From the NCBI GenBank assembly GCA_963724765.1, contig CAVRVY010000004.1, positions 128,001-192,000 on the forward strand: a stretch of 64,000 bases of DNA, read 5' to 3'. Shown here piece by piece: positions 1-64,000 of this stretch. How positions within the stretch are numbered: position 1 is the first letter of the stretch; each line of letters opens with the position of its first letter. Made by a program: the position numbers and the translations under genes. Below the pieces are notes generated by a model. That model made no database searches, had not been told where the DNA came from, and saw only the letters and a program-made list of their open reading frames with translations. The DNA comes from an uncultured delta proteobacterium (GTDB lineage: Bacteria; Desulfobacterota; Binatia; Binatales; Binataceae).

Positions 1-393
1 CACTCTCACCATGCCGCGGGGCAACCTCGTCCTTTTCACGGTTACATCTACCGGCTGCTGACCAGGCAAGGGGCGGCTGCGCATGGAGGAGCCCAAAATT
101 ATATCGCTGATGGCAAGATGACCGGCGGGTTCGCGCTGATTGCGTATCCGGTCCGCTATCGCGACTCCGGAGTGATGACCTTCGTGGTTAACCAGGACGG
201 CCAGATCTATCAAAAGGACTTAGGTCCACAGACCAGCCAGATCGCTTCCGAGATGGAAGAATACAATCCGGACAGCACTTGGCAGCCGGTCAAAGAAGGC
301 GAGGGAACAGACGTCTCTGATGTCAGAAAGCTGATCCTTCAACGGCCCTGGGATGTAGCCGCTTGGGTACTGCTCGAGGGCCTGGACGCGTAG
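1..393 (+). CDS. DUF2950-family protein, 5'-truncated by the window edge
   Basis: Frame is open from base 1: PFHGYIYRLLTRQG...MTGGFALIAYPVRYRDSGVMTFVVNQDGQIYQKDLG, typical of the DUF2950 C-terminus. Confidence 0.75.
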   Translation, partial: HSHHAAGQPRPFHGYIYRLLTRQGAAAHGGAQNYIADGKMTGGFALIAYPVRYRDSGVMTFVVNQDGQIYQKDLGPQTSQIASEMEEYNPDSTWQPVKEGEGTDVSDVRKLILQRPWDVAAWVLLEGLDA

Positions 394-465
394 CCAGAGG
401 ACGCCGGCTCCCACCTCGGCGATCTGCTCCAATATTGTTGGCTCGTCCAGGAGGAATCGGCCCGT

Positions 466-2143
466 TCAGCGACCTTTCTTCTTCAGCTCCAGACGCTTGA
501 TTTCACGCTCGCGGAGGTCGCGGCGGCGAATTTTGCCGGTGACCGTAACCGGAAACTCGTCCATGAACTCGAACTCGCGCGGATACTCGTGCGCCGCGAG
601 CCGGGTCTTCACGTGCTTCTGGATCTCGTCGATCATCTGATCCGAGGGCTGATGGCCCGGCAGTAGCTTGATGAACGCTTTGATCGATTGGCCGCGCCGC
701 TCGTCCGGCACGCCCACCACCGCGACGCGCATGAGGCGACCGCCGGATGCTCGATTATCTTCGCTTCGACCTCAGCCGGGCCGACCCGGTAGCCCGAGGT
801 CTTGATTACGTCGTCGGAGCGGCCCTGAAAATAGATATATCCCTGGTCGTCCATGTGACCGTTGTCGCCGCTGATGCACCATCCGTTGACGAACTTCTCC
901 TTCATCGCTTCCGGGGTCTTCCAGTACTGCTTCATCACCACCGGGTCTTCTACGCGGATCGCGATTTCGCCGGTCTCGCCGTTTTTAACCGGGATGCCGG
1001 TGTGCGGGTCGACCACGGCGACCTCGTGGCCGGGATAGGCCTTGCCGAGCGGCTCGAGGCTGGCTTTTTCGAGCGCGGTGCAGTTACCGATGAAGTAGTT
1101 GGCCTCGGTCTGGCCGAAGGCCTGGTTGAATTCGACCTTAAGCTGATCGTCGACCCATCGCGATAGTTCCGGGCTGACCGGCTCGGCGCCGCTGACGATG
1201 CATCTCAGGCGGAGCTCGCGATACTTCTCGCGCGGGTTCTTGACCTCGCGCAACGACTTGAGTGCGGTCGGCGGATAGAGCCCGACCGTCGCGCCGTACC
1301 GCTCGAGCAGCCTGAGCGTGACATCGGGATCGAAACGCGCCTTGCTGCGATAGGCGAGCACCGGGATTCCGTAGGGCCAAATCGCGAGCAGGCCGTCGAG
1401 CAGGCCGCCCGCCCACGCCCAATCGGCCGCGCTGTAGTAAAGGTCGCCCGCGCGCAGGAAATTGTAGGAGTAATCGATCCCGTTGTGGCCCAACACGTAG
1501 CGCGCGACGTGCAGCACGCCCTTGGGATCGCCGGTCGTGCCCGAGGTGTACATCAGCAGGATCGGATCCTCGGCATGCGCTGGTCCCATCGTGAAATGGT
1601 CGGAACCTTTGGCGATGAGATCGTCGAAGGCGAGGCCGCCCTTGTTGCCGCCGGCGATAATCACGTGGCGCAATTCGGGAACGTCCTTGCGGATCGGTTC
1701 GAGCTTCTCGACGCTTTCGGGCTCGAGCAGAATCGCCTTGGCCGCGCTGTTGTTGAGCCGGTACATAGCGCGTCGGGGCCGAACAGTTTGGAAATCGGCA
1801 GCGCGATCGCGCCGATACGATAGAGTCCCATGTGGGCGATCGCGGTCTCGGGCCGCTGCGGCAGATGCACCGCAACCACGTCGCCGCGCTTGATTCCCAG
1901 CCCGGTCATCGCGTTGGCAAAACGCCGGCTAAGCTCGCCGATCTTGCCGAAGGTGTAGGTCTCGACCCGCCCCTCGTCATCCTCGTAATAGAGCGCAGGT
2001 TTGTCGCGCAGGTCGGTGTGGCGATCGAGGCAATCGACGGCGACGTTGTAGTCGGCCGGGATGTTCCATCGATGGCGCGCGCAGGCGTCGGCGATACTTT
2101 TCGCGCCGTGGACGGTCTGCTCGCGAAGGCCGATGATGCTCAT
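466..2143 (-). pseudogene. Acyl-CoA synthetase (AMP-binding), split by two frameshifts (~1767 and ~730)
   Basis: Three consecutive ORF pieces join into one enzyme: YTSGTTGDPKG, FGQTE, SGD, GRSDDVIKTSGYRVGP, TVTGKIRR. GGAGG RBS lies before ATG 2143. Confidence 0.8.
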
Positions 2144-2377
2144 GCTGAACTCCTCCGATGTGGCTGTCGTATGCATCTGCGCGTACGACTTTCCGGCGCG
2201 CTCCGGCAATACCGTGCCGCCACCTAAGATGGAGCGTAATCTGTCCGCGGAATTCCATCAACTTCATTTTCGCGCCCCCGCGGCAGCGCCGCCTCGCCTT
2301 CCCGGCGTCGTTCTGATTTGATCGGCATGATCCACAGGCGGCCACCGATAAAGGGTCAAGCCAGGAAGGGATTTGCG

Positions 2378-3085
2378 ATGGCGAAAGTCTGGGTGCTGCA
2401 GCACCATCCGGCCGAGAACCTTGGCGCGATTGCCGAGGCGTTGGAAGCGGCAGCGCTGGCATGGCAATACGTGCGCGTCTTCGACGGCCATCCCGTGCCC
2501 GTCGACATGAAAGGCGCGGGCGGACTTATCGTGATGGGTGGGCCGGAGGCGGCTTACCAGCTCGATCGCTATCCATACCTGCGCGCCGAGATGGCGCTGA
2601 TCGAAAACGCACTCAAGGCCGGACGGCCGGTGCTCGGCGTGTGCCTGGGAAGCCAACTGCTGGCGTCGGCGCTCGGAGCCAACGTGCGGCGCGCCGCGCA
2701 CAAGGAAATCGGATGGTATCCGGTGCGGCTTCGCCCCGAGGCTAACGATGACCGCTTACTTCGCGGACTACCCGAGGAATTCGTCGCCGGCCACTGGCAC
2801 AGCGACATCTTCGATCTGCCGGCCGGCGCGGTCGCGCTCGCCTCGTCGGAGCTGACCGAGTTGCAGGCCTTTCGCTACGGCGACCACGCCTGGGGATTGC
2901 TGTTTCATGCCGAGATGACGCAGCGGATCGTCGCGGCGCTGGTGAGCGAGTTTGGCGAGGGACTGAAGCGGGTCGGAATCGACGGCGACGAGATTCTCGC
3001 GTCGGCGCCCGCGCATCTGGCCGCTTTGAGCAAAGTCGCCGAGACGATCTTCGGCCGCTGGGCCGCTCCAATCCAGGGAACGTGA
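2378..3085 (+). CDS. Class I glutamine amidotransferase (GMP synthase-like)
   Basis: GLIVMGGP, LGVCLGSQLLA nucleophile Cys, FHAE His-Glu. Confidence 0.85.
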   Translation: MAKVWVLQHHPAENLGAIAEALEAAALAWQYVRVFDGHPVPVDMKGAGGLIVMGGPEAAYQLDRYPYLRAEMALIENALKAGRPVLGVCLGSQLLASALGANVRRAAHKEIGWYPVRLRPEANDDRLLRGLPEEFVAGHWHSDIFDLPAGAVALASSELTELQAFRYGDHAWGLLFHAEMTQRIVAALVSEFGEGLKRVGIDGDEILASAPAHLAALSKVAETIFGRWAAPIQGT

Positions 3086-3157
3086 CGCAGGGGACCTGAT
3101 CGGCCGAGCCGCTATCTTCCGGCGCGACACGCCGGGGAGGGTGCGGATAAGCACAAA

Positions 3158-3265
3158 ATCGCTCCGCGTCGATCCTTCACTTCGGCAACCTTCGTTGAGG
3201 ATTACAACAAAAAAAGCTTCCTTTCTGTCATCCTGAGCGTCAGCGAAGAATCTCCGCGGAGCGAT
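3158..3265. repeat. Long imperfect palindrome of the GTCATCCTGAGC family
   Basis: ATCGCTCCGCG...GATCCTTCACT...TTGAGGATTACA pairs with TGTCATCCTGAGCG...AGCGAAGAATC...CGCGGAGCGAT; lies between convergent genes. Confidence 0.7.
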
Positions 3266-3280
3266 GATCTTTTTCCTCTC

Positions 3281-4138
3281 CTAGTAGATCACTGACGGCA
3301 GATAAGCCCCGGCCGGCTCGTTATAGAGCCCGACCGTCATCAGAGTCATCGGTTGAACGATCCGCAGTCCGCTGTTCAGGCACCAGCGCATCAGTTCGCT
3401 GTTGCGCGTCGGCACAAGAAGCCCGGGACCGCCAAATGACCGCGCCGCGCCGATGAGCGCCTTGATATCGTCGTTGGTCTCGCCAACGGTGTGGCCGAAG
3501 AAAGCGATCGCTGAAGTATAACCCGTGATGCGTCCGGCGCGTTCGACGATCGCGCCGTAGCCCGGCCGGAGCGCGTCGCGCATCTCGCCGCTGCGGTCGT
3601 GGCCGTGGATGCGGATGCACAGGCGGCCACATTCCTCCAGGTCGCTCGCGCGCGCCGGCCGCACGGCATATCCGGGGATGGAAAGATTGAGCGCCGGGCC
3701 CTGGAAAACGCTCAGCGGCTCGCGCGAATCGAAGCCCAGCTTAGTGTAGAGGCTGAGCGAGCGGCAATGATACGCCGACTGAACCAGCCGCACGGCGGGA
3801 AAGTTGCGGGCGGCGGTACGCTCCATCACAGCCTGCATCAGGCGTCGCCCGATCGCGCGGTTCTGGACCGCGGGGTCGACGGTTATCGGTCCGATGCCGG
3901 CGATCGGATTGCGTTCGTCTAGAAAATTGCTGCCGACGATCCGGCCGTCGAGTTCGGCGACCACTTTGTAAAAACCCGGGCTCGCAAGCAGGTAGGAGAG
4001 CACCGTGACCGCGTTTTCGGCACTGGGAAAATCGGGAGGAAAGTTGTGCTCGTCGGCGATCGACTTGAACGCCTCGTAAGCGATCCTGCCGCAGGCCTGC
4101 GCGTCTTCGGGTTTGCCTTCCCGCAGTTTCATGTCCAT
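3281..4138 (-). CDS. GNAT N-acetyltransferase (tandem GNAT-like)
   Basis: GPITVDPAVQNRAIGRRLM acetyl-CoA motif and SLSLYTKLGF; RBS GGAGAG before ATG 4138. Confidence 0.85.
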   Translation of the reverse strand: MDMKLREGKPEDAQACGRIAYEAFKSIADEHNFPPDFPSAENAVTVLSYLLASPGFYKVVAELDGRIVGSNFLDERNPIAGIGPITVDPAVQNRAIGRRLMQAVMERTAARNFPAVRLVQSAYHCRSLSLYTKLGFDSREPLSVFQGPALNLSIPGYAVRPARASDLEECGRLCIRIHGHDRSGEMRDALRPGYGAIVERAGRITGYTSAIAFFGHTVGETNDDIKALIGAARSFGGPGLLVPTRNSELMRWCLNSGLRIVQPMTLMTVGLYNEPAGAYLPSVIY

Positions 4139-4307
4139 TGCGCTCTCTCCTCGATGCGCGTCGTTCACGCAATCATTTTTCCGATCTATCGCGCCCGTAA
4201 GACAAGTGACCGTAGCATGCTGATTCGGGCATTTTGAGACTGAGCCGCCACCGCACACTGGCGGCGCCTGTGCGCAGCGATTAGATTGGAAAGCGAGGGA
4301 ACCCACG

Positions 4308-4799
4308 ATGGACGCTAGAGTGCACATTCATCTTTCGGTCTCGGACATGGCTCACAGCCGCAGCTTTTACGAGAAGTTTTTCGGCGTCGCGCCAGCCAAG
4401 GACAAGGGCGACCATCTGAAGTTCGTGCCGCCATTCGCGCCGATTAACCTCGCCATCTCGCCCAGGCGCGCCGGAAGCGATGGCACGCCGGCGATAAATC
4501 ATCTCGGCGTCGAGGTCGATTCCAGCGAGACCGTGTTGCGCCATCTCGAACGCGTCAAGGCCGCCGGACTCCGCGTGCGCGAACAACTGAACGTCAGTTG
4601 CTGTTACGCCAATCAGTGCAAGTTTTGGATCGAGGATCCCGACGGGGTCGAGTGGGAGATCTACCACGTCAACTATGACCTCGAAGAGAAGCACGGCAAG
4701 CCGGTGGATGGCGCGGCGGCCTTTGCACTCGCGCCGCGAGTGATTAATGAACCGGCGACGGCCTGCTGCTCCGGCCGTCGCGCGGACGGCGTGAACTGA
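4308..4799 (+). CDS. ArsI/CadI-family VOC (glyoxalase-fold) metalloenzyme
   Basis: HIHLSVSD, NHLGVEV, CCYANQCKFWIEDPDGVEWEIY, C-terminal CC. Confidence 0.8.
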   Translation: MDARVHIHLSVSDMAHSRSFYEKFFGVAPAKDKGDHLKFVPPFAPINLAISPRRAGSDGTPAINHLGVEVDSSETVLRHLERVKAAGLRVREQLNVSCCYANQCKFWIEDPDGVEWEIYHVNYDLEEKHGKPVDGAAAFALAPRVINEPATACCSGRRADGVN

Positions 4800-4805
4800 G
4801 TCCCA

Positions 4806-5390
4806 CTAGATAACCTGACTCGACGGATCGAGTAGCAAGCCCATAGTGCGTGCGTGCTCGAAGGCGAGCAGCTTCTTTTTGATCTCCAGGCCCCATCGAT
4901 AGCCCGTGAGCTTGCCATCCGCGCCGATCGCGCGATGGCACGGGATCAGGATCGACACCGGATTGGAGCCGTTGGCATGGCCGACGGCGCGCGCCGCCGA
5001 CGGCCGCCCGATACGCGCCGCGATCTCGCCGTAGCTGCGCGTGGCGCCCTCGGGAATCGCACACAGCTCGCGCCAGACGCTGAGTTGAAACGGAGTCCCG
5101 CTGACCTCCAGCGGCACGTCGCATCGCGCCGTCTCGCCACGCAGGTAGCGCAGCACGGCCTCTACGGCCGGTCGCGCAGCGCCGTCGTCGCGAGTGATTT
5201 TGGCTTCACGGAAATCGCGGCGCAGTTCGCTCTCCTGCCATTCGTCGGACTCGTGCATCGAGAGCGCGCAGATGCCGCGCGCGGTCACCGCGACCAGCAT
5301 CCTGCCGAACGGCGAATCGACGATGGTATAGCTGATTTCCGCGCCGCGTCCGCGCGGCCTCCATGCGGCGGGAACTATTGATTGGTTCAT
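4806..5390 (-). CDS. ogt: Methylated-DNA-protein-cysteine methyltransferase
   Basis: GTPFQLSVWREL...SYGEIA...AARAVG...IPCHRAIG...GYRWG. Confidence 0.9.
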   Translation of the reverse strand: MNQSIVPAAWRPRGRGAEISYTIVDSPFGRMLVAVTARGICALSMHESDEWQESELRRDFREAKITRDDGAARPAVEAVLRYLRGETARCDVPLEVSGTPFQLSVWRELCAIPEGATRSYGEIAARIGRPSAARAVGHANGSNPVSILIPCHRAIGADGKLTGYRWGLEIKKKLLAFEHARTMGLLLDPSSQVI

Positions 5391-5660
5391 GGCGGCACCG
5401 TGTCTTTCCTGTCCTCGATTTGGATTTCGATCGTGCATAAGAGCTTAAACCCCAGACCCGGCGCTTTTGTAAAACCTGCCGCACAATCGCCTCATATTTT
5501 CCACGCTATCGCGAAATGGCTTCACCGGCGATGGAAAAAAGGTCACGTTTGCGCGGTGAAAAAGTGATGGTTCGCGGCACGAATTTTGGACCGATTATAA
5601 CATCGGCGGGGATTCCTGCCGGCTCGAGAAAAATCGGCTCGTCAAAGGAAGGATTTTCGT

Positions 5661-6086
5661 ATGAGATTTGAACAAAGCGCGATCGCAGGTTACGCCGCGA
5701 TCCTCGGCATGACTCTGGCATTCCCATCTTTCGCGATGGCGACGATGAACGGAGGCCCCACGCAAAGCGCACCGCTTTTCGCGCAGGCCTCGAGCGTACC
5801 AAATCCCAGGAGCGTGGACGACGCGACGCTGAAACGTGCCGCGGCCGCATACGTAAAGGTGAGGGACATCTCCGTTAAGACCGAGCAGGCGATCAACAAC
5901 ACCGGCGATACGGCCCGCAAGCAACAGTTAGTTGCCGAGAGCGAGTCGGCGAAAGTCGCCGCGGTGAAGGAAGAGGGGATGGAGCCGCAGCAGTACAACA
6001 ACGTCATCAGGATGGTCAGGGACGACAACAGCTTGCAGCAGAAATTCCTGTCGTATGTGCAAGAGCTCAAGCACGCCAAAAGCTAA
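5661..6086 (+). CDS. Secreted helical protein, DUF4168-like
   Basis: Signal peptide, then DATLKRAAAAYVKV...AVKEEGMEPQQYNNVI. Confidence 0.65.
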   Translation: MRFEQSAIAGYAAILGMTLAFPSFAMATMNGGPTQSAPLFAQASSVPNPRSVDDATLKRAAAAYVKVRDISVKTEQAINNTGDTARKQQLVAESESAKVAAVKEEGMEPQQYNNVIRMVRDDNSLQQKFLSYVQELKHAKS

Positions 6087-6276
6087 AACATGCGTCGTAG
6101 GATCCCGAGCATGAGGATCGGGCCGAATTAAGAAAACTTGGATCGACGAAAGTCACAGCCAGTTCCCAGTGCGAACGCGGCTCCAGACGAAACGTCTGGG
6201 GAGCAGCGTAGAATACGCTGAACACACACGGACGGCATCGCCCGCGTGACGATGCCGTCCGTGTGCCGCACAATTC

Positions 6277-7491
6277 CTATCCCTTGGGAAGTTTCAGCAC
6301 CCGTTCACCGATGATGTTGTGCTGGATCTCACTCGAGCCGGCCGCGATCGTCAGCCCGCGCGCCGCCAGCGTCCGCATCATCCATCGCCCGCCCTCGACC
6401 GCGCCGATCGATCCCTTCATCAGCGTTGCGTAAGGCCCGAGCAGCTCGTCGGCGAACATCGCCACGCGCAGATTCAGCTCGGTCGCGAAGAGCTTGCCGA
6501 ACGAGGTTTCCGGCCCCGGCACCTTGCCCTTGAGCTGAGCAGTCAGGCCGCGATAGCGACTTAGCCTCAGGCATCGCGATTCGATCGCGAACTGCGAGAG
6601 CTTCTGGCGGATGTAAGGATGTTGGTTAGCGGGTATCCCATCGAACTCGACCGCCCTGGCAAGTTCGATAAGCTCGCTGATGGTGCGCTCGACCGGATGG
6701 CGCGTGCCGCCCGAGGCCCGCTCCCACATGAGCGTCGCAATCGACACCTGCCATCCCTGGTTGATCTCGCCCACCAGGTTTTCCTTGGGCACGCGGACGT
6801 TGTCATAGAAAACTTCGTTGAATCCGGATTCGCCGGTTATCTGCATCAGCGGACGAACCGTGATGCCGGGGCTTTTCATGTCGACCAGCAGGTAGGAGAT
6901 GCCCTTGTGCTTGGGTGCGCCAGGATCGGTGCGCACCAGCAGCACCTGCATGTCGGCGCGCTGCGCGAGGCTGGTCCAGACCTTCTGGCCGTTGACCACG
7001 AACGAGTCGCCCTCGAGCACAGCGCGGGTCTGTAGGCTCGCGAGGTCGGAGCCGGAGTTGGGTTCGGAGTAGCCCTGGCACCAGGTTTCCTCGCCGGTCA
7101 GCATCTTGCCGAGGTAGCGCGCTTTTTGCTGCTCGGTGCCGAGCAGGATGATGGTGGGGCCGATGCGATCGATCGCGAGCTGGTTGGCTCCATACAGCGG
7201 CAGACCCAGGCGCAGCACTTCGTCCTGATAGATCGCCTGCTCGATCAGCGAAGCGCCGCCGCCGCCCCATTCCTTTGGCCAGTGCAGCGCGACGTAGCCG
7301 GCCTCGTAGAGCCGCTTGTGATACTCGCGCAGTCCCTGCCACTTGGAGTCGTCGCCGACGTCGAGCAGGCTGGCGGTCGACGCGCCCATCCCGTCGCCGC
7401 TGCGGCCGAACACTTCGCGCGAGGTTTCCTCCAGCCACGCTCGCAGCCGCGCACGAAACGCCTCTTGCTCGGGGGTGAAACTGAAATCCAT
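6277..7491 (-). CDS. Acyl-CoA dehydrogenase
   Basis: WCQGYSEPNSGSDLASL, NGQKVWTS, FNEVFYDNVRVP, TIAAGSSEIQ. Confidence 0.92.
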   Translation of the reverse strand: MDFSFTPEQEAFRARLRAWLEETSREVFGRSGDGMGASTASLLDVGDDSKWQGLREYHKRLYEAGYVALHWPKEWGGGGASLIEQAIYQDEVLRLGLPLYGANQLAIDRIGPTIILLGTEQQKARYLGKMLTGEETWCQGYSEPNSGSDLASLQTRAVLEGDSFVVNGQKVWTSLAQRADMQVLLVRTDPGAPKHKGISYLLVDMKSPGITVRPLMQITGESGFNEVFYDNVRVPKENLVGEINQGWQVSIATLMWERASGGTRHPVERTISELIELARAVEFDGIPANQHPYIRQKLSQFAIESRCLRLSRYRGLTAQLKGKVPGPETSFGKLFATELNLRVAMFADELLGPYATLMKGSIGAVEGGRWMMRTLAARGLTIAAGSSEIQHNIIGERVLKLPKG

Positions 7492-7731
7492 ACCCTATCT
7501 CCGACTCCTGTCTCCGTTATGAGCCTCCGGTTTCGCATCGAGGCTAGACCGCGGCGATTGCGGGGAACTATAGCAGTGGCCGCGTCCGGGGGTTAGCCGC
7601 AGGCGCGGGCGCTTTGCCCGCGAGGGCAGGCGTTTGCTATATGATTTGGGTTTGATCGCGTGACCGCACGCGCTATCGATACGAAGGCAGGCGGCGCGCA
7701 AATATCCTCAACCAAGCGGGTGTCAAGGCAG

Positions 7732-8979
<1,248 letters not shown>

Positions 8980-9036
8980 CGCCAATTTGTAGCTTCACGG
9001 CGGCGCGGGACGCGCCCCGAAAGTTTCAGGTTCGTA

Positions 9037-9071
9037 AAGAGCGCCCGCGGGCATCGCCTGCGGGCGCTCTT
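9037..9071 (+). terminator. Hairpin downstream of icd
   Basis: AAGAGCGCCCGCGGGC-ATC-GCCTGCGGGCGCTCTT. Confidence 0.65.
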
Positions 9072-9319
9072 GCATTGGTCCAGATCTGAGCGCCGCTGAC
9101 GATGCTGCTATTGGCTTGTGGTCACCCGTCGCAGCGACACTGCCAGTAGTGGTTCAGGGCTGTGGCACAGCGGGTTCGAATGTCTCCCTATGGCACATTA
9201 CCGCGAAGCGGAGTCAAATAATCCTTGTAGATGCGCGTGTAACCCCGCGGGGGCGAGTGCGTAGTCATTGGTGTTGTGGAGGTGGCGGAGAGCTCGAGTT
9301 CGAGCACAGGGGAGGAACC

Positions 9320-10105
9320 ATGATTTTGCACAACGCGGCAGGGGTGGCAATGGTGTTGCTCGCGCTGGCGGCGGCACAGGGACGCGGCAGTGACATGGCG
9401 GGCACGATGGGGCAGGGCGGCGCGGGGATGGCGGCATCGCACGCGGCCGCAACCGGGACTGATCAGAACGGCGACGCGGCAAGCCAGGACGCGGCTATCG
9501 GCGCGATGTCCTCGATGGACATGTCCGAGCGAATGGCCGGTCACGGAGCGATAGCGGCGCACATGGCGTGGAGTGATACTCGCCCGGTCACCGACGCCGA
9601 CCGCGAGCGCGCCGCGGAAATCGTCAAGACCCTGCAAACTGCGCTCGTCAAGTACAAGGACTATCACGTGGCCGAGGCCGACGGCTTCAAGCCGTTCCAT
9701 CCGGAGTTCCCGCAGAACGTCTATCATTTCACGCGATGGCAGAACGGTCTCAAGGCGGCATTCACCTTCGATCCCTCCGAGCCAACTTCGCTGCTCTACA
9801 AGAAGACCGCCAATGGGTACGAGCTGGTGGGCGCGATGTACACGGCGCCGCGCGGAACCAGCGAAGCGAAGCTCGATCAGCGCGTGCCGCTCGGCGTCGC
9901 GCGATGGCATCGGCACGTCAACCTGTGCTTCCCACCCAAGGGGCAGGGCGCGACCGCCGACTGGACTAAGTTCGGTTTCAAAGGCTCAATTTCGACCAAA
10001 GCCGCGTGCGACATCGCTGGCGGACGCTTCTATCCGCAGGTCTTGGGATGGATGGTGCATGTCTATCCGTGGGCCACGACGCAGGAAACGGCCTGGGCGC
10101 ACTGA
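9320..10105 (+). CDS. Secreted hypothetical protein with Met/His-rich N-region
   Basis: GGAGG RBS, signal peptide, conserved-looking FDPSEPTSLLYKK, WHRHVNLC, GWMVHVYP. Confidence 0.7.
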   Translation: MILHNAAGVAMVLLALAAAQGRGSDMAGTMGQGGAGMAASHAAATGTDQNGDAASQDAAIGAMSSMDMSERMAGHGAIAAHMAWSDTRPVTDADRERAAEIVKTLQTALVKYKDYHVAEADGFKPFHPEFPQNVYHFTRWQNGLKAAFTFDPSEPTSLLYKKTANGYELVGAMYTAPRGTSEAKLDQRVPLGVARWHRHVNLCFPPKGQGATADWTKFGFKGSISTKAACDIAGGRFYPQVLGWMVHVYPWATTQETAWAH

Positions 10106-10155
10106 AGCTTCAGCTTGTACTCGTCGCCGGTTGAACCGGCGCTCATTCGATCCTG

Positions 10156-10989
10156 TCATCGGCAGTTGCGGGCGGCGCGGTAGCCGGCCTGCTCGGCAGC
10201 TTGTGCGCTTGAAAACTCGACGCGATTGGCAGTCGAAACCTTGTCGTAGAAGGGACACCCAGGCCATTCGTAGATCCGGCTGCGTCGATTGCCAATGATT
10301 GGTCCGTTTGGCGCGGGCGGCGGTGTAGCGCTATCCAGCACCGAAGAATTTTGCGCGTCCCCTGCGCTGGCACTGGCGCGAAGCGGCCGTGACTCGATCG
10401 CGCGGCTTCTCCAATGTTGCACGTATTGAGCGGCCAGTGCGGAATCGCGAATCACCAGCAGGTTCTCGACGTTCCTGTGCTCGGCGGAATACGTGTAGTT
10501 GAAACTGCCGGTGACGACGACTTCGCCGTCGATAATCATAACCTTGTCGTGCATCAGGCCGGGCGGCCTGTCGACCAGCACGGGAATTCCGGCGGCGCCA
10601 AGATGCTCGACGGCGAACGCGTCGTCGTGGTTGCGGCGGTCGGTGAGCTGCCGGTAGTCAACGATGGCGCGAACGTCCACGCCCCGCTGGTGAGCATCAA
10701 TCAGAGCCGTCACCAGTGGGCCGGGCGTAATCTCATAAGCCTGGATCAGGATCGATTTGCGCGCCGCCCTTACCGCGTCCTCGATAGCTCTGACCGGGTC
10801 GCATCCACCGGGCAGCGGCGGCGAGAAGCAGACCTCGATTTGCGCCGCTAACGCTCCAGGTGCCGGCGCGGCAGCCGCAAATACGAATGCAACGGCGAAC
10901 GCCGCGAGCGCCAGCCGTCTCTGCCGGATTGGCGCGATCAATCTGTGCCGGTGCGCTGCGACATCCCGAGCGCGCCCGCGCACCGTCAT
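10156..10989 (-). CDS. Secreted phospholipase D-family (Nuc-like) nuclease with C-terminal Ada-metal-binding-like domain
   Basis: Single HKD motif HDKVMIIDG...TGSFN; C-terminal IIGNRRSRIY..PGC...FSSAQAAEQAGYRAARNC. Confidence 0.8.
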   Translation of the reverse strand: MTVRGRARDVAAHRHRLIAPIRQRRLALAAFAVAFVFAAAAPAPGALAAQIEVCFSPPLPGGCDPVRAIEDAVRAARKSILIQAYEITPGPLVTALIDAHQRGVDVRAIVDYRQLTDRRNHDDAFAVEHLGAAGIPVLVDRPPGLMHDKVMIIDGEVVVTGSFNYTYSAEHRNVENLLVIRDSALAAQYVQHWRSRAIESRPLRASASAGDAQNSSVLDSATPPPAPNGPIIGNRRSRIYEWPGCPFYDKVSTANRVEFSSAQAAEQAGYRAARNCR

Positions 10990-11780
10990 CGCACGCCGCC
11001 CTTGCGCTGATGGATACGTTCGTCCTGACGCGCCATCCCCTCGATTCGCGAGCCCTCAAGATGCGACACCAGTGCCGCGCCCAGCTCCATCTCGACCGAG
11101 GCGTCGAAGTCCATGTCCATCGCGCGGTACACACCTTCGCGCGTGAGCGCCAGTTCGGCCGGGTAGTGCGCGGCGATTTTTTCGGCCAGCGCGCGGACCG
11201 CTGACTCGAGCTCGTCCGCCGGCACCACGCGGTTGACCAGCCCGATTCGCATTGCCTCGGCGGCGTCGATTAGTTCGGCGGTGTAGAGCAGTTCGAAGGC
11301 GAGGCCCGCCCCGACCAGGCGGGTAAGGTTATACAGTCCGCCCATCGTTACCGTTGCACCAACCCGCACCTCGGTGAAGCCAAGCCTGGTGCCCTCGGCG
11401 GCGATGCGCATGTCGGCGAGCATCGCGACCTCGCATCCGCCGCCCACGGCGTAGCCATGCACTTGCGCGATCAGCGGTTTGCCGATGCGGCGGAAGCGGC
11501 GTGCGATTTCCTGCTCGGGACCGATGTGCGTGCGCCAGAATTCCATCAGCTCCTGGCGGCGCGGATTTTCCTTGAGGTCGGCGCCTGCGCAGAAGGCGCG
11601 GCCTGCGCCGCGGATCACCACCACGCGCGCCGCGGCGTCCTCGCGCGCGGTTTGCGCCGCGGCCACCAGCGCATGAATCCATTCGTCGTTCATCGCATTG
11701 AGCACGTGCGGCCGGTTGAGCGTGATATATCCGATCACGCCGCTGCGTTCGTAAAGCACCGGGGCTTCCATCGTGCTCAC
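10986..11780 (-). CDS. Enoyl-CoA hydratase/isomerase family
   Basis: FCAGADL, GYAVGGGCE, AAEAMRIGLVNRVVP. Confidence 0.9.
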   Translation of the reverse strand: MSTMEAPVLYERSGVIGYITLNRPHVLNAMNDEWIHALVAAAQTAREDAAARVVVIRGAGRAFCAGADLKENPRRQELMEFWRTHIGPEQEIARRFRRIGKPLIAQVHGYAVGGGCEVAMLADMRIAAEGTRLGFTEVRVGATVTMGGLYNLTRLVGAGLAFELLYTAELIDAAEAMRIGLVNRVVPADELESAVRALAEKIAAHYPAELALTREGVYRAMDMDFDASVEMELGAALVSHLEGSRIEGMARQDERIHQRKGGVR

Positions 11781-11825
11781 CTCTTGGTCTAAACGCCGGA
11801 GAACAATGGCGCGAACGCGCTCTTT

Positions 11826-12359
11826 TCAATGGCCCATCTTCAGCAGATCGTCCTGAGCCCAGCCTTCTTTCAGCGGCACCATGAAGTACGGCGTCAGCGC
11901 CATCTTTTTGAACTTCCACTCGCCGTTGTGGCGTACGTACTCATCGTCGTAGCGCGCCGCGACCACGTAGCTCTCGCCCTTGTAGACCGGCTTGGCCTCC
12001 AGATACGAGAAGCCGGTCGCGTGGTCGCCGTGAACTTCGACCACGTGGTTGTGGATGAACTGGCGCACGCGCGAGAGCCGCGGCGGCTTGTTCTTGCCGG
12101 CACCGTCGGGCTTGACCAGCAGGCCGCCGAAGAAGCGGTTAATTTCGTCGCGTCCGTGGGCGTTGCCGAGGTGGCCGAAGAGCAGATCGCCATCCTCGGT
12201 GAAGAGACTCGCGATCTCGGTGAATTTCGCCTCGTTGATGTATTCGTGATAGCGGAAGCGGAGGTCGCGTATCGCCTCGAGGTCGACAAGTTCCCGCACC
12301 TTGGATTCGAGCGTGCTTACGCGGGCCTCCAAGTCGGCGGCCATGTGATCGGCGGCCAT
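11826..12359 (-). CDS. SnoaL-like/NTF2-fold protein
   Basis: DLEAIRDLRFRY...LFTEDG...YDDEYVRHNGEWKF. Confidence 0.8.
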   Translation of the reverse strand: MAADHMAADLEARVSTLESKVRELVDLEAIRDLRFRYHEYINEAKFTEIASLFTEDGDLLFGHLGNAHGRDEINRFFGGLLVKPDGAGKNKPPRLSRVRQFIHNHVVEVHGDHATGFSYLEAKPVYKGESYVVAARYDDEYVRHNGEWKFKKMALTPYFMVPLKEGWAQDDLLKMGH

Positions 12360-12638
12360 GTCAATCGTCCTCCCGGTAGTTTCGTTCAGGCTTGCTTCGA
12401 GGCTTGTCTAACACGGCTTGGCCCCTGCCACAAAACGGCCCGGCGGGGCCGATCGCATGTGGCTTCACACGGCGGGCGGCGGCTGATATTGATTCGGGGG
12501 TCGCGCGCGGACAAACCCGCCGCCGACTCACCGGCGGCCGGATTCGCGGCATGCCGGCTAAAGCTTTGCGCGCGCGGCGATAGCGGATATATAAGTCAGC
12601 CTCATGGAGGAGAGGGGCGTCGGCCCCTCCGGCAAAGT

Positions 12639-13580
12639 GTGATCAAGCGAAGAAAAATTGCTTTCATCGGCGCCGGCAACGTCGGCGCCACCTGTGCCCA
12701 CCTGTGCTTTTTGCGCGAGTTGGGCGATATTGCGCTCTTCGACATCATCGACGGCCTGCCCCAGGGCAAGGCACTCGACATGCTCGAGTCCGCTCCGGTG
12801 CTGGGCGTCGACGTGAACGTCAGCGGCTCGACCGACATGAAGATCATCGAGGGCGCCGACTGTTGCGTGGTAACCTCGGGATCGCCGCGCAAGCCCGGGA
12901 TGAGCCGCGACGATCTGCTGAAAATCAACGCCGGGGTCATGAACCAGGTCGGCGGCGCGATCAAGCAGCATGCGCCCGACGCGTTCGTGATCGTGGTGAC
13001 CAACCCGCTCGACGCGATGGTGACGCAGATCAAGCGCGTCACCGGCTTTCCCAAGCATCGCGTCGCCGGGCAGGCCGGCGTGCTCGACTCGGCGCGCTAC
13101 CGCACCTTCCTTGCGACCGAGCTCAAGGTGTCGGTCGAGAGCGTCTCGGCGATGGTGCTCGGCGGGCATGGCGACGACATGGTGCCCGTGCGCAGCTACA
13201 CCAGCGTGGGCGGCGTGCCGATCGAGCGCATGATCGCGCCGGGGCGGCTCGACGAGATCGAAAAACGCACGCGCAACGGCGGCGGCGAGATCGTCGAACT
13301 GATGAAGACGTCGTCGTACTACGCCGCGGGCGCGGCGGTCTACCGGATGGTCGAGGCCTACATCCTCGACCGCAAGGAAGTGCTGCCGTGCGCGGTTTAC
13401 CTCGAGGGCGAATATGGCGTGCGCGGGCTGTACGCCGGCGTACCGGCGGTGATCGGGGCGGGCGGCGTCGAGCGGGTGATTGAAATCCAGCTCACGGCGG
13501 CCGAGAAGACCGCTTTCGACAGCTCCGTTTCGCACGTGCGCGAACTGGTCGAAGCGATGGACAAAGCGGTAGCCGGCTAG
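12639..13580 (+). CDS. mdh: Malate dehydrogenase (LDH-like)
   Basis: IGAGNVG, PRKPGMSRDDLL, VTNPLD, GVLDSAR, GGHGDDMVP; GTG start inferred. Confidence 0.95.
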   Translation: MIKRRKIAFIGAGNVGATCAHLCFLRELGDIALFDIIDGLPQGKALDMLESAPVLGVDVNVSGSTDMKIIEGADCCVVTSGSPRKPGMSRDDLLKINAGVMNQVGGAIKQHAPDAFVIVVTNPLDAMVTQIKRVTGFPKHRVAGQAGVLDSARYRTFLATELKVSVESVSAMVLGGHGDDMVPVRSYTSVGGVPIERMIAPGRLDEIEKRTRNGGGEIVELMKTSSYYAAGAAVYRMVEAYILDRKEVLPCAVYLEGEYGVRGLYAGVPAVIGAGGVERVIEIQLTAAEKTAFDSSVSHVRELVEAMDKAVAG

Positions 13581-13641
13581 GGCGCCGATCGCCGGTATCT
13601 GGCGAATCGCCGCCCCGCGCCAAACGTAGGGTTAGTGAAAC

Positions 13642-14805
13642 ATGAACATCCACGAGTTCCAGGCCAAACAGTTGCTCGGCCGTTTCGGCGTACCGGTGCC
13701 CAAGGGGCAAGCGGCCTCCACGCCAGACGAGGCGGCCGCTGCATTCACCGCGCTTGGCCAGCCCAAGGCCGTTATCAAGGCGCAGATCCATGCCGGCGGG
13801 CGCGGCAAAGCCGGCGGCGTCAAGTTGATAAGCTCGGCCGGGGAGGCGCGCGAATTCGCCGCCCGGCTGCTCGGCAAGACGCTGGTGACGCATCAGACGG
13901 GCCCCGAGGGGCGCGTGGTACGCCGGGTTTACGTCGAAGAGGCGAGCCAGGTCGCGCGCGAGCTCTACCTGGGCATGGTGGTCGATCGCAAGGCCGCGGC
14001 GGTCGCAGTGATCGCGAGCACCGAGGGCGGCACGGAGATCGAAGAGGTCTCGGCCAAGACGCCCGAGAAGATAATCACTGACCCGGTCGACCCGTTGCTG
14101 GGGATGGCGCCGTTCCAGGCGCGCCGGATCGCGTTTGCGCTGGGACTCAAGGACAAGCAGGTGGGCCAGTTCGCGGCGCTGCTCGGCGCGCTCTACCGCG
14201 CGTTTGTCGAAACCGACGCCTCGCTGGTCGAGATCAACCCGCTGGTGGTGACGGCCGACGGCCGCGTGATTTGCCTGGACGCCAAAATTTCGTTCGACGA
14301 CAACGGACTGTTCCGCCATCCCGACATCCGCGAGCTGCGCGACTCCAACGAAGAGGACCCGGCCGAGACCGAGGCTGCCAAGTACGATCTGAGCTACGTG
14401 CATCTCGACGGCAATATCGGATGCATGGTCAACGGCGCGGGCCTCGCGATGGCGACGATGGATATCGTGAAATACTACGGCGCCGAGCCGGCCAACTTTC
14501 TCGACGTGGGCGGCGGCGCCAATGCCAAGAAGATTGCGGCCGCGTTTCGCATCCTGCTCTCCGACTCGCGCGTCAAGGCGGTGCTGATCAACGTCTTCGG
14601 CGGCATCATGCAATGCGACGTGCTGGCGCGCGGCGTGGTCGACGCGGCGCGCGAGGTCAAGCTCAGCATCCCGCTGGTGGTCCGCATGGAAGGGACCAAC
14701 GTCAAAGAGGGCAAGCAGATCCTGGCCGAGTCGGGCATCAAGGTGATCGCCGCCAACAACATGGCCGACGCGGCACGCCGCGTGGTCGAGTCGATCGGCA
14801 AATAG
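13642..14805 (+). CDS. sucC: Succinyl-CoA synthetase beta subunit
   Basis: [39 protein letters not shown]. Confidence 0.97.
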
Positions 14806-14815
14806 GACAGATTCG

Positions 14816-15697
14816 ATGAGCATCCTGGTAAACAAAAACACCCGCGTCCTCACCCAGGGCATCACCGGCGCCACCGGTCAGTTCCACACCCGCGCCTGCC
14901 GCGATTACGGCACACAGATGGTAGGCGGCGTGGTGCCAGGCAAGGGCGGCACCGACTTCGAGGGCATCCCGATTTTCGACACCGTCGAGCAAGCGCGCAA
15001 AGCGACCGGCGCCAACGCGACCGTGATTTATGTTCCGCCGCCGTTTGCCGCCGACGCGATTCTCGAAGCGGTGGCCGCCGGAGTCGAACTCGTCATCTGC
15101 ATCACCGAGGGTATTCCGGTGCTCGACATGGTAAAGGTCAAGCACTATTTGAGGGACAGCAAGTCGCGATTGATCGGCCCCAACTGTCCCGGCGTGATCA
15201 CCCCCGGCGAGTGCAAAATTGGCATCATGCCAGGCTACATCCACAAGCCCGGGCGGGTCGGCGTGATCTCGCGCTCCGGCACGCTGACCTATGAGGCGGT
15301 GCATCAGCTCACCCAACTCGGCATCGGGCAATCGACCTGCGTCGGAATCGGCGGCGACCCGATAATCGGCACCAACCAGATCGACGCGCTGGAACTGTTC
15401 AACAAGGACCCGGGCACCGACGCGGTGATCTTCATCGGCGAGATCGGCGGCACCGCCGAGGAAGAGGCGGCGGCCTACATAAAGCAGAACTTCAAGAAGC
15501 CCGTGGTGGCGTTCATTGCCGGACAGACCGCGCCCAAGGGACGCCGGATGGGCCACGCGGGAGCGATCATCTCGGGCGGACACGGCGGAGCGGCCGACAA
15601 GATCGCAGCGCTCAAGGCCGCCGGCATCGGCGTCGCGATGAGCCCGGCCGATCTCGGCTCGACCATGAAGGCCGCGCTCGACGGCCACAAGAATTGA
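14816..15697 (+). CDS. sucD: Succinyl-CoA synthetase alpha subunit
   Basis: [24 protein letters not shown]. Confidence 0.97.
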
Positions 15698-15741
15698 AGG
15701 CGGCGCTGGAAGCCCGGCGCAATCAGGACGGCAAGTAGCGG

Positions 15742-16161
15742 ATGGCGATCGAACGGACATTGGCAATCATCAAGCCCGACGCGGTGGGGCGCGGGCTTTC
15801 CGGCGACATCATCAAACGCATCGAGGGCGCGGGACTGCAGCTTTGCGCGATGCGCCTGATGCGCCTGGGACCCGCGCAGGCCGAAGCGTTCTACGAAGTG
15901 CACAAGGCACGGCCGTTTTATGGCTCGCTCTGCGAATACATGTCGTCGGGGCCAGTGGTGGTGATGGCGTTGGAGGCCGACGGCGCGATCGCGAAGTGGC
16001 GCGACCTGATGGGCGCGACGGATCCGGCCAAGGCGGCCGCCGGCACGATTCGCAAGGACTTCGGCATGGACGTCGAAAAGAACGCGACCCACGGCTCCGA
16101 CGCACCCGAGACCGCTGCGCGCGAAGTGGCGTTCTTCTTCAGCAGCCTCGACATCGTATAG
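15742..16161 (+). CDS. ndk: Nucleoside diphosphate kinase
   Basis: ERTLAIIKPD, NATHGSD. Confidence 0.97.
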   Translation: MAIERTLAIIKPDAVGRGLSGDIIKRIEGAGLQLCAMRLMRLGPAQAEAFYEVHKARPFYGSLCEYMSSGPVVVMALEADGAIAKWRDLMGATDPAKAAAGTIRKDFGMDVEKNATHGSDAPETAAREVAFFFSSLDIV

Positions 16162-16406
16162 GTTTCACAAACGCTATCTTGGAGGAACACCGACTGTGGC
16201 AGAGCCGCCTCGAGTGGCGTGAGGGTTCTTTATCCCAGGCATGGCTTGTGCCGCACCATTGCAAGCGCCGCCGGTAGTCGCCCCTTCTTCTAATTGCATG
16301 CGCGCTGCGAACAGGCGCTTGATTCGTTTTCGGACGGCAGCTCGATAGTTGTAACTACATTTCGTACGAAATAAACTTCTCTAGGCGCGCCTTGGTGCTC
16401 TGAGTC

Positions 16407-17525
16407 ATGGCTAGTCCAGCTGCAACACTGCCACATGTCGCTCCAGTCGCCAGCCGAGCCCAGAGCGAATCGGCGCGGTTCTATTTACCGGAATTGGACA
16501 GTCTGAGGTTTCTGGCATTTCTTGCGGTATTTTCCTTTCATACTTGCGAAATTTTAGGAGCGCCGTTTGCGCGAATCTGGTTCGCGGGCCGCTTTGGGGT
16601 GGATCTTTTTTTCACTCTGAGCGCCTATTTGATCACTGAGCTGCTCATGCGCGAGAAGGAGCGGTTCCACCAAATCGATATTAAATCGTTTTACGTTCGC
16701 CGCATCCTCAGAATTTGGCCTTTGTATTTCACCTTTCTCGCCATTGCCTTTGTTTATTTCCTAACGCACCCGGCCTACGGAGTCCACTTAATATATTTTG
16801 CGACCTTTGCGGCCTTTGTAGGCAATCTCGCATGTGCGTGGTGGGGCGCTCCAATCCTCGTGATAACAGTACTTTGGAGCGTGTCAATCGAGGAACAATT
16901 CTACCTGGCCTGGCCATTGCTGGCAGCCCGGCTTTCCCGCCGTGGAGTGGCTATTGCAGGCGTGATATTATTGATATTCTGTGCGGCTGTCCGATGGGAG
17001 CTCACACGTCGTTCCCTTGCGTTTCACGTCATTGAGTACAGTACCTTCACGCGGCTCGATCCGATCGCAGGCGGCTTGCTGATGTCGGCGATTCTCGGCG
17101 GTTCCATTCCCTTGTGGCTTGCGCGTTGGCGCATTCCGCTGTGCGCGAGCGGGATCTATCTGTGGCTGGTTGCCTCGCTGTGCCTGTCCGGTGTCCCGAG
17201 CGCGACGAATGTCATGCTCGCCTATCCCGCGGTAGCGGTGGGGGCCAGCGCATTCATGCTCTCCGCACTAGGAGCGATTACGTGGATGCGAAATCCTTGG
17301 CTCATTTATCTGGGACGAATCTCATATGGCCTGTACGTTTACCACGCGGCCGCGCTTTTCCTGATCGTACCGATCTTGACGCCGCAGAGATGGCTGTTAT
17401 GTATCGTCGTCAGCTTGGCTGCCACAATTGTCGTAGCGGCGGCATCCTATCGCTGGCTCGAGAGTCCTTTTCTGCGGCTCAAGACGCGGTATCAACACGT
17501 CCGCTCGGCAGCGCCAGTAGTCTAA
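16407..17525 (+). CDS. Acyltransferase-3 (OafA-like) membrane O-acyltransferase
   Basis: LDSLRFLA, GVDLFFTLS, FYVRRILRIWP, WSVSIEEQFY, GRISYGLYVYH; visibly lower GC. Confidence 0.88.
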   Translation: MASPAATLPHVAPVASRAQSESARFYLPELDSLRFLAFLAVFSFHTCEILGAPFARIWFAGRFGVDLFFTLSAYLITELLMREKERFHQIDIKSFYVRRILRIWPLYFTFLAIAFVYFLTHPAYGVHLIYFATFAAFVGNLACAWWGAPILVITVLWSVSIEEQFYLAWPLLAARLSRRGVAIAGVILLIFCAAVRWELTRRSLAFHVIEYSTFTRLDPIAGGLLMSAILGGSIPLWLARWRIPLCASGIYLWLVASLCLSGVPSATNVMLAYPAVAVGASAFMLSALGAITWMRNPWLIYLGRISYGLYVYHAAALFLIVPILTPQRWLLCIVVSLAATIVVAAASYRWLESPFLRLKTRYQHVRSAAPVV

Positions 17526-17613
17526 ACCTGGCGCGGCGCCCCGAGCGGAGAGATTCCATCGCACATCCGAGTTACCGCCCTCTCCGAACCAAGCAGATTT
17601 TCGTTTAGACTTG

Positions 17614-18711
17614 ATGGCCGTGAGCGAGCAGATGCATCCCCAGCCACAATTCGCCGAGGCCACGCCGGCCGAGGCGCCGATTCGCGACGTGCGCGAGTTG
17701 ATGCTCGATGAGCTGGAGCAGTTCGTGTTCGCGGCCGGCGAGCGCGCTTTTCGCGCGCGCCAGGTGATGGAGTGGCTGTGGCAGCGCGGCGCGGATTCTT
17801 TCGATGCGATGTCAGACCTCGGCGCGGAGTTTCGCGCATACTTAAACAATCACTTTAGGATTAGTCCAACCCCTGCCGCCAGCGTGGCGAAATCGTCGGA
17901 CGGTACGCGCAAGCTGCTGCTCGCGCTCGGCGATGGCGAGGCGATTGAAAGCGTAATCATCCCGGCCGGCGAGCGGGTCACGCTGTGTCTGTCGAGCCAG
18001 GCCGGGTGCGCGATGGCGTGCGAGTTCTGCGCCACCGCGCTGATGGGGCTCCATCGTAATCTGACCGCCGCCGAAATTATCGGCCAGTTAGCCGCTGCGC
18101 GGCGCGAGCTCGAGCCCGGCGAGCAATTGACCGACTACGTTTTCATGGGGATGGGCGAGCCGCTGGCCAATTATCCTCGTCTCGCGCGCGCTCTCTCGAT
18201 CATGACCTCGGCGTGGGGGATGGGGATTTCGCCGCGGCGCGTGACCGTCTCGACCGTGGGTTTGGTGCCGGCGATGGAGCGGCTGCTGGCGGAGTTTCCG
18301 TCGGTCAACCTGGCGGTCTCGCTCCATGCGACGACGGATGAACTGCGTGACCGCCTCGCGCCGATCAACCGGCGCTATCCACTCAAGCGGCTTATCGAGG
18401 CGTGCCGCGCCCTGCCGATCAAACGGCGCGACCGCGTCACTTTCGAGTACGTGATGCTGGCCGGCGTCAACGACTCGCCCGCCGACGCGCGTCGGGTGGT
18501 GCGATTGCTGGGCCAGCTCAAGGCCAAGGTGAACCTGATCATCTTCAATCCGTTTCCGGGCGCGCCGTTCGCACCGTCCGCGCGCGCCGCGGTCGAGGGC
18601 TTTCAAGCGATCCTTCGGCAGGGTAACTTGACCGCTACAATTCGCGAGAGCCGGGGGCATGATATCGCGGCCGCCTGCGGACAGTTGTACGCGGAGCGGC
18701 AGTCCGGCTGA
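17614..18711 (+). CDS. rlmN: 23S rRNA m2A2503 radical-SAM methyltransferase
   Basis: CLSSQAGCAMACEFCATA, MGMGEP, DIAAACGQL. Confidence 0.95.
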   Translation: MAVSEQMHPQPQFAEATPAEAPIRDVRELMLDELEQFVFAAGERAFRARQVMEWLWQRGADSFDAMSDLGAEFRAYLNNHFRISPTPAASVAKSSDGTRKLLLALGDGEAIESVIIPAGERVTLCLSSQAGCAMACEFCATALMGLHRNLTAAEIIGQLAAARRELEPGEQLTDYVFMGMGEPLANYPRLARALSIMTSAWGMGISPRRVTVSTVGLVPAMERLLAEFPSVNLAVSLHATTDELRDRLAPINRRYPLKRLIEACRALPIKRRDRVTFEYVMLAGVNDSPADARRVVRLLGQLKAKVNLIIFNPFPGAPFAPSARAAVEGFQAILRQGNLTATIRESRGHDIAAACGQLYAERQSG

Positions 18712-18730
18712 AGGAGCAGGGGCGCGAGCA

Positions 18731-19597
18731 ATGGGCAAGACCGTGCTGGGTGTGATCGGCGGGAGCGGCTTCTACCAGATGAAGGGGCTCACCGCGGTCG
18801 AGCAGATCGAGCTCACGACGCCGTTCGGCCGCCCCTCTGATCCATTCTTTCGCGGCAAGCTCGGCGAGTGCGACGTAGTCTTCCTCTCACGCCACGGCCG
18901 CGGCCATCGACTGATGCCCTCCGAGTTGAATTTCCGCGCCAACATATACGGCATGAAACAGCTCGGCGTCGATCACCTGGTCTCGGTCAGCACCGCCGGG
19001 AGCATGAAAGAGGAACTGCGGCCGGGCGACCTGGTAGTGCCCGATCAGTTCATCGACCATACCTTCAAGCGGCCGGCGACCTTTTTCGGCAACGGGATCG
19101 TCGCCCACGTCTCGCTCGCCGACCCGGTATGCGCGACGCTCGCGCGTGAGCTTGGCGAGTCGGCCGGCGAAGGCGGCACGACGGTCCATCGCGGCGGCGT
19201 GTATCTATGCATCGAGGGGCCGCAGTTTTCCACCCGCGCCGAGTCTAATCTTTACCGCCGCTGGGGGGCCGACGTGATCAGCATGACGGCGATGCAGGAG
19301 GCGCGGCTCGCGCGCGAGGCCGAGATGTGTTACGCGGCGCTGGTGCTGGTAACCGACTACGATTGCTGGCACCAAAGCGTCGCGGCGGTCGATATAAGCG
19401 AAATCCTGCGTGTGATGCGGCTCAATGTCGAGCATGCGCAGAAGGCCGTGGCAATCCTGGCGCGGCGGATCGCGTCGCGCGCGCGCGATTGTCCCTGCCC
19501 GAATGCGCTGCGCGACGCGATCATCACTGACCGTGCGGTGATTTCGCCCAAGGTGGCCGCCGATCTGCGGCCGGTAATCGGCAAATATTTGCAGTGA
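18731..19597 (+). CDS. mtnP: S-methyl-5'-thioadenosine phosphorylase
   Basis: IGGSG, RHGRGH, EGPQFSTRAES, TDYDCW. Confidence 0.92.
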   Translation: MGKTVLGVIGGSGFYQMKGLTAVEQIELTTPFGRPSDPFFRGKLGECDVVFLSRHGRGHRLMPSELNFRANIYGMKQLGVDHLVSVSTAGSMKEELRPGDLVVPDQFIDHTFKRPATFFGNGIVAHVSLADPVCATLARELGESAGEGGTTVHRGGVYLCIEGPQFSTRAESNLYRRWGADVISMTAMQEARLAREAEMCYAALVLVTDYDCWHQSVAAVDISEILRVMRLNVEHAQKAVAILARRIASRARDCPCPNALRDAIITDRAVISPKVAADLRPVIGKYLQ

Positions 19598-19685
19598 AAC
19601 AGTGGCAGGGAAGCAGTGAAGCACGATCGTACTTGGTCGGCAAAACGAGGAGCGCGATGAGACAGGTTCCGGCGGATTTTATCGA

Positions 19686-20609
19686 ATGAGTATCGTGGTA
19701 GTCGGTTCGGTCGCCTACGACACGATCGAGACCCAACACAGCAGAGCCGATGAGGTGCTGGGTGGCTCGACCAGTTATTTTGCACTGGCGGCGCGCTTTT
19801 TTTCGCCGGTCAGCATCGTCGGCGCGGTCGGCACTGACTTTCGCGCCGAGGATCTGCGCCTGTTCACGGAACGCAATATCGACGTGCGCGGCCTGGAGCG
19901 GCGTGACGGCCTCACGATGCGCTGGCATGGGCGCTATCACGAGGATATGAACAAGCGCGACACGCTCGGACTGGCGCTCAACGTGTTCTCGGATTTCGCT
20001 CCCGACCTGCTGCCCGACCAGCGCCGCGCCGACTATGTCTTTTTGGGCAACATCGCACCCGAGCTGCAAAGCCGCGTGCTCTCGCAGGTGCAGAGCCCCA
20101 AGGTAGTCGCCGCCGACACCATGAACCACTGGATCGAGACCGAACGCCCGGCGCTGATGCGCCTGCTCGCGGGCGTCAATATCCTGACCCTGAACGACGA
20201 CGAGGCGCGGATGCTGAGCGGCGAACACAACCTGGTCCGCGCCGGCCGCGCGATCCTTAAGATGGGGCCGGACACGGTGCTGGTGAAGCGCGGTGAGTAT
20301 GGCGTGTTGCAATTCAGCTCGGGTGCGATGTTCGCGGTGCCGGCCTATCCGCTGGAAGAGGTGATCGACCCCAGCGGGGCGGGTGACACTTTCGCCGGCG
20401 GCTTCATGGGATTCCTCGCGCGCCATGGCCGCATGAGCGAACCGATCCTGCGCACGGCCGTGGTCTATGGCAGCGTCTTGGCGTCGTTCGTGGTCGAGCG
20501 CTTTTCGCTGGACCGGCTGGTGACGCTGACCTGGGAGGAAATCGACCAGCGCTACCGCGCCTTCATCGAGCTCACCGACTCGCAGTACACGCGATGGAAC
20601 TCTCGATAG
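19686..20609 (+). CDS. PfkB-family sugar/nucleoside kinase
   Basis: VGSVAYD, LGGS, DPSGAGDTFAGG. Confidence 0.88.
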   Translation: MSIVVVGSVAYDTIETQHSRADEVLGGSTSYFALAARFFSPVSIVGAVGTDFRAEDLRLFTERNIDVRGLERRDGLTMRWHGRYHEDMNKRDTLGLALNVFSDFAPDLLPDQRRADYVFLGNIAPELQSRVLSQVQSPKVVAADTMNHWIETERPALMRLLAGVNILTLNDDEARMLSGEHNLVRAGRAILKMGPDTVLVKRGEYGVLQFSSGAMFAVPAYPLEEVIDPSGAGDTFAGGFMGFLARHGRMSEPILRTAVVYGSVLASFVVERFSLDRLVTLTWEEIDQRYRAFIELTDSQYTRWNSR

Positions 20610-21532
20610 TTGTTCCGCTCTACAACGAGCGGGATAACCTGGCTCCGTTGCACGAGGAACTCGCGCGCGTGCTCGGCGCCACAGCCGCTTCGTACGAGAT
20701 GCTGTTCGTCGACGACGGCTCGACCGACGGCAGCGCCGACGTGCTGCGCACGATCAAGGCTGGGGACGCGCGCGTCCGCGTTTTTCGGCTCGCGCGCAAC
20801 TCAGGACAGACCGCGGCGCTCGCCTGCGGCCTGCATCAGGCGACCGGCGACGTGGTGGTCGCAATCGACGGCGACGGCGAGAATGATCCGGCCGACATCC
20901 CGCGCATGGTGGCCAAACTCGCCGAAGGCTATGACCTGGTGAGCGGATGGCGCACGCAGCGATGGGCGGGCGCGCGCCTTAGCCGCCGCCTGCCGTCGGT
21001 CGCCGCCAACCGGTTGATCTCGTGGATGACCGGGGTGCGGCTGCACGACTACGGCTGCACGCTTAAGGCCTACCGGCGCGACCTCGCGCAGCGCCTGATG
21101 CTCTACGGCGAGATGCATCGCTTCGTCCCCGCGATAGCGGCCGAACAAGGCGCGCGTATCGCCGAGGTCGAGGTGAGTTTCCGTCCGCGCCGCACCGGCC
21201 AATCGAAGTACGGTCCCGGACGCATAGTGCGCACTTTTCTGGATCTTTTGACGGTCAAATTCCTTTCGGGTTACTCGACGCGGCCTATTCAGGTCTTCGG
21301 GGCGATAGGGCTGGTCGTGGGTCTGATCGGAGCGATGTGGACGGCTATACTGGTGTTCGAGAAGATCGTGCTGGGACGAACGCTCCACGATCGGCCCGCG
21401 CTGTTGCTGGCGATTCTGCTGGTGATCGTCGGCGTCCAGTTCATCAGTATCGGGCTTTTGGGCGAGATGCTGACGCGCACCTACCACGAATCGCAGGACA
21501 AGCCGGTCTACGTGATCAAAGAACAATTCTGA
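20594..21532 (+). CDS. Glycosyltransferase family 2 (ArnC/DPM-like) with two C-terminal TM helices
   Basis: VVPLYNE, VDDGSTD, DGDGENDP, HDYGCTLKAYRR. Confidence 0.9.
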   Translation: MELSIVVPLYNERDNLAPLHEELARVLGATAASYEMLFVDDGSTDGSADVLRTIKAGDARVRVFRLARNSGQTAALACGLHQATGDVVVAIDGDGENDPADIPRMVAKLAEGYDLVSGWRTQRWAGARLSRRLPSVAANRLISWMTGVRLHDYGCTLKAYRRDLAQRLMLYGEMHRFVPAIAAEQGARIAEVEVSFRPRRTGQSKYGPGRIVRTFLDLLTVKFLSGYSTRPIQVFGAIGLVVGLIGAMWTAILVFEKIVLGRTLHDRPALLLAILLVIVGVQFISIGLLGEMLTRTYHESQDKPVYVIKEQF

Positions 21533-21573
21533 GTTCGGGGAACGACTACTCAGTCCGAGGTTTTGGAAAACAG

Positions 21574-22881
21574 ATGAATATCGCAGTCGTGGGCACGGGT
21601 TACGTGGGGCTGGTCAGCGGAACCTGCTTTGCTGAGAGCGGCAACGAGGTCGTCTGCGTGGATATCGACGCCGCGCGAATCGAGCAGCTCAAGACCGGGC
21701 AAGTGCCGATCTATGAGCCTGGACTCGAAGAGCTGGTGCGGCGCAATATCAAGGAAGGCCGGCTTAGTTTCACCACCGAGATCAAGGACGCGGTCGGCGC
21801 CGCGATGGTGTCGTTCATCGCGGTCGGCACGCCGATGAGCAAGAACGGGGCAGCCGACTTAAGCGGCGTGTTACGCGCCGCCGAGGAGGTCGCAAAGGCG
21901 GTCGCCGGATACCATATCATCGCGATCAAAAGCACTGTGCCGGTCGGCACCAATGATCGCGTCCGCGAAATCGTGACCAAGGCCGTGACCCATCGCATCG
22001 ACGTATGCTCGTGTCCCGAGTTCCTCAAAGAGGGCTCGGCGATCGAGGACTTCATGCGGCCCGATCGGGTGGTAATCGGCTCGGCCAGCGAGCAGGCGAC
22101 CGCAATCCTGCGCGAACTGCACGCCGCCTTCCTGCGCACCGACAACCCGGTGATCGTGATGGACCCGCGCTCGGCCGAGCTGACCAAGTACGCCTCCAAC
22201 GCGATGCTGGCGATGCGCATTTCGTTCATCAACGAGATGGCGAATCTGTGCGAGGCGGTGGGCGCGGAGATAAGCGACGTGCGGCGCGGGATGGGCTCAG
22301 ACCGGCGAATCGGCTCGCAGTTTCTTTTTCCCGGCGCCGGCTACGGCGGCTCGTGCTTTCCCAAGGACGTGCAGGCCCTGGTCCACAGCGCCGCCGAGCA
22401 TAGCCTCGACTTCGCGCTGTTGCGCGCGACCGACGAGGTCAACATCCGCCAGAAACGGCTTGTCGCCGAGCGCGTCAAGCAGCATTACGGCCCCGACCTT
22501 CACGGCCGCAGCTTCGCGGTGTGGGGATTGGCCTTCAAGCCGCGCACCGACGACATGCGCGAGGCGCCGTCGCTCATAGTGATCGAGGAGTTGCTGGCGG
22601 CGGGCGCCAGCGTGCGCGCCCACGATCCCGAGGCGCTCGCCAGCGCGCGCCGCATCTTCGGCGACCGTATAAGTTATCACGAGAACAACTACGAGACGCT
22701 GGCCGCAGCCGACGCGCTAATCATCCTCACCGAGTGGCCTGAGTTCCGCCATCCCAACTTCCAGCGCATCCGCACGATGCTCAAGTCGCCGGTTATCTTC
22801 GACGGACGTAATCTCTACGACCCGGCTCTGATGAAAGCGCTGGAGTTTCGCTACTATTCGATCGGCCGTCGGCCGATCTAG
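21574..22881 (+). CDS. ugd: UDP-glucose 6-dehydrogenase
   Basis: GTGYVGL, PEFLKEG, GYGGSCFPKD, AFKPRTDDMRE. Confidence 0.92.
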   Translation: MNIAVVGTGYVGLVSGTCFAESGNEVVCVDIDAARIEQLKTGQVPIYEPGLEELVRRNIKEGRLSFTTEIKDAVGAAMVSFIAVGTPMSKNGAADLSGVLRAAEEVAKAVAGYHIIAIKSTVPVGTNDRVREIVTKAVTHRIDVCSCPEFLKEGSAIEDFMRPDRVVIGSASEQATAILRELHAAFLRTDNPVIVMDPRSAELTKYASNAMLAMRISFINEMANLCEAVGAEISDVRRGMGSDRRIGSQFLFPGAGYGGSCFPKDVQALVHSAAEHSLDFALLRATDEVNIRQKRLVAERVKQHYGPDLHGRSFAVWGLAFKPRTDDMREAPSLIVIEELLAAGASVRAHDPEALASARRIFGDRISYHENNYETLAAADALIILTEWPEFRHPNFQRIRTMLKSPVIFDGRNLYDPALMKALEFRYYSIGRRPI

Positions 22882-22905
22882 CCCGCACGGAAGAGGGAAT
22901 CGCGG

Positions 22906-23838
22906 ATGCGAGTACTGGTCAGCGGAGGAGCCGGCTTTATCGGCTCCCATACGGTTGACGCGCTGGCGGCGCGCGGCGGTCATGAAGTTTCCGTCATCGA
23001 CGATCTCTCGGCCGGCAAGCGCGAGCAGATAAACCCAAGCGCCCGCTTTTACCAAGCCGATCTGCGCGACGCGCCCGCCGTGCGCGGCGTGATCGAGCGC
23101 GAGCGGCCCGAGGTCCTGGTGCACCTGGCGGCGCAGATGGACGTGCGGCGATCGGTCGCCGACCCGGCCTTCGACGCGCAGGTCAACCTGGTCGGGTTTC
23201 TCAACCTGATGGAGGCCGGGCGCGAGTGCGGGCTGCGCCGCGTGGTCTTCTCCTCCACCGGTGGCGCGATCTATGGCGAGCAGGAATGCTTCCCGTGCGA
23301 CGAAGACCATCCGCTGCACCCGGTCAGCCCCTACGGCGTGGCCAAGCTGGCGACGGAAAAGTACCTGTTTTTCTACCGCGCGCAGTATGGGATCGATTAC
23401 GTCGCGCTGCGCTATTCGAATGTCTACGGCCCGCGCCAGGACCCGCATGGCGAGGCCGGTGTGGTCGCTATTTTTTGCGGGCGCATCCTCGAGGGCCGTC
23501 CGGTGACGATTTATGGCGACGGCGGACAGACCCGCGACTACGTGTTCGTCGCCGACGTGGTGCGGGCCAACGTGGCCGCGCTCGCAGGGCACGTGTCGGG
23601 CGCTTTCAACATCGGGACCGGGATTGAGACCAGCGTCAACCAACTCTACGAGGCGCTGGCGCGCACGGCGGGCACCAGTCGAGCGGCCGAGTTCGGCCCG
23701 CCGCGCGCGGGCGAACAGCGGCGCTCGGTTATTCTGCCCGAGCGCGCGGACCAGGAGTTGGGATGGCGCCCGCAGGTGGAATTGTCGGATGGGCTGGCGC
23801 AGACGCTGCGTTTCTTTCGCGATCGCGCGGCACGCTAG
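22906..23838 (+). CDS. NAD-dependent epimerase/dehydratase (GalE-like)
   Basis: GGAGFIG, SSTGGAIYG, YGVAK. Confidence 0.88.
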   Translation: MRVLVSGGAGFIGSHTVDALAARGGHEVSVIDDLSAGKREQINPSARFYQADLRDAPAVRGVIERERPEVLVHLAAQMDVRRSVADPAFDAQVNLVGFLNLMEAGRECGLRRVVFSSTGGAIYGEQECFPCDEDHPLHPVSPYGVAKLATEKYLFFYRAQYGIDYVALRYSNVYGPRQDPHGEAGVVAIFCGRILEGRPVTIYGDGGQTRDYVFVADVVRANVAALAGHVSGAFNIGTGIETSVNQLYEALARTAGTSRAAEFGPPRAGEQRRSVILPERADQELGWRPQVELSDGLAQTLRFFRDRAAR

Positions 23839-23932
23839 CCGAATGATGCTATGCTCGAGGATGGGCCGGCCGCCATCAGGGCGGCCGTCACTTTGTGCGC
23901 ATGTTTGTGAATGATCGATTTCGCGCTTGCCA

Positions 23933-25735
23933 ATGACTGACCCCACGCTCATCCGCAATTTCTCGATCATCGCGCATATCGACCATGGCAAATCCACGCT
24001 CGCCGATCGCCTGCTCGAGCGCACGGGCGCGCTCAGCAAGCGCGAGCTGAAGGAACAGTTCCTCGACTCGATGGATCTCGAGCGCGAACGCGGAATCACG
24101 ATCAAGGCCCGCTCGGTGCGGCTCAACTACACGGCGCGCGACGGCAAGACCTACGTGCTCAACCTGATCGACACGCCCGGCCACGTCGATTTCGCTTACG
24201 AGGTCTCGCGCAGCCTGGCGGCGTGCGAGGGCGCGCTGCTGGTGGTCGACGCCAGCCAGGGCGTCGAGGCGCAAACCCTGGCCAACGTCTACATGGCGCT
24301 GGACCACGGGCTCGAAATCGTGCCAGTGATCAACAAGATCGATTTGCCCGGCGCCGATGTCGATCGCACCCGCGCCGAAATCGAAGAGATAATCGGACTC
24401 GACGCGACCGGCGCCATCCTGACCAGCGCCAAGGAAGGCGTCGGCATCGAGGAGGTGCTCGAGGCCGTAGTCGGACAGATCCCGCCGCCGCGCGTCACGC
24501 CCGGAGCGCCCACACGCGCGCTTATTTTCGATAGTTGGTACGACGTCTACCAGGGCGCGATTGGCCTGGTGCGCGTGTTCGACGGCGAGCTGCGGCGCGG
24601 GATGCAAATCCATCTGATGGGCACCGGCAAGACGGGTGAGGTGATGCGGCTTGCGCACTTCACGCCGTTCGAGGCCGAGGTCGAACAACTCGGGCCGGGC
24701 GAAGTCGGGATGGTCGCGGCCAACGTCAAGACCGTGGCCGACATGCGCGTGGGCGACACCATCACCAGCGCCGAGCACCCGGCCACGCAAGCGCTGGCGG
24801 GGTTCAAGGAACTCAAGCCGATGGTGTTCGCGGGGCTTTATCCGACCGAGTCCAACCAGTATGGCGCGCTGCGCGAGGCGATCGACAAGCTGCGGCTCAA
24901 CGACGCCAGCCTGATCTTCGAGCCCGAGAGCTCGCAGGCGCTGGGCTTCGGCTTTCGCGCGGGGTTCCTCGGCCTGTTGCACATGGAGATCGCGCAGGAG
25001 CGCCTGGAGCGTGAGTTCGGGCTCAACCTGGTCATCACGGCCCCGACCGTCGCCTACCGCGTGCGCAAACAGGACGGCGAGGTCCTGATGGTCGACAATC
25101 CCTCGCGGCTGCCCGACGAGTCGGCGATCGAGGCGATCGAGGAGCCATTCATCCTGGCTTCGATCCACGTGCCGCAGGAGTACTTGGGCGCGGTGATGAG
25201 CCTATGCGAGGAGCGGCGCGGCTTGCAGCGCGACCTGCGCTTTGCCGGACGCGGCCGGGCGATCCTGCACTACGAGATGCCGCTGGCCGAGGTGGTCTTC
25301 GATTTCTACGATCGCTTGAAGTCGGTCAGCCGCGGCTACGCCTCGCTCGACTATGAATTTCTGGACTTCCGTGCTGGGTCTCTGGTTAAATTGGACCTTC
25401 GGATTAACGGAGACGTGCTGGACGCGCTCTCCGTAATCGTGCATCGTGACCGGGCCTATGAGCGCGGGCGGGTGCTGTGCGAGAAGATGCGCGAGCATAT
25501 CCCGCGACAGATGTTCGACGTGGCTATCCAGGCCTCGATCGGAGCCAAGATTATCGCGCGAGAGAGCGTCAAGGCGCTGCGCAAGAATGTGACGGCGAAG
25601 TGCTACGGCGGCGACATCACGCGCAAGCGCAAGCTGCTGGAAAAACAGAAAGAGGGCAAAAAGCGGATGAAGCAGGTGGGCAAGGTCGAAATTCCCCAAG
25701 AGGCGTTCCTGGCCCTGCTCAAAGTCGGCGAGTAA
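23933..25735 (+). CDS. lepA: Elongation factor 4
   Basis: [34 protein letters not shown]. Confidence 0.98.
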
Positions 25736-25744
25736 GGCGCCACC

Positions 25745-26479
25745 GTGGCTTCTCCCGGCAGCAGCAATCTCCGCAAGACCGGCCCCGGCGATACTCCGCC
25801 GTCGCGCCCGGTCGAGACCGTCGAAGCGCACGGCTCCGAGCTGCGCGAGTGGACCGAGGCGATCGTCATCGCCTTCATCCTCGCGATCATCCTGCGCACC
25901 TTTCTCGTCCAGGCCTATAAGATACCGTCGGGCTCGATGGAGCCGACGCTGGCGATCGGCGACCACATCATGGTCAACAAAATCCGCTACGGCCTGCGGA
26001 TGCCGGATTCGCTCTTCGGCCTTACCCCGTTTGCGGGGGAGATTCCTTACGGCCATTACCTGATCCATTTTGCGCCGGTCCATCGTGGCGACGTGGTGGT
26101 ATTCGTATTTCCGCTCGATGAGACCAAGGACTTCATCAAGCGCGTCATCGGGATCGGCGGTGACACGGTGCAGGTGAAAAACGGCCAGGTGCTCCTCAAT
26201 GGCGCGCCGATGCCCGATCCGCACGCGCACTTCGAGGTCGCATCCGGGGAGCGCTCGCAATATTCCCCGCGCGACAACTATGGCCCGGTGACGGTGCCGG
26301 CCGGCGAGTTCCTCATGATGGGTGATAACCGCGACCGTAGCTACGACGGCCGCTTCTGGGGATTCGTCAAGCTCGACCAGGTCGAAGGCCGCGCCATGTT
26401 CATATATTGGTCATGGGGTGCTGACAGCCAATCGCTCCTGGGCATACGCTGGAACAGGTTCGGTAAGGCGGTCAGATAG
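25745..26479 (+). CDS. lepB: Signal peptidase I
   Basis: IPSGSMEPTL, DFIKRVIG, GDNRDRSYDGR. Confidence 0.95.
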   Translation: MASPGSSNLRKTGPGDTPPSRPVETVEAHGSELREWTEAIVIAFILAIILRTFLVQAYKIPSGSMEPTLAIGDHIMVNKIRYGLRMPDSLFGLTPFAGEIPYGHYLIHFAPVHRGDVVVFVFPLDETKDFIKRVIGIGGDTVQVKNGQVLLNGAPMPDPHAHFEVASGERSQYSPRDNYGPVTVPAGEFLMMGDNRDRSYDGRFWGFVKLDQVEGRAMFIYWSWGADSQSLLGIRWNRFGKAVR

Positions 26480-26497
26480 CGCGGAGCAGGGGGGCAA

Positions 26498-27202
26498 GTG
26501 CCAGTGTCGGATGAAGCCATTGACCGGGTGGGAGCGATGCTCGAGCAGTTGGGCGCGCGTTTCGAGCTGGTGCTTGAGGCCGTCTCCGGATTCGGCGGAC
26601 GGCTGGACGCGCTGCGCGAGGAAATCTTCGGACAGTTCACCGAGGTGGGACGGCAAATCCGTTTCCTCTCGGAACAGATTGCCGAGAACCGCGACGCTAT
26701 TGCGGGCGTGCGCTCCGACCTCGGCGCTGAAATTGTGCGTCTGGGCGAAACCCTGGGCGCCACCCGGGTCGATTTTCGTGAACAGTTGAGCGCGCTCAGG
26801 CTCGCGCTGCAAAACGAGATGGGCGTACGCGCAGCGCAGGCGCGTGACCAGCTCTCCGAGGAAGTCTCGCGCCGCGCGGAGGCGGTTCGCGTGCAGCTCG
26901 GCCAGGAAATCGACGTGTTGCGTGAGAGCCTGCGCTCCGACGGCTCGCGCCGCGTCCCCGCGGCGACGCGCGAGAGCGTCGATCGCGCAATCGGCGACGC
27001 TACTGCTCAGCTCAAAGCCGACGTCGTCAGCGCCGCCGAGTCGGTCACCAAGAAGCTGTCGGCCGAACTCAAGCAGACCAACAAAGCAGTGGCCGATCTG
27101 GCGCGCAAGTTCGAGCGCTTCGACGACCGTATCACGATCCAAAGCCGCGACCAGGAGCAGCGCGTGCGCAAGCTCGAACGCGGCGGGCGCAAGGCCGGCT
27201 AG
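26498..27202 (+). CDS. Coiled-coil/amphipathic-helix hypothetical protein
   Basis: Heptad-like helical repeats, co-oriented with lepB. Confidence 0.65.
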   Translation: MPVSDEAIDRVGAMLEQLGARFELVLEAVSGFGGRLDALREEIFGQFTEVGRQIRFLSEQIAENRDAIAGVRSDLGAEIVRLGETLGATRVDFREQLSALRLALQNEMGVRAAQARDQLSEEVSRRAEAVRVQLGQEIDVLRESLRSDGSRRVPAATRESVDRAIGDATAQLKADVVSAAESVTKKLSAELKQTNKAVADLARKFERFDDRITIQSRDQEQRVRKLERGGRKAG

Positions 27203-27387
27203 ATTCCGGCTGCAGGGGTCGTTCACGCCTGGATGCGCCCCGGCGCTCGCGGCTGCTCGCGACGTTTATCAACAGGCGCCAGGTTATCCACAGATTGGCC
27301 GTCGTAGCCAAATCCGTCTGCGCGACGGTGCATCGTTTGCCAGCGTCAGCTTGACCGGCCCCTTGTCGCCGGTAGAAAATAACTCAG

Positions 27388-27418
27388 CCTTTAACCCGCC
27401 ACAGAGAGGGCGGAAAGG
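27388..27418 (+). promoter_or_regulatory. PyrR-binding RNA stem-loop (pyr attenuator)
   Basis: CCTTTAA-CCCGCC-ACAGAGA-GGGCGG-AAAGG matches the PyrR site layout (CUUUAA, CAGAGAGG loop, AAAGG), upstream of pyrR. Confidence 0.8.
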
Positions 27419-27446
27419 GTAAGACGATGAAAATGTATATGTCAGG

Positions 27447-27478
27447 ACCCGGCTGCGCCCGCAGGCGGGTATTTTTTT
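27447..27478 (+). terminator. Attenuator terminator of the pyr leader
   Basis: ACCCGGCTGCG-CC-CGCAGGCGGGT followed by ATTTTTTT. Confidence 0.75.
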
Positions 27479-27551
27479 GCGCCGCCGCACCACGCGCGGT
27501 CTCAGCTACAGCAGAAAGCATCGCCGCAAGCGGACCCGGAAGCGGAGACTG

Positions 27552-28121
27552 ATGAGCGCGCAGGCCAACCTCAAACCGGCGCAAGCGCTCGACGCCTCGG
27601 CGATTGCGCGCTCAGTCAAACGGATCGCGCACGAGATTGTCGAGCGCAATAATGGCGCCGGCAATATCGTCCTGATCGGCATCGTACGCCGCGGGGCTCG
27701 CCTCGCCGAACGGCTGGCCGAAGCGATGGCCGAAGGCGGCAAACGCGCGGTGCCGGTCGGCACGCTCGACATTTCCTCATACCGCGACGACGGGCGCGGC
27801 GCGCCGGGCGACCCGCGGCTGCTCGGTCGCGACATCCCGTTCGCGCTCGATCGCATTCGCGTGGTGCTGGTCGACGACGTGCTTTATACCGGACGCACCG
27901 TGCGCGCGGCGCTCGACGCGCTGGCCGACCTTGGCCATCCGGAATCGATTCAGCTCGCCGTGCTGGTGGATCGCGGCGAGCGCGAACTGCCGATCCGCGC
28001 CGACTACGTCGGCCGCAATATCGAGGCGCCGCGCGACCAGCGGGTGTACGTGCGCCTGGCCGAAGTCGACGGCGTCGACGAGGTCGTAATCGGCGGCGCC
28101 AAAAAGGGCACGGCGGCCTGA
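27552..28121 (+). CDS. pyrR: Bifunctional pyr attenuator / uracil PRTase
   Basis: RIAHEIVERN, LDISSYRDD, LVDDVLYTGRTVRAALD, DRGERELPIRADYVG. Confidence 0.93.
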   Translation: MSAQANLKPAQALDASAIARSVKRIAHEIVERNNGAGNIVLIGIVRRGARLAERLAEAMAEGGKRAVPVGTLDISSYRDDGRGAPGDPRLLGRDIPFALDRIRVVLVDDVLYTGRTVRAALDALADLGHPESIQLAVLVDRGERELPIRADYVGRNIEAPRDQRVYVRLAEVDGVDEVVIGGAKKGTAA

Positions 28122-28126
28122 GCGCG

Positions 28127-30097
28127 ATGGCACGGCTGGGAAAAAACGACATCGTCTCGATCGAAGACCTGACGACGGTTGATATCGAGCGGATTTTCGA
28201 GCTCGCGGACTCGTTTGTCACGGGCCTCGAACGCGGCGAGACGCTCGAGCGCGCCCACGGCCTCATCATGGCGACGCTTTTCTACGAGCCGTCCACCCGC
28301 ACCCGGCTGAGCTTCGAGTCCGCGATGCATCGCCTCGGCGGCGCAGTCATCAGCTCGCCCGACATGCACGCCTCCTCGGCCGCCAAGGGCGAGACCCTGG
28401 CCGACACGGTGCGCGTGGTGGGCGCCTATGCCGACGTTATCGTGGTGCGGCATCCGCGCGACGGCGCGGCGCGGGTCGCCGCCGAGTACGCGCCATGTCC
28501 GGTGATCAACGCGGGCGACGGCAGCCGCGAGCATCCGACCCAGACGCTTTGCGACCTCTACATCCTGCGCCGCAAGAAAGGGCATCTGCGCGGTTTGACG
28601 GTCGCAATCTGCGGTGATTTAAAATTCGGCCGTACCGTCCATTCGCTGATTTACGCGCTCGCCCGCTTCGGCGCCAATATCGTGGCCGTGCCGTACAACG
28701 GGATGAACGTGCCGGACTATGTGCTGGAACGAGTCGCCGCCGAGAGCAAGTACGGGCTTTCGACGGTCACGATGGAAGAGTTGCGCTCGCTGGCTGGCGG
28801 AATCGACGCGCTTTACCTGACGCCTAACGCGCCACATCAGATGGCGCTGTTCACCTCCGATATGCCGTTGGCTGGCGCTTTGCCGGCGGCGGTAGCGCCC
28901 GTCGCACTCGACGCATTCTACCTGACGCGTCTGCAGCGCGAGCGGATGGACGACAAGGAAGGCGACGGCGGCAAATACGGACATTTCGACGCGCGCGCGC
29001 TCAAGACCAGCCGCACTCATGAGGCGGTCGTGATGCATCCACTGCCGCGCACCGACGAACTGGCCTACGAACTCGATAGCGACCCGCGCGCGGTGTACTT
29101 CGAGCAGGCCGCCGCCGGCGTGCCGGTGCGAATGGCGCTCATCGCGTGGCTGCTCGAGCAGAACGGAACCGAGCGCGTACGTCCGGCCGCGATGGTGCCC
29201 GCGATTCGTTTCAAGGCGCATCCGGCCCCGCGCTGTCCCAACCCGGGATGTATCAGCCGCCACGAAGGAGCTTACCTGGCGCCGCGCTTTCGGCTGGGCC
29301 GCTCGACCGACTCCACGACGCTGCCGCTGGTATGCGAGTTCTGCGAGCGCGAACTCAAAATTGAATTCGTCGGTCACGCGCGCACGCGGCGCTACTACCG
29401 TTTCGACCGCAACCTCTACGGCTATGTGCGTAGCTGGATCGAGGAAGGCTCGCTTGCGGTGTTCGAGAGCGTCAAGCAGGCCGAGGAGAGCGGCTACGAG
29501 CCCTATCGGCGCGGCCCGCAGCGCGAAATCATGAACGCCGACGAAGTCGCGGCGGCTTGCCGCGCGCTGGCCACGCAGATGGCCGCCGACTTGCCCGACC
29601 TCGCCTCCGTCACGATCGTCGGCGTGGTCAGTCACGGTGCGATGCTCGCGATGCGCCTGCGCGATTTGATCGAAGCCAAGACTCATGTGCGTCCGCCATG
29701 CGCGGCGCTCGACGTGTTCGGTGGCGAGGCGGCATTCCATCCACTCGACGGCGGCGGCGGACCTCTCGAAGTTCAAATTGAAGTCAAAGACCGCACGATC
29801 GTCCTGGTCGACGACGTAATTAACAGCGGATGGACCGTGCAGCGCGCGATGACGGCGCTGTGGCAGCGCGGCCGTCCGGCCGCGGTCAAACTCGCGGTGC
29901 TGATCGACCGCGGCCATCGCGCCGTTCCGATCCGGCCCAACTACGTCGGCAAGAATATCCCGACCGCCCGGGCCGAGCGGGTCCAGGTCCGCTTGGCAGC
30001 GCCTGAGGGCGCCGCGCCGGGCCGCGCCAAAGCGCAGGATCGCGTCGTCATCTACTCGATGGTCGACTCGCTCAAGGAAGGAGAAAACGCCGGATGA
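28127..30097 (+). CDS. pyrB: Aspartate carbamoyltransferase fused to a PyrI-like Zn domain, an Ada-like small domain and a PyrR-like PRTase domain
   Basis: FYEPSTRTRLSFE, HPTQ, GDLKFGRTVHSL, YLTRLQRER, MHPLPR; then CPNPGCIS...CEFCE; then LVDDVINSGWT...DRGHRAVPIRPNYVGKN. Confidence 0.9.
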   Translation: MARLGKNDIVSIEDLTTVDIERIFELADSFVTGLERGETLERAHGLIMATLFYEPSTRTRLSFESAMHRLGGAVISSPDMHASSAAKGETLADTVRVVGAYADVIVVRHPRDGAARVAAEYAPCPVINAGDGSREHPTQTLCDLYILRRKKGHLRGLTVAICGDLKFGRTVHSLIYALARFGANIVAVPYNGMNVPDYVLERVAAESKYGLSTVTMEELRSLAGGIDALYLTPNAPHQMALFTSDMPLAGALPAAVAPVALDAFYLTRLQRERMDDKEGDGGKYGHFDARALKTSRTHEAVVMHPLPRTDELAYELDSDPRAVYFEQAAAGVPVRMALIAWLLEQNGTERVRPAAMVPAIRFKAHPAPRCPNPGCISRHEGAYLAPRFRLGRSTDSTTLPLVCEFCERELKIEFVGHARTRRYYRFDRNLYGYVRSWIEEGSLAVFESVKQAEESGYEPYRRGPQREIMNADEVAAACRALATQMAADLPDLASVTIVGVVSHGAMLAMRLRDLIEAKTHVRPPCAALDVFGGEAAFHPLDGGGGPLEVQIEVKDRTIVLVDDVINSGWTVQRAMTALWQRGRPAAVKLAVLIDRGHRAVPIRPNYVGKNIPTARAERVQVRLAAPEGAAPGRAKAQDRVVIYSMVDSLKEGENAG

Positions 30098-31461
30098 GCC
30101 GAATCCTCCTGCGCGGTGGCCGGCTTATCGATCCGGCGCGCGAAATCGACGAGATCTGCGACCTGCTCGTCGCCGAGGGCAAAGTCGAGACGATTGCGCC
30201 GCCGGGCCGGCTCGGCAGCTCCGAGGGCGCGACGATTATCGACGCGACCGGATGCTGGGTCGTGCCCGGGCTCGTCGATCCCCACGTGCATCTGCGCGAC
30301 CCCGGCTTTCCCGAGAAGGAGACGATCGCGACCGGGCTGCGCGCGGCGGCGGCCGGCGGCTTTACCGCGGTGGCCGCGATGGCGAACACTTCGCCGGTCA
30401 ACGACACTCCCGAGGTGACGCGCTACATGCTCGAACATGCCGCGGCCGTTCATGCGGCGCGGCTGGTCCCGGTCTCGGCGGTGACGCGGGGGCTGGGCGG
30501 GCGGGAGACGGTCGACTTTGCGGCGATGGTGGCGGCCGGCGCGCAGCTTTTTTCCGACGACGGAATTCCGATCGACGACCAGGCGGTGCTGGCCAGTGCG
30601 ATGGAGCAAATCGCGCGGTTGGGCTTCGCGATTTCCTTGCACGAGGAAGACCGCGCGCTCACCGCCAACGGCGCGGTCAACGCGGGCGAGGTCTCCAAGC
30701 ATCTAGGCGTGGCGGGCGTGCCGGCGGCCGCCGAAACCGAGCGCATCCGGCGCGACCTGGCGCTGGCGATCGGCGCCGGTGCGCCAGTCCATATCGCGCA
30801 CGTCTCGACCGCGCTCTCGCTCGATCTGATCCGCGCGGCGCGCAAGCGCGGCGCCCAGCTCACCTGCGAGGCCACGCCGCATCACTTCGCGCTCGACGAT
30901 CGCGCGGTGCTCCGATGGGGCCCGAGTGCCAAGATGGCGCCGCCGCTGCGCTCGGCCCACGATGTCGACGCGGTGGTAGCAGCGATCGCCGACAGCACGA
31001 TAGATATGATTGCGACAGATCATGCGCCGCACGATCCGCACTCCAAGCGGATGGAACGGCTGGCCGGGCTTTTCAGCTCCGGAAGCGACTGCGGGCGGCT
31101 CGCCGAGGGCGAAGTCGAGGCGCTGACGCAGGCCGCCAACGGCGTGGTGGGACTCGAAACCGCGCTGGGCCTCGTGCTCGAACTGGTCCATCGCGCAGTG
31201 ATCGGTCCGGCGCGGATGGTCGAGATGATGTCGCTGAAGAGCACGCAGCTACTGAGAATCGACGGCGGTACGTTGGAGGAGGGAGCGCGCGCGGATATAA
31301 CGCTTATCGATCCGAATATGGAATGGACAGTGGATCCGGCGAAATTCATTTCAAAAAGCCGTAACAGCCCGTTTGCCGGGCGGCGGTTGAAGGGCAGGGC
31401 AATATTGACGATCGTCGCGGGCGATGTCGTGTACGACGGCAGAACAGGGACGCAGGTGTGA
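30094..31461 (+). CDS. pyrC: Dihydroorotase (type I)
   Basis: [38 protein letters not shown]. Confidence 0.93.
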
Positions 31462-32660
31462 GCGCACAGCGCGAAGCGATACTGGCGCTAGCCGACGGCC
31501 GCATCTTTCGCGGCCGCGCCTTTGGCGCGATCGGCGAAATCGTGGGCGAAGTCGTATTCAACACCGCGATGACCGGTTACCAGGAAGTGCTCACCGATCC
31601 GTCGTACAAGGGACAGATCGTCTGCATGACCTGCCCGGAGATCGGCAACGTCGGAATCAATGCCGACGATGCTGAGTCGGCGGGCCTTCACGTCGAGGGC
31701 TTCGTGGTCAAGGACTATCGTCCGCGGCCGTCGAACTGGCGCTCCGAGATGGCGCTCGGCGAATACCTCGAGCGCGCTGGAGTGCCTGGAATCGAAGGAA
31801 TCGACACGCGTGCGCTGGTACGCCACATCCGCAACCACGGCGCGCAGGAGGCGGTGATTTCCAGCGTCACGCTCGACCCCGACGCGCTGGTCGCGCGCGC
31901 CAAGGCCTCGCCGGGGCTGGTCGGCCGCGATCTGGTCAAGGAGGTCACCTGCACCGAGCCATACGACTGGGATCTCGGGGATTGGGAACTCGGGACAGGC
32001 TATCGGCAGACGTCGCAAGAGGAATTGCGCGACGCGCCGCTGATTGTCGCGCTCGACTATGGAATCAAGCGCAACATCCTACATCGTCTGGTCGCCAGCG
32101 GCTTTCGCGTGCGAGTGATGCCGGCTGCGGCGACCGCCGCGGAGATCCTCGCACCCAATCCCGACGGCGTCTTTCTTTCTAACGGTCCTGCCGATCCGGC
32201 TGCGCTGCCCTACGCGAGCGAAGCGGTGCGCGGCGTGCTCGGGCGCAAGCCGATTTTCGGAATCTGTCTCGGCCATCAGATTCTCGGCCTCGCGCTCGGC
32301 GGGCGAACTTACAAACTCGGCTTCGGCCATCACGGCGCGAACCATCCGGTGATGGACCTGCGTACGCGGAAGGTCGAGATTACTTCGCAGAACCACGGCT
32401 TCGCAGTGGACGCCGACTCGCTCGCGGGACGCGCGGAGCTATCGCATCTCAACCTCAACGACAAAACGGTCGAGGGCCTCTGCGGCGTCGGCGTGCCGTT
32501 CTTCTCGGTGCAGTACCATCCCGAGGCCTCGCCCGGACCGCATGACGCGGGCTACCTGTTCGCGCGTTTTCGCCGCCTGGTCGAGGAATTTCCACGATCG
32601 GGCGCGAACGCGCTCGACCGTATCGCCGCCGAAGAGCGCGGCGCCGGCCTGGACGTTTAA
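31458..32660 (+). CDS. carA: Carbamoyl-phosphate synthase small subunit
   Basis: [34 protein letters not shown]. Confidence 0.97.
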
Positions 32661-35930
<3,270 letters not shown>

Positions 35931-35974
35931 TCTGCTGCCGCGCCCTGGCGTATCAATCTCCGTGCTCACGCGCG

Positions 35975-38077
35975 ATGCCGCTTGAGATGCAGACTGTGCT
36001 GAGCGCGCTGAGCGGCGTCGGCCCCAAGCGCGCCGCGGCGCTCGCCGACCGTGGTATTGCGACCATCGCCGACCTGCTGTTCAACCTGCCGCTGCACTAC
36101 CAGGACTGGCGCTCGCGCACGCCGCTTACGGAACTCAAGCCCGCGACCTTGGCCGTCGTCGAGGGGCGTCTCGTCGGATTCAAGGAGCGCCCGATGCGCG
36201 GGATGCGCTGGCGGCGGATGGCGACCGGATGGCTCGAAGGCCTAGGCGGCGCGCGACTGCGCGTTGTCTGGTTCAATCTGCCGGTCTACATGAAGGGACG
36301 CATGCCCAACGGCGAGCGCGTCGTGATGCATGGCCGCGTGAGCGAGGCGCCCGACCGCGGTTTGGAAATCATTCATCCCGAAGTTTATCCGCTGGATTCG
36401 GGCTCGCCGCCCGCGGTGCGTCCCGTGTATGGCCTGCCCGCTGAGATTGGTCAACGGGTCTATGCCGGGCTGGTCGCGCAGGCGCTGGCTGCCCTCGGCG
36501 CGCGAATCGAGGGCGCGATGCCAGCCGCGCTGCGCGCTGAGGCCGGCGTGATGACGCTCGGCGAGGCGCTGCGGATGCTCCATCAGCCGCCCGCCGACGC
36601 CGACCCGGCGAAGTTCGAGTCCGGTGACAGCGCCGCGCATTTCGCGCTCGCCTTCGATGAGATGTTCGCGTTTCAACTCGCGATGGGAATCGATCGGATG
36701 CGAGCGGAGCGGCGCATCGGCGCACGAATGGACGCTCCGGCCAGGTTGACCGCGCGCCTGCTCGAGACGCTGCCGTTTGCTCCGACGCGAGCGCAACTTC
36801 GCGCGATCGAGGAAATCGGCGCGGACCTTGCGCGAGCGCATCCGATGAATCGCCTGCTGATGGGCGACGTCGGCAGCGGCAAAACGCTGGTCGCGCTATG
36901 GGCGGCGCTGCGTGCGGCCGAGTCGGGATGGCAGGTCGCGATGATGGCGCCGACGGAGTTGCTCGCCGAGCAGCACTATCGCAGCTTCATGGCGCTGTGC
37001 GGTGCGCTCGGCGTGCCGGCCGCGCTGCTGCTCGGCAAGACTCCGCCCTCCGAGCGCGCACGGACGCTTCGGCTGCTCGCCTCGGGCACGATTCCCGTGG
37101 TTTTTGGCACCCACGCGCTCATCCAGGAGGGCGTCGCGCTCAGGAGCCTGGGCCTCGCGGTTATCGACGAGCAGCATCGCTTCGGCGTTTTCGATCGCGC
37201 GCGCCTGAAAGCACTGGGCCCCAGCGCTCACGTATTGCTGATGACGGCGACGCCGATACCGCGAAGCCTCGCGCTCACGCTGCTTGCCAACCTTGATATT
37301 TCGGCGCTCGACGAGATGCCGCCGGGACGGACGCCGGTTCTGACCGAAATTTTTACCGAAGGACGGATCGCCGAGGTCGACGCGATCGTGCTCAAGGAAC
37401 TCGAGGCCGGACGGCGCGCGTACTATATCGTTCCACTGATCGAGGGCGAGGAGGAAGGCGACGAACGGCTGTCCGTGGCGGCGACGGCCAAGCGGCTCGG
37501 CGCGGGGCCGCTCGGCGGTTTCAAAATTGGCACGCTGCACGCCAGGATGCGCCCGGCGGACAAGGAGCGCGCGATGCGTGCGTTTCGCGACGGCGCGCTC
37601 GACGTGCTGGTCTCGACCACGGTGGTCGAGGTCGGAATTGATGTGCCCGAAGCCAGCGTGATCGTGGTGATCGCGGCGGAGCGTTATGGACTCGCGCAGC
37701 TTCATCAATTGCGTGGCAGGGTGGGGCGGGGCGCGGCGGCCTCGCGATGCTGCCTGGTGGTCTCGCGCGAGAACGCCCGCGGCCGGCTCGATGTGCGGCT
37801 CGATGTGATGGTCCGCGCTACCAGCGGGACCGAGGTCGCCCGCGCCGACCTCGAGCTGCGCGGCCCCGGCGATTTGCTCGGCGCAAGACAAAGCGGCGCA
37901 CTGCCGCTGCGCTTTGCCGACTTCATCCATGACGGCCGGCTTATCGAGCAGGCCCGGGCGATGGCGGAGAGCTGGCTTAAGCGTGACCCCTCGCTCGAAC
38001 GGCCTGATTCCGCCGGGGCCCGCGCGGCGCTTCTGCGGATGCTGGATTTCGGCTTCAGCCTCGGAGATATAGGCTAG
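35975..38077 (+). CDS. recG: ATP-dependent DNA helicase RecG
   Basis: GDVGSGKT, DEQHRFG, TATPIPR, QLHQLRGRVGRG. Confidence 0.96.
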   Translation: MPLEMQTVLSALSGVGPKRAAALADRGIATIADLLFNLPLHYQDWRSRTPLTELKPATLAVVEGRLVGFKERPMRGMRWRRMATGWLEGLGGARLRVVWFNLPVYMKGRMPNGERVVMHGRVSEAPDRGLEIIHPEVYPLDSGSPPAVRPVYGLPAEIGQRVYAGLVAQALAALGARIEGAMPAALRAEAGVMTLGEALRMLHQPPADADPAKFESGDSAAHFALAFDEMFAFQLAMGIDRMRAERRIGARMDAPARLTARLLETLPFAPTRAQLRAIEEIGADLARAHPMNRLLMGDVGSGKTLVALWAALRAAESGWQVAMMAPTELLAEQHYRSFMALCGALGVPAALLLGKTPPSERARTLRLLASGTIPVVFGTHALIQEGVALRSLGLAVIDEQHRFGVFDRARLKALGPSAHVLLMTATPIPRSLALTLLANLDISALDEMPPGRTPVLTEIFTEGRIAEVDAIVLKELEAGRRAYYIVPLIEGEEEGDERLSVAATAKRLGAGPLGGFKIGTLHARMRPADKERAMRAFRDGALDVLVSTTVVEVGIDVPEASVIVVIAAERYGLAQLHQLRGRVGRGAAASRCCLVVSRENARGRLDVRLDVMVRATSGTEVARADLELRGPGDLLGARQSGALPLRFADFIHDGRLIEQARAMAESWLKRDPSLERPDSAGARAALLRMLDFGFSLGDIG

Positions 38078-38571
38078 TGGTGATGGCGCAGGCGAAATCC
38101 AGATCGAAAGGGCAGGGCTCAGAGCGAAACATAAAGCATCGGCGGGAAATCTCCGCCGGCGGGCTCATCTGGCGGCGCCGCGGCGACGGGTCGATAAGCG
38201 TGGTGCTGGTAAGGCCGGCTGGACGCAGCACCTGGGTGCTGCCCAAGGGGCATGTAGAGGCCGGCGAGACGGTCCCGCAGGCCGCGATGCGCGAGGTGCG
38301 TGAGGAGAGCGGCCTTACGGTGGGAGCGATCGAGCCGCTCGGCGAAATCTCCTACGTTTATTCGTCACGCGAGCGCAACGGCGCGACGCTCACCCGGATT
38401 TTCAAGCGCGTGCATTTCTTCCTGATGGAACATACGGGTGGCGATCCCTCGGCGCACGACTCGGAAACCGAGGAGGTCGCCTGGTTGACCTTGGATGAAG
38501 CTCTGGCCCGCGCGACTCATCCGAGCGAGCAGGAGCTGATCGCCAAAGCGCGCGTGATGCTCGGCGCGTAA
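38077..38571 (+). CDS. NUDIX hydrolase
   Basis: Nudix box GHVEAGETVPQAAMREVREESGL. Confidence 0.9.
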   Translation: MVMAQAKSRSKGQGSERNIKHRREISAGGLIWRRRGDGSISVVLVRPAGRSTWVLPKGHVEAGETVPQAAMREVREESGLTVGAIEPLGEISYVYSSRERNGATLTRIFKRVHFFLMEHTGGDPSAHDSETEEVAWLTLDEALARATHPSEQELIAKARVMLGA

Positions 38572-38589
38572 CATCGCGCCGAAAACGGC

Positions 38590-39894
38590 CTATGAGCGGG
38601 GCGGAGCGGGCGCCGCGGGCATGGATGCGGCGGCGCCGATCACGCTCGCACGCCACACCGCCGGCGCGAGTTCGGCCGATTGCATCGCGCCCGGGCCGAT
38701 GATCGCGAGCACCGCCGCGCCGCGGCGCTCAACATGATGCGCCGCCGGCGCGGTTCGGTCGAGGATCCCCTCGTAGGCCTGGGTGAAGGCCGCGGCGCTC
38801 GTATAGTCGCTCAACACCACGATCCAAATGATAGTGGTCGCGCCGCCGTTTTGCAGCACGGTCATCCGATCTCCGCGCCACGCGCGCGCCAGCGCAGCCC
38901 CTGCCTGATCGCCCGGACTGCGCGTAAGAATGACGCGCAGGAGCAACTCGCCGTAGGTGTCTTCCGCGACCTCGCGCCATCCCATGAGCGCCCGCGTCCA
39001 TCCGCCGACGGTTATCGCCAGCGGCGAGGAATGGCTGAAGTAGAGCGCTGGCTCGAGGATCTCCCGCGTCGAGAGCGGCGGGTTGCGATAGAGCGCATTC
39101 ACCGCCTTCCAGCCGCCGCGCAGGTAGGCCTCGCCGACGAAGCGGGTCCCGTCGGTGTACTGGAAGATGAGCGAATCGCGCAGCGCTGCCGGCGTGCCAG
39201 GCGATTGGACGTCGAACAGCGTGGGCATTTTCTCGAGATGGGTCAGCAGCGTGTGAATAGTGTCGGCGTCGATGAGCCCGGTGGTATAGCCGTAGCCAAC
39301 AAGCGTCGCGTCGCCCTCGGCCACCGATTTCAGCGCGAGCCGGCGATCGTCATTGTCGGTGATTCGATCGAGCGCGGCATGGACGCCGAAATACTGGTCC
39401 TGCAGCGCGTGGGTCAACTCGTGCGCGACCAGCATCTCGCGCGTCGAATCCTTGTGGGTGAAAAAACCCTTGATTTCCGACCACAGGCTGGGCTGGGATT
39501 TGCCCTTGACCAGGATCATTTCCCGATCCTGGGGATCGTAAAAGCCCACCACCTGTCTGCTCAGCACGCGCATCGTCTGCGCCTTGAGGTCAGTTCCCTG
39601 ATCATAAAGTCCCGTAAGCTCGCCAACTATGGCGGCGCGCTGGAGCTCAGCCTCGTCGTGATGGCGCTCCACTTCGCGTTCCAGCACGAGATTGGCCTGG
39701 CCCTGGTCCATCAGCAGCAGCGGCACGTCGGTTTGGAAGTTGAGCTGGCGCAATTCCTGTACGTCGGAATAAATCTGCTCGGCCCGTCGAAGGTTGACCT
39801 GGCCACCGCTCACCACCGCCCAGGCGCATCCGGAGAACCCGAGCAGAACCAGCGCGGCGCTTCGATAAAGCCGCGATGGATGCCGCGAACGCAT
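38590..39894 (-). CDS. Exported zincin-like protein (HExxH), paralog 1
   Basis: AHELTHALQDQ...EGDAT; signal/lipoprotein-like N-terminus. Confidence 0.7.
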   Translation of the reverse strand: MRSRHPSRLYRSAALVLLGFSGCAWAVVSGGQVNLRRAEQIYSDVQELRQLNFQTDVPLLLMDQGQANLVLEREVERHHDEAELQRAAIVGELTGLYDQGTDLKAQTMRVLSRQVVGFYDPQDREMILVKGKSQPSLWSEIKGFFTHKDSTREMLVAHELTHALQDQYFGVHAALDRITDNDDRRLALKSVAEGDATLVGYGYTTGLIDADTIHTLLTHLEKMPTLFDVQSPGTPAALRDSLIFQYTDGTRFVGEAYLRGGWKAVNALYRNPPLSTREILEPALYFSHSSPLAITVGGWTRALMGWREVAEDTYGELLLRVILTRSPGDQAGAALARAWRGDRMTVLQNGGATTIIWIVVLSDYTSAAAFTQAYEGILDRTAPAAHHVERRGAAVLAIIGPGAMQSAELAPAVWRASVIGAAASMPAAPAPPRS

Positions 39895-39895
39895 C

Positions 39896-41299
39896 TCAGC
39901 GCGCGGCGGCGAGCCGGCGAAGCGGCGCGGAGGGGGCGAGCGGCGCGCCGGCATGAAGCGACGGACCGCCCGGCGTGATCGCTGGTGGCGGAGCCGTGAT
40001 CGTGCTCGCCTTCCACACCGCCGGCCCAAGCCGGTCGAAATGCGCGGCCGCCTCGCCGACCGCCAGGAGCACCGCGTCGCCCTTGACTTCGACGCGATGC
40101 GTCGCCGGATGACCGTGCATGTGATCGAGCACCTTACGATAAACAGCCGCGAAGCGAGAGGCCGCATCGGCGTCGCGAAACGCCAGCATCCAAATGACGC
40201 TCACCGACTCGCCCTTGCGCAGCATCACGATCCGGTCGCCCGCCCATTTGGCGGCGAGCGCCAGGTCCGGCGACGCCGCGCCGCGCGTGTTTTCCAGGAT
40301 GATGCGCAGGCCAAGCTCGCCCAGCGTGTCTTCGTCGGATTTATGCCAGCCGCTGATCCGCGACTGGTAACCCGCAACGGTGACCGTATCGGGAAGGGTG
40401 GGGTGGTCGAAGTAGAGCGACGGATCGATGATCTGCTGGGTGGACTGCGGGGGATCGCCGTAGAGCTTGTCGACCGCCTTCCAGCCTCCGCGCTGGTAGG
40501 CCTCGGCGACGAACTTGACGCCGTCGGTGTACTGAAAAATCAGCGGCTCGGCTACGCCTCGCGGCACGCCGGCGGCTGCGCCAGTGAAGGTTTGCGAAAA
40601 GCTCTGCAGATTGCCGATCAGCGTAGAAAGGATGACCGAGTCCATGCGGCCCAGCATGCAGGCGTAACCCGCGATGGTCGCGTCGCCCTCGGCTACCGAG
40701 TGCAGCGCGAGCGCGCGGTCGCCGTTGCTCTTGAGCGCTTCATCTTTCGCGCCGAAGTCGAAGTTCTGATCCTGCAGTGCGTGGGTGAACTCGTGAGCCA
40801 GGATCATGTCCTCCAGTTTGGTCTGGAGTTCGGGTGGCTGGCCGGGAAACTCGCGCTCCAGCGCGCCGCTCACGATCACCATGGTCTTTTTCTTGAAGTC
40901 GTAAAACGCGATCACCTGGCTTTCGAGCAGGTTCATGTTGGCGGCCTTGAGATTGACCGCCGGCGGATACAGTCCAATCAGCGCGCCGGCGCGACCGTCG
41001 GTGTCGATCGCCTCGGGCGTGTATTCGCTTTCCAGTTCCGTCTCCAGCAACTTGCCCGCCTCCTCGGTGCTGCGGACTTCGACCGGAACCTTGTGCTTGA
41101 GCTTGAGCAGGCGCACTTCCTGGATGGTCTGCTCGACCGCGGCCGCCTGCTGTTCGTTGACCTTGCCGTTTTCCGCCTGCGCCTGTACGCATCGCGCGCT
41201 GGACACCGCCAAAAGAATCGCGGCGATTATCGAAAACAACAGCGGATGGCGCGGGGAGAACAACAGACGGTGCGGGAAGGGGCGGATGAGGTATTTCAT
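39896..41299 (-). CDS. Exported zincin-like protein (HExxH), paralog 2
   Basis: AHEFTHALQDQ...EGDAT; LIFQYTDG shared with paralog 1. Confidence 0.72.
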   Translation of the reverse strand: MKYLIRPFPHRLLFSPRHPLLFSIIAAILLAVSSARCVQAQAENGKVNEQQAAAVEQTIQEVRLLKLKHKVPVEVRSTEEAGKLLETELESEYTPEAIDTDGRAGALIGLYPPAVNLKAANMNLLESQVIAFYDFKKKTMVIVSGALEREFPGQPPELQTKLEDMILAHEFTHALQDQNFDFGAKDEALKSNGDRALALHSVAEGDATIAGYACMLGRMDSVILSTLIGNLQSFSQTFTGAAAGVPRGVAEPLIFQYTDGVKFVAEAYQRGGWKAVDKLYGDPPQSTQQIIDPSLYFDHPTLPDTVTVAGYQSRISGWHKSDEDTLGELGLRIILENTRGAASPDLALAAKWAGDRIVMLRKGESVSVIWMLAFRDADAASRFAAVYRKVLDHMHGHPATHRVEVKGDAVLLAVGEAAAHFDRLGPAVWKASTITAPPPAITPGGPSLHAGAPLAPSAPLRRLAAAR

Positions 41300-41970
41300 T
41301 CGCTGATGATTATAACCGGCAGTCCCAAGCGTGCGGTCTGGACCGCACGCGCCTGGGCCTGCTCGCGGGTTGCGAATCCACCCATCCGCACACGGTAATA
41401 GCGCCTGCCTCCGGTATCAAGCTCACTCAGCTTCACGTCGGCGTAGTATGCGGCGAGGCGAACACGGATATTCTCAGCGTTGCCCGGGTCGGCGTACGAT
41501 CCGGCTTGCACGAAGTATTGCGGCTCGCCCGCGGGATCGAACTCCGGCGTCGACACCAGGTCCATCCGCACCAGTGCGGTGCCGGGCCCGACCATCCCGA
41601 GCGCACGCGCCGCGCCATAGGAAAGATCGATCTTGCGTCCCTTGCGAAACGGTCCGCGATCGTTGATTCGCACCTCGACCGCGCGTCCGCTGCCGAGATC
41701 GGTCACGATCACACGCGAACCCAGCGGAAAGATACTCGAAGCGGCGGTCATCTGGTCCTGGTTGTAGATTTCGCCGGTCGCGGTCGGATGGCCGTTGAAG
41801 CCCGGCCCATACCATGACGCCTTGCCGACGACGGAACGGATTGAACCCGGCCCGGACGGAACGAGCGCCAGCCCCGCGCTCGGCGACGGCTGGCGCGAGG
41901 CGCATCCCGCCGCCATCGCACACGCAGCCAACGCGAGCCCCAGCCACCGCCGCCTCATCATCATCCGCAC
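41296..41970 (-). CDS. rlpA: Septal lytic transglycosylase RlpA lipoprotein with SPOR domain
   Basis: Lipobox AAGC, GKASWYG, VRINDRGPF, IDLS, YFVQAGSY...YYRVRMG. Confidence 0.9.
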   Translation of the reverse strand: MRMMMRRRWLGLALAACAMAAGCASRQPSPSAGLALVPSGPGSIRSVVGKASWYGPGFNGHPTATGEIYNQDQMTAASSIFPLGSRVIVTDLGSGRAVEVRINDRGPFRKGRKIDLSYGAARALGMVGPGTALVRMDLVSTPEFDPAGEPQYFVQAGSYADPGNAENIRVRLAAYYADVKLSELDTGGRRYYRVRMGGFATREQAQARAVQTARLGLPVIIISE

Positions 41971-42207
41971 CTATCGCGCACCCTCTTCGGGCACCGCAGC
42001 CGGCTTCGGCGCCCGGACCACAGGCGCCATCCCGCGCCTTCACCGGACGATTATAAGCGGTGGTGCGCGGGTTGAGAAATACGCCCCGGCGCGGCTCAAG
42101 CGCATCTCAGCCATATCTGTTGACAGCCGATGGTTCCGGCGTGTCGGCGCGCCGCACTTCGCATGGTAGCATCAAACGAGCGTGGCCGGCCCTGGCTACG
42201 CACCAGC

Positions 42208-43368
42208 ATGCTGCGAAACCGGGAGGATCTCGAGGAGTTGGAGGCGCGCACGCTCGCGCCTTACGCGATGCTGTCGCGGATGAGCCGCGGGCGGCGTTTC
42301 CCCGAGCCGCCGCATCCGATGCGCACGGCGTTCCAGCGCGACCGCGACCGTATCATTCATTCCGCCGCCTTCCGCCGCCTCGAATACAAGACCCAGGTCT
42401 TCGTCGACCACGAAGGCGATTACTACCGCACCCGTCTGACGCATACGGTGGAGGCCGCACAAATCACCCGCACGGTGGCGCGGGCGCTGGGCCTCAACTC
42501 GGAACTGGCCGAGGCGGTCGCGCTCGCGCACGATCTCGGCCACACGCCGTTCGGCCATGCCGGCGAGCGGGCGCTGCGCGCGCTGATGGAGCCCCACGGC
42601 GGTTTCGATCACAACGCGCAGAGCCTGCGCACGGTCGACTGGATCGAAGTGCGTTACCCGAATTTCCGCGGGCTCAACCTGACTTTCGAAGTCCGCGAGG
42701 GAATCATCAAGCACTCCGAGTTCAAGCTGCGCCCGGCGGCGGCCGAGTTCGACCCCTTGTTATTCCCGTGCCTGGAGGCGCAAATCGTCGACCTCGCCGA
42801 CGAAATCGCCTACCTCGCGCATGACGTCGACGACGGGCTGAAGGCCGAGATGCTGACGGTGGAAGACCTCGACCGTACGCACCTGTTCCACCAGGCCGCC
42901 GCCGCCGCGCACGAGGCGAGCCCGCGCGCCGAACCAGGGGTCGTGCGTTACCAGACCGTGATTCGCATGATCGACGCGATGGTGACCGACCTGGTCATCA
43001 ACATCAGCGGTGAACTCGAGCGCGGCTCGATTCGCAGCGTCGACGACGTGCGGCGCGCCGGGCGGGCGCTCGCGAACTTCGGCGGGGCGATGGCGCCGAT
43101 GGTGGAAGAGCTCAAACAACTGATGCGCGAGCGGCTGTATCGCCATTATCGGGTCAGCCGGATGACCGGCAAGGCGGGCAGGGTGCTCGAGCGCCTGTTC
43201 GAAACCTACATGGGCGAACCGCGCCAGATGCCCGGCCATGTGCTTCACCGTATCGAGGTCGACGGCGAGGCGCTCGCGCGCGTGGTCGCCGATTATATCG
43301 CGGGAATGACCGACCGCTTCGCGCTGGATGAATACCGCAAACTCTTCGACCCCGATGAACGTGTCTGA
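42208..43368 (+). CDS. dgt: dGTP triphosphohydrolase (HD family)
   Basis: FQRDRDRIIHS, RTRLTH, AHDLGHTPFGHAGE, DYIAGMTD. Confidence 0.93.
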   Translation: MLRNREDLEELEARTLAPYAMLSRMSRGRRFPEPPHPMRTAFQRDRDRIIHSAAFRRLEYKTQVFVDHEGDYYRTRLTHTVEAAQITRTVARALGLNSELAEAVALAHDLGHTPFGHAGERALRALMEPHGGFDHNAQSLRTVDWIEVRYPNFRGLNLTFEVREGIIKHSEFKLRPAAAEFDPLLFPCLEAQIVDLADEIAYLAHDVDDGLKAEMLTVEDLDRTHLFHQAAAAAHEASPRAEPGVVRYQTVIRMIDAMVTDLVINISGELERGSIRSVDDVRRAGRALANFGGAMAPMVEELKQLMRERLYRHYRVSRMTGKAGRVLERLFETYMGEPRQMPGHVLHRIEVDGEALARVVADYIAGMTDRFALDEYRKLFDPDERV

Positions 43369-44035
43369 CGCGCCGCCAAACGGATCCGAAAGAAAGGGAC
43401 GGGCGGCGCGCGCGCGCGGCTCCACGGCGAGCATCGTCATCCGGCGCGAGGATCATATCGGCGACTCATTGGGGTTTATCTTTCTGGAAGCCGACAACGA
43501 CCACGATGCGATAATCGAGCGGCTGCGCGAATACCTCGGCCCGCGCATCAGGATCCTCAAGGCCGAAATCGGCGTCGAACGGATCGAAGTCGAGGCCGGC
43601 GGGCGGCGCTTCGCCGAGGAGGCGGCGCGGCTGGCCGAAGCCGCCCAGGGGTTGCGGCGCAAGGGTGCGTCGCGCAACGCGATGGCGCATTTCAAGGAAG
43701 CGCTCGCGCTTGACCCGCTCAACGTGATGGCGCTCTGCGGGCTGAGTGCGCTGTTGGCGGCGCGCGATGATTACTCGGGGGCGTTCACTATGCTGTGCAA
43801 GGCACGCGAGGCTGGCGGCGACAGCGCCGCGGTGCTGCACGAGCTCGGCCGCGTGGCGGCCCGGATGGGGCGAATCGCGACGGCAATCGTGTACCTCGAA
43901 CGCGCTTGCGAACTGGCGCCGGACGACCTGGCAATCCGGCGAACGCTGGCGGATCTTGGGCGCAAGCCGCGCGCGACGGTGAAGCTCAAGGAACGGGCGG
44001 CTTTGAGCCAACGCGATCGCGAAAAAGGCCGGTGA
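43355..44035 (+). CDS. Tetratricopeptide-repeat protein
   Basis: AMAHFKEALALDP, AIVYLERACELAP. Confidence 0.75.
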   Translation: MNVSDAPPNGSERKGRAARARGSTASIVIRREDHIGDSLGFIFLEADNDHDAIIERLREYLGPRIRILKAEIGVERIEVEAGGRRFAEEAARLAEAAQGLRRKGASRNAMAHFKEALALDPLNVMALCGLSALLAARDDYSGAFTMLCKAREAGGDSAAVLHELGRVAARMGRIATAIVYLERACELAPDDLAIRRTLADLGRKPRATVKLKERAALSQRDREKGR

Positions 44036-44044
44036 CATTCTTCC

Positions 44045-44163
44045 GTCATCCTGAGCGAGCGTCGCGCGAGTCGAAGGACCCCGAATCTTTCTGAGCGCAC
44101 ATCGCGAGAGTCTCGGCGCGAGACGATCGGGGTCCCTCGACTCGCAGACCCGCTCGGGATTAC
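44045..44163. repeat. Complete palindromic element GTCATCCTGAGC...GCTCGGGATTAC
   Basis: GTCATCCTGAGCG..GCGAGTCGAAGGACCCCGA pairs with TCGGGGTCCCTCGACTCGC..CGCTCGGGATTAC. Confidence 0.75.
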
Positions 44164-44252
44164 AGATAAGAAGGATCTCGCGCGGCATCCTCTGCCTGTG
44201 GCTTGCTCTGTGGTTTTCTCGTCCACGGCACGAACGCTACAATCGTCCCACT

Positions 44253-44582
44253 GTGAGGCCCATCGATCTGCGGCACGCGGCTGCGTTCGGCCTGCTCGCC
44301 GCCTGGTATCTGCTGACGCCGCCCTTCGCTCCTGGCGATCCGCCCGGGCCGCTGCAGATCAACGCGCCCCTCAGCCAGTGGAGCCAGGCGGATTCGTCCG
44401 ACACCGCGTCGGGATGCGACGAGCAGCGCGACAACATGCTGAGGATGTACCGCAGCGCCGACATGACTTCAGTGGCGATCCAGTTCAAGCTTTTGCTCTA
44501 CCACAATTCCGTATGCGTCTCCTCGGCCGACCCGCGTCTCAAGCAATCCGCCAAACAGACTGCTCGCCATCCGCTTAAATAG
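44253..44582 (+). CDS. Small exported hypothetical protein with 2 Cys
   Basis: WYLLTPP...APLSQW...C...CVSSADPRL. Confidence 0.6.
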   Translation: MRPIDLRHAAAFGLLAAWYLLTPPFAPGDPPGPLQINAPLSQWSQADSSDTASGCDEQRDNMLRMYRSADMTSVAIQFKLLLYHNSVCVSSADPRLKQSAKQTARHPLK

Positions 44583-45738
44583 TACGGGCCTGCGGCCGCG
44601 ATGGCCGCGCGGCGTCCTCGACGGCCGTGAGTATCGCTTCGCCCAGCCGCTTCACCTGGCGCTCGACGTCGCAGCATTTCATGACCCGCGCGGGTCCCGC
44701 GGAGCCCATGCGCGCGCGCAAATCTGGATCGCCGGCGAGTTTCCGGATGGCGCCCGCAACCGCGTTGGAATCTCCGGGAGCAACGATTATCGCGCATTCG
44801 TCGTCAAGGATATCGATCACGCCTGACAAGGATGTTCCGATTACCGGCAGCCGCGCCCACAGGGCCTCGATGAAGGTCAGGCCAAAACCTTCGGACCCGG
44901 AGTTCGGCTGGCAATAGATATCGGCGGCGGCAAGCAGCCGCGGAAGATCATCATAGTAGCCGATGAACCTGACTCTATCCGCGATACCCAGTCCGGCGGC
45001 CTCGGCCTTGAGGGTATCGAGATATCGAAGCTGGTAGTCAAGTTCCGCACGTCCGGCAAACCAGCAGACTAGGTTGGGCAATTCGGTGAGCTTGTTGAGC
45101 GCCTGGAGATTGATCCGATGGCCCTTGTACGGCTCCATCCGGCCGACCTGGACAATGACGGTTGCGTCGGGAGCGGTTGAGAGGCCGGCGCGGACCGCGT
45201 CGCGTTCGGCGGTGGAAAAAATGCGCTGGTCGGGGAGCTCGGCCGGAACGTAAATAATCTCGCAGCGAACTTCGGGAAAAAGCTTAGGCAGGCTTTCCGC
45301 GGCTGCCTTGCTGATCGCGATCGCGAGGCTGGGCTTGCCCGGGCTCAGCAACCGCTCGTACCAGCGCCGGCTGTCGGCGGGGTCGTAGTGGATCAGAATA
45401 GCCGGGAGGTGTGCCGCACGAACCGCCGGCGCGAGCAGCGTATAGATCCAGGGGGCGTGTAGCACCGCGCCGTCGATTTCGCGCGCGCGCAAAATGTCGC
45501 GAAGATGGCGATGGGCGCGCCAGAAGGTTCTGATTCTCGGGTCTTGGATGAGATGGACGGGCGCGCCGGTTGCGCGCAGCGCGGACGCCTGGTGGCCGTC
45601 AAAGCAGAGCGCGAATTCCAGTTCCAGACCGGGGTAGAGATCGCGATGGCGGGCGAGGGTGGTCATCACCGTCTCGACCCCGCCATAAACGTTGCCTACG
45701 CCGATGTGCAGGATCCTCTTTCGACGGCTCGACGACAT
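44575..45738 (-). CDS. Glycosyltransferase family 4
   Basis: GGVE, VGRMEPYKG, EGFGLTFIEA. Confidence 0.88.
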   Translation of the reverse strand: MSSSRRKRILHIGVGNVYGGVETVMTTLARHRDLYPGLELEFALCFDGHQASALRATGAPVHLIQDPRIRTFWRAHRHLRDILRAREIDGAVLHAPWIYTLLAPAVRAAHLPAILIHYDPADSRRWYERLLSPGKPSLAIAISKAAAESLPKLFPEVRCEIIYVPAELPDQRIFSTAERDAVRAGLSTAPDATVIVQVGRMEPYKGHRINLQALNKLTELPNLVCWFAGRAELDYQLRYLDTLKAEAAGLGIADRVRFIGYYDDLPRLLAAADIYCQPNSGSEGFGLTFIEALWARLPVIGTSLSGVIDILDDECAIIVAPGDSNAVAGAIRKLAGDPDLRARMGSAGPARVMKCCDVERQVKRLGEAILTAVEDAARPSRPQARTI

Positions 45739-45873
45739 CGTGGCAGAGAAATCATGACAGGAAGCCGGTAGGAGTTCATCTGCTCAAGCGCTCGTCGGAG
45801 CGCGCAGGCTCGCCGCCGCGTTCAGAATTTCGCGTTGAGTTTCTTTGACGGCGATTTAGATGCGCAGCGAAAT

Positions 45874-46350
45874 TCAGGCTTTGGACCAGTGCTCCCAGTC
45901 CTTGGCAAAGTCCTGCACTGTTATCGCTCGGCGCAGGCTGAAATCGGGATTCAGCAAGTCGTAGATGTGATCGTCCTTGCCACGCATGCTGAAATACACC
46001 ACCACTCCGTCGTCACCCCCACCTTCTATGTGAATTTCGTTTTCGGCTCCGCTCGAGAAAGCACCCGCCCGCTTTATCTTCTCGACGACGCCATTGGCAG
46101 TTTGTTCGAAGATGTGGAGCGAGCCCTCGAGCACCAGAGTTGTGGTCGCCGCTACGTGGCGATGGAAAAGACAGCGGCTCCCGGGCTCGAATTTGACCAG
46201 CATGTCAGCGGTGTGAGCCGCGACGTTGACGTCCAGAATCCGGTAGTAACAGCCTTCGGTAAGGAAGTCCTTCCACTCGATATTCGTGGTATCAAAGCGG
46301 AAGTTTGCCGGGCTGGTCTGGTGTCGCTCAACAGGCGTGGAGTCGTTCAT
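45874..46350 (-). CDS. Cupin-fold (ChrR-like) protein
   Basis: LVKFEPGSRCLFHRH...LVLEG...HIEGGG. Confidence 0.7.
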   Translation of the reverse strand: MNDSTPVERHQTSPANFRFDTTNIEWKDFLTEGCYYRILDVNVAAHTADMLVKFEPGSRCLFHRHVAATTTLVLEGSLHIFEQTANGVVEKIKRAGAFSSGAENEIHIEGGGDDGVVVYFSMRGKDDHIYDLLNPDFSLRRAITVQDFAKDWEHWSKA

Positions 46351-46545
46351 TCTGCTTCCCTCGTAATGGATTATCCCGGAGACATCAGGGAAGTCCCACG
46401 GTTCCCGGCTATGTTTATAGCACAGCAGCCGGTGAGCCCGAAGTGTTTCGCGTTGACCCGATATCTCGTGGGCCATTTTCGAAATTAGTTGCGCATGAGT
46501 CTGCGACATGAGCCTGGTTGACTGTCGGCGCGACTCGGGGCCCGT

Positions 46546-47817
46546 TCACTGCGTGTACAAATCCGTGGTGTTGAGTGACCCGAAGATGCCTCCACCGCCG
46601 GCAATGAGGACCTTGCCGTTGGGTAGCAGCGTGGCAGTTGCATCAAGGCGCTGATAATTCATGCTGGGAGTTAAAGAAGCCGGAAAAAAGCTGTTGGTTG
46701 CGGGATCGTAGATATCAACGATGCTCGTATCAATGCTCCCAGTTATTCCGCCTGCGATCAGCACATTGGCATTGTTCAGCAACGTGGCTGTGGCTTCCAC
46801 ACGAGCCTTGTTCATCAGCGGAGTCGAAGACGCCGGGGCGAAGGTATTGCTCGCTGGGTCATACAAATCCACGTCGTTAAGTATCGGGTTCAAGGTGCCC
46901 CCACTCAGACCCAGGCCGCCAGCGATGAGCACTTTGCCGTTGGCCAGCAAAGTCGCCGTGGCTTGTTCGCGCGCTTCGTTCATTAACGGGGTCGAGGTGG
47001 CGAAGCTATTGGTAGCTGGATCGTACAAGTCCACGCTATTGGTCGGGGACTCTGTGGCTAACGATTTGCCATCATCGCCGCCGGCAATCAGCACCTTGCC
47101 ATTCGGTAACAGTGTCGCTGTGGCGTCACCCCGCGCGTCGCTCATCGCAGGAAGTGACGCGGCGGCGGCGAAGCTGTTGGTCGCCGGATCGTACAACTCC
47201 ACGCTGTTTAGCTGTATCCCGGGAGGATAAGGAAGCGCCGCGAAGCCACCCCCCCTGCGATCAGCACCTTGCCGTTGGGCAACAATACGGCGGTGGCCTG
47301 AGTGCGCGCAGTGTTCATGACCGGAACTGACGCGGCTGTAGCAAAGCTGTTGGTCGCCGGGTCATACAACTCGATGCTGTTTAGCGGTCCTGGAACGCCC
47401 CCCCCCAAGGGCCTCACCGCCCGCTATCAGCACCTTGCCGTTCGGCAGCAACACGGCGGCGGCCTGATAGCGCGCCGTGTTCATCGTGGGAGTCGAAGCG
47501 GGCGGAGCAAAACTGTTGCTCGCGGAACCATACAACTCCACGCTGTCGAGATACGTTCCAAAAAAGGGAGAGAGCGAGGTGCGGCCAAAGCCGCCTGCGA
47601 TAAGCACGTTACCGTTGGGCAACAACGTGGCGGTGGCGCCTTGACGTTCCTGATTCATGGAGGGGGTGGTACCTAGCGCAGCAAAGCTGCCACCTGAGGC
47701 AGGCTGCGCCTGCGGCGAAGACCCTGCCGAAGGCGAGGCGGACGAACCGCCGCCACATCCGGCAAGCATCAGGATGACGCTGAAGATGAGACCGCACCAG
47801 CTGCGTCCACTGGTCAT
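46546..47817 (-). pseudogene. Kelch-repeat beta-propeller lipoprotein, frameshifted at two poly-G tracts
   Basis: Lipobox LAGC; repeated R..ATATLLPNGKVLIAGG...VELYDPATNSF. Frame breaks fall at the C9 (47398-47406) and C7 (47249-47255) runs. Confidence 0.8.
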
Positions 47818-47953
47818 GTTGTTCCTCTCTGAGATCTTCAAACCTTCGGGATTCGACCGCAGATGCTCGGGCGTCCGGACGCGCTGCGAGGCGGCGAGCG
47901 CGGCGCCAGCGCGCCATGCCGACAATGAAAGCAGCGCGCAGGTCGAATCGGCT

Positions 47954-47981
47954 AGCTGACATAATATTTCAAGCGCCTGTT
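47954..47981 (-). other. dif-like site A (degenerate XerC arm)
   Basis: Minus strand AACAGGCGCTT-GAAATA-TTATGTCAGCT; spacer identical to dif and XerD arm 10/11. Confidence 0.65.
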
Positions 47982-48057
47982 ACGAACTCTGCGTTCGCGC
48001 CACGCTTGCAATAGGAGTAAAGCCGGATGTGCGTGCTAGACGCGAAGGAGCCAAGCA

Positions 48058-48426
48058 ATGGCAGTTAAAGCGATAGGGGAATTTTCGTTCAAGGCCATCA
48101 CCAGCACCTACAGTCCCGGGCCGGCGGGAAGCGTTCTCGACCAAGTGAATTGGGAAGGGACGGCGGCGGGGTTCGGAACAGTCTTCGGCACGGCTACCTA
48201 CGTCGGTGGTTCCAAGAACGGGACCTTCAGTGCGTGTTGGGTCGCTTACCTGGACAACGGCGAGCAACTTTCGGGTATCGGTTCTGGCACCTATGAGAGC
48301 AGCGGCAAACACCACTGGCGCACGCAGCACGTAATTCACATATCCGACGGCACTAGTATCGTCAACGAAGGTGAGATCGACCTGGCCACTCGGTCGTGGA
48401 CGGGTAAAAATTTCGAGAATAGCTGA
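48058..48426 (+). CDS. Beta-rich hypothetical protein between dif-like sites A and B
   Basis: AAGGAG RBS, intact 122-aa ORF. Confidence 0.7.
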   Translation: MAVKAIGEFSFKAITSTYSPGPAGSVLDQVNWEGTAAGFGTVFGTATYVGGSKNGTFSACWVAYLDNGEQLSGIGSGTYESSGKHHWRTQHVIHISDGTSIVNEGEIDLATRSWTGKNFENS

Positions 48427-48557
48427 ACGCGGGAGTCTCGCCTCCGCCGGCCCGGCGCGCATAAAGGAGGACTTTCGTCCAAAAATTCCTCTGCTGAAGG
48501 GTTGGTAAGCGCGGCGAGCCGGAATCGGTCGCCGCGCTTTTCATTCGCGGATAAGCA

Positions 48558-48615
48558 AGCAGACATAATATTTCTCACGCAACTGGACCGAAGCGCTGGC
48601 GACGTTACGTCAACT
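48558..48615. other. Paired inverted dif-like sites B/B'
   Basis: AGCAGACATAA-TATTTC-TCACGCAACTG-GA-CCGAAGCGCTG-GCGACG-TTACGTCAACT. Confidence 0.65.
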
Positions 48616-49447
48616 ACGTTGGCGATTTTGTTGCAATCGACAGTCATTTCAAATAGGCTTGTCGAATGGCTCAGAATCTGGTCAGAGCGGCCAAGGCGAT
48701 AGCGCGAGCGACGGCGAGCCGAGTAGTAGTCCCGCTACTCGTCCACGGCGAGGTGCGCTGTGAGCCTCGCGAACCCGGATCTAGGAGAACTTGAAGTGAG
48801 GCCCTTTAACCTCCAGTACAAAGGCCCGCTTCATTCAATGCAATCGGATAAAGCTGATCGAAAAAAAGAAGTCCATGATATTCGGCGAGCGTTTCACGAC
48901 CAATTAAAGCGACCGTGGAAATCGACCGAATTGCTCCGCTTTAAGTCGCAACACGATTATCACGGGTTCCCTTATCGCGGACAGCGTTATCAATCCGGAG
49001 ATGGACGGTGGCTACCTCTTGATCTAGATTGGGCTGTTACAAAACGAACAAAAGCCGGGCGAGACATAAATTTCATTCCTTTAGTAATACGCGCTACAGG
49101 GATGGCCCTTACTTGTGAACTTGAAATGCGGATTGCCTGGCGCGAAAAGACTCAAGGTGGGATCGTTCGAGCGACCGCAGAAGGCTTCGATTTAGACAAT
49201 CGGCTTAAACACATTCTCGATGCATTGGCGATCCCACAAGACAATCAATTGCCTGACGACGTTGCGGCTGACCCGTCGCCATATTTTCTAACCTTGCTCG
49301 AAGACGACGGCTTGATAACTCGCATCGATGTAAAGGCACATCCGATTGGCTTGCCAAAGCAACCAACGGAGCTAGACGCTTATCTTGAGTGGAGTTGACC
49401 CGGTTTCGTGGACAGTGGCGGAGTGGGGAAAGTGAAGGAGAGCCACG

Positions 49448-49762
49448 ATGCCCAAGAGTCATGCACGGTATGCGCTGGAATACCGGCGCCGAATGGTGGA
49501 GCTGGCGCGGGCAGGGCGTAGTCCCGACGATCTCGCGAAGGAGTTCGAGCCGACCGCCCAGTCGATTCGCAACTGGGTGGCGCAGGCGGAGCGCGATGCG
49601 GGCCGTCGTCTTGATGGGCTGACCAGCGACGAGCGGCAGGAGCTTACCCGGCTGCGGCGTGAGAACCGGGTGCTGCGCGAAGAGCGCGAGATACTATCAA
49701 AAGCCGCGGCCTGGTTCGCGACGGAGACCGGTTCGGTGCCGTCACGGCGTTCGAATTCGTGA
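49448..49762 (+). CDS. IS3 transposase OrfA (HTH + leucine zipper)
   Basis: RYALEYRRRMVEL...IRNWV...ELTRLRRENRVLREEREILSKAAAWF. Confidence 0.9.
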   Translation: MPKSHARYALEYRRRMVELARAGRSPDDLAKEFEPTAQSIRNWVAQAERDAGRRLDGLTSDERQELTRLRRENRVLREEREILSKAAAWFATETGSVPSRRSNS

Positions 49763-50643
49763 GCGCGAATCAGGCCATGTACCAGATTGCGACGATGTGC
49801 CGGGTGCTGGAGGTCTCCACCAGCGGATACTACGCGTGGTGCCAACGCTCGCCGTCCGCGCGCGCCCAGGCGGACGCGGAACTCACTTCACGGATGAACG
49901 CGATTCATGAGAGATCGTACGGGACCTACGGCGCACCGCGCATTCACGCCGAACTTGAGGCTGAAGGCATTCAAGTGGGGCGCAAGCGGGTGGCGCGGCT
50001 AATGCGCGCGGCAGGCTTGGCCGGCGTGAGCCGGCGCAAGTGGATAACCACCACGATGCGTGACCGCAATGCGCGTCCGGCGCCGGACCTGGTCGAGCGC
50101 AACTTCATGGCGCCAGGACCGAATCGGTTGTGGGTGGCTGACATCACCTATATCCCGACCTGGGCTGGTTTCCTGTATCTCGCGGTAGTGTTGGACGCCT
50201 TCAGCCGCCGGATCGTGGGCTGGGCGATGGCGACTCATCTGCGCACCGAGCTGGTGCTCGAAGCACTGAACATGGCGCTGGCGCAGCGGCGGCCCGCCGG
50301 GGTGATCCATCATTCCGACCAAGGCACACAGTACACGTCGATCGCCTTCGGGATACGTTGCCGGGAGGCCGGCGCGCGACCCTCGATGGGCTCGGTCGGT
50401 GATTGCTTCGACAATGCCATGTGCGAGAGCTTTTTCGCTACGCTCGAATGCGAGCTGCTCGACCGCCGCCGTTTCCACACCCAAGCCGAGGCGCGCATGG
50501 CGGTCTTCGAGTTCATCGAGGGCTGGTACAATCCCCATCGCCGCCACTCCGCCCTCGACTATCTGTCGCCAATCAACTACGAAAGGAGCCACGACCCAGA
50601 GGAGTCAACCGCAAGCCCTCCGCCGTCCACTGAACCGGGGTAA
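49759..50643 (+). CDS. IS3 transposase OrfB (DDE integrase)
   Basis: WVADITY, HHSDQGTQY, DNAMCESFF, YNPHRRHSAL. Confidence 0.93.
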   Translation: MSANQAMYQIATMCRVLEVSTSGYYAWCQRSPSARAQADAELTSRMNAIHERSYGTYGAPRIHAELEAEGIQVGRKRVARLMRAAGLAGVSRRKWITTTMRDRNARPAPDLVERNFMAPGPNRLWVADITYIPTWAGFLYLAVVLDAFSRRIVGWAMATHLRTELVLEALNMALAQRRPAGVIHHSDQGTQYTSIAFGIRCREAGARPSMGSVGDCFDNAMCESFFATLECELLDRRRFHTQAEARMAVFEFIEGWYNPHRRHSALDYLSPINYERSHDPEESTASPPPSTEPG

Positions 50644-50764
50644 CTCCAGAGATCGACATTGATGTGACGGTCCAGAGCGATGCGCTCGATGATTTTTAAG
50701 CCTTTCTGAGACTCGTTGGCGCCTGTTGAGTCGCGCTTTAGTATGCTGCGCGGATGTTCGCGCC

Positions 50765-51217
50765 CTACTCCAATAAGTCCACCATTGAAGACCCTAATTG
50801 TTGGTGGATCTGCTCCCAACGTGCCGTCGCCGCAAGGAGTTTGTCGTGGGCCTTGTCGCGCTCTTTCTCAAGGTCTGTGATTTGCGTTTTCAATTCCCGC
50901 ACCGCGCTCTCGACTGATTGAACATTTTGGACGGCCGTATGGCGCGCTTGTGCTAGGCGCGCCAGTTCTGGCTCAAGTGAGGGTCTCACATTTGAAGTAG
51001 CAGTGTCACGATATTCTCGAAACTTCTGATAATTCAGTTCTGCTTTTTCTCGCAATTCGTTGACATATGGCAACGTGCCTTTCGTATTGTTCGCCTTTGT
51101 TCTTATGAGCATGAGCTGGTCGTCATATTTTTGGACGCGCTCGCTCGCTTGGATACGTTTGGCATTTTCCACTTCCAGAGCATGTTGAAGATTTTCTCTA
51201 ATGCCCACCTCGTTCAC
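50765..51217 (-). CDS. Coiled-coil cargo protein
   Basis: 150-aa helical ORF whose GTG start overlaps the TGA of the upstream small ORF. Confidence 0.6.
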   Translation of the reverse strand: MNEVGIRENLQHALEVENAKRIQASERVQKYDDQLMLIRTKANNTKGTLPYVNELREKAELNYQKFREYRDTATSNVRPSLEPELARLAQARHTAVQNVQSVESAVRELKTQITDLEKERDKAHDKLLAATARWEQIHQQLGSSMVDLLE

Positions 51218-51381
51218 CTCTGCCCGATCCTTGTCTTTGGATCTGAATGAATTGCTTTTCCTAACAACTTGTCAAACTTTCCTAAGTCAATATGGCGGAT
51301 CTGCTCCCGCAGCTTGTCATCCTCTGCGCGCTGCTTTTCGCTGATCGGCTTGTGCTTTTGCCTACGCTTTTTTGTGGCCAC
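51214..51381 (-). CDS. Small basic protein (55 aa) downstream of IS1595-a transposase
   Basis: Hand-translated MATKKRRQKHKPISEKQRAEDDKLREQIRHIDLGKFDKLLGKAIHSDPKTRIGQR; homologous to 56699-56854. Confidence 0.7.
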   Translation of the reverse strand: MATKKRRQKHKPISEKQRAEDDKLREQIRHIDLGKFDKLLGKAIHSDPKTRIGQR

Positions 51382-51431
51382 GCTTGTACTTTAGCGCGGC
51401 CACGGAGCCTAGGCCATATGGTGCTTGCAAA

Positions 51432-52364
51432 CTATCCACTGCACGTTTCGACCATCGCAGCAAAGGCGTCTGCGCTGTGGCGATTGTTGTGGCGAAAGCT
51501 GAACTCATTTAGATACAGCGGCAGATAATCCTTGCTCACGTGGTGATAGGTGCCCACCACGCCACGCTTGAGCAATGCCCAGAACGATTCGATATTGTTT
51601 GTGTGAACCTCGCCGCGCACATATTCGCCGCGACCGTGATTCACAGCCTGATGCGGGATGCTTCTGTTCAGATAGCGATAGGCTTGATTTTCATCGGTCG
51701 CAACCAGTGAAACCTTGTCGCTCACAGTGCGATTAACGAAACCAGTCAGAGTTTGGGCGCCCATATCGCCAATGACCTTGGCGACGATGTTGCCCTTGCG
51801 CTCGATAGCGCCAATCACGCCGACTTTGCCGTAGCCGATGGCTTCGCCTAGAGGCTGTCGGCCTTTGGCCTTGCGTACCTGGGCGCTTTTCTTGCCGTAG
51901 TGGCGATTCCGATCCTTTCCACCGATGTAAGTTTCATCGACTTCGACTTGGCCAGTCAGCGAAAACGCATCGCCTTTCATCGCAGCACGCCAGCGATGGC
52001 AGATATACCAAGCTGTGCGCCAGTCTGTACCTGAATCCTCGCCAAACATAACGCGCCGAACCTGAAGCGAGCTAATGCCTTTCTTCGCGGTCAGCATCAT
52101 GTAGCCAATGCGAAACCAGATAACCAGTGAGACTTTGGTGTCTTGAAAAATCGTGGCTGTGGTGACGCTAAAGCGATAGCCCGCGCGCTTGCCGCAATCG
52201 GCGTTGCAGCAAGTCCAGCTAAAGGGTTTCTTTAACTTGTAGATTTTCTCCGCACGATTACAGCGAGGGCAGCGCACGCCGTTCGGCCAGCGCTTGGCGA
52301 CGATGTATTCTTTGCAGGCTTCATCGGTCGGAAACTGTTTCTCGAATAGCGCCAGTGTTTCCAT
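51432..52364 (-). CDS. IS1595-family (ISXO2-like) transposase a
   Basis: Zn ribbon CPRC..C..C, TIFQDTK, EVDETYIGG, ATDE, HTNNIESFW, YLNEFSFRHN. Confidence 0.93.
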   Translation of the reverse strand: METLALFEKQFPTDEACKEYIVAKRWPNGVRCPRCNRAEKIYKLKKPFSWTCCNADCGKRAGYRFSVTTATIFQDTKVSLVIWFRIGYMMLTAKKGISSLQVRRVMFGEDSGTDWRTAWYICHRWRAAMKGDAFSLTGQVEVDETYIGGKDRNRHYGKKSAQVRKAKGRQPLGEAIGYGKVGVIGAIERKGNIVAKVIGDMGAQTLTGFVNRTVSDKVSLVATDENQAYRYLNRSIPHQAVNHGRGEYVRGEVHTNNIESFWALLKRGVVGTYHHVSKDYLPLYLNEFSFRHNNRHSADAFAAMVETCSG

Positions 52365-52371
52365 GCTTCAG

Positions 52372-52400
52372 ATATTAGCGCTCTTTGCGTTGACTGTCAA
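52372..52400 (-). promoter_or_regulatory. sigma70 promoter of transposase a (probably leaderless)
   Basis: TTGACA-17 bp-TAATAT-7 nt-ATG; -35 lies inside the IR. Confidence 0.7.
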
Positions 52401-52420
52401 TACCAACAAAATAGCCACTA

Positions 52421-52448
52421 CGTAGACATAAATACTTGGAGTGCAAGT
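52421..52448 (-). other. dif-like site C
   Basis: Plus strand CGTAGACATAA-ATACTT-GGAGTGCAAGT; GTGCAA shared with site D; abuts the stop codon at 52449. Confidence 0.5.
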
Positions 52449-52955
52449 TCACCCTCTCAGGTCCGGAGTCGGCCTCGAAGCGGAAACCAGCAGGGAGATA
52501 AAGGCGATTACAGTTACACCAAGGATCCAAAGGGTCGCCAGCATGAATATGACCGCTTCCTCGCGGATGAGATAACCGGCAGCTGCCGCAAAGCTCGCGG
52601 CAGCGATTCCTAAGCCCATCACACTCGTAGTGGAAGAGCGAAGTATTTCAGTCCGATGTCGGGAGGTTTCGAGCACGAGACGACCGCCGCCGATGAGATG
52701 TATTAGACCAGACACTGCGTTGCAGATCTGCCATGCAATGTGCTCTTCGGATGCCAGATACACCAGCAGAAGCGCAGCGAAAAGGGACAGAAATAGAGCG
52801 CTCAGCGAGGAGTACATGAAATGAAACAGCGCCGAGGTTTGGCCCCTACCTAGACGGTGAGATCGCTCACCAAAAACAAAGACCACGCCGATGAATCCGG
52901 TCAGAGTCGCGGCCACTTGCGCGTAGGCGAGGAGAATAACCGCGTAACTACTCAT
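52449..52955 (-). CDS. Multi-pass membrane hypothetical protein between dif-like sites C and D
   Basis: About 5 hydrophobic segments; AQVAATLTGFIGVVFVF. Confidence 0.7.
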   Translation of the reverse strand: MSSYAVILLAYAQVAATLTGFIGVVFVFGERSHRLGRGQTSALFHFMYSSLSALFLSLFAALLLVYLASEEHIAWQICNAVSGLIHLIGGGRLVLETSRHRTEILRSSTTSVMGLGIAAASFAAAAGYLIREEAVIFMLATLWILGVTVIAFISLLVSASRPTPDLRG

Positions 52956-53000
52956 GTTGGGGTGCTAGGCTCTCTCGAAATCACGATAATTTTCGAGTCT

Positions 53001-53058
53001 GGTGAACATAATATTTCTCGTGCAACTGCAAAGAAGCGGTCGCAAGATTATGTCAACT
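53001..53058. other. Paired inverted dif-like sites D/D'
   Basis: GGTGAACATAA-TATTTC-TCGTGCAACTG-CA-AAGAAGCGGTC-GCAAGA-TTATGTCAACT; same 58-bp layout as B/B'. Confidence 0.7.
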
Positions 53059-53084
53059 TGAATCAAGTGGCGATTATCCGGCGC

Positions 53085-53113
53085 TTGACACCGACCCAAT
53101 AAAGCGCTATTCT
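53085..53113 (+). promoter_or_regulatory. sigma70 promoter of transposase b (probably leaderless)
   Basis: TTGACA-17 bp-TATTCT-7 nt-ATG. Confidence 0.7.
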
Positions 53114-53120
53114 TTTCATC

Positions 53121-54101
53121 ATGAATACGAAGAGAAAGCCCGTTGTTCGGCAGATGCAATTGCGCGAGCTTCTGGCCCGTTTCTCGACTGAGGATGCTTG
53201 CAAAGAACACCTTGACCGAAGGCGCTGGCCGGATGGTGTGGTCAAGTGCCCGCGTTGCGGCGGCAAAGCATACCGGCTCAAGGCGCGCCCCTTCCACTAC
53301 CTGTGCAAGAGCGGCAAGCAATCGACCGATAAAGAGACCGGCGATGTCGTTACCTGCCACAAACAAAACGGCTATCGCTTCTCCGTCATCACGCGAACTG
53401 TGTTCGAGAATACGAACTACCCTCTTCGAGAATGGTTCCGGGTAATCTTCTTCATGCTGCACTCGAAGAAAGGAATGTCTGCCCATCAGATACACCGCAT
53501 GATCGGAACCGGCTCGTATGAAACCGCTTGGTATATGTGCATACGAATTCGCGCCGCAATGCGCGGCGATATGCTTTCGCTGAGCGGCATTGTAGAAGCG
53601 GACGAGACTTACATCGGCGGGAAGGATCGCAATCGACACTGGAACAAAAAGAGCCGTCAGCAACGTGAATTGGCTGGGCCACAACCGCTTGGCGAGGCCG
53701 TTGGATACGGGAAAAGCGGAGTCATCGGCGCAATCGCTCGCAAGGGTAACGTCGTCTGCCGCGTGATCGGCGATCAGGATGCTCGCACGCTTGCGGGTTT
53801 CGTTCGCAACGTCGTTGACGACAAGGTAACCCTCGTCGCGACGGACGAGAACCAAGCCTACAATTATTTGGACCGCGACATTCGCCATGAGGCGGTCAAG
53901 CACAGCGCTGGCGAATACGTGCGCGGCGAGGTCCATACGAACAACATCGAGAGTTTCTGGAGCCTTCTGAAGCGTGGCGTTGTGGGCACCTATCACAACG
54001 TGAGCAAGAAATATCTGCCGCTGTATCTGAATGAATTTTCCTTCCGATTCAACAATCGCGAGAACCCTGATATCTTCGACGCCATCCTTCGAGGATGCTG
54101 A
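53121..54101 (+). CDS. IS1595-family transposase b
   Basis: CPRC, EADETYIGG, ATDE, HTNNIESFW, YLNEFSFRFN. Confidence 0.93.
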   Translation: MNTKRKPVVRQMQLRELLARFSTEDACKEHLDRRRWPDGVVKCPRCGGKAYRLKARPFHYLCKSGKQSTDKETGDVVTCHKQNGYRFSVITRTVFENTNYPLREWFRVIFFMLHSKKGMSAHQIHRMIGTGSYETAWYMCIRIRAAMRGDMLSLSGIVEADETYIGGKDRNRHWNKKSRQQRELAGPQPLGEAVGYGKSGVIGAIARKGNVVCRVIGDQDARTLAGFVRNVVDDKVTLVATDENQAYNYLDRDIRHEAVKHSAGEYVRGEVHTNNIESFWSLLKRGVVGTYHNVSKKYLPLYLNEFSFRFNNRENPDIFDAILRGC

Positions 54102-54177
54102 GTTCGCCACGCTGGCGGCGCCCTCAGCAACCGTCAAAGCCAGCGCAATTGCGGTTACCGTTTGCTGCGAGGGTGGG

Positions 54178-54453
54178 ATGGCACGGAAGAAAGCAAAACG
54201 ATCGGTTGGATCAGCTCGCGTTCCAATTTCCGATGAAAAATTGATCGCGCGCCTCCAAGAGAAAGCGCCGGAGCTATTGACTGCCAAGGTTTCGGAAGCG
54301 GCCTTTGATTCGGTCATAGACAATCTGCTTGCGGAATCGCCATCCGATGATCGTCCGCATTTCTATTGCCGCAAATGCGGGGAATATCACCTGAAAAGTC
54401 ATTTGCACTATCAACCTAGCGCCACTACGAAAACCACCCCAAAACAAGCTTGA
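54178..54453 (+). CDS. Small basic protein (91 aa) downstream of transposase b, with C-terminal CxxC..H..H
   Basis: MARKKAKRS...SDEKLIARL...FDSVIDNLL...YCRKCGEYHLKSH. Confidence 0.6.
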   Translation: MARKKAKRSVGSARVPISDEKLIARLQEKAPELLTAKVSEAAFDSVIDNLLAESPSDDRPHFYCRKCGEYHLKSHLHYQPSATTKTTPKQA

Positions 54454-55075
54454 GCGATCAAGAGAAGAAAGATTCCCCCGAACCCGCAGAGCGCGGAACG
54501 AAGGGGAGTCACCTGACGGGGCACTTCGAACTCGATCTCCCAAATCCCAACGAGGATACAACCGCAGGCGAAAGAATCAGAAATCCTTCAAGCGCCGCCT
54601 TTTTAACGACCTGCGAAACCCGCGCTTTTATATCGAAGGATTCGCTCTCATCGTTGTTGCCATCTATACCGGCTTCGCTGGATATCAATCGTGTCAGTTG
54701 GAACGCTCTACCATTGCGACCAAAGAAAGCGCTGATGCTGCGGTTGCGGCGACGCGTGCCTTGATCTTTCTCGAAGAGAAACCATTTTTCGGCAGTTATG
54801 GACCTGTATGCACTATGGGCTTGCAAAATGTCGGCAAGATTCCCGCTACTCAGATAATCGAAACGCACGAATTCAAGATCACCGCCAACGATAATGCCGT
54901 TCCGAGTTTTTCCCGATGTCCTGAAGGGAAGAAACTCCGCTTCCCGTATATCAGGCCTGATCATCCGAGAATCTTCGCAATCGCTCCACCGGTCGGAGCT
55001 TCCCAGACTCCGCCCACAGTCTGGATTCACGGCTGTATTCGCTATCGCGACTTCTTGAGCGCGCGTCTAGTTTAG
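54450..55075 (+). pseudogene. Membrane-anchored cargo protein, apparently frameshifted near 54600
   Basis: Overlapping ORFs 54450-54764 and 54698-55075; a TM-like IVAIYTGFAGYQ segment lies in the second frame after a T-run. Confidence 0.45.
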
Positions 55076-55240
55076 ACCCACGATCTGGTCGGTGTCGAGT
55101 ATCGGATAATCGCCCCTCAAGTGGGGACTAGGTGAATGTTGACACCCACTGAAAGTTGGCATAAAAAGAGTCGAGGACGGCTATGCAGGGAGGTTCTGCG
55201 GGCGGGGTTCCCGCCCGGTTACAAGGGCCGCGAGTGGTTT

Positions 55241-55979
55241 ATGATTCTCCACGCTTACTTTGACGAACACGGGCACGATGGATCGTCCGTATACGCCATC
55301 GCTGGTTACGTCGGGACCGATGAGCAATGGAGCACGTTCACTGAAAAGTGGAGCTCTACCCTAGAGCGTCATTATGCATTCGGCCCGTTCCACATGGTCG
55401 AGTTCGAGGCTTCAGACATAGACAAAAAGAGCCAGTTCCACGGCTGGAGCAAGGATCAAAAGGACGCGCTGGCGAAAGAGCTTTTTCCGCTCATCCCTGA
55501 CAGCGGTGTGCGCGGATTAGGCCAAGCGATACTGATGGACGCCTTTAATGGCCTTTCGGAGAATGCACAGCAACGGTTACGCGATCCTTATTGGGGTCTG
55601 CTTCCACAACTGTATCGAACGACTACTGAAGGACATTCCAGAGGACGACAAGGTTGATTTGGTTTTTGATCGCAAAGACAAATACACTGGCGAAGCGCTG
55701 GATCGCTATAGATTTCTCAAGGATGACTGGCTGCCGCCTGCACAGGCGAAAAAGCTAGTGGGTTGTGCATTCAGAGACGACGATATCATTATTCCGCTAC
55801 AAGCAGCGGACGTTCTCGTTTATGAAACCGGCAAATTATTTGAGAACGCCTTTCGTAGGCCAGATTTATCGGAGAGAAAGTCACTGCAAGTTCTCCGTGC
55901 GCGACAAAACGTACAAATCGGAGTCTGGGACAGGGATAATCTTGCCGCAGAGTTTAAAAAATACAACTCCCTACTCTAG
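55241..55979 (+). pseudogene. DUF3800-like protein, frameshift near 55595
   Basis: AYFDEHG...IAGYVG...FHMVE in one frame; LVFDR...PLQAADVLVYE in the next. Confidence 0.65.
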
Positions 55980-56179
55980 CCACTGCTGGTAAGACACGCC
56001 CAAAAAATAGCGGCGACCACCGCGACGGCGCCTAAAACCAGCGGAATCGCACAGCCGATAAGGCCGAGCGCATCGCCCACTCCCATCGGGCCGGGATGGC
56101 TTTGGCCGCAATGTGGGCAGACCTTCGCTTTCTCTGAAACAGGCGCGTGGCAGGTTTTGCAGTTGACCAGAGCGGCCAC
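55976..56179 (-). CDS. Zinc-ribbon protein with C-terminal TM helix
   Basis: CKTC...SEKAKVCPHCG, hydrophobic tail. Confidence 0.65.
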   Translation of the reverse strand: MAALVNCKTCHAPVSEKAKVCPHCGQSHPGPMGVGDALGLIGCAIPLVLGAVAVVAAIFWACLTSSG

Positions 56180-56185
56180 GAACGT

Positions 56186-56692
56186 TCAACGGCCGAAGCG
56201 GCATACATTAGAAATCAGGCGCTGAGAGATGTCCTCGCACGACGTGTAGGTTGAGCCATCATCACAATCAAATCGTAGTTCATCGTTCTCAGCGACCTTG
56301 ATAGCGAGATATCTGGCATCAACGCGCCTATAAGACGCGAGGGGACCGTACAGCCGAGATTCGACAATACTGATGTATCGCCCAGCATTGCTGAATTCTA
56401 CTTCAATTTTTACATAAGGCAGTCGAGCGGTTGCGGTTAATACAAACTTCGTATCGCTGAGCTCTAGAAATGCGCAATGGCATTCTGGGTTCGCCTTAAG
56501 TTCTCGGCGAAGCTTTTCTGAATCGATAGAGATTCGATGCTTCAACGAATCCCAAAAAAGCGGCGCCTTGGCGGCAATAATAGCGGCGTTGTGTAGGCGC
56601 AGCCTGTCTCGAATGATCGCCCGTTCGTCTTGCTCGCGTTGCTGGCTCTTTAGTGTCTCTATCCAGTCGCTCATAGTTCCATCCGCCACCAC
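56186..56692 (-). CDS. Hypothetical cargo protein
   Basis: Intact lower-GC ORF, co-directional with transposase c. Confidence 0.6.
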   Translation of the reverse strand: MVADGTMSDWIETLKSQQREQDERAIIRDRLRLHNAAIIAAKAPLFWDSLKHRISIDSEKLRRELKANPECHCAFLELSDTKFVLTATARLPYVKIEVEFSNAGRYISIVESRLYGPLASYRRVDARYLAIKVAENDELRFDCDDGSTYTSCEDISQRLISNVCRFGR

Positions 56693-56698
56693 GTCTTT

Positions 56699-56854
56699 TC
56701 ATTTAGCCCCTTCCCGAGAACGGAAAAGTGGCTTGATGGCCCGCTTGAATTTCTCAGGGTCGGCGTACGCGAGTTCCTGTCTTAGGCGCTCGTCTTCGGC
56801 GCGCGTTTTCTCTTTCAACCTGCTTGGCTGCTTCGATTTGGTCTTGCGAGGCAC
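56699..56854 (-). CDS. Small basic protein (51 aa) downstream of IS1595-c transposase
   Basis: Hand-translated MPRKTKSKQPSRLKEKTRAEDERLRQELAYADPEKFKRAIKPLFRSREGAK; homologous to 51214-51381. Confidence 0.7.
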   Translation of the reverse strand: MPRKTKSKQPSRLKEKTRAEDERLRQELAYADPEKFKRAIKPLFRSREGAK

Positions 56855-56886
56855 GCTGAAAGCATAGCGCTTTCAAATCGCGCCGG

Positions 56887-57825
56887 CTACTGAGCGCACG
56901 TCGTAATCAAGTCGGCAAACATGTTCTCGTTCTTTCGATTGTTAAAGCGATAGCTGAATTCGTTCAAATAGAAGGGCAGATACTTCTTGCTGACGTTATG
57001 GTAGTTGCCGACGATTCCGCGCTTCAGCAACGCCCAGAACGATTCGATTGAGTTTGTGTGAACGTTGCCGCGCACGTATTCGCCGCGCGCGTGGCTCACG
57101 GCCTGATGCGGCATGCCTGCGCGAACAAACTTATAAGCTGGATTCTCGTCAGTCGCGACGAGCGTAACTTTCTCGTCTGTGGCGCGGCGCACGAATGAAC
57201 CGAGAGTAGGAGCATCCATCGAGCCGATAACGCGGGCCACGACGTTGCCCTTGCGCTCGATAGCCCCGATCACGCCGACCTTCCCGAATCCAACGGCCTC
57301 GCCAAGCCGTTGCGCGCCCTTGGCCTTGCGTACCTGGGCGCTCTTTTTGTTCTTGTGACGATTGCGGTCTTTCCCGCCGATATAAGTCTCGTCAACCTCG
57401 ACTTCGCCGCTCAGTGGACGGTACATATCGCCAGCCATCGCAGCGCGCCAGCGCATGCACATGAACCAGCTTGTGTGATAGTCGTGCGTGGAATTCTCGC
57501 CAAACATCACGCGATGAATCTGAAGCGCACTCATGCCTTTCTTTGAAGTCAGCATCAGATAGCCGACCTTAAACCAAAGATCGAGCGGCTTCTTTGTATT
57601 CTCGAAGATCGTTCCGCTGATGACCGAGAACCGAAAGCCCTGACGCTTGCCGCAATCCTCGTTCTTGCAGACCCAATGAAAGGGCCGCGCCTTGAGCGCG
57701 TAGACCTTTTCCTTGCGATCGCAGCGGGGGCAGCGCACGCCGTCCGGCCAGCGCATTTGAACCAGAAAGCGACGGCATTGCTCGTCGGTTCCAAACTCTC
57801 TATCGAAGTCGCCGATGGTCTGCAT
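56887..57825 (-). CDS. IS1595-family transposase c
   Basis: CPRC..C..C, EVDETYIGG, ATDE, HTNSIESFW, YLNEFSYRFN. Confidence 0.93.
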   Translation of the reverse strand: MQTIGDFDREFGTDEQCRRFLVQMRWPDGVRCPRCDRKEKVYALKARPFHWVCKNEDCGKRQGFRFSVISGTIFENTKKPLDLWFKVGYLMLTSKKGMSALQIHRVMFGENSTHDYHTSWFMCMRWRAAMAGDMYRPLSGEVEVDETYIGGKDRNRHKNKKSAQVRKAKGAQRLGEAVGFGKVGVIGAIERKGNVVARVIGSMDAPTLGSFVRRATDEKVTLVATDENPAYKFVRAGMPHQAVSHARGEYVRGNVHTNSIESFWALLKRGIVGNYHNVSKKYLPFYLNEFSYRFNNRKNENMFADLITTCAQ

Positions 57826-57831
57826 GCTCAA

Positions 57832-57860
57832 AGAATAGCGCTAAACGAGACGAGTGTCAA
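57832..57860 (-). promoter_or_regulatory. sigma70 promoter of transposase c (probably leaderless)
   Basis: TTGACA-17 bp-TATTCT-6 nt-ATG. Confidence 0.7.
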
Positions 57861-57881
57861 CATTCACCTAGTCCCCCCTCA

Positions 57882-57909
57882 AGTTGACATAATATTTCTT
57901 ATGCGAAGC
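57882..57909 (-). other. Chromosomal dif site (XerC/XerD recombination site)
   Basis: Minus strand GCTTCGCATAA-GAAATA-TTATGTCAACT vs E. coli GGTGCGCATAA-TGTATA-TTATGTTAAAT; intergenic; gene strand bias converges here. Confidence 0.85.
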
Positions 57910-58058
57910 CGTACTAATGCAAACCAAAATAAACCGCAGTTAGGCTGGGTGTCAATGCCGCGGCCGCCGACAGACTCCTTCCGGATGCGCTCGTCCGATG
58001 TGCGTCGGTGCGACCTGCTGGCGCGCGCGCTCGCGCGTCTCTATGATTGGGAGCCGTT

Positions 58059-59117
58059 ATGACTTCAAAGCTTCAATTGCGATCGATCATCGTTGCTTTC
58101 GCCGCGCTGCTGGCGCTCACACCTTATGGCAGTGCGGCGCGGGCCGCCTCGGCGAGCGACACTCATGCCAGCTCCAGCGACGGCGCTTCCCAGAGCGTGC
58201 AGGTGCAGATCTTTCTCCAGCGTCATTTCCGCCTGCCCAGCGCCGCCGACGTCGATGTTGGTCCGCCGCAAGCTTCATCGATTCCCGGATTTTCCGTCAG
58301 GATCGTCAAGCTGCATAACGACGCCGGTCAGTCGGCCACCTTCGTCCTGTACACCGACGCCGCCGGCAAGACCGCGATTTTGAGCGACGTCGAAGTCGGC
58401 GCGGCCTCGCCCGGCCCGGCGCACGGCCTGTGGAGCCGCCCACTGCGCCCGGCCAACGAGCCGCCAGGCGCCCCGGCCAAGTCGGTATTGATCACTGACT
58501 CACCCGGCAAAGCGATCGTTGGCACCGAAATGGATTTGACCAAGGATCCATGGGGACGTGTCAACCTTGAGAAGCTGCATCTCGACGACCGCGCCACGCT
58601 TGGGCCCGACGACGCGCCGGTGACGATCCTCGAGTTCGGCGATCTCGAATGCCCCTTCTGCGCGCGCGCCTTCAGTGAGATCGAGACCGTGGTAAACACG
58701 ACCTACAAGGGCAAGGTGCGGCTCATCTTCAAGCACTTTCCCCTGAACATCCATCCGTGGGCGATGCAGGCCGCGATCGCGGCCGAGTGCGTGCGCCGCC
58801 AGAATCCCAAGGCCTTCTGGTCCTTCGTCGGCGACGTCTATCGCGACCAGGGCGCGATCAACCCGCAGAATTTGCGCCAGCACGTCAGCACTTACGTCGA
58901 GAAGCTCGGATTGGATCAGCAGGTGCTCAATGCCTGCATCATGGCGCCGGCGGCCGAAGCCCAGGTTACGCAGGACCGCGACGACGGCACCGCAATCGCG
59001 ATCAATTCCACGCCGACCTTTCTGGTCAACGGAATCGAGTTGGTAGGGTTGCCCTCGGACAAGACCTTCGATTACGTGGTCAACTCCGAAGTGAAGCAGC
59101 ATCAGGCGAGCAAATAG
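58059..59117 (+). CDS. Exported DsbA-family thioredoxin-fold protein
   Basis: GPDDAPVTILEFGDLECPFC, FKHFPL, STPTFLVNG. Confidence 0.88.
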   Translation: MTSKLQLRSIIVAFAALLALTPYGSAARAASASDTHASSSDGASQSVQVQIFLQRHFRLPSAADVDVGPPQASSIPGFSVRIVKLHNDAGQSATFVLYTDAAGKTAILSDVEVGAASPGPAHGLWSRPLRPANEPPGAPAKSVLITDSPGKAIVGTEMDLTKDPWGRVNLEKLHLDDRATLGPDDAPVTILEFGDLECPFCARAFSEIETVVNTTYKGKVRLIFKHFPLNIHPWAMQAAIAAECVRRQNPKAFWSFVGDVYRDQGAINPQNLRQHVSTYVEKLGLDQQVLNACIMAPAAEAQVTQDRDDGTAIAINSTPTFLVNGIELVGLPSDKTFDYVVNSEVKQHQASK

Positions 59118-59165
59118 CAGCTTGAGTCACAAACCCATTGCAGGCTCAGCATGCAACAAGCCGAA

Positions 59166-59197
59166 GTCCCTCGACTCGCGGGCTCGCTCAGGATGAC
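59166..59197. repeat. Right half of the palindromic element
   Basis: GTCCCTCGACTCGC...GCTCAGGATGAC, matching the 3' arm of 44045-44163. Confidence 0.65.
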
Positions 59198-59211
59198 AGG
59201 CAGGAGTAAAC

Positions 59212-59245
59212 CGGCAGAGGGTCGCTCGCGAGCGGCCCTCTGCCG
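59212..59245. terminator. GC hairpin between convergent genes
   Basis: CGGCAGAGGGTCGCTC-GC-GAGCGGCCCTCTGCCG. Confidence 0.6.
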
Positions 59246-59253
59246 AAAGCTCT

Positions 59254-59988
59254 CTAGTGTTTCGCCGGTGCGCTTGCCGGCTTGATGATCTTGACTAATG
59301 GCGGCGAAGGCACGGCCGCAGGCGCAACCCCGAGTTGGGCCAGCGTTTCCATCACGACCGTGCGCTCGGGAGCGTACGGATGCTGCGCCAGGAAATCGCG
59401 GTAGACCGCGATCGCTTCGGCGCGTTTGCCCTGCTTTTGCAGCATCCGCGCCACCCCCATCTCTGCCCTCGCCTGCTCAGGCCCTTCGATCTGTGAGGCC
59501 TGGCGATACGCGTCTTCCGCCTGCTTGTAGTCACCCAGTTCTTCGTAAGTTACCGCAAGGTCGTCGAGCGCCGCGCCGCGGAAGACCGAGGCATCGTCCT
59601 GGGACAGGTAACGCAGTAGCGTGTCGCGCGCCTTGGCGGGCTCTTTTTGCGCCAGGTAAGCGGTGGCCAGGTAAAGGTTTGCCAGCCGTCCGACCGCACG
59701 ATGCGGTTCGGCGGCGGCGAGGCTCGATAGTTCCTTCTCCGCAGTTTCGTACTTGCCACCCTGGAGCTCGCTCAGCGCCTGATCGAAGCGTGCGGAGGCG
59801 GCGCGTCCGCGCCGGACCTGGTAGTAGTAAAGGCCGAGCGCGATTGCGACGATCACGATCAGCGCGGCAGCACCGAGCAGGACCTCGGTCATGTGGAGCT
59901 CGAAGAAGAGCGCGGCGGTTTCAAAGATACTTTGAAACTCGTCGGGCTGCTTGAGCTCTTTGCGGCTTATCTTGTGGCGGGTCGCCAA
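59254..59988 (-). CDS. Membrane-anchored TPR protein (YfgM-like)
   Basis: ISRKELKQPDEF, one TM helix, TPRs. Confidence 0.78.
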   Translation of the reverse strand: MATRHKISRKELKQPDEFQSIFETAALFFELHMTEVLLGAAALIVIVAIALGLYYYQVRRGRAASARFDQALSELQGGKYETAEKELSSLAAAEPHRAVGRLANLYLATAYLAQKEPAKARDTLLRYLSQDDASVFRGAALDDLAVTYEELGDYKQAEDAYRQASQIEGPEQARAEMGVARMLQKQGKRAEAIAVYRDFLAQHPYAPERTVVMETLAQLGVAPAAVPSPPLVKIIKPASAPAKH

Positions 59989-60039
59989 TTGAGTCTGCGG
60001 ACGCGCCCGGTGCGGGGCGCGAGAGTCGTCGCAGCCAAG

Positions 60040-60573
60040 CTACATTTTGTACTTGAAGTCGTCGGGCGACATCCGCTCGAGAATCTCGGACCATTTGTCG
60101 CGCGAGACGCTGGCCAGGTTCTGATCGGCGCCGGACGGCTCGGCAGCCTGTTCATGCAGCTCGCTCGACATCTCGAGCACTTTCTTGGCCACATAGATCG
60201 GCGACTTGGTGCGCAGCGCAATCGCGATCGCGTCCGAGGGTCTCGAGTCGACCTCCATGTCGCGGCCCTCGCGGGTGCGTACCAGGATGCGCGCGAAGTA
60301 GGTGTTCTCGCGCAACTCCGTGACCTCGACCGCCTCGACCGTCGCGCCCAGGTCGCCGAGCACGTTGCGGATGAGATCGTGCGTCATCGGGCGCTGGGGC
60401 CGGATACCCTCGAGCTCGGTCGCCATCGAGGCGGCCTCCAGCGGACCGATCCAGATCGGCAAATTGAGCTTGTTGTCGGGATCCTTGAGCACCACGATAG
60501 GCATCTTGGTGGTGGGGTCGAGCGTCAACCCGCCCACTATCATCAGAATGAAATCTTCTCTGCGCGCAGCCAT
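60040..60573 (-). CDS. Bifunctional nuclease family protein (DUF151)
   Basis: LPIWIG, RPMTHDL, DSRPSDAIAIA. Confidence 0.88.
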   Translation of the reverse strand: MAARREDFILMIVGGLTLDPTTKMPIVVLKDPDNKLNLPIWIGPLEAASMATELEGIRPQRPMTHDLIRNVLGDLGATVEAVEVTELRENTYFARILVRTREGRDMEVDSRPSDAIAIALRTKSPIYVAKKVLEMSSELHEQAAEPSGADQNLASVSRDKWSEILERMSPDDFKYKM

Positions 60574-60782
60574 GATGAATATTTTTGCCCTGCCGCCCCG
60601 CTCTCCGGCAATTCCGCCTTCGCTCTCACGGCGGACGGAATCACCCCCGGCGCGAGCGCCCAAACGCCAGTAATGGCGGTCGTCGCGTCTTGAAATAATT
60701 TTGGACCAAACCCGCGCCGCGGTCAACCTGAGGTTGCGCCACAGCGCGCTGAGATTGCGACACAGCACGCCGAGCGCGGCGT

Positions 60783-62195
60783 TCAGCGCGTAACGAGATG
60801 ATCCACGACGCGGTAAAGCTGGTTGAGATTGCGGCACTCCTCGACCAAATCGCAATGCGGCGCGTAGCGTTCCATCTCGCTATCGCCGAAGCCCCAGGTG
60901 TTGCGGCTCTCTGGGTTGAGCCAGATGATACGGCGGGCACGCTGGCGGATTTCGCGCAGGCACCAGTCGTGCGGCAGATTGTAGTTGTTGCGCGCGTCGC
61001 CCAGCACGATCACCGTGGTGCGCTTGTTGACCGCTCCGATATGGTCGCCCACGAAATTACGAAAGGCGCGGCCGAAATCGGAATGCGCGTAAACGTTGAT
61101 GATATCGCCCTTGAGCGCGATGTCGAGCGCTTCCTTGATGCCGTTGGAGCGGAAGTGCTCGGTAACCTCGCCGATGTCGGAGACGAAGACGAAGCTGCGC
61201 ACCCGCGAATAAAGGTCCTGCAGCGAATAGACGAATTGCAGCATGAAGCGCGAGGCGTTGCGCACCGAGTCCGAAACGTCGCACAGGATGACCACCTGCG
61301 GCTTCTCGCGCCGGCGCTTCTCGAAGCGCAGCTTGAACGGCACTCCGCCATACTCCAGGTTCTGACGCAGCGTGCGCTTGATGTCGAAGCGGCCCTTCTT
61401 GGCATGCTTGCGGCGCACCGCCAGCACGTTCTTGAGGCGCTGCGCCAGGCGCGCCACCGCCTCCTTCATGCGGTCCAGCTCTTCGTCGCTCAGGTAGTAG
61501 AAGCTCTTGTCGGATAGCTGGTTAAGGCGCTGCTCCTCGCGCGCGCGCAGATCGCGCTTCTCGCGCTCCATCCGCACGTAGCGCCGGATGATGTCCTCGA
61601 GCGCCTTCAGCCGGCGGTCGAGATATTTCTCGAGCTGGGCCTTGAGCGCCGCGCCGTAGTCGAGCTTCTGAAGCTGCTCGCGCAGCTCGCGGATCTCCTG
61701 CTCCAGCTTGTCCAGCCCGAGCGCGCGCGCAAGGGCGCGGGCGAAATAGTTCTCTTCGATCGTGCGTTCGACGCCCTGCAGGCGCACGGCGCGGGCGGCC
61801 TCGCGCAGGCGCTTCTCAAGTTGGCCCGAGCGATCCTGCAGCAGCTCACGCGCCAGTTCCGAGAGCTTATCGCCCTGCTCCCTGAGCATCTCCTCGACCT
61901 GGTCGAGGAATTTCTGGAACTCCTGGTCGGACATCGAGAGCGCGTCCTGCACGCCCTGCCCGGCCTGCTTGATTATTTCGCCAAGGCCCGAGAAATAGAC
62001 GTCGAACAGCTCCTCGAAGAGCGGCAGCTCGCTCGCGCGCTTGATCATCGTGGCGCGCAATGCTCCGCGAAACGCGTCGCGCTCGCCCAGGCCGACCATC
62101 CCCGAGGCGGCGAGCGCGTCGAGCGTCTCGGCCAGCGATACGCGGACGCCGTTTTGCCGCAGCAGGTTGGCGAATTCGACCAGCTTGTCTTCCAT
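60783..62195 (-). CDS. VWA-domain protein (CoxE-like)
   Basis: FANLLRQNGVRVS, LCDVSDSV, VLGDARNN, WLNPE. Confidence 0.85.
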   Translation of the reverse strand: MEDKLVEFANLLRQNGVRVSLAETLDALAASGMVGLGERDAFRGALRATMIKRASELPLFEELFDVYFSGLGEIIKQAGQGVQDALSMSDQEFQKFLDQVEEMLREQGDKLSELARELLQDRSGQLEKRLREAARAVRLQGVERTIEENYFARALARALGLDKLEQEIRELREQLQKLDYGAALKAQLEKYLDRRLKALEDIIRRYVRMEREKRDLRAREEQRLNQLSDKSFYYLSDEELDRMKEAVARLAQRLKNVLAVRRKHAKKGRFDIKRTLRQNLEYGGVPFKLRFEKRRREKPQVVILCDVSDSVRNASRFMLQFVYSLQDLYSRVRSFVFVSDIGEVTEHFRSNGIKEALDIALKGDIINVYAHSDFGRAFRNFVGDHIGAVNKRTTVIVLGDARNNYNLPHDWCLREIRQRARRIIWLNPESRNTWGFGDSEMERYAPHCDLVEECRNLNQLYRVVDHLVTR

Positions 62196-62263
62196 GATAA
62201 TCCGCGGCTAACGCGCGATACGCGCGTGCGCCGCCAGTTCAGTCAGATCCCAGTTAGCAGGCC

Positions 62264-63241
62264 CTAGTTGAGTAAATCCTTGTCGCTCGCCGGGCCACCG
62301 GCCGGGCCCGCGTCGGCGCCGCGGCGCGCGCGCGCGCGGCGCACGTATTCTTTGAGTTCCTCCTGCGCCTTGCGCACGTCGCCCTCGTACTTGACGATCG
62401 TGTCGAGCGTCTCGGTGACCAGCTCTTGGTCGAGATTCTGCACGTTGAGCAGAGTAAGCGCTTTGACCCAATCGATGGTCTCGCTGATGCCCGGGCTCTT
62501 CTTCAGATCGAGCTTGCGCAGCGACTGCACCACCGTCACCACTTCGGCGGCAAGCTTGTCGGCGGCCTCGGGCGCCTTGAGCTTGATGATCGCGAGTTCC
62601 TGGTCGCGCTCGGGAAAATCAATATACAGGTGCAGGCAACGGCGCTTGAGCGCGTCGGACATCTCGCGCGCGTTGTTCGAGGTCAGAACCACGAGCGGAA
62701 TCTGGCGCGCCTTGAAGGTCCCGATCTCGGGCACCGTGACCTGGAAATCCGAGAGCAGTTCGAGCAGGAAGGCTTCGAACTCGGCGTCGGCCTTGTCGAT
62801 CTCGTCGATCAAGAGCACCACTGGCTTCTCCGAAGTGATCGCCTTGAGCAGCGGGCGCGGCAGCACGAAGCGCTCGGAGAAGAAAACCTCGTCCTCCTTG
62901 GCGATCCGATCGACGGCGGCGGCCAGGCCCTGCGCACCCGTCAGCACCTCGCTTATCTTGTCCTTTAGAATCTGCGTGTAGAGCAGTTGCTTGGCGTACT
63001 CCCACTCGTACAGCGCCTTGCCCTCGTCGAGCCCCTCATAGCACTGCAAGCGGATGAGTTCGTGGCCGAGCGCGAGCGCCAGTACCTTGGCGAGATCGGT
63101 TTTGCCGACGCCGGCCGGCCCCTCGACCAGGATCGGCTTCTTAAGCGCGGCGGCCAGATACACCACGGTCGCGATCCGGCGGCTGGCGATGTACCTTTGG
63201 CCGGCAAACCGCTCGATTACCTCTTCGATCGACGCAAACAT
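62264..63241 (-). CDS. MoxR-family AAA+ ATPase (CoxD-like)
   Basis: EGPAGVGKT, RLQCYEG, LLIDEIDKAD, SDALKRRC. Confidence 0.9.
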   Translation of the reverse strand: MFASIEEVIERFAGQRYIASRRIATVVYLAAALKKPILVEGPAGVGKTDLAKVLALALGHELIRLQCYEGLDEGKALYEWEYAKQLLYTQILKDKISEVLTGAQGLAAAVDRIAKEDEVFFSERFVLPRPLLKAITSEKPVVLLIDEIDKADAEFEAFLLELLSDFQVTVPEIGTFKARQIPLVVLTSNNAREMSDALKRRCLHLYIDFPERDQELAIIKLKAPEAADKLAAEVVTVVQSLRKLDLKKSPGISETIDWVKALTLLNVQNLDQELVTETLDTIVKYEGDVRKAQEELKEYVRRARARRGADAGPAGGPASDKDLLN

Positions 63242-63336
63242 TCATCCTCCTGGGCGCTGCGGATACCCGCAAAGGCTGCCGCGCAATCCCTCTTCAATAT
63301 CATGAGCCGCTTGGGCATTAAAACCGTCCGCGGCGC

Positions 63337-64000
63337 TCAAATGTGCAGCTCTTCGAGCACCAGCGCGCCGCGCTCGAAACGGTCGCGCCCAAGCGCGCTC
63401 GCGTCGAAGCGATCGTAGCGTCCGTGCGCGATCAAATCCGCCAGCGCCTGGCCGGCGCCCCAGGATTGCATCACGCCGCGCCCGCTGAATGAATGCGCCT
63501 CGAACACGCGCGGCGCCGCGCGCCCCACGATCGCGCTGCGGTCGGGCGATACTTCGTAGAGCCCGGCCCATCCGCGGACGTGGCGCAGGCGTTCGAAGGC
63601 GCTCATCCGCACATAGAGCCGCGGCCAGATTTCGTCCATGAAGAAGCGCTCGCCGTCGTAGTTGAAATGGTAGCCCGCCGGCTCCTCGGGCGGCGAGTAG
63701 CCGGCCAGGATGTAAGTGCCGTCGTTATGGAAATAAACGCCCGAGGTATCGACGATCATCCCGTAGGCCTCGAGGTTGGTCGCGCGATTGTCGACCAGGC
63801 AAATCTGGCGGCGAATCGGCTCGCTTAGGTTCTTCAGCCCCACCAGCTTTAGCGCGCTCGGCGACCATGCGCCGCCGGTTATCGCGATCGCTCCGGCGTT
63901 GAGCTCGACCAGATGCCCTGCGGCAGCCTCGCCGACGCCGCCTACCGGAATGTCTTGAGACATCATGCGCATCAATGTCTCGTCGGAGAGCGTCTCGTCC
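63337..64000 (-). CDS. FAD-dependent oxidoreductase (DAO/sarcosine oxidase-like), 5' part outside the window
   Basis: GWAGLYEVSPDRSAIVG, FSGRGVMQ. Confidence 0.8.
   Translation of the reverse strand, partial: DETLSDETLMRMMSQDIPVGGVGEAAAGHLVELNAGAIAITGGAWSPSALKLVGLKNLSEPIRRQICLVDNRATNLEAYGMIVDTSGVYFHNDGTYILAGYSPPEEPAGYHFNYDGERFFMDEIWPRLYVRMSAFERLRHVRGWAGLYEVSPDRSAIVGRAAPRVFEAHSFSGRGVMQSWGAGQALADLIAHGRYDRFDASALGRDRFERGALVLEELHI

Follow-up and report, generated by a model that had tools for sequence, protein, structure and literature searches.

Aspartate carbamoyltransferase (ATCase), the textbook allosteric enzyme, starts pyrimidine synthesis, and the pyr operon analysed here raised the question of how the enzyme is regulated when the gene in the pyrB position encodes a chain in four parts. 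The window, a 64-kb stretch of DNA from a member of the Binatia, a group of uncultured soil bacteria, contained this gene as its only pyrB match, located between a stand-alone pyrR and pyrC-carA-carB (Table 1). The 656-residue product consisted of PyrB, the PyrI zinc domain, a Cys-less Ada-like domain and a PyrR-like domain in this order. Pfam detected OTCace_N at residues 8-148 (4e-45), OTCace (9e-18), PyrI_C at residues 369-412 (2.7e-7; 30.8 bits, cut-off 23.4) and Pribosyltran at residues 467-609 (1e-13). With the NCBIfam results, the bounds were set at approximately 8-345 for the ATCase chain, 369-412 for the zinc domain and approximately 465-628 for the PyrR-like phosphoribosyltransferase (PRTase). 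As for the remainder of the operon, pyrC adjoined the four-part gene in 7 of the 12 Binatia-type loci for which flanking sequence was available, and carB of a Binatia relative matched the Pfam CPSase models.

An earlier note on this DNA had read the gene as a four-part fusion in one ORF and had asked for a domain-architecture search, regarding an assembly artefact as the result that would speak against it. The search with residues 345-656 gave 562 matches among 7999 scored candidates. Among the best 119 matches other than the query, 110 listed all four Pfam domains at approximately 650 residues, and the four-part entries labelled with an organism were from Binataceae or Binatus. GTDB genomes were also scanned for the catalytic HPTQ motif EHPTQ[TS]LCDL, which was present in 106/106 four-part and 112/112 three-part proteins (PyrB, zinc and Ada-like domains without PyrR). 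The scan found at least 120 loci, and the 80 read with flanks, a sample that misses motif-less members, comprised 61 three-part loci, 13 four-part loci, two ending after the zinc domain and four that were frameshifted or cut by a contig end. The whole fusion lay within one ORF in the 13 four-part loci. The joining of separate genes by assembly or gene calling was ruled out by these relatives and loci, and its probability is negligible.

Table 1. Features of the four-part ATCase gene and the surrounding pyr operon in the window
Feature	Position	Strand	Basis
PyrR-type attenuator (binding loop and terminator) ahead of the operon	27384..27479	+	Rfam RF00515
Stand-alone PyrR, RIAHEI helix and YRDD kept, DRGHR changed to DRGER	27552..28121	+	PRK05205, 209.5 bits (cut-off 138)
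Four-part ATCase gene	28127..30097	+	One ORF, 656 aa, without internal stop
PyrB catalytic chain of archaeal/E. coli type with intact catalytic residues	28148..29161	+	TIGR00670, 292 bits (cut-off 237)
Conserved insert (residues 225-243) with the duplicated strand DALYLT followed by PxxPH and a QMALF/QLSLF motif	28799..28855	+	hhalign, conservation
PyrI-type zinc domain, C370 C375 C403 C406	29222..29362	+	PF02748
Cys-less Ada/'sunset'-like small domain	29363..29512	+	Profile matches via relatives; ordered in model
PyrR-derived PRTase-fold domain retaining the pocket motifs, without RNA helix or flexible loop	29519..30061	+	Structure match, motif tables
pyrC, long-type dihydroorotase, metal-ligand motifs present	30094..31461	+	TIGR00857, 359 bits (cut-off 279)
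carA and carB, remainder of the operon	31458..35930	+	carA by TIGR01368; carB by translation

The catalytic chain also exceeded the cut-off of PRK00856 in NCBIfam. Its S56, T57, R58, T59, K87, R108, H136, Q139, R169, R268, Q270, L306 and P307 were invariant in 129/129 diverse members, and we take these to be the equivalents of E. coli STRT, K84, R105, H134, Q137, R167, R229, Q231 and L267-P268. The nearest solved relatives were PyrB of P. abyssi, M. jannaschii and E. coli (1e-64 to 3e-77), whereas the match to B. subtilis PyrB was weaker (5e-35), which agreed with the earlier assignment of the chain to the E. coli/archaeal type; the chain was not of the Bacillus type. The model of residues 1-464 (pLDDT 87.7, pTM 0.88) was superposed on human CAD ATCase with Z 38.5 and rmsd 1.9 over 302 aligned residues. 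As the first full-chain model had a pTM of only 0.66, a fixed contact of the PyrR domain with the remainder of the protein cannot be assumed.

The PyrI zinc domain recognised in the earlier note was confirmed by the PyrI_C score above the cut-off and by its four Cys, invariant in 129/129 diverse members; the family profile also matched solved PyrI chains (best 6e-8). The nucleotide-binding and dimerising N-domain of PyrI, described in the same note as not evident, gave no Pfam match at E<=1 in the 656-residue protein, and only approximately 20 poorly conserved residues lay between PyrB and the zinc domain. The tblastn search with E. coli PyrI against the window and the 80 loci gave 20 matches, 18 of which began at residue 90 or later, and the two beginning before residue 90 were weak (E 3e-4 and 1e-3). 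No hidden PyrI nucleotide domain was thus found in the protein by Pfam or in the window and the 80 loci by tblastn. Given the invariant catalytic residues and Cys, the pyrB position and the CAD-like model, the best explanation from these comparisons is that the four-part protein serves as the working ATCase of the Binatia pyr operon with its regulatory module swapped.

The segment following the zinc domain was ordered in the model (pLDDT 93-96 at residues 411-460). It had been likened in the earlier note to the tail of the protein encoded at 10156-10989 in the window, a phospholipase D-family protein with an Ada-like tail. A profile of 12 three-part relatives matched this tail at 89.7% (E 1.8e-6), a mostly four-part profile reached only 12.5%, and the one-sequence comparison with a larger profile gave E 5e-9. 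At E<=0.1, Pfam Ada_Zn_binding was matched by 7 of the 12 relatives, all under the cut-off, and NCBIfam 'sunset' by 5 of the 12. The resemblance was seen only via relatives, and the segment of the window protein itself matched no Ada model in Pfam. The matches listed in three structure searches were ATCases and phosphoribosyltransferases, which cover the protein outside residues 346-462. Compared with the Ada N-terminal zinc domain and 'sunset', residues 413-460 showed a weak profile match via relatives and lacked the Cys cluster; as had been stated, residues 413-462 contained no Cys, and the Ada four-Cys zinc site was absent.

Ahead of the R268/Q270 motif, approximately 20-35 extra residues were present in nearly all family members. 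A tandem duplication of a strand-helix-strand unit, overlooked in the earlier note, was detected at residues ~207-270 (hhalign 94%, E 1.2e-7, 13 columns), whereas 34 control windows reached at most 2.1%. Residues 225-243 formed the most conserved segment among seven Binataceae-type loci, with 91.5% identity and a pN/pS of 0.08 (pN/pS values here and below are uncorrected proportions). The insert was unplaced in both monomer models, with pLDDT <50 at residues 225-251, and a deeper alignment of 129 sequences still left it unplaced. The strong conservation along with the lack of a modelled position suggests that the insert may have a partner or switch strand register.

Within this low-pLDDT segment the window protein carried QMALF at residues 238-242, and the 129 diverse members included QLSLF (48), QMALF (24) and QLALF (14). 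The sliding-clamp consensus given in PMC12309361 is QL[S/D]LF or QxxLF, a pattern with which the window motif agrees. Exact QL[SD]LF occurred in 48/129 members and the looser pattern in 100/129 (Q kept in 122, L in 114 and F in 100), compared with a background of the loose pattern of 0.003 per 450 residues in ORFs including non-coding frames. The enzyme might be tethered to the replisome or DNA, in that the loop, flexible in both models, would bind the sliding clamp (DnaN), while contact with the DNA backbone would be made by the Ada-like domain. On the other hand, the motif aligned to an ordinary ATCase strand and was born of the duplication, and the preceding residues were equally conserved (Y230 in 128, P236 in 124 and H237 in 120 of 129), which is not accounted for by clamp binding. 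Dehalococcoidia had mostly QLAML or QLANI at this place, and the motif, of a single origin, was spotted post hoc. Such a tether is compatible with the exchange of the sensor, and we regard it as highly improbable.

The model of the fused C-terminal domain resembled M. tuberculosis PyrR (1w30; Z 24.0, rmsd 2.0, 163 aligned), with purine phosphoribosyltransferases well below at Z 17, and its 123.9 bits did not reach 138, the lowest cut-off of the NCBIfam PyrR models. We aligned 193 fused domains, many of them close relatives (161 Binataceae-type, 18 other and 14 of a side branch; P0159 excluded), using the numbering of B. velezensis PyrR. G43, D105, D106, G111, T113, H140, R141, P144 and P155 were kept in 193/193, as were D562, D563, G568, T570, H597 and R598 in the numbering of the window protein, and the domain exhibited the type I PRTase fold, the phosphoribosyl-binding loop and DRGHR. 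By contrast, R19, H22, E26 and R27 were mostly lost, with S/A, D/A and D as the main replacements at R19, H22 and R27, respectively. The mean net charge of helix 1 was -1.96 in the 161 Binataceae-type fused domains, whereas it was positive in the 14 stand-alone Binatia PyrR (+1.21) and nine outgroups (+1.67). The YRDD flexible loop was absent in 179 fused domains, and was present in P0159 and, as F/Y-R-D-D, in 14/14 of the side branch. Presumably, the helix with R19, H22 and R27 is for RNA binding, DRGHR for the base pocket and YRDD for catalysis. Of the three motifs that had been reported as missing, the RIAHEI helix and YRDD were indeed lost, but TGRT was altered, the loop of the window protein being DDVINSGWT, with D-D, G and T retained in 193/193 fused domains. 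With W in place of R112 and N in place of Y109, the ligand pocket of the Binataceae domains could be changed or closed. Among the seven Binataceae-type loci, the fused domain was under purifying selection (pN/pS 0.31, 71% identity), comparable figures being 0.27 and 79% for free PyrR and 0.90 and 29% for the linker.

The operon also retained its own PyrR system. The window leader matched RF00515 over the full length, but its 35.1 bits (E 0.0033) fell short of the gathering score of 54, at which Rfam gave no match in the 64-kb window; of 12 related loci, 5 reached this score. When a motif was derived from the window leader, it was found in 11/13 Binatia-type pyrR leaders (shuffled mean 0.13) and in 10/12 Dehalococcoidia pyrR leaders, both misses being cut by contig ends, while it was found in 0/1 for locus L053 and 0/55 loci without upstream pyrR (shuffles average ~0.1). 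Stand-alone pyrR, whose start is possibly at 27552 (the longest ORF begins at 27477), lay directly upstream in 12/12 Binatia-type and 9/9 Dehalococcoidia loci with enough flank, and in 0/20 Planctomycetota and 0/25 Alphaproteobacteria loci. R19, E23, E26 and RDD were kept in 14/14 Binatia-type stand-alone PyrR. H140 was lost in all 14 and P155 in most, whereas H140 was kept in 11/11 Dehalococcoidia PyrR (P155 too) and 8/9 outgroup PyrR. The neighbour had been called the real PyrR, which was right for the RIAHEI helix and YRDD but not for DRGHR, where the His was lost. As the attenuator was still present in the leaders, free PyrR appears to be still the RNA binder of the operon.

Since the fused copy retains the pocket motifs while free PyrR lacks the His, the fused domain might instead be an active UPRTase. 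The enzyme would then be bifunctional, serving both de novo synthesis and salvage, and free PyrR would be left with RNA binding alone. The Y-R-D-D loop is required for UPRTase catalysis, and it was missing from the 179 fused domains other than the side branch. In the side branch, where RDD was kept in 14/14, the domain could still be an enzyme. For the family, we consider UPRTase activity very unlikely. In comparison with PyrR/UPRTase of Bacillus and Mycobacterium, the fused domain shared the fold, phosphoribosyl loop, DRGHR, PIRxxYVGK and possibly the dimer as modelled, and differed in its fusion to an enzyme, acidic RNA helix, mostly lost YRDD and score below 138 bits.

Two copies of residues 361-648 modelled with zinc gave a score of 0.51, while the best of three controls was 0.00. 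This score was reached by 20/30 solved homodimers and 1/23 solved single chains, counts that are approximate given the custom alignment and ligand. The runs agreed in at least 92% of contacts with pLDDT of at least 75. Confident contacts were confined to the PyrR domain (560, 569-589 and 599-605); none involved the zinc or Ada-like domain, which says nothing against contact. The model supports pairing of the fused PyrR domain as a two-fold homodimer, although the pass possibly came from likeness to solved PyrR dimers. The modelled surface was recoded in the Binataceae fused domains, with R112 replaced by W in 161/161, W at 122 in 159/161, R115 changed to Q/K, E142 to A/Q and D148 to N/T. W569 and W579 of the window protein, kept in 161 and 159 of the 161, were both within this surface.

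The neighbouring free PyrR raised another possible partner for the fused domain. If the two paired, nucleotide status would be passed to the attenuator and the enzyme would control its own operon. The loss of H140 in free PyrR, with H140 kept in the fused domains, and the constant position of pyrR upstream with the attenuator retained are in line with such a split sensor; pyrR beside pyrB is, however, an ordinary gene order. R112, R115, E142 and D148, recoded in the fused domains, were canonical in 14/14 Binatia stand-alone PyrR, which points to two separate homodimers rather than a mixed pair. We thus consider the split sensor quite unlikely, and the earlier idea of the fused domain as a dock for PyrR was weakened. 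That at least one coupling is real, with fused PyrR lending its signal to free PyrR or with the QLSLF loop and Ada-like domain tethering the enzyme to clamp/DNA, is doubtful. A split PyrR sensor would represent a new regulatory class of ATCase having the pocket copy as the allosteric dimer of the enzyme, and a clamp/DNA tether would link pyrimidine supply to the replication fork.

As the modelled dimer was wholly within the PyrR domain and contained W569 and W579, the domain may also only dimerise trimers for stability or cooperativity, with its pocket motifs kept for folding. Against such a cross-linker, D562, D563, G568, T570, H597 and R598 were kept in all 193 domains, and W569 was the only residue of the phosphoribosyl loop in confident contacts. 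This role is unlikely in our estimation.

We instead favour a role of the fused PyrR domain as a sensor. In PMC13168310, three regulatory dimers of E. coli ATCase are described to hold two trimers and to work by bending that alters zinc-domain separation. PMC7430163 describes antagonistic binding of UMP/UTP and guanine nucleotides to PyrR, whose RNA surface is basic and concave. A three-fold catalytic core combined with a two-fold PyrR dimer would rebuild the E. coli geometry, and by this analogy and the dimer model it is somewhat probable that PyrR-type dimers bridge two catalytic trimers, sense nucleotides and replace the PyrI dimer. The catalytic three-folds and PyrR two-folds would generate a hexamer of chains composed of two trimers and three PyrR dimers. 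The pocket, as judged from PyrR, would bind UMP/UTP for inhibition, and GMP or PRPP for its relief, and the ligand would shift the PyrR dimer, a movement that may be relayed to the active sites via the Ada-like spacer and the zinc domain. The suggestion in the earlier note of a co-opted allosteric sensor fits the selection on the domain, the kept pocket, the lost RNA face and the modelled homodimer. The fused PyrR copy is probably the replacement nucleotide sensor, as far as motifs and models indicate. Against the sensor, 61/80 loci had no PyrR domain, so that the domain is not needed for catalysis, and the three-part relatives keep the zinc and Ada-like domains without a known sensor.

The widespread three-part family, which was out of view of the earlier note, was found when the search with the zinc and Ada-like region detected relatives ending after the Ada-like domain. 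The three-part profile gave 298 matches, the best 120 of which listed no PRTase domain and were mostly 430-500 aa. The family spanned Planctomycetota, Dehalococcoidia and Alphaproteobacteria, and the 61 three-part loci were from Chloroflexota (12), Planctomycetota (22), Alphaproteobacteria (22) and others (5). The alphaproteobacterial tails were mostly diverged, and 19/22 outscored all of the 387 shuffles that were scored. In two annotated alphaproteobacterial loci plsY-dprA-topA came after the gene, and one of the two had ruvX upstream; Sphingomonas and Ruegeria had pyrB-pyrC at that ruvX/plsY place. No pyrC was found in the 23 alphaproteobacterial three-part loci with flank. From the same gene neighbourhood and the absence of pyrC, the three-part enzyme seems to have been substituted for pyrB and pyrC at this site. 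The occurrence of three-part enzymes in several phyla is a puzzle in itself.

The 13 four-part loci bore the labels Binatia, Binataceae, Binatus or 'delta proteobacterium', the exception being L053, labelled Acidiferrales, whose genes fell among Binataceae in both trees; by label or, for L053, by gene phylogeny, the four-part loci among the 80 read were all of Binatia type. In the PyrR tree, a branch (95/92) separated the fused domains, together with two long rows, from the others, and the fused domains were not nested inside Binatia free PyrR. Constraining the fused and Binatia free PyrR together was not rejected (p-AU 0.87, three long rows removed). The proposal of a duplicate of the adjacent PyrR is thus allowed by the joint grouping but not supported by the separate branch. 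In the PyrB tree, constructed without the insert, the four-part proteins were on one side of a branch with 69% support and the backbone was open, so that neither a single origin nor the direction of transfer can be read from it. In these unrooted trees, the simplest and most likely reading is the addition of the PyrR domain to a three-part ancestor. Within the Binatia lineage, an older three-part enzyme would have acquired a copy of pyrR, after which the work may have been divided, with enzyme control falling to the fused PyrR and RNA attenuation to the free one.

The review PMC4581275 distinguishes prokaryotic ATCases that are associated with dihydroorotase, those that have PyrI, either free or fused, and bare trimers, and the Binatia family, judging from its domains, fits none of the three. 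The type of catalytic chain and the four-Cys zinc domain are shared with PyrB and PyrI of E. coli, as is the layout of two trimers and three dimers described in PMC13168310, here only proposed. Unlike the E. coli enzyme, it is one chain without the PyrI nucleotide domain, having Ada-like and PyrR-like domains after the zinc domain and an insert before R268. The fused PyrB-PyrI of Thermotoga (PRK13376), as covered in PMC4581275, likewise has catalytic and regulatory parts in one polypeptide, but the window protein scored 71.9 bits against the cut-off of 800 over residues 50-204 only and possesses only the zinc half of PyrI; membership in the Thermotoga type was excluded by this score. The ATCase-dihydroorotase dodecamers of Aquifex and Pseudomonas share the usual pyrR-pyrB-pyrC-carAB operon context and the scheme of trimers cross-linked by a dimeric partner, the latter proposed here. 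They differ in the class of catalytic chain, and the alphaproteobacterial three-part relatives are located between ruvX and plsY with pyrC in 0/23. No published description of the PyrB-zinc-Ada-like-PyrR architecture was found in titles and abstract openings, older subscription literature being out of reach.

The four-part protein is hence regarded as a real, lineage-wide variant of ATCase in which a swapped sensor is plausible from the alignments and models. If this best reading is true, the zinc relay was kept and the sensor was replaced by an unrelated fold derived from the gene regulator of the operon itself, which would provide a clean case of two jobs of one protein split between paralogs. 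The two-, three- and four-part natural enzymes offer a ready series for the study of how allostery is rewired.

The three-part ATCase, in which PyrB is followed by the zinc and Ada-like domains without the PyrR-like domain of the fusion, was encoded at 61 of the 80 related genome loci read (L001, L007, L013, L048 and 57 further loci), and occurs in Planctomycetota, Dehalococcoidia and Alphaproteobacteria. These enzymes carry neither a known sensor nor a known dimerising domain. The ATCases of L021 and L061 stop directly after the zinc domain, and the long-read loci L044 and L067 contain a frameshift inside the gene. As the three-part gene precedes plsY-dprA-topA with no adjoining pyrC in L048 and L045, the results suggested that it substituted for pyrB-pyrC in place in these Xanthobacteraceae/Micropepsaceae-type genomes.

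For the fusion, pyrC was not adjacent in five of the 12 Binatia-type loci with flanking sequence. Family models matched the window PyrC (30094-31461) in two stretches, and the protein seems to bear an insertion of approximately 20 residues after DHAPH.

Coordinates of the features in the window and in related loci (L-numbers; positions within the locus)
Feature	Position	Strand	Remarks
Phospholipase D-family protein	10156-10989	-	hydrophobic N-terminal stretch; C-terminal Ada/'sunset' domain
Helical coiled-coil ORF	26498-27202		family not clear
Duplicated loop in catalytic chain	28799-28855		strongly conserved, family-wide in alignment A3; unplaced
Two adjoining ORFs, alike in appearance, 470-525 aa	38590-41299	-	HELTH/HEFTH metalloprotease-like motifs
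Mobile-gene cluster	49759-57831		three transposases of the IS1595 family plus one of the integrase-core type, inside 8 kb
Three-part gene, then plsY-dprA-topA	L048:4371-9074; L045:5584-11606		Xanthobacteraceae/Micropepsaceae-type genomes
Fusion, then carA directly	L012:3320-6414		pyrC absent between

Elsewhere in the window, the Ada/'sunset' domain of the phospholipase D-family protein retained two Cys residues, the helical ORF was conserved 5' of the pyr operon in five Binataceae-type loci, and a Pfam search with both metalloprotease-like ORFs gave no match at 1e-5.

The His of the DRGHR pocket motif was absent from all 14 stand-alone Binatia-type PyrR proteins, including the window copy (27552-28121), and the phosphoribosyl loop showed a T-to-R substitution in three. 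In the pyrR leaders of L032, L038 and L053, which retained the terminator and the CCUUUAA stem, the binding-loop hairpin had GAGATAG or GCGATAG as opposed to GAGAGG.

In the family-wide alignment, a sliding-clamp-like QxxLF motif closed the duplicated loop, which might serve as an on/off switch by strand register, displacing the catalytic-chain residues R268 and Q270. The fused domain of the divergent four-part proteins P0147, P0297-P0310 and P0159 retained the RDD loop, part of the flexible YRDD loop of PyrR; these proteins possibly represent an early stage, or are still catalytic.

Follow-up and report, generated by a model that had tools for sequence, protein, structure and literature searches.

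Exploitation of Xer recombination is known in only a few settings: Vibrio phages, a gonococcal island and Acinetobacter plasmid modules. In Vibrio cholerae, TLC, CTX and VGJ form IMEX arrays at dif through the host XerCD recombinases, according to the available parts of the published accounts (bioRxiv 10.64898/2026.06.12.731946; PMC9226527). In Acinetobacter, the accessible portions of two reports describe dif modules (pdif) and a chromosomal 'dif module island' (PMC12907356; PMC10132070), and one of them describes insertion sequences of the IS1202 family (ISAjo2 type), named 'dif site hunters', that sit at a fixed 5 bp from an arm of dif or of dif-like sites and leave the site intact (PMC10132070).

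We analysed a 64,000-nucleotide stretch of DNA (the window) from an uncultured soil bacterium that carries dif and, on one side of it, small cassettes bordered by dif-type sites (Table 1). On sequence comparison, this locus is probably an IMEX-like or dif-module-like cassette array run by the host Xer recombinases. An earlier note had proposed an integron-like array run by host XerCD: the dif, the dif-derived sites, the cassettes and the lack of an integrase all stand, and the role of Xer is the part that we infer.

The window array resembles the Vibrio IMEX, within what the available text on them covers, in having no integrase of its own, in its place at the chromosomal dif, in its one-sided sequential stacking, in its hybrid sites with one degenerate arm and in rearranging out of step with the core genome. 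It also has dif at one end and a directly oriented dif-like site at the other. However, the Vibrio elements are described there as multi-kb phages or satellites that encode replication and morphogenesis functions, and the window cassettes have no replication or transfer gene. Other differences from that description are that arrays here also occur away from dif, that no Xer activation factor was recognised at the locus, and that the folded single-strand attP of CTX finds no support at the window sites, where single-strand folding of sites and double sites was no better than that of shuffles (z -1.1 to +1.4). The extrachromosomal, transmissible form expected of an IMEX did not emerge from the window ORFs, nor from contigs, which cannot show rare circles.

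With the Acinetobacter modules, as the accessible portions of those reports present them, the locus shares small units of one or a few genes, 28-bp Xer-type sites of 11-6-11 form with a better conserved XerD-type arm, linear multi-module arrays, the presence of a module in different contexts, and IS elements that target the sites. Sites flanking an Acinetobacter module are opposite in orientation in that description, whereas here they are co-oriented save for back-to-back double sites. That system is also plasmid-centred, whereas the present array adjoins the terminus dif proper and is involved in its rearrangement, in a host of another phylum, Binatota. Integrons and integrase-less attC clusters are similar in having mostly single-ORF cassettes between sites, the newest presumed to be nearest the primary site. 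However, no intI or attI lies beside the array, and the sites are 28-bp dif mimics instead of folded attC sites of 55-140 bp. Cargo is found on either strand, and type-1 cassettes bring their own leader as well as a hairpin that, by eye, resembles a terminator.

Table 1. Sites, cassettes and transposons of the array (window positions).
Feature	Position	Strand	Description
Site A	47954-47981	+	AGCTGACATAA-TATTTC-AAGCGCCTGTT; outermost array junction; conserved arm AGCTGACATAA dif-type, variable arm that of cassette 1
Cassette 1 body	47982-48557	+	conserved leader, gene 48058-48426, GC-rich inverted repeat then TTTTC
Site B	48558-48585	+	AGCAGACATAA-TATTTC-TCACGCAACTG
Double site B	48558-48615	+	site B, 2 bp, then inverted 28-bp site 48588-48615, ending TTACGTCAACT
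IS1595-family transposon 1	48620-52417	-	transposase 51432-52364 (-); passenger ORFs; nested IS3 49387-50648
Site C, diverged	52421-52448	+	CGTAGACATAA-ATACTT-GGAGTGCAAGT; variable arm GGAGTGCAAGT
Cassette 2 gene	52449-52955	-	168 aa, predicted membrane protein (by eye), no family match
Site D	53001-53028	+	GGTGAACATAA-TATTTC-TCGTGCAACTG
Double site D	53001-53058	+	site D, 2 bp, then inverted 28-bp site 53031-53058, ending TTATGTCAACT
IS1595-family transposon 2	53069-55114	+	transposase 53121-54101; passenger ORFs
IS1595-family transposon 3	55123-57876	-	transposase 56887-57831 (-); 23-bp perfect terminal repeats
Chromosomal dif	57882-57909	+	AGTTGACATAA-TATTTC-TTATGCGAAGC

The chromosomal dif and the sites beside it

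The site at 57882-57909 is the single dif site of the chromosome, as the earlier note had supposed. The genome has no other CATAA-N6-TTATG site with this core, and dif lies at the cumulative GC-skew maximum of contig C4, where the skew switches. Its 22-mer is conserved in the family, Candidatus Binataceae, with exactly one copy in the window genome (G000) and one in each of 22 among the 24 other genomes of that family. Searches of 16 genomes from other families, and controls with the pattern reversed, gave no match. In the genus genomes examined, the flank on the far side starts some 100 nt away from dif, with the exception of G015, where 2.4 kb are inserted. Variability ends at dif: metagenome contigs part from the window exactly at 57882. 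Each arm of this dif is identical to that of E. coli dif (as printed in PMC2731167) at 9 of 11 positions, and on this similarity the arm common to all sites would be of XerD type and the arm unique to dif of XerC type. The arm naming implied by the earlier note is thereby reversed.

The five co-oriented sites previously claimed are all present on the + strand. In sites A, B and D, one dif arm and the spacer recur exactly and the opposite arm is degenerate, and the claimed identity of ACATAA-TATTTC in these three sites and dif is confirmed by the 12-mer ACATAATATTTC, exact in all four. Site C keeps the arm core GACATAA, and its spacer matches the dif-type spacer at 1 of 6 positions; we counted it as a site because its variable arm is like the commonest class and an IS1595 element abuts it as at dif. 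Sites B and D are indeed double, each followed 2 bp on by an inverted 28-bp site. Successive sites are co-oriented and inverted partners occur only within 58-bp double sites of this kind, which are also present without an IS in G013 and G016. Once the three transposons are taken out, the order is A, gene, double site B, C, gene, double site D, dif, so that the proposed succession of site, gene and double site, twice, then dif, is recovered.

Allowing up to two mismatches, ACATAATATTTC has five matches in the window against 0.94 expected, a number reached in 1 of 100 shuffles. With at most one mismatch it occurs 14 times in the 5.4-Mb genome, and 10 of these 14 occurrences fall in the window array or in a second, inverted array 42 kb from it. 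Exact copies number 51 and come from 15 of the 16 genus genomes; none was found in 9 genomes of other families or with control patterns. A profile of 51 non-dif sites upholds the 28-bp 11-6-11 form, in which the XerD-type arm is conserved and the XerC-type arm varies. Conservation extends to positions left unconstrained by the search: in the outer arm AGTTG, G2 is found in 41 and G5 in 36 of the 51 sites, and the variable arm has the consensus RAGTGCCAnGT (G20 in 44/51). This arm has a consensus of its own and not the look of random decay, which makes a partner other than the canonical recombinase possible.

The sites are also polarized with respect to dif. We compared 21 dif loci over 15.5 kb on the array side and 4 kb on the other side, and found 21 extra co-oriented sites on the conserved-arm side of dif, in eight genomes. 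Sites co-oriented with dif and less than 10 kb away on one side comprise A-D in the window and sites in seven further genus genomes. Among exact sites on the contig of dif, all 12 co-oriented ones lie on the conserved-arm side within 11 kb, and all seven inverted ones on the opposite side, at 7 to 44 kb. Site anatomy, excess over chance and polarity are direct observations.

Cassettes and rearrangements among relatives

The claim that the extra sites are dif-derived borders of single-gene cassettes is supported. Cassette units measure 0.1-1 kb (some 2-3 kb) and hold one ORF or none. The cassette 1 gene encodes a protein of 122 aa, an 8-strand beta-barrel with no assigned function; its terminator-like hairpin was read by eye, and the scan did not flag it, its loop apparently exceeding the 8-nt limit of the scan. 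The cassette 2 gene is rare in relatives, and its stop codon does lie against site C (junction 52448/52449), as previously claimed. Cargo ORFs of relatives, read by eye, are unrelated genes on either strand with the same site architecture. No resistance genes were recognised among these or among the window ORFs, which have no family match, and no replication, phage or transfer family was found among the window ORFs tested, cassettes 1 and 2 included.

Between A and dif there is no tyrosine or serine recombinase and no replication gene, in agreement with the earlier note; only DDE transposases are encoded (one IS3 and three IS1595). Nor did any of 32 ORFs tested across 44575-62195 encode a tyrosine recombinase. 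A single XerD-like gene (TIGR02225, 316 bits) and a single XerC-like gene (TIGR02224, 306 bits) are present in the genome, both scoring just below the equivalog cut-offs and both outside the array.

The region left of dif differs among relatives by cassette gain, loss and change of neighbours with breakpoints at sites, as had been anticipated. Over 11.4 kb of flank, G005 and G015 share 94% identity, and G005 has an extra 3.9 kb between two copies of AGTTGACATAATATTTC, ending in 17 nt common to two sites; the G015 dif equals the left part of the G005 junction site and the right part of the G005 dif. Arm re-assortment was directly observed among 24 small cassettes, where families keep their own arm pair and neighbours change. 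Seven type-1 cassettes have a constant 5' arm of their own (beginning AAGnGCC), preceded by five arm types and followed by seven different arms, and a cassette encoding a 136-aa protein keeps both arms in G004, in an array away from dif, and in G014, in a dif array. Both families thus place the same module in different contexts, across genomes and arrays.

The L flank adjoins dif in G000, G001 and G004, and in G005 and G016 it is inverted and lies 42 to 70 kb past dif; beside dif in G005, G015 and G016 is DNA found beyond the second array in G000. In these assemblies, species differ in the orientation of a 42-kb stretch of the terminus that is bounded by dif on one end and by the second, inverted array on the other. 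The relatives are metagenome-assembled genomes, a type of assembly that is prone to error at repeats. Both the inversion and the indel could also come from homologous recombination, through repeated cassettes or the 17-nt identity. The sole near-identical interspecies segment (1349 bp, 99.6%, G013 against G014) has ends that are not at sites, and in the one contig without cassette 2 (run X2, depth 2.9) the breakpoints do not fall in the spacers.

Transposons beside the sites

All three transposons of Table 1 have the features of the IS1595 family (DDE domain, zinc ribbon, terminal repeats, duplication): their transposases match PF12762 and PF12760 and score above the NF033547 cut-off. An 8-bp duplication is typical of this family. 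That of transposon 3 is perfect, CCTCAAGT, and its final 3 nt coincide with the opening 3 nt of dif; for transposons 1 and 2, 6 of 8 nt are shared. Transposon 1 is inserted beside the arm of site C, with CTACGT common to its flanks, and an IS3-free form of it is present in contigs from two metagenome runs. IS1595 ends abut conserved arms at a fixed 5-nt distance, and an IS1595 element lies at the same distance from dif in 11 of 20 relatives. These transposons are site-targeted and part of the biology of the locus, not incidental. The fixed 5-bp distance from one arm and the intact site recall the IS1202 hunters, as the available part of their description has them. In contrast to that description, the transposases here are of the IS1595 family (NF033547, PF12762), the clearest duplication is of 8 bp and not 5 bp, either element end faces the site, passenger ORFs are carried, and the targeted side is the XerD-type arm (by similarity) instead of the XerC side.

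Proposed mechanism and rival explanations

We propose that site-specific recombination at dif-type sites inserted small cassettes at the terminus dif and then rearranged them. A cassette has a degenerate arm at one end and, at the other, a well-preserved copy of the conserved dif arm (consensus AGTTGACATAA, by similarity XerD-like), and these ends, joined in a circle through the spacer TATTTC, would form a 28-bp dif mimic. Were the mimic to recombine with dif, the cassette would come to lie on the side of the conserved arm, with a hybrid site left at the junction and a complete dif restored against the invariant flank; repeated insertion would stack cassettes with the newest nearest dif. Directly repeated sites would recombine to delete cassettes, and recombination of dif with an inverted site would flip the terminus segment. 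The enzymes would be the host XerC- and XerD-like recombinases encoded elsewhere, and IS1595-family transposons would insert afterwards, 5 nt outside the conserved arm. Xer catalysis, the circular intermediate and the order of strand exchange are what we infer; XerC/XerD-dependent integration and excision is suggested by comparative evidence, the indel and the inversion with ends at sites. Arrays away from dif would require secondary-site integration or rearrangement. We advance more tentatively, as possible rather than probable, an integrase-less Xer-driven cassette system of Binataceae that combines capture at dif, exchange among arrays, the 42-kb dif flip and homing IS1595 elements.

The array might instead be a relic, built by dif-proximal duplication and homologous recombination, with sites that are inactive scars and no gene capture. 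The proteins of tandem gene 1 paralogues differ by 30-40%, which makes these copies old, and many relatives carry decayed sites beside a gene 1 homologue. About 40 of 47 loci with gene 1 homologues are ordinary genes with no recognisable site; cassette genes without such flanks in relatives, the finding by which the earlier note would have been refuted, do therefore occur for gene 1, which is half of it. Nucleotide identity of cassette 1 between species (86-88%) is about that of the flanks (79-90%), which fits long vertical inheritance and not recent transfer, and neither an excised circle nor a site-to-site deletion was found among assembled metagenome contigs, which cannot show rare forms. 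A relic is nevertheless unlikely, given a 12-nt core that stays exact in nearly all genus genomes despite diverged cassettes around it, unrelated cargo genes with one site architecture, cassette families that retain their arms beside different neighbours, and close relatives that differ by the site-bounded 3.9-kb block. Rather less likely still is a dedicated recombinase that, alone or with one Xer protein, reads the RAGTGCC-type arm, the dif likeness being due to descent or a shared half-site. The variable arm consensus is distinct from the dif arm, some arrays lie at loci without a full dif, and each genome holds many tyrosine recombinases, one of them 3.5 kb from the G004:C5 array; yet that candidate has no homologue in G000 (E<=1e-5), no such enzyme is encoded in or beside the window array, and no recombinase-like match of G000 lies near the window array or array 2. 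Site polarity and rearrangements ending at dif tie the sites to the dif machinery.

Spread of the motif by transposition, as an end or target copy of IS1595-family elements without Xer cassettes, would account for element ends that abut arms at a fixed distance and for two copies on contig C2 beside dif-like half sites. We consider it very improbable: site A has no adjoining IS, array 2 gave no IS1595 transposase match and its sites, read by eye, no IS1595 end, 13 of 16 genomic copies lie away from such sites, the duplication of transposon 3 is 8 bp and takes in just 3 nt of the arm, and the double sites of G013 and G016 are free of IS. The least credible reading is a chance or regulatory motif common to a paralogous gene family, for example a promoter TTGACA within the arm. 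The dif arm does contain TTGACA, and type-1 cassettes have a common conserved leader after the site, but most sites have GCTGACA, GCAGACA or GTGAACA in place of TTGACA, sites flank unrelated genes on either strand, the 12-mer is missing from the 9 genomes of other families, and the single promoter-like match in 47900-48650 is not at a site.

The preferred reading, a cassette array probably run by host Xer, lends itself to direct biochemistry, since A, B, D and dif are short, defined substrates and the candidate enzymes are two. The IS1595 elements are a second, independent case of IS homing to dif-type sites, from another IS family, and dif-homing in two families points to a general route to a safe, conserved landing site. 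The locus suggests that housekeeping dimer resolution can serve as a general integrase-free means of cassette exchange, here in a soil phylum without cultured members, right at the terminus dif and with cassettes down to a single ORF, with a 42-kb flip-flop as a possible consequence for the structure of the terminus.

The chromosomal dif site and its array

The chromosomal dif lies at 57882. The pattern CATAA-N6-TTATG with the dif core occurs as a single site in the 5.4-Mb source genome (G000), at this position, and the cumulative GC skew of contig C4, which contains the window, reaches its maximum at dif (about 185.9 kb), with the sign of the skew switching between the 160–180 kb and 180–200 kb bins. 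G000 and 22 of the 24 other family genomes each contain a single copy of the 22-nt dif core, and none of 16 genomes of other families contains it; reversed-pattern controls gave 0. One XerD-like (316 bits) and one XerC-like (306 bits) recombinase are encoded by G000, both scoring slightly below the equivalog cut-offs; the XerD-like gene is on contig C2 at about 373 kb and the XerC-like gene on contig C3 at about 1,107 kb.

Five sites, all on the plus strand, were recovered at the positions proposed in an earlier note made from the sequence alone, and the exact identity of ACATAATATTTC across A, B, D and dif was confirmed. With up to 2 mismatches allowed, the conserved motif gives 5 matches in the window for 0.94 expected, a number attained in 1 of 100 shuffles. 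Sites B and D each form a 58-bp double site with an inverted partner, and double sites of identical spacing also occur in the related genomes G013, G016 and G015, making five instances in four genomes. A folded single-strand attP of the CTX type was rejected, as the double sites fold no better than shuffles. The absence of an integrase, also claimed in that note, holds: the only enzymes recognisable between A and dif are one IS3 and three IS1595-family transposases. No RNA family was detected within 47000–58500 at E≤0.1.

As printed in PMC2731167, the E. coli dif site has its XerC arm first and its XerD arm last. The arm common to all sites (AGTTGACATAA, other strand) agrees with this XerD arm at 9 of 11 positions, and the dif-only arm with the XerC arm at 9 of 11, versus 7 and 7 when the assignment is swapped. 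We therefore infer, from similarity, that the cassettes retain an XerD-type arm and the spacer, and that their XerC-type arm is degenerate. The same pattern, with the XerD-type arm kept and the XerC-type arm degenerate, is described for plasmid pdif sites in the accessible text of PMC10132070.

Features of the dif locus (window coordinates unless a contig or an extracted locus, L, is named)
Feature	Position	Strand	Remarks
Site A	47954-47981	+	dif-like
Gene 1	48058-48426		cassette 1, 122 aa
Site B	48558-48585	+	dif-like
Partner of site B	48588-48615	inverted	28 bp; starts 2 bp after B
Transposon 1	48620-52417		adjoins site C in the same way as transposon 3 adjoins dif
IS3	49387-50648		1262 bp; nested in transposon 1; 3-nt overlap at joint
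Site C	52421-52448	+	diverged; retains arm core GACATAA only; spacer ATACTT matches at 1/6 positions
Gene 2	52449-52955		cassette 2, 168 aa
Site D	53001-53028	+	dif-like
Partner of site D	53031-53058	inverted	28 bp; starts 2 bp after D
Transposon 2	53069-55114		ends at the same point as transposon 3
Transposon 3	55123-57876		23-bp perfect terminal repeats, perfect 8-bp duplication
dif	57882-57909	+	chromosomal dif
Array 2	G000 C4:227648-230246 (L009 5648-8246)	-	7 sites (seventh with 2 mismatches), 6 cassettes; 42-44 kb past dif, outside the window
42-kb segment, position in G000	C4 about 185.9-230.5 kb		past the window; also L067, L138, L065, L087
1349-bp segment (G013/G014)	L072 6148-7496 / L066 13335-14683 (both dif-oriented)		encodes a 245-260-aa protein; variable region beside dif

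Cassettes and arrays in the genus

Site-bounded cassettes are a genus-wide phenomenon. The exact 12-mer of the sites was found at 51 places in 15 of 16 genomes of the genus and has no match in 9 genomes of other families. When up to one mismatch is allowed, G000 has 14 occurrences: four in the window array, six in a second array (array 2), single sites on contigs C2 and C3, and two probable chance matches. The cassettes of array 2, which contains no full dif, are three gene-1 paralogues and three short units of 236–362 bp. Other arrays of 0.1–1 kb cassettes away from dif were located in G004 (contigs C33 and C5, and at +44 kb) and G011 (contig C109).

In the 21 dif loci examined, the conserved-arm side of dif holds 21 additional co-oriented sites, spread over 8 genomes; the scan extended 15.5 kb to the array side but just 4 kb to the opposite side. 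This unequal reach is removed by using the whole-contig positions of exact sites: all 12 same-contig sites co-oriented with dif are on the conserved-arm side, within 11 kb, and all 7 inverted ones are on the other side, at 7–44 kb. Among 51 non-dif sites, positions left unconstrained by the search are also conserved, the outer arm reading AGTTG; the variable-arm consensus is RAGTGCCAnGT, with TGC-AAG in common with the dif arm. At C2:291,729 (L011 4729) G000 has a type-1-like site (the type with gene-1 family cassettes) without a gene, 9–12 kb from two IS1595 copies. In G014, three junction sites (L066 10134, 10597 and 13251) have the spacer TGTTTC, versus TATTTC in its own dif; G010, G013 and G018 have TGTTTC in their dif. 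The G014 spacers are a hint of either inter-host transfer or a drifting dif.

Alignment of cassette 1 defines a unit composed of variable arm, conserved leader, gene, GC-rich hairpin and conserved arm, whose divergence between species is as great as that of its flanks. Gene 1 has five copies in G000: that of the window, three in array 2 (61–71% identity) and one on C3 (C3:832431-832910, L010 4431-4910; 97% protein identity). The C3 copy has the cassette 3′ site and no 5′ site, and the sequence downstream of it is homologous to that adjoining gene 1 in G016. The suggestion of the earlier note that the cassette genes might be found elsewhere with dif-like flanks stands for a minority of gene-1 loci, a site being present on either side at only about 7 of the 47 public loci with homologues; it fails for most gene-1 copies, which are ordinary chromosomal genes, and for gene 2. 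The latter has one homologue (54% identity) in 1 of 60 other family genomes, and no Xer-type sites were found near it. Searches of Pfam, NCBIfam and PADLOC with both cassette genes and the passenger ORFs gave no match beyond weak coiled-coil noise, and the protein atlas yielded only unnamed clusters. The predicted fold of gene 1 is a confident 8-strand beta-barrel (pLDDT 92.8); the model is similar to proteins of unknown function and to DUF3237 structures (TM 0.75–0.79, Foldseek E about 0.02).

IS1595 transposons at dif-type sites

At dif and dif-like sites, the ends of IS1595-family transposons that carry passenger ORFs lie exactly 5 nt beyond the conserved arm. These transposons appear to be ‘dif site hunters’, in a family for which we found no such report. 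The last 3 nt of the target duplication of transposon 3 are the first 3 nt of dif, which is therefore intact. In 11 of 20 other genomes, with diverse transposases, the dif arm has an IS1595-type terminal repeat in the same 5-nt register (at least 15/25 identities, the background 99.9th percentile being 15); in two more the repeat is shifted by 1–2 nt, as judged by eye. The transposase start codon is located 51–59 nt from the dif core (ACATAA) in six genomes, whose transposases share only 64–80% identity with those of G000. Of the 16 IS1595 copies of G000, only 3 are at such sites. On C2, copies at about 279,445 and 282,778 adjoin a sequence like the dif spacer and XerC-type arm, with 3–4 extra bases.

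Site-hunting at dif by insertion sequences is described, in the accessible text of PMC10132070, for the IS1202 family, at 5 bp on the XerC side; the elements reported here have the same spacing but belong to an unrelated family and lie beside the conserved, XerD-type arm. No report of IS1595 targeting of dif was found in a literature search in which subscription journals were thinly covered. Contigs of two metagenome runs, each from a different study, lack the IS3 nested in transposon 1, so this insertion is polymorphic in nature. The transposons are part of the biology of the locus.

Probable recombination at the sites and inversion of the terminus

The genomes G005 and G015 share 94% identity over 11.4 kb. 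Beyond a shared left flank, G005 carries a junction site at the dif position of G015, followed by 3.9 kb of cassettes and IS, then dif and the same right flank; the difference is delimited by two copies of a 17-nt identity. Among 24 small cassettes compared, neighbours are re-assorted: the seven type-1 cassettes all retain their own variable arm, with 5 different arm types before them and 7 different arms after. Similarly, the two arms of a cassette encoding a 136-aa protein are unchanged between the dif array of G014 and a non-dif array of G004. The earlier note proposed to compare relatives for cassette gain, loss or shuffling, and the site-bounded indel and the re-assortment are changes of this kind. 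Variability ends at dif: in the genomes of the genus that were examined, G015 excepted, the non-array flank starts roughly 100 nt away from dif, and contigs of a peat metagenome run part from the window exactly at 57882. In G015 (L062 dif-oriented 15480-17892), a 2.4-kb insertion is located about 20 bp past the XerC-type arm of dif. Its end is an inverted double site, and it contains a 296-aa ORF along with a second, glycine-rich ORF whose product looks secreted.

Neither a circle nor a deletion precise to a cassette appeared in the assembled contigs of four metagenome runs; such contigs drop rare forms, and their silence is no evidence against excision. One low-depth contig without cassette 2, with breakpoints outside the spacers, may represent another IS insertion. 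Besides this contig and the IS3-free form, contig joints are in IS copies or on sides shorter than 30 nt. The sole near-identical inter-species segment, 1349 bp at 99.6% identity between G013 and G014 with flanks at 83–86%, does not end at Xer-type sites and looks like a recent transfer by another route.

A reading in four parts seems to us reasonably likely. A cassette circle carrying a dif mimic (good XerD-type arm, identical spacer, weak XerC-type arm) would recombine with dif via host XerCD, with a hybrid site left on the distal side of the cassette and dif restored beside the invariant flank, so that cassettes would stack outward; direct-repeat sites would permit cassette loss, and inverted sites a flip of the terminus. 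A weak arm, above all with altered inner three bases, would restrict FtsK-driven excision. The consensus of its own that the variable arm displays leaves room for another partner protein acting on that arm. The single recombinase near an array, a tyrosine recombinase 3.5 kb from that of G004:C5, has no homologue in G000, and a dedicated recombinase was judged unlikely. A search for a phage vehicle gave no lead: TTGACATAATATTTC occurs in viral contigs at at least 120 loci, and among the matches listed all but one are below 52% G+C, the exception having an unrelated second arm.

The terminus itself exists in two forms. A 42-kb segment adjoining the XerC-type arm (segment M) is attached to dif in the genomes examined. 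On the other side of dif, G000, G001, G004 and others have the ‘L’ flank, whereas G005, G015 and G016 have DNA that in G000 lies past array 2; the L flank of G005 and G016 is found 42–70 kb past dif, inverted. The 42-kb segment is thus inverted relative to the outer flanks between the two sets of genomes, with ends at dif and array 2. Inverted sites are located about 42–44 kb from dif in G000, G001 and G004, and in G016 a decayed inverted site adjoins gene 1, 44 kb away. One crossover between dif and a dif-like site in inverted orientation would turn either form into the other, and would explain the inverted orientation of array 2 and of the sites at this distance. Homologous recombination between inverted paralogous cassettes could also produce the inversion. 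In G018, from another genus (L058), the dif flanks are swapped relative to dif orientation, which suggests that dif was inverted in place.

As far as the accessible parts of the two sources describe them, the locus works like an IMEX array (bioRxiv 10.64898/2026.06.12.731946) and like the dif-module islands of Acinetobacter (PMC12907356), but differs from the former in the transmissible form, not found here, and from the latter in the opposite orientation of flanking sites, not seen here. An integron is ruled out by the absence of intI and attC. A literature search on IMEX, dif and Xer, with thin coverage of subscription journals, returned no description of such a system in Binatota. What appears to be new is a system of co-oriented putative Xer cassettes, mostly with a single ORF, next to the terminus dif in a lineage of Binatota. 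With it go secondary arrays at other loci than dif, a 42-kb inversion linked to dif, and IS1595 site hunters.

What the first reader, a model, noticed from the sequence alone, without database searches (positions are those of the whole stretch)
48605..57909. Three different IS1595 transposons all inserted in one register against a XerD arm: candidate dif-targeted transposition system
Seen: element c has perfect 23-bp IRs and a perfect 8-bp duplication CCTCAAGT whose last 3 bases are the outer 3 bases of the dif XerD arm (TTATGTCA|ACTTGAGG on the minus strand). Element b sits in the same target, sharing that octamer on its right, with AATCAAGT on its left (6/8). Element a has the same register at a second arm: TTACGTCA|ACTACGTT...ACTACGTA (7/8). 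Removing the elements leaves two back-to-back XerD arms at each site, e.g. TTATGTCAACTTGA-A-TCAAGTTGACATAA if the left octamer is kept. The three transposases and IR sets are distinct, so these are independent arrivals. Known: IS1595 elements make about 8-bp duplications and can carry passengers; targeting next to Xer sites is described for a subgroup of the IS1202 family. I do not know of it being described for IS1595. Inference: this clade finds XerD-bound DNA and uses the terminus as a safe harbour without destroying dif.
Basis: partly seen in the sequence, partly recalled or inferred. Interest (0 to 1): 0.9.

Follow-up and report, generated by a model that had tools for sequence, protein, structure and literature searches.

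The report
IS1595 elements that home to dif
Three different jumping genes of the IS1595 family sit exactly beside the binding arm for the XerD recombinase at the chromosome's terminus site (dif), and the same placement recurs in dozens of related genomes, so this is a second, unrelated insertion-sequence family that homes to dif.

Summary
The window carries three intact-ended IS1595-family elements (a 48621-52416, b 53069-55114, c 55123-57876). Each makes an 8-bp duplication that starts right after base 8 of a XerD-type arm. Element c abuts the real dif (57882-57909), which lies at the GC-skew turn of the contig.

The placement recurs elsewhere. Among 252 distinct IS tips from other genomes and metagenomes, the arm 8-mer lies in the outward flank 37 times, 34 of them at offset exactly 8. 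In the window's family, 123 of 165 genomes hold the dif pattern, and in 35 an IS tip follows at +8 (reversed-pattern control 0). Related genomes with an empty dif show the same flank uninterrupted.

Both IS orientations occur (14 versus 13). Repeated hits build tandem stacks. Two genomes show the mirror-image insertion at the XerC arm. Sister lineages instead insert into GC-rich hairpins.

Xer-site targeting is in print only for the unrelated IS1202/ISAba32 group (XerC side, 5-6 bp, fixed orientation). I rate this a new variant of a known kind. Whether the transposase reads the DNA arm or contacts bound XerD is untested.

The parts
57882..57909 (-). Chromosomal dif: XerD arm 57882-57892, central region 57893-57898, XerC arm 57899-57909 (minus strand: GCTTCGCATAA GAAATA TTATGTCAACT)
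   Evidence: Sequence read. It is the only one of the four dif-like sites with the XerC arm that is conserved across the family: the pattern is found once in each of 122 of 165 family genomes and twice in one more. The cumulative GC skew of contig C4 peaks at about 180 kb, which is this region.
55123..57876 (-). IS1595-family element c. Transposase 56887-57831 (-); small basic ORF 56699-56854 (-); passenger ORFs 55136-55979 (+, two overlapping frames) and 56186-56692 (-). IRs at 55123-55145 and 57854-57876. 8-bp duplication CCTCAAGT at 55115-55122 and 57877-57884.
   Evidence: (I11). The transposase-proximal end abuts the XerD arm at offset 8.
53069..55114 (+). IS1595-family element b. Transposase 53121-54101 (+). 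Flanking octamers AATCAAGT (53061-53068) and CCTCAAGT (55115-55122), 6 of 8 identical. It is stacked behind c on the same target.
   Evidence: (I10).
48621..52416 (-). IS1595-family element a. Transposase 51432-52364 (-); small basic ORF 51214-51381 (-); passenger ORF 48760-49398 (+). A nested IS3-family element lies at about 49396-50643. Flanking octamers ACTACGTT (48613-48620) and ACTACGTA (52417-52424).
   Evidence: (I9). The transposase-distal end abuts the arm TTACGTCA at offset 8.
48605..48615 (+). Isolated XerD-type arm TTACGTCAACT, the target of element a. It is the last part of the 53-nt repeated unit 48563-48615.
   Evidence: (D5).
53048..53058 (+). Inverted XerD-type arm TTATGTCAACT, the last part of the second copy of the 53-nt unit (53006-53058). 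With its flank it forms an 18-nt inverted repeat with the arm of dif (I20, 94%).
   Evidence: D5, I20.
53001..53028 (-). dif-like site 2: good XerD arm core and central region, degenerate XerC arm.
48558..48585 (-). dif-like site 1 (degenerate XerC arm).
47954..47981 (-). dif-like site 0 (degenerate XerC arm), the outermost site of the array.
52425..52447 (-). Degenerate arm-like stretch (GACATAA plus ATACTT plus GGAGTGCAAG) directly right of element a's duplication. It is the second member of the back-to-back arms at that site.
   Evidence: It is only 7 nt from the IS tip, so it is not in register.

Best explanation
These are DDE transposons of the IS1595 family that home to the binding arms of the Xer recombinases. 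The staggered cuts are placed so that the 8-bp target duplication begins right after base 8 of the 11-bp XerD arm. In a few cases the XerC arm is used in mirror image. The outer 3 bases of the arm (ACT) are therefore duplicated, and dif stays whole next to the element. Because the arm plus a fresh copy of the octamer is regenerated, the site can be hit again, and different elements pile up in tandem with the newest nearest dif. In the window, c lies next to dif, b lies behind it, and a sits at a separate XerD-type arm of a dif-like array.

Shown by sequence comparison: the fixed register, its recurrence in independent lineages, genomes and orientations, and the orthologous empty sites.

Inferred: the transpososome captures its target by recognising the arm as a XerD (or XerC)-DNA complex rather than by reading the bases alone. 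Also inferred: the terminus serves as a safe harbour.
For: (1) Window anatomy: see the observation check.

(2) Arm motif scan. In 160 loci (1,246,837 nt) around homologs from other genomes and metagenomes, the arm TTAYGT[ACT]AACT occurs in 9 loci. Each time it is followed 8 nt after TTAYGTNA by an IS tip, and 6 of the 9 are full dif sites.

(3) Tip scan. Among 252 distinct IS tips found with an IR matrix, the 8-mer TTAYGKNA lies in the 40-nt outward flank 37 times: 34 at offset 8 and one each at 3, 9 and 13. About 0.06 would be expected at any single offset (1/4096 per tip; my own arithmetic).

(4) Copies at least 60% identical to c (46 distinct copies): 26 at a XerD arm, 1 at a XerC arm, 3 in tandem stacks that abut an arm, 9 elsewhere, 7 unresolved. 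Reading the sequence moved 2 of the unresolved copies to 'arm' and 'stack'. The arm lies at the IRR side in 14 and at the IRL side in 13.

(5) Tree of 114 transposases:
- c-lineage, 15 rows: 12 XerD, 1 XerC, 2 unresolved.
- a-lineage, 16 rows: 11 XerD, 1 stack, 3 other, 1 unresolved.
- b-lineage, 7 rows: 2 XerD, 3 stacks, 2 unresolved.

(6) There are 32 distinct arm sites from 31 assemblies or contigs, with different duplicated octamers.

(7) Family census. The dif pattern occurs in 123 of 165 genomes, once in 122 of them, with the reversed control at 0. It is followed at +8 by GGNGAYT in 35, control 0. Without the unpublished genomes these counts are 117 and 32 of 159.

(8) Empty sites. 20 of 20 fetched unoccupied dif sites of one genus lack the IS, and 16 of 20 carry TGAAATCATT about 30 nt beyond the arm. 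Three occupied genomes of that genus read dif + octamer + IS + the same octamer + that same flank.

(9) The genome encodes XerD-like and XerC-like recombinases.
Against: No experiment was done; the targeting is inferred from end points only.

Protein contact with XerD is not supported by anything measured here. The bases kept in all targets (TTA-G--AA-T) could equally be read directly.

Not every close relative is at an arm: 9 of 46 copies at or above 60% identity lie elsewhere. These include L098 and L259 inside the a-lineage, and 7 more could not be resolved.

Element b's two octamers differ at 2 of 8 positions and element a's at 1 of 8.

Many genomes are MAGs, and kin are not independent. 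The IR matrix used to find the tips was built from these same elements, although the census does not use it.
Confidence: 0.85

Rival explanations
1. Same homing, different mechanism. The transposase, for example through its N-terminal zinc ribbon region, reads the arm sequence itself as naked DNA. XerD plays no part.
For: The bases TTA, G5, A8 and ACT are nearly invariant in the 32 target sites. Isolated arms without a usable XerC half are hit: element a in the window and dif-like sites with degenerate XerC arms in L099 and L251. Sister lineages are retargeted to other DNA features, GC-rich hairpins, which suggests recognition at the DNA level.
Against: Arm variants are tolerated at positions 4, 6 and 7 (TTATGTCA, TTATGTAA, TTATGTTA, TTATGGAA, TTATGGTA, TTACGTCA). 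Close relatives of c use the XerC arm TTATGCGA in the mirror register. This spread equals what the Xer proteins accept. For the IS1202 group the authors argue on similar grounds that sequence alone is not what is recognised (bioRxiv 10.1101/2022.12.17.520857, passages seen).
Confidence: 0.4
2. No targeting. Insertions are random and only those beside dif survive, because the terminus is a harmless place.
For: Insertions next to dif disrupt no gene. Stacks of elements could accumulate in a tolerant region.
Against: Selection cannot give single-base precision: 34 of 37 arm occurrences lie at offset 8, and 35 of 123 dif sites carry a tip at exactly +8. The same lineages show no scatter of copies within the few kb around dif in the loci read.
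Confidence: 0.03
3. The elements enter by XerCD recombination as circles that carry a dif-like site (IMEX or dif-module style), not by transposition.
For: The window does hold an array of four direct dif-like sites with short modules between them, so Xer-mediated integration does occur at this locus.
Against: Each IS is bounded by terminal inverted repeats and an 8-bp direct duplication whose sequence differs from genome to genome and equals the local flank. Only one end abuts an arm. No second dif copy flanks the elements in most genomes. The same families make 8-bp duplications at non-dif sites.
Confidence: 0.03
4. One ancient insertion beside dif was inherited vertically, so the many cases are one event.
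For: Most cases come from one bacterial class, and neighbouring species share dif flanks.
Against: The elements belong to several transposase lineages with 58-75% identity. They lie in both orientations (14 versus 13) and have different octamers. Close relatives have empty sites. Stacks hold two to four different elements.
Confidence: 0.02

Closest known systems
IS1202 family, ISAba32/ISAjo2 subgroup (PMC10132070: abstract and passages seen; bioRxiv 10.1101/2022.12.17.520857: passages seen)
   Same: These are DDE insertion sequences found at a fixed short distance from XerC/XerD sites, including single chromosomal dif sites. Tandem stacks occur at one site. The mechanism is unknown, and a contact with Xer proteins has been proposed.
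   Different: The transposase is unrelated: there it is Tn7-related and 441-457 aa long, here it has the IS1595 domain and is 310-326 aa. Those elements insert on the XerC side with a 5-6 bp duplication and always with IRL towards the site. Here insertion is mostly on the XerD side with an 8-bp duplication that overlaps the outer 3 bases of the arm, and both orientations occur. The hosts here are Binatia-type soil and freshwater MAGs (titles).
IS1595 family (Pfam PF12762/PF12760, NCBIfam NF033547)
   Same: The DDE_Tnp_IS1595 domain, the N-terminal zinc ribbon, 8-bp duplications, terminal inverted repeats starting with GG, and passenger genes inside the element.
   Different: I found no description of Xer-site targeting for this family. 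Searches returned no paper whose title or abstract linked IS1595 to Xer-site targeting. The word IS1595 occurs 0 times in the two IS1202 papers. Sub-group names such as ISNwi1 are recalled from memory and were not tested.
IMEX and dif modules (elements integrated by XerCD at dif)
   Same: They occupy dif and give arrays of dif-like sites. The window has such an array.
   Different: The three elements move by transposition (IRs and 8-bp duplications), not by Xer recombination. They exploit the site as a landmark, not as a recombination substrate.
Tn7 at attTn7 and REP-targeting insertion sequences (recalled; no call)
   Same: Safe-harbour homing next to, not inside, an essential feature. The sister lineages here insert into GC-rich hairpins, as REP-targeting IS do.
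   Different: No TnsD/TniQ-like adaptor gene is present in the elements. The only conserved extra gene is a 45-79 aa basic ORF, which the hairpin-targeting relatives also carry.

Membership tests
IS1595 family | Transposase with the DDE_Tnp_IS1595 (ISXO2-like) catalytic domain | tested here: met
   PF12762 matched with E 6e-41, 4.9e-39 and 4.4e-38 over the full profile for a, b and c. NF033547 scored 172-200 bits against a cut-off of 75.
IS1595 family | N-terminal zinc-ribbon domain | tested here: met
   PF12760 scored above its cut-off in all three. The cysteines C34, C37, C55 and C60 are invariant or nearly so in 31 sequences.
IS1595 family | Terminal inverted repeats and 8-bp target duplication | tested here: met
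   IR pairs I9, I10 and I11. Octamers match 7 of 8, 6 of 8 and 8 of 8 in the window, and 8 of 8 in most homologs.
IS1202 family, ISAba32 subgroup | Large Tn7-related transposase (441-457 aa) | tested here: not met
   The proteins are 310-326 aa with IS1595 domains only. Family features are taken from PMC10132070.
IS1202 family, ISAba32 subgroup | 5-6 bp duplication, IRL abutting the XerC arm, fixed orientation | tested here: not met
   The duplication is 8 bp. The XerD arm is used in 26 of 27 arm-adjacent copies at or above 60% identity, and both orientations occur, 14 versus 13.
IMEX / dif module | Element bounded by two dif-like sites, integrated by XerCD without a target duplication | tested here: not met
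   This holds for the three IS elements: each has one arm at one end only, plus an 8-bp duplication. The surrounding array of four direct dif-like sites does fit this feature, but its mobility was not tested.
Tn7-like targeted transposons | Dedicated target-selector gene (TnsD/TniQ) and TnsABC | tested here: not met
   Seven of the non-transposase ORFs of a and c (and of the flanking modules) had no family match in NCBIfam, and seven ORFs of a, b and c had no Pfam family above its cut-off. The only passenger shared by most elements is a 45-79 aa basic ORF.

The most novel reading that the evidence does not exclude
A compact IS1595 transposase of about 310 aa, with no Tn7-style adaptor, may use a host site-specific recombinase bound to its DNA arm (XerD, and in one sub-lineage XerC) as its targeting factor. 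Its relatives have switched repeatedly between this landmark and GC-rich hairpins. If so, this is a naturally re-targetable homing system whose specificity determinants can be mapped by comparing close lineages.
Probability: 0.4. Interest if true: 0.85.

Novelty: new variant of a known kind. Interest (0 to 1): 0.72.

Why it matters
Homing of insertion sequences to Xer sites has so far been described for one family only, IS1202/ISAba32. There it was found mainly on Acinetobacter plasmids, on the XerC side.

Here an unrelated and much smaller transposase family does the same on chromosomes of an uncultured soil lineage. It uses the other arm, a different duplication length and no orientation rule. 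That makes Xer-arm targeting a convergent strategy rather than a quirk of one family.

It also supplies a natural comparison set: arm-targeting lineages, XerC-side lineages and hairpin-targeting lineages, all 55-75% identical. This set could be used to locate what decides target choice.

In the family examined, more than a quarter of the dif sites found carry such an element (35 of 123, a lower bound). These elements are therefore a regular feature of the terminus region. They are also a source of assembly breaks and of cargo genes at that position.

Tried and rejected
Complex prediction of the genome's XerD (L271:1396-2394, alignment A2) with transposase c (alignment A3) gave no verdict: the score was 0.00 in both runs and the controls were not run. 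It counts neither for nor against binding.

I looked for a CTX-type hairpin reading of the 53-nt unit (a dif-like site plus an inverted arm). In one relative (L252) the two arm copies are perfectly complementary over 12 nt (my comparison of the printed sequence). In the window they match over only 6-7 nt, and the XerC halves do not pair. I did not fold it and leave it unexplained.

The idea that the small basic ORF downstream of the transposase decides dif targeting was rejected. It is present in 24 of 26 XerD-arm elements but also in 23 of 36 others.

An automatic IR search on loci with only 1.5 kb of flank gave false ends. I replaced it with longer fetches and an IR matrix.

My first hairpin classifier found only 2 cases. 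The second, is the one I report.

Element L231 lies at a dif-like site in a different register, and L110 has an arm-like 8-mer at offset 3. Both are counted as misses.

Supplementary tables of the two IS1202 papers were not opened. They may list further IS families at Xer sites, so the claim 'not in print' rests only on searches and on passages from the two papers.

Full report
**What is in the window**

Pfam finds the DDE_Tnp_IS1595 and Zn_ribbon_IS1595 domains in three ORFs: 51432-52364 (-), 53121-54101 (+) and 56887-57831 (-). NCBIfam NF033547 agrees. The three proteins are 64-65% identical.

Each ORF lies in an element bounded by inverted repeats (pairs I9, I10, I11):
- a: 48621-52416
- b: 53069-55114
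- c: 55123-57876

The flanking octamers are ACTACGTT/ACTACGTA for a, AATCAAGT/CCTCAAGT for b and CCTCAAGT/CCTCAAGT for c. Element a also holds a nested IS3-family element at about 49396-50643.

Right of c lies a 28-bp site. On the minus strand it reads GCTTCGCATAA GAAATA TTATGTCAACT (57882-57909). Three further sites with the same XerD-arm core and central region, but degenerate XerC arms, lie in the same orientation at 47954-81, 48558-85 and 53001-28. The core occurs 5 times in the window against 0.35 expected.

Only the site at 57882-57909 has the XerC arm that is conserved through the family. The cumulative GC skew of the contig turns at about 180 kb, which is this region. The genome encodes a XerD-like and a XerC-like recombinase. 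I therefore take 57882-57909 as the chromosomal dif, and the other three sites as remnants of Xer-integrated modules.

**The register**

On the minus strand c reads TTATGTCA|ACTTGAGG|IS. The duplication begins after base 8 of the XerD arm and contains its last three bases.

Element b shares c's octamer on its right. The simplest history is that b inserted first and c then inserted into the regenerated target.

Element a reads TTACGTCA|ACTACGTT|IS at a separate XerD-type arm. That arm closes a 53-nt unit made of a dif-like site, about 20 nt of spacer and an inverted arm. The unit is repeated at 48563-48615 and 53006-53058 (D5).

The same kind of unit occurs without any IS in a genome of the same genus (L252).

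**Relatives elsewhere**

Homologs were collected from three sources:
- species-representative genomes: 572 relatives, best 80 kept;
- metagenome contigs: 541 relatives, best 80 kept;
- 401 genomes of the same class: 51 with a match at E up to 1e-115, a tally that includes one unpublished genome that I did not fetch.

Flanks were added.

In the first 160 loci (1.25 Mb) the arm motif occurs in 9 loci. Every time an IS tip follows 8 nt after TTAYGTNA.

With an IR matrix built from resolved ends I found 252 distinct tips. The arm 8-mer lies in the 40-nt outward flank 37 times: 34 at offset 8 and one each at 3, 9 and 13.

Results by transposase copy:

| Identity to c | Copies | XerD arm | XerC arm | Tandem | Hairpin | Other | Unresolved |
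|---|---|---|---|---|---|---|---|
| at least 60% | 46 | 26 | 1 | 3 | 0 | 9 | 7 |
| 54-60% | 46 | 3 | 0 | 3 | 2 | 27 | 11 |
| 45-54% | 57 | 0 | 0 | 0 | 0 | 15 | 42 |

In the top band the three tandem copies lie in stacks that abut an arm. Reading the sequence resolved two more copies (L251 at an arm, L256 in a stack) and placed L240 at an arm. The arm is at the transposase-distal end in 14 copies and at the proximal end in 13.

There are thirty-two distinct arm sites. They give the logo TTCGCATAA GAAATA TTATGT[C/A/T]A|ACT[A/T][G]nnn. In 25 of them the left half is the family's XerC arm. In 5 it is a GTC[C/T]GATAA-type arm from other families of the class, plus L101 with a related ATCCGGTAA-type arm. 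In 3 it is degenerate.

**Census that does not depend on my tip calling**

In the 165 genomes of the window's family, the pattern CGCATAAGANNNATTATGTNAACT is found in 123 genomes: once in 122 and twice in one. The reversed control gives 0.

The same pattern extended by NNNNNGGNGAYT is found in 35 genomes, again with the control at 0. This is a lower bound, because some IR variants and all XerC-side insertions are not covered.

Six and three of these genomes, respectively, are unpublished. Without them the counts are 117 and 32 of 159.

**Empty sites**

Twenty unoccupied dif sites of one genus were fetched. All lack an IS, and 16 carry TGAAATCATT about 30 nt beyond the arm.

Three occupied genomes of that genus read dif, octamer, IS, the same octamer, and then that same conserved flank. 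This is the classical before-and-after picture of a simple insertion with an 8-bp duplication.

**Phylogeny and other targets**

I built a FastTree tree of 114 transposases of at least 50% identity and at least 270 aa. Shorter or frameshifted copies such as L099, L254+ and L024 were left out. The three window elements fall in three lineages:
- c-lineage: 12 XerD, 1 XerC, 2 unresolved, of 15 rows;
- a-lineage: 11 XerD, 1 stack, 3 other, 1 unresolved, of 16 rows;
- b-lineage: 2 XerD, 3 stacks, 2 unresolved, of 7 rows.

Smaller arm-targeting groups lie among lineages that insert elsewhere. A well-supported 17-row clade (99) sits in GC-rich palindromes of the CCCCTTCCC...GGGAAGGGG kind.

Of 38 resolved non-arm elements, 14 have a stem of at least 8 bp across the insertion point. 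None of the 27 arm elements does.

Two genomes show the mirror case. In G538 two elements are stacked on the XerC side with the octamer AGTTAAGT. In G751 a single dif carries an IS on each side. In both, the octamer ends with the outer three bases of the XerC arm.

Stacks of two to four elements, or of an element plus a 68-bp miniature derivative, occur in at least ten loci.

**Mechanism**

Shown: site-specific placement relative to a Xer arm, regeneration of the arm, repeated use of the site, and no orientation preference.

Inferred: how the arm is found. The tolerated arm variants and the use of XerC arms by close relatives of c match what the Xer proteins accept. I therefore favour capture of the XerD (or XerC)-DNA complex. 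Direct reading of TTA-G--AA-T is nearly as likely.

The only conserved accessory gene is a 45-79 aa basic ORF just downstream of the transposase. It is present in 51 of 69 resolved elements. It occurs in arm-targeting and hairpin-targeting elements alike, so it does not decide the target.

**Comparison with what is known**

Xer-site targeting is described for the ISAba32/ISAjo2 subgroup of the IS1202 family. Those elements insert 5-6 bp from the XerC arm in a fixed orientation, have a large Tn7-related transposase, and also form stacks at dif. This is from PMC10132070 (abstract and passages) and bioRxiv 10.1101/2022.12.17.520857 (passages).

Neither text mentions IS1595. Four full-text searches returned no paper whose title or abstract linked IS1595 to Xer-site targeting. 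Supplements were not seen.

The elements here are members of the IS1595 family by every feature tested. They work like the IS1202 subgroup but fail that family's defining features.

**Verdict**

The protein-contact step remains open. Novelty: a new variant of a known kind.

Noticed in passing
window 47954-57909; also G000 contig C4 228010-230235, C2 291729 and C3 832898 (outside the window): The terminus holds an array of four direct dif-like sites. A second array of four such sites lies about 42 kb away in the opposite orientation, and single sites occur on two other contigs. Several of these sites bound a repeated module that shares the flank TTATGTCTGCTTGC...GAAAAGCG. In the window the module is about 600 bp and holds a 122-aa ORF (48058-48426) with no NCBIfam match (Pfam was not searched for this ORF). 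This looks like Xer-mobilised small modules.
   Followed up: partly
window 48563-48615 and 53006-53058; L252 295-370: A 53-nt unit is repeated in the window and present in a same-genus genome without an IS. It consists of a dif-like site with a degenerate XerC arm, about 20 nt of spacer, and an inverted XerD arm. In L252 the two arm copies are complementary over 12 nt. Its role is unexplained; an attachment site of a hairpin type is one possibility.
   Followed up: partly
G000 C2 279446-282545 and 282795-285642 (L004, L016); L036: A more distant IS1595 sub-lineage (52-56% identical to c) sits in the centre of an 18-bp palindrome GGGTGAAATATTTCACCC, with the octamer AAATATTT. In this genome the palindrome directly follows a XerC-arm-like GGCTTCGCATAA; in L036, from another genome, it follows a related ...CTGCATAA. 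A dif-like site lies about 6 kb away on C2.
   Followed up: no
window 56699-56854 (-) and 51214-51381 (-); 51 of 69 resolved elements in other loci: A conserved basic ORF of 45-79 aa lies just downstream of the transposase on the same strand. It has no family match in NCBIfam. It is present in both dif-targeting and hairpin-targeting elements.
   Followed up: partly
L220, L233, L243, L247, L228, L214, L265 and others: Sister lineages insert into the top of GC-rich hairpins (CCCCTTCCC-loop-GGGAAGGGG, often next to CCCCTAA repeats). This suggests REP-like repeats in these genomes that serve as IS targets.
   Followed up: partly
L269 (G751) 5590-5629; L254 (G538) 4304-6470: Insertion occurs on the XerC side of dif in the mirror register. 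In G751 one dif carries an IS on both sides. In G538 two elements are stacked on the XerC side and share the octamer AGTTAAGT three times.
   Followed up: yes
L019 8251-8318: A 68-bp miniature element made only of two a-type inverted repeats is stacked behind a full IS at dif. The same octamer ACTTAGCT appears three times.
   Followed up: no
window 49396-50643: An IS3-family element (two frames, 49448-49762 and 49759-50643) is nested in element a, at the end of its 212-aa passenger ORF. That passenger belongs to a small cluster seen only in dif-targeting elements (5 of 5).
   Followed up: no

Follow-up and report, generated by a model that had tools for sequence, protein, structure and literature searches.

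What is the small gene that sits behind the transposase in some IS1595-family elements, and does it belong to the transposon or to its cargo? In the window (the whole stretch of 64,000 nucleotides that we analyzed), a sequence-only reading had singled out two short basic ORFs as a possible link between the transposase and XerD, FtsK, or dif DNA. Both ORFs are there, on the minus strand and with GTG starts. We use the name orfS for this conserved small gene behind IS1595-family transposases:

51214..51381, minus strand: orfS_a, a small basic ORF of 55 amino acids with a GTG start
56699..56854, minus strand: orfS_c, a small basic ORF of 51 amino acids with a GTG start

The start of orfS_a is 50 nt past the stop codon of its transposase, and the ORF after it (50765-51217) has a GTG start that overlaps the stop codon of orfS_a. 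For orfS_c, the distance from the transposase is 32 nt, and the next gene on the same strand follows after a gap of 6 nt. The proposed alignment of the two proteins could be reproduced: they are homologous by BLASTP (12/34 identities, E = 4e-7), with 31% identity over their full length. A profile search of this genome recovered both of them (E = 3.6e-20 for orfS_a and E = 3.4e-21 for orfS_c).

The genes lie in elements a and c of three neighboring elements:

48621..52416, minus strand: element a, 3796 bp between inverted repeats
51432..52364, minus strand: transposase a, IS1595-family, 310 amino acids, with PF12762 (6e-41) and PF12760
53069..55114, plus strand: element b, 2046 bp between inverted repeats
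53121..54101, plus strand: transposase b, IS1595-family, 326 amino acids, with PF12762 and PF12760
55123..57876, minus strand: element c, with the 8-bp duplication CCTCAAGT at 55115-55122 and 57877-57884
56887..57825, minus strand: transposase c, IS1595-family, with PF12762, PF12760, and NF033547 (1e-50)

All three transposases match PF12762 (4e-38 to 6e-41) and have the zinc ribbon PF12760. (The likely start of transposase c is the ATG at 57825; the ORF list has a TTG at 57831.) The terminal inverted repeats are 26-37 nt long, and element a is interrupted by an IS3-type insertion at about 49387-50648. Besides element c, 8-bp duplications flank the elements at loci L017, L019, L022, L023, L108, L116, and others, and 8 bp is the target duplication that ISfinder gives for the IS1595 family. 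Classical IS1595 subgroups have a single ORF, but subgroups with passenger genes exist. Given the DDE_Tnp_IS1595 domain, the zinc ribbon, the inverted repeats, and the 8-bp duplication, the host elements belong to the IS1595 family, although they do not fit its single-ORF description: they are 2.0-3.8 kb long and carry orfS plus one to three cargo genes.

To see how widespread orfS is, we searched 5.8 billion proteins with a profile built from 8 ORFs and found 342 matches with E ≤ 0.01. Among cluster representatives, 138 matched at E ≤ 1e-3, and 23 of these at E ≤ 1e-10. The homologs are nearly all stand-alone proteins of 43-100 amino acids. We found no match for orfS in Pfam, PHROGs, or NCBIfam (E ≤ 0.01-0.1), so the gene is indeed both conserved and unannotated. 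In particular, the profiles in these collections identified no TniQ/TnsD domain (E ≤ 0.01-0.1) and no ribbon-helix-helix or excisionase-type small DNA-binding domain. We also considered whether orfS (type 1) is related to type-3 small ORFs (hhalign, 4.5%) or to the C-terminal tail of canonical IS1595 transposases (hhalign, 0.1%), and rejected both ideas. Searching 72,556 plasmids with orfS_c (tblastn) gave nothing at E ≤ 0.01; the plasmid transposases are at most 38% identical.

A few longer proteins may be fused forms of orfS. In P0241 and P0152, the apparent end of a transposase runs into orfS, with junk sequence between the two parts in P0241. P0178 has an excisionase-type helix-turn-helix (TIGR01764, 3e-16) followed by an orfS-like core.

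Because very short ORFs often arise by chance in a genome with 62% G+C, and because the exact orfS_a and orfS_c proteins are absent from the protein collection that we searched, it could be asked if orfS is translated at all. Its conservation might instead reflect DNA or RNA signals 3' of the transposase gene, such as a promoter, transposase-binding sites, or an sRNA. We consider this very improbable, as the pattern of substitutions is specific to the orfS frame. Across 23 coding sequences (253 pairs), pN/pS is 0.53 and dN/dS is 0.38 in the orfS frame, versus a pN/pS of 1.05-1.32 in the four unlinked frames; the antisense frame that shares third positions with orfS has a pN/pS of 0.63. Thus orfS is under purifying selection, on which the sequence-only reading had made its case depend, but this selection is only moderate. 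Also, the protein is conserved across homologs that are 27-86% identical, with synonymous change; the start codon and the length of the ORF are preserved in tens of loci; and Rfam gave no match across 48000-58500. We conclude that orfS is a real protein-coding gene, whose product is basic and has about 50 amino acids.

The AlphaFold2 model of orfS_c (mean pLDDT of 70) has coil at residues 1-14, helices at residues 15-30 and 33-44, and no strand, with the basic tail unstructured. It thus differs from the strand-helix-helix and winged-helix folds of ribbon-helix-helix and excisionase-type proteins. The protein is therefore predicted to have a disordered N-terminus, rich in K, R, and P, followed by two short helices. 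The near-invariant residues are R18, D21, L24, R25, L28, and D32. Comparing the model to the PDB with Foldseek gave nothing at E ≤ 10, and the best hits in the ESM Atlas (0.88) were to unnamed clusters and fell under the level that counts.

Is orfS expressed separately from the transposase? Both copies have the GCGC and the -10-like box with a 6-nt spacer that had been noticed ahead of them:

51397-51394 (GCGC), 51393-51388 (TAAAGT), 6-nt spacer, 51381-51379 (GTG), minus strand: -10-like box of orfS_a
56870-56867 (GCGC), 56866-56861 (TATGCT), 6-nt spacer, 56854-56852 (GTG), minus strand: -10-like box of orfS_c

A T-A-n-n-n-T hexamer is found 6 nt before the GTG or ATG start in 8/8 aligned orfS sequences, while the exact GCGC precedes it in five of the eight. 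In 17 metagenome loci, the same DNA as in the box of orfS_c is conserved; it shows up as R-Y-A/T when the open frame ahead of the start is translated. A consensus scan did not find a -35 element or a full sigma-70 promoter before orfS_a or orfS_c. The promoters of the transposases have the same layout: TTGACA-17-TAATAT ends 7 nt before the ATG of transposase a, and TTGACA-17-TATTCT ends at 57832 for transposase c, which places the -10 element 6-7 nt before the ATG. We infer that orfS, like the transposase gene, may have a promoter of its own that yields a leaderless mRNA. We rejected a frameshift fusion of the transposase and orfS because most loci have an in-frame stop 6-7 codons before the start of orfS.

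orfS is associated with one kind of transposase. An IS1595 transposase is directly upstream of orfS, ending about 35-50 nt before it, in 27 of the 29 testable metagenome loci (which were fetched with orfS). When we ran the orfS profile over 95 loci, it matched only the closest transposase relatives: L001, L002, L017 (twice), L019-L023, and L033. In a phylogenetic tree, all of the orfS-bearing transposases fall within a single clade of 21 rows with 99/99 support, including two rows (L029 and L098) whose orfS status is unreadable. Transposase b groups with L032 in this tree. The sister lineages L025 and L040 (beside L024) lack any small ORF, so the wider group can do without one at this position.

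On the other hand, orfS might be unrelated to transposition and lead the cargo operon as its first gene, encoding a small regulator or a partner of the cargo, with the orfS promoter driving the operon. A gene on the same strand always follows orfS, within a few nt or overlapping it; orfS has its own -10-like box; and in a natural variant (P0376), orfS_c is fused in frame to the next gene. However, the gene behind orfS changes family from element to element while orfS stays (its product is coiled-coil in element a, L023, and L033, and has other folds elsewhere), which makes a specific cargo partner unlikely. Furthermore, orfS follows the phylogeny of the transposase and not the cargo. No cargo is shared among elements a, b, and c (at 1e-5), so the claim that all other cargo differs is correct for these three elements, but it does not extend across genomes, where distal cargo recurs: the cargo gene of element c matches genes in L104, L108, L110, L113, and L126, and that of element a matches genes in L017 and L116. 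Cargo is also swapped between close relatives, as L116 and L113 have different distal genes. Overall, we think that a role in the cargo operon is unlikely.

These observations support the view that, in one clade of IS1595-family transposons with cargo, orfS belongs to the core genes and is inherited with the transposase. The sequence-only reading had called it a core gene rather than a passenger and had staked this on conservation among related elements. The linkage in 27/29 loci, the single clade, the purifying selection, and the exchange of cargo all bear this out.

The insertion sites of these elements raise the question of a more specific role. Element c is beside dif:

57882..57909, minus strand: chromosomal dif, 28 bp, with a XerC arm, a 6-nt center, and a XerD arm

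The genome has no other full match to dif. On its contig (C4), the cumulative GC skew reaches its peak at 180-190 kb, the region that contains dif. The XerD arm points toward element c, whose inverted repeat is 5 nt away. An end could be read for 20 orfS-bearing elements; in 12 of them, a perfect XerD arm (9/9) lies 4-5 nt from an inverted repeat, and for 10 of these 12, the site is a canonical dif. The 8-bp duplications of the elements at dif or a XerD arm begin with ACT. In 12 cases, it is the transposase-proximal repeat that faces dif; in 2, the distal one does. The orfS-bearing elements are site-specific. It had been proposed to compare dif-adjacent elements with others, and this comparison had a mixed outcome: a XerD arm of at least 7/9 flanks 13/20 orfS-bearing elements but 0/22 scored relatives without orfS (which have another small ORF or none), yet five of the 20 (L033, L118, L119, L126, and L130) have no dif-like flank, and L119 and L126 sit in hairpin loops.

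Could orfS be a target selector? It would link the transposase to FtsK, to the XerD arm, or to dif with XerD bound, and this would place insertions 5 nt outside the XerD arm. The counts of XerD arms are as this idea would predict. Also, both orfS copies in this genome are in the dif array, while its 16 IS1595-like transposase matches are spread across four contigs; in the dif-linked subclade, orfS takes a form of its own that ends in PLFRS and has a long, basic N-terminus; and the orientation bias (12 vs. 2) would fit an asymmetric capture complex. There is a precedent from another family, as the IS1202/ISAjo2 elements home to dif (PMC10132070). Nevertheless, we consider this role unlikely. 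The association between orfS and dif is real, but descent confounds it, as the type of orfS coincides with the clade of transposase. Besides the five orfS-bearing elements without dif, L022, which has a short variant of orfS, lies next to a perfect XerD arm, but in the tree its transposase is the sister of those of the hairpin-targeting L119 and L126. And orfS is not similar to TnsD/TniQ, XafT, or any known family. Separately, we dropped the idea that an S-E-K-x-R-A stretch in orfS is an FtsK-gamma-like motif: the part of PMC5052618 that describes FtsK-gamma residues 1289-1297 as the contact with XerD does not include this motif.

Element b also weighs against a selector. It is in the same 5-nt register from the XerD arm of dif, but has an unrelated small ORF:

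54178..54453, plus strand: type-2 small ORF, 91 amino acids, with a basic N-terminus and a C-terminal CxxC...H..H

This ORF has its own family (186 proteins at E ≤ 0.01). The weaker similarity to orfS that had been ascribed to it is not significant (no BLASTP alignment at E ≤ 100; hhalign probability of 2%), although its corresponding position was correctly recognized. It is a positional analog from a separate family that is not detectably related to orfS. L032, a relative of element b by its transposase, is in a hairpin.

In a more elaborate version, orfS would be a minimal target-selecting subunit of 50 amino acids: it would dock an IS1595 transposase onto dif with XerD bound to it, while in variant lineages the docking site would be a hairpin loop. 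The basic tail and the conserved R-D-R face of the helix would do the docking. This seems quite unlikely to us. If true, orfS would be what makes a site-specific "dif hunter" out of an insertion sequence with a single enzyme, letting it stack cargo modules at the replication terminus, and orfS would be a far smaller functional analog of TnsD/TniQ.

Because orfS is present in non-dif relatives and the dif-adjacent element b has an unrelated ORF, the evidence does not mark orfS as a dedicated dif adaptor. Our tentative preference, at slightly less than even odds, is that orfS is a small nucleic-acid-binding accessory or regulatory factor for transposition that is general to the clade, and not a dedicated adaptor for XerD, FtsK, or dif. 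It might help or restrain the assembly of the transpososome, the capture of the target, or expression. Several observations do not favor an accessory factor: the same-strand cargo gene close behind every orfS, which is why orfS could instead begin a cargo operon; the lack of a full sigma-70 promoter before orfS in the consensus scan; the sister lineages without a small ORF; and the moderate strength of selection. A predicted complex of transposase c with orfS_c scored 0.01, against a mark of 0.32, in a run without controls, which counts neither for nor against an interaction.

IS1595 elements are usually treated as having one gene, but in this clade, selection maintains another small gene that has no name. 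In at least ten independent assemblies, these elements are found in a fixed register next to the chromosomal dif and build tandem arrays of cargo genes there. In titles and abstracts, we did not find any report of a small ORF in IS1595 elements or of IS1595 elements at dif, and the IS1202 family were the only dif-homing insertion sequences that we found there. If orfS acts in the choice or control of targets, it would be the smallest known accessory factor for targeted DDE transposition, and would make it easy to test how a recombinase-bound site is read by a transposase. Even if orfS is no more than a regulator, its family should be named and given a profile: the members are now labeled "hypothetical protein" or are missed because of their small size.

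How does orfS compare to known systems? TnsD and TniQ, from Tn7-like elements and from Tn5053/Tn402 (the "res site hunters"), are separate selectors that direct a DDE transposase to a conserved safe site, and act at a fixed distance from a chromosomal or recombination site. They have 300-500 amino acids with zinc-finger and helix-turn-helix domains and work via an ATPase (TnsC/TniB), while orfS has about 50 amino acids, no family match, and no ATPase partner. InsA of IS1 (the nearest family to IS1595) and OrfA of IS911/IS3 are short, basic, element-encoded modulators of transposition or of transposase expression. Their frames lie upstream of that of the transposase or overlap it, with frameshifting as the link, and the proteins have the same N-terminal DNA-binding domain as the transposase. 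In contrast, orfS comes after the transposase gene, from which an in-frame stop separates it; it has a frame of its own and no similarity to the transposase. XafT of the TLC satellite phage is reportedly a small Xer activation factor that acts at dif through XerD. XafT-like factors have the Pfam domain DUF3653 and activate XerD directly; the Pfam scan gave orfS no accepted family, and so no domain of this kind. Also, XafT serves Xer-mediated integration of an element without a transposase, while the orfS elements have inverted repeats, 8-bp duplications, and a DDE transposase.

The closest parallel is with the ISAjo2-type insertion sequences of the IS1202 family, which were described as "dif site hunters" (Harmer, Pong & Hall 2023, PMC10132070). 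Both groups have a DDE transposase and insert at a fixed distance from a Xer arm of a dif or dif-like site; for the ISAjo2 type, this distance is 5 bp, and the authors suggest that the bound recombinase is recognized. According to that paper, the ISAjo2 type uses the XerC arm, makes a 5-bp duplication, always has one orientation, and encodes one large TnsB-like transposase (441-457 amino acids) and no further protein. The orfS elements instead have an IS1595-type transposase of 310-326 amino acids, use the XerD arm, make 8-bp duplications, are found in both orientations, and carry cargo and the extra gene orfS. Without being members of that group, the orfS elements work like the IS1202/ISAjo2 dif hunters.

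The window contains three IS1595-family transposase genes, each with PF12762 and PF12760 in a Pfam scan, and their products share 63-65% identity. Each gene lies within an element (a, b, or c). Downstream of transposases a and c is a small basic gene, which we call orfS.

Features of the three elements (window positions)
48621-52416: element a, bounded by inverted repeats
51214-51381, minus strand: orfS_a, 55 aa, GTG start, directly after the stop of transposase a
51432-52364, minus strand: transposase a, IS1595 family (Pfam)
53069-55114: element b, bounded by inverted repeats
53121-54101, plus strand: transposase b, IS1595 family (Pfam)
55123-57876: element c, bounded by inverted repeats
56699-56854, minus strand: orfS_c, 51 aa, GTG start, directly after the stop of transposase c
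56887-57831, minus strand: transposase c, IS1595 family (Pfam)

A perfect 8-bp duplication, CCTCAAGT, is present on both sides of element c. Element a is interrupted by an IS3-type insertion (49387-50648, with ORFs at 49448-49762 and 49759-50643). In run X4, one contig passes directly from 49386 to 50649 and thus lacks this insertion.

The sequence-only reading had aligned the two orfS peptides and had noted a GCGC-TA..T box 6 nt before each GTG. We reproduced the alignment (BLASTP E 4e-7, 12/34 identities) and found the box at both genes. In an alignment of eight sequences (orfS_a, orfS_c, and those of six relatives in other genomes), a TAnnnT hexamer lies 6 nt 5' of the start in every case, and it is preceded by exact GCGC in five.

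A profile of eight orfS ORFs, run against 5.8 billion sequences, gave 627 candidates, of which 342 proteins matched at E ≤ 0.01. These 342 are unnamed or "hypothetical," except for one labelled "chorismate mutase," and none has a Pfam domain. An exhaustive search of 1.84 billion representatives gave 138 matches at E ≤ 1e-3 (23 at ≤ 1e-10), almost all of them stand-alone proteins of 43-100 amino acids. orfS itself had no match in Pfam, PHROGs, or NCBIfam. That orfS is non-coding seems very improbable: across 23 coding sequences (253 pairs), pN/pS in its frame is 0.53 and the median dN/dS is 0.38. In four of the other frames, pN/pS is 1.05-1.32; the antisense frame, whose third positions coincide with those of orfS, gives 0.63. 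The AF2 model (142 sequences) is modest, with a mean pLDDT of 70; it has an unstructured basic N-terminus and helices at 15-30 and 33-44. The near-invariant residues are R18, D21, L24, R25, L28, and D32.

Two proteins from the searches have unusual architectures. P0376, from another assembly, is a near-identical variant in which orfS_c runs on in frame into the first part of the 168-aa gene downstream, probably because the orfS_c stop is affected by a small indel or was assembled differently. In P0178 (109 aa), an excisionase-type helix-turn-helix (TIGR01764, 3e-16) is joined to an orfS-like core, which hints that this core may work beside a DNA-binding part.

Sampling from orfS gave 35 metagenome loci, of which 6 with less than 110 nt upstream were set aside. 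An IS1595 transposase ends just 5' of orfS in 27 of the 29 judged loci. The two without an upstream IS1595 transposase are L109, where orfS is truncated, and L129. We rejected L129 as an orfS locus, as the match is spurious and lies inside a long G+C-rich frame.

Sampling from the transposase, we inspected 32 of 79 genome loci by eye and ran the orfS profile over 95 loci. It matched only the two window elements and seven further loci (L017, twice, L019, L020, L021, L022, L023, and L033), which are the nearest transposase relatives. A maximum-likelihood tree of 42 transposases places all those with orfS together in one 21-row clade (support 99/99), within which orfS status is readable for all rows but L029 and L098. 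Cargo is swapped between close relatives and recurs between distant ones. The transposase linkage, the single clade, and the exchange of cargo support the proposal that orfS is a core gene of these elements. It was found in 5 of 301 sampled genomes of the phylum: all three sampled from the window's family, the window's own genome, and one other of the same class. We conclude that orfS represents a new family of small proteins, as yet without a name, that goes with one clade of site-specific IS1595 elements.

Two cargo genes at the distal repeat also recur across genomes, and neither has a Pfam match. The one in element c (55136-55979, plus strand) is split here into two overlapping ORFs; its N-terminus bears the motif Y-F-D-E-x-G, and it has matches in L104, L108, L110, L113, and L126. 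The one in element a (48760-49398, plus strand) matches genes in L017 and L116.

Relatives outside the orfS clade have a type-2 ORF, a type-3 ORF, or nothing at the same position. The type-2 ORF, from a family of 186 proteins, is found in L032 and in element b (54178-54453). The latter had been read as weakly similar to orfS; the ORF is real, but the kinship is undetectable (no BLASTP alignment; hhalign probability 2%). Type-3 ORFs are found in L024, L026, L030, L031, L035, L036, and L037, and no homology was demonstrable among type 2, type 3, and orfS (type 1). Separately, a mini-ORF in the -1 frame (54095-54244, plus strand) overlaps the stop codon of transposase b, with its start in ATGCTGA, and such mini-ORFs are present in 12 of 18 inspected elements with type-2, type-3, or no ORF. 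A motif, Q-[LMF]-x-[LF]-x-[LFY], aligns in all 12 and resembles a beta-clamp-binding motif. A pN/pS of 0.78, versus 0.99-1.16 in other frames, weakly supports the view that the mini-ORF may be coding.

Insertion is site-specific, in many of the elements beside dif, the chromosomal Xer site. The window's own genome has a single full dif match, the 28-bp site at 57882-57909, which is located at the cumulative GC-skew peak of its contig. Candidates for this organism's XerC/XerD are encoded at L132:1483-2385 (minus strand) and L131:1396-2397 (plus strand). The inverted repeat of element c begins 5 nt past the XerD arm, and its duplication starts with ACT, the last three bases of that arm; the distal repeat of element b has the same register once element c is taken out. 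The order dif, 5 nt, transposase-proximal repeat is also found in L017, L018, L019, L023, L103, L104 (duplicate L105), L108, L114, and L116, and in the opposite orientation in L113. In L022 and L111 the XerD arm is perfect but the XerC side has decayed. All 8-bp duplications at these junctions start with ACT. The window, L017, L019, and L021 have tandem arrays with the newest element nearest dif.

The sequence-only reading had proposed comparing dif-adjacent with non-dif elements for this gene. An end is readable in 20 elements with orfS; 12 of them have a 9/9 match to the XerD arm 4-5 nt from a repeat, and for 10 of the 12 the site is a canonical dif. Among the relatives that lack type-1 orfS, 22 were scored and none reached 7/9. 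Five of the 20 (L033, L118, L119, L126, and L130) have no dif-like flank. The tally also includes element a, with XerD-like arms at 7/9 and 8/9; L110, at 6/9; and L021, which has another element on either side and is 3.1 kb away from a dif.

Many non-dif relatives are inserted in the loops of G+C-rich hairpins (L025, L028, L030, L031, L032, L042, L119, and L126), and the 8-bp duplication is the loop or overlaps it. Two targets are common to unrelated genomes: C3:1207197 in the window's own genome and L029 share one, and C2:279550 and L028 share the other.

The window also contains two copies, at 79% identity, of a 53-nt unit (48556-48615 and 52999-53058). Each copy resembles a decayed dif-like site, behind which comes an inverted sequence similar to a XerD arm; elements a and b directly adjoin these XerD-like arms. 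The units may be left over from older dif copies or from Xer-driven events. In run X4, a contig of low depth fuses the outer end of element a (52416) to the ACT at 53056 in the XerD-like arm. This junction skips 639 bp, including ORF 52449-52955, and suggests that the array is arranged differently in a related population.

What might orfS do? Its link to dif is strong but is confounded by descent, and it is broken in three cases. First, some orfS-bearing elements are in hairpins. Second, element b is at dif, yet it has an unrelated small ORF and a transposase that groups with that of hairpin-homing L032. Third, L022 is at a XerD arm, yet its lineage is that of L119 and L126, which home to hairpins. 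These cases somewhat weaken the idea that orfS is a dedicated adaptor linking the transposase to XerD, FtsK, or dif, which we consider unlikely. Given the confounding and the three cases, we rank a clade-general role above both this adaptor and a function in the cargo operon as its leader or regulator, which seems about as doubtful. Our tentative preference is that orfS would have a clade-general accessory or regulatory role.

The transposase-proximal inverted repeat contains TTGACA, a 17-nt spacer, and a -10 hexamer that ends 6-7 nt before the ATG, so the transposase mRNA should be leaderless. An inward-facing TTGACA is also present in the distal repeat. orfS has the same layout as the transposase promoter (GCGC-TAnnnT-6 nt-start). 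A consensus promoter scan of the orfS_a and orfS_c regions found no match to a -35, and no Shine-Dalgarno-like sequence is visible before orfS.

In a search of titles and abstracts, we found no report of a small ORF in IS1595 elements or of IS1595 elements at dif; the only dif hunters found were IS1202-family elements, on the XerC side. The nearest described system is the IS1202/ISAjo2 group of dif hunters (PMC10132070). These insert on the XerC side, their duplications are 5 bp long, and they have no gene for an accessory protein. Compared with that description, the IS1595 elements insert on the XerD side, produce 8-bp duplications, and carry orfS.
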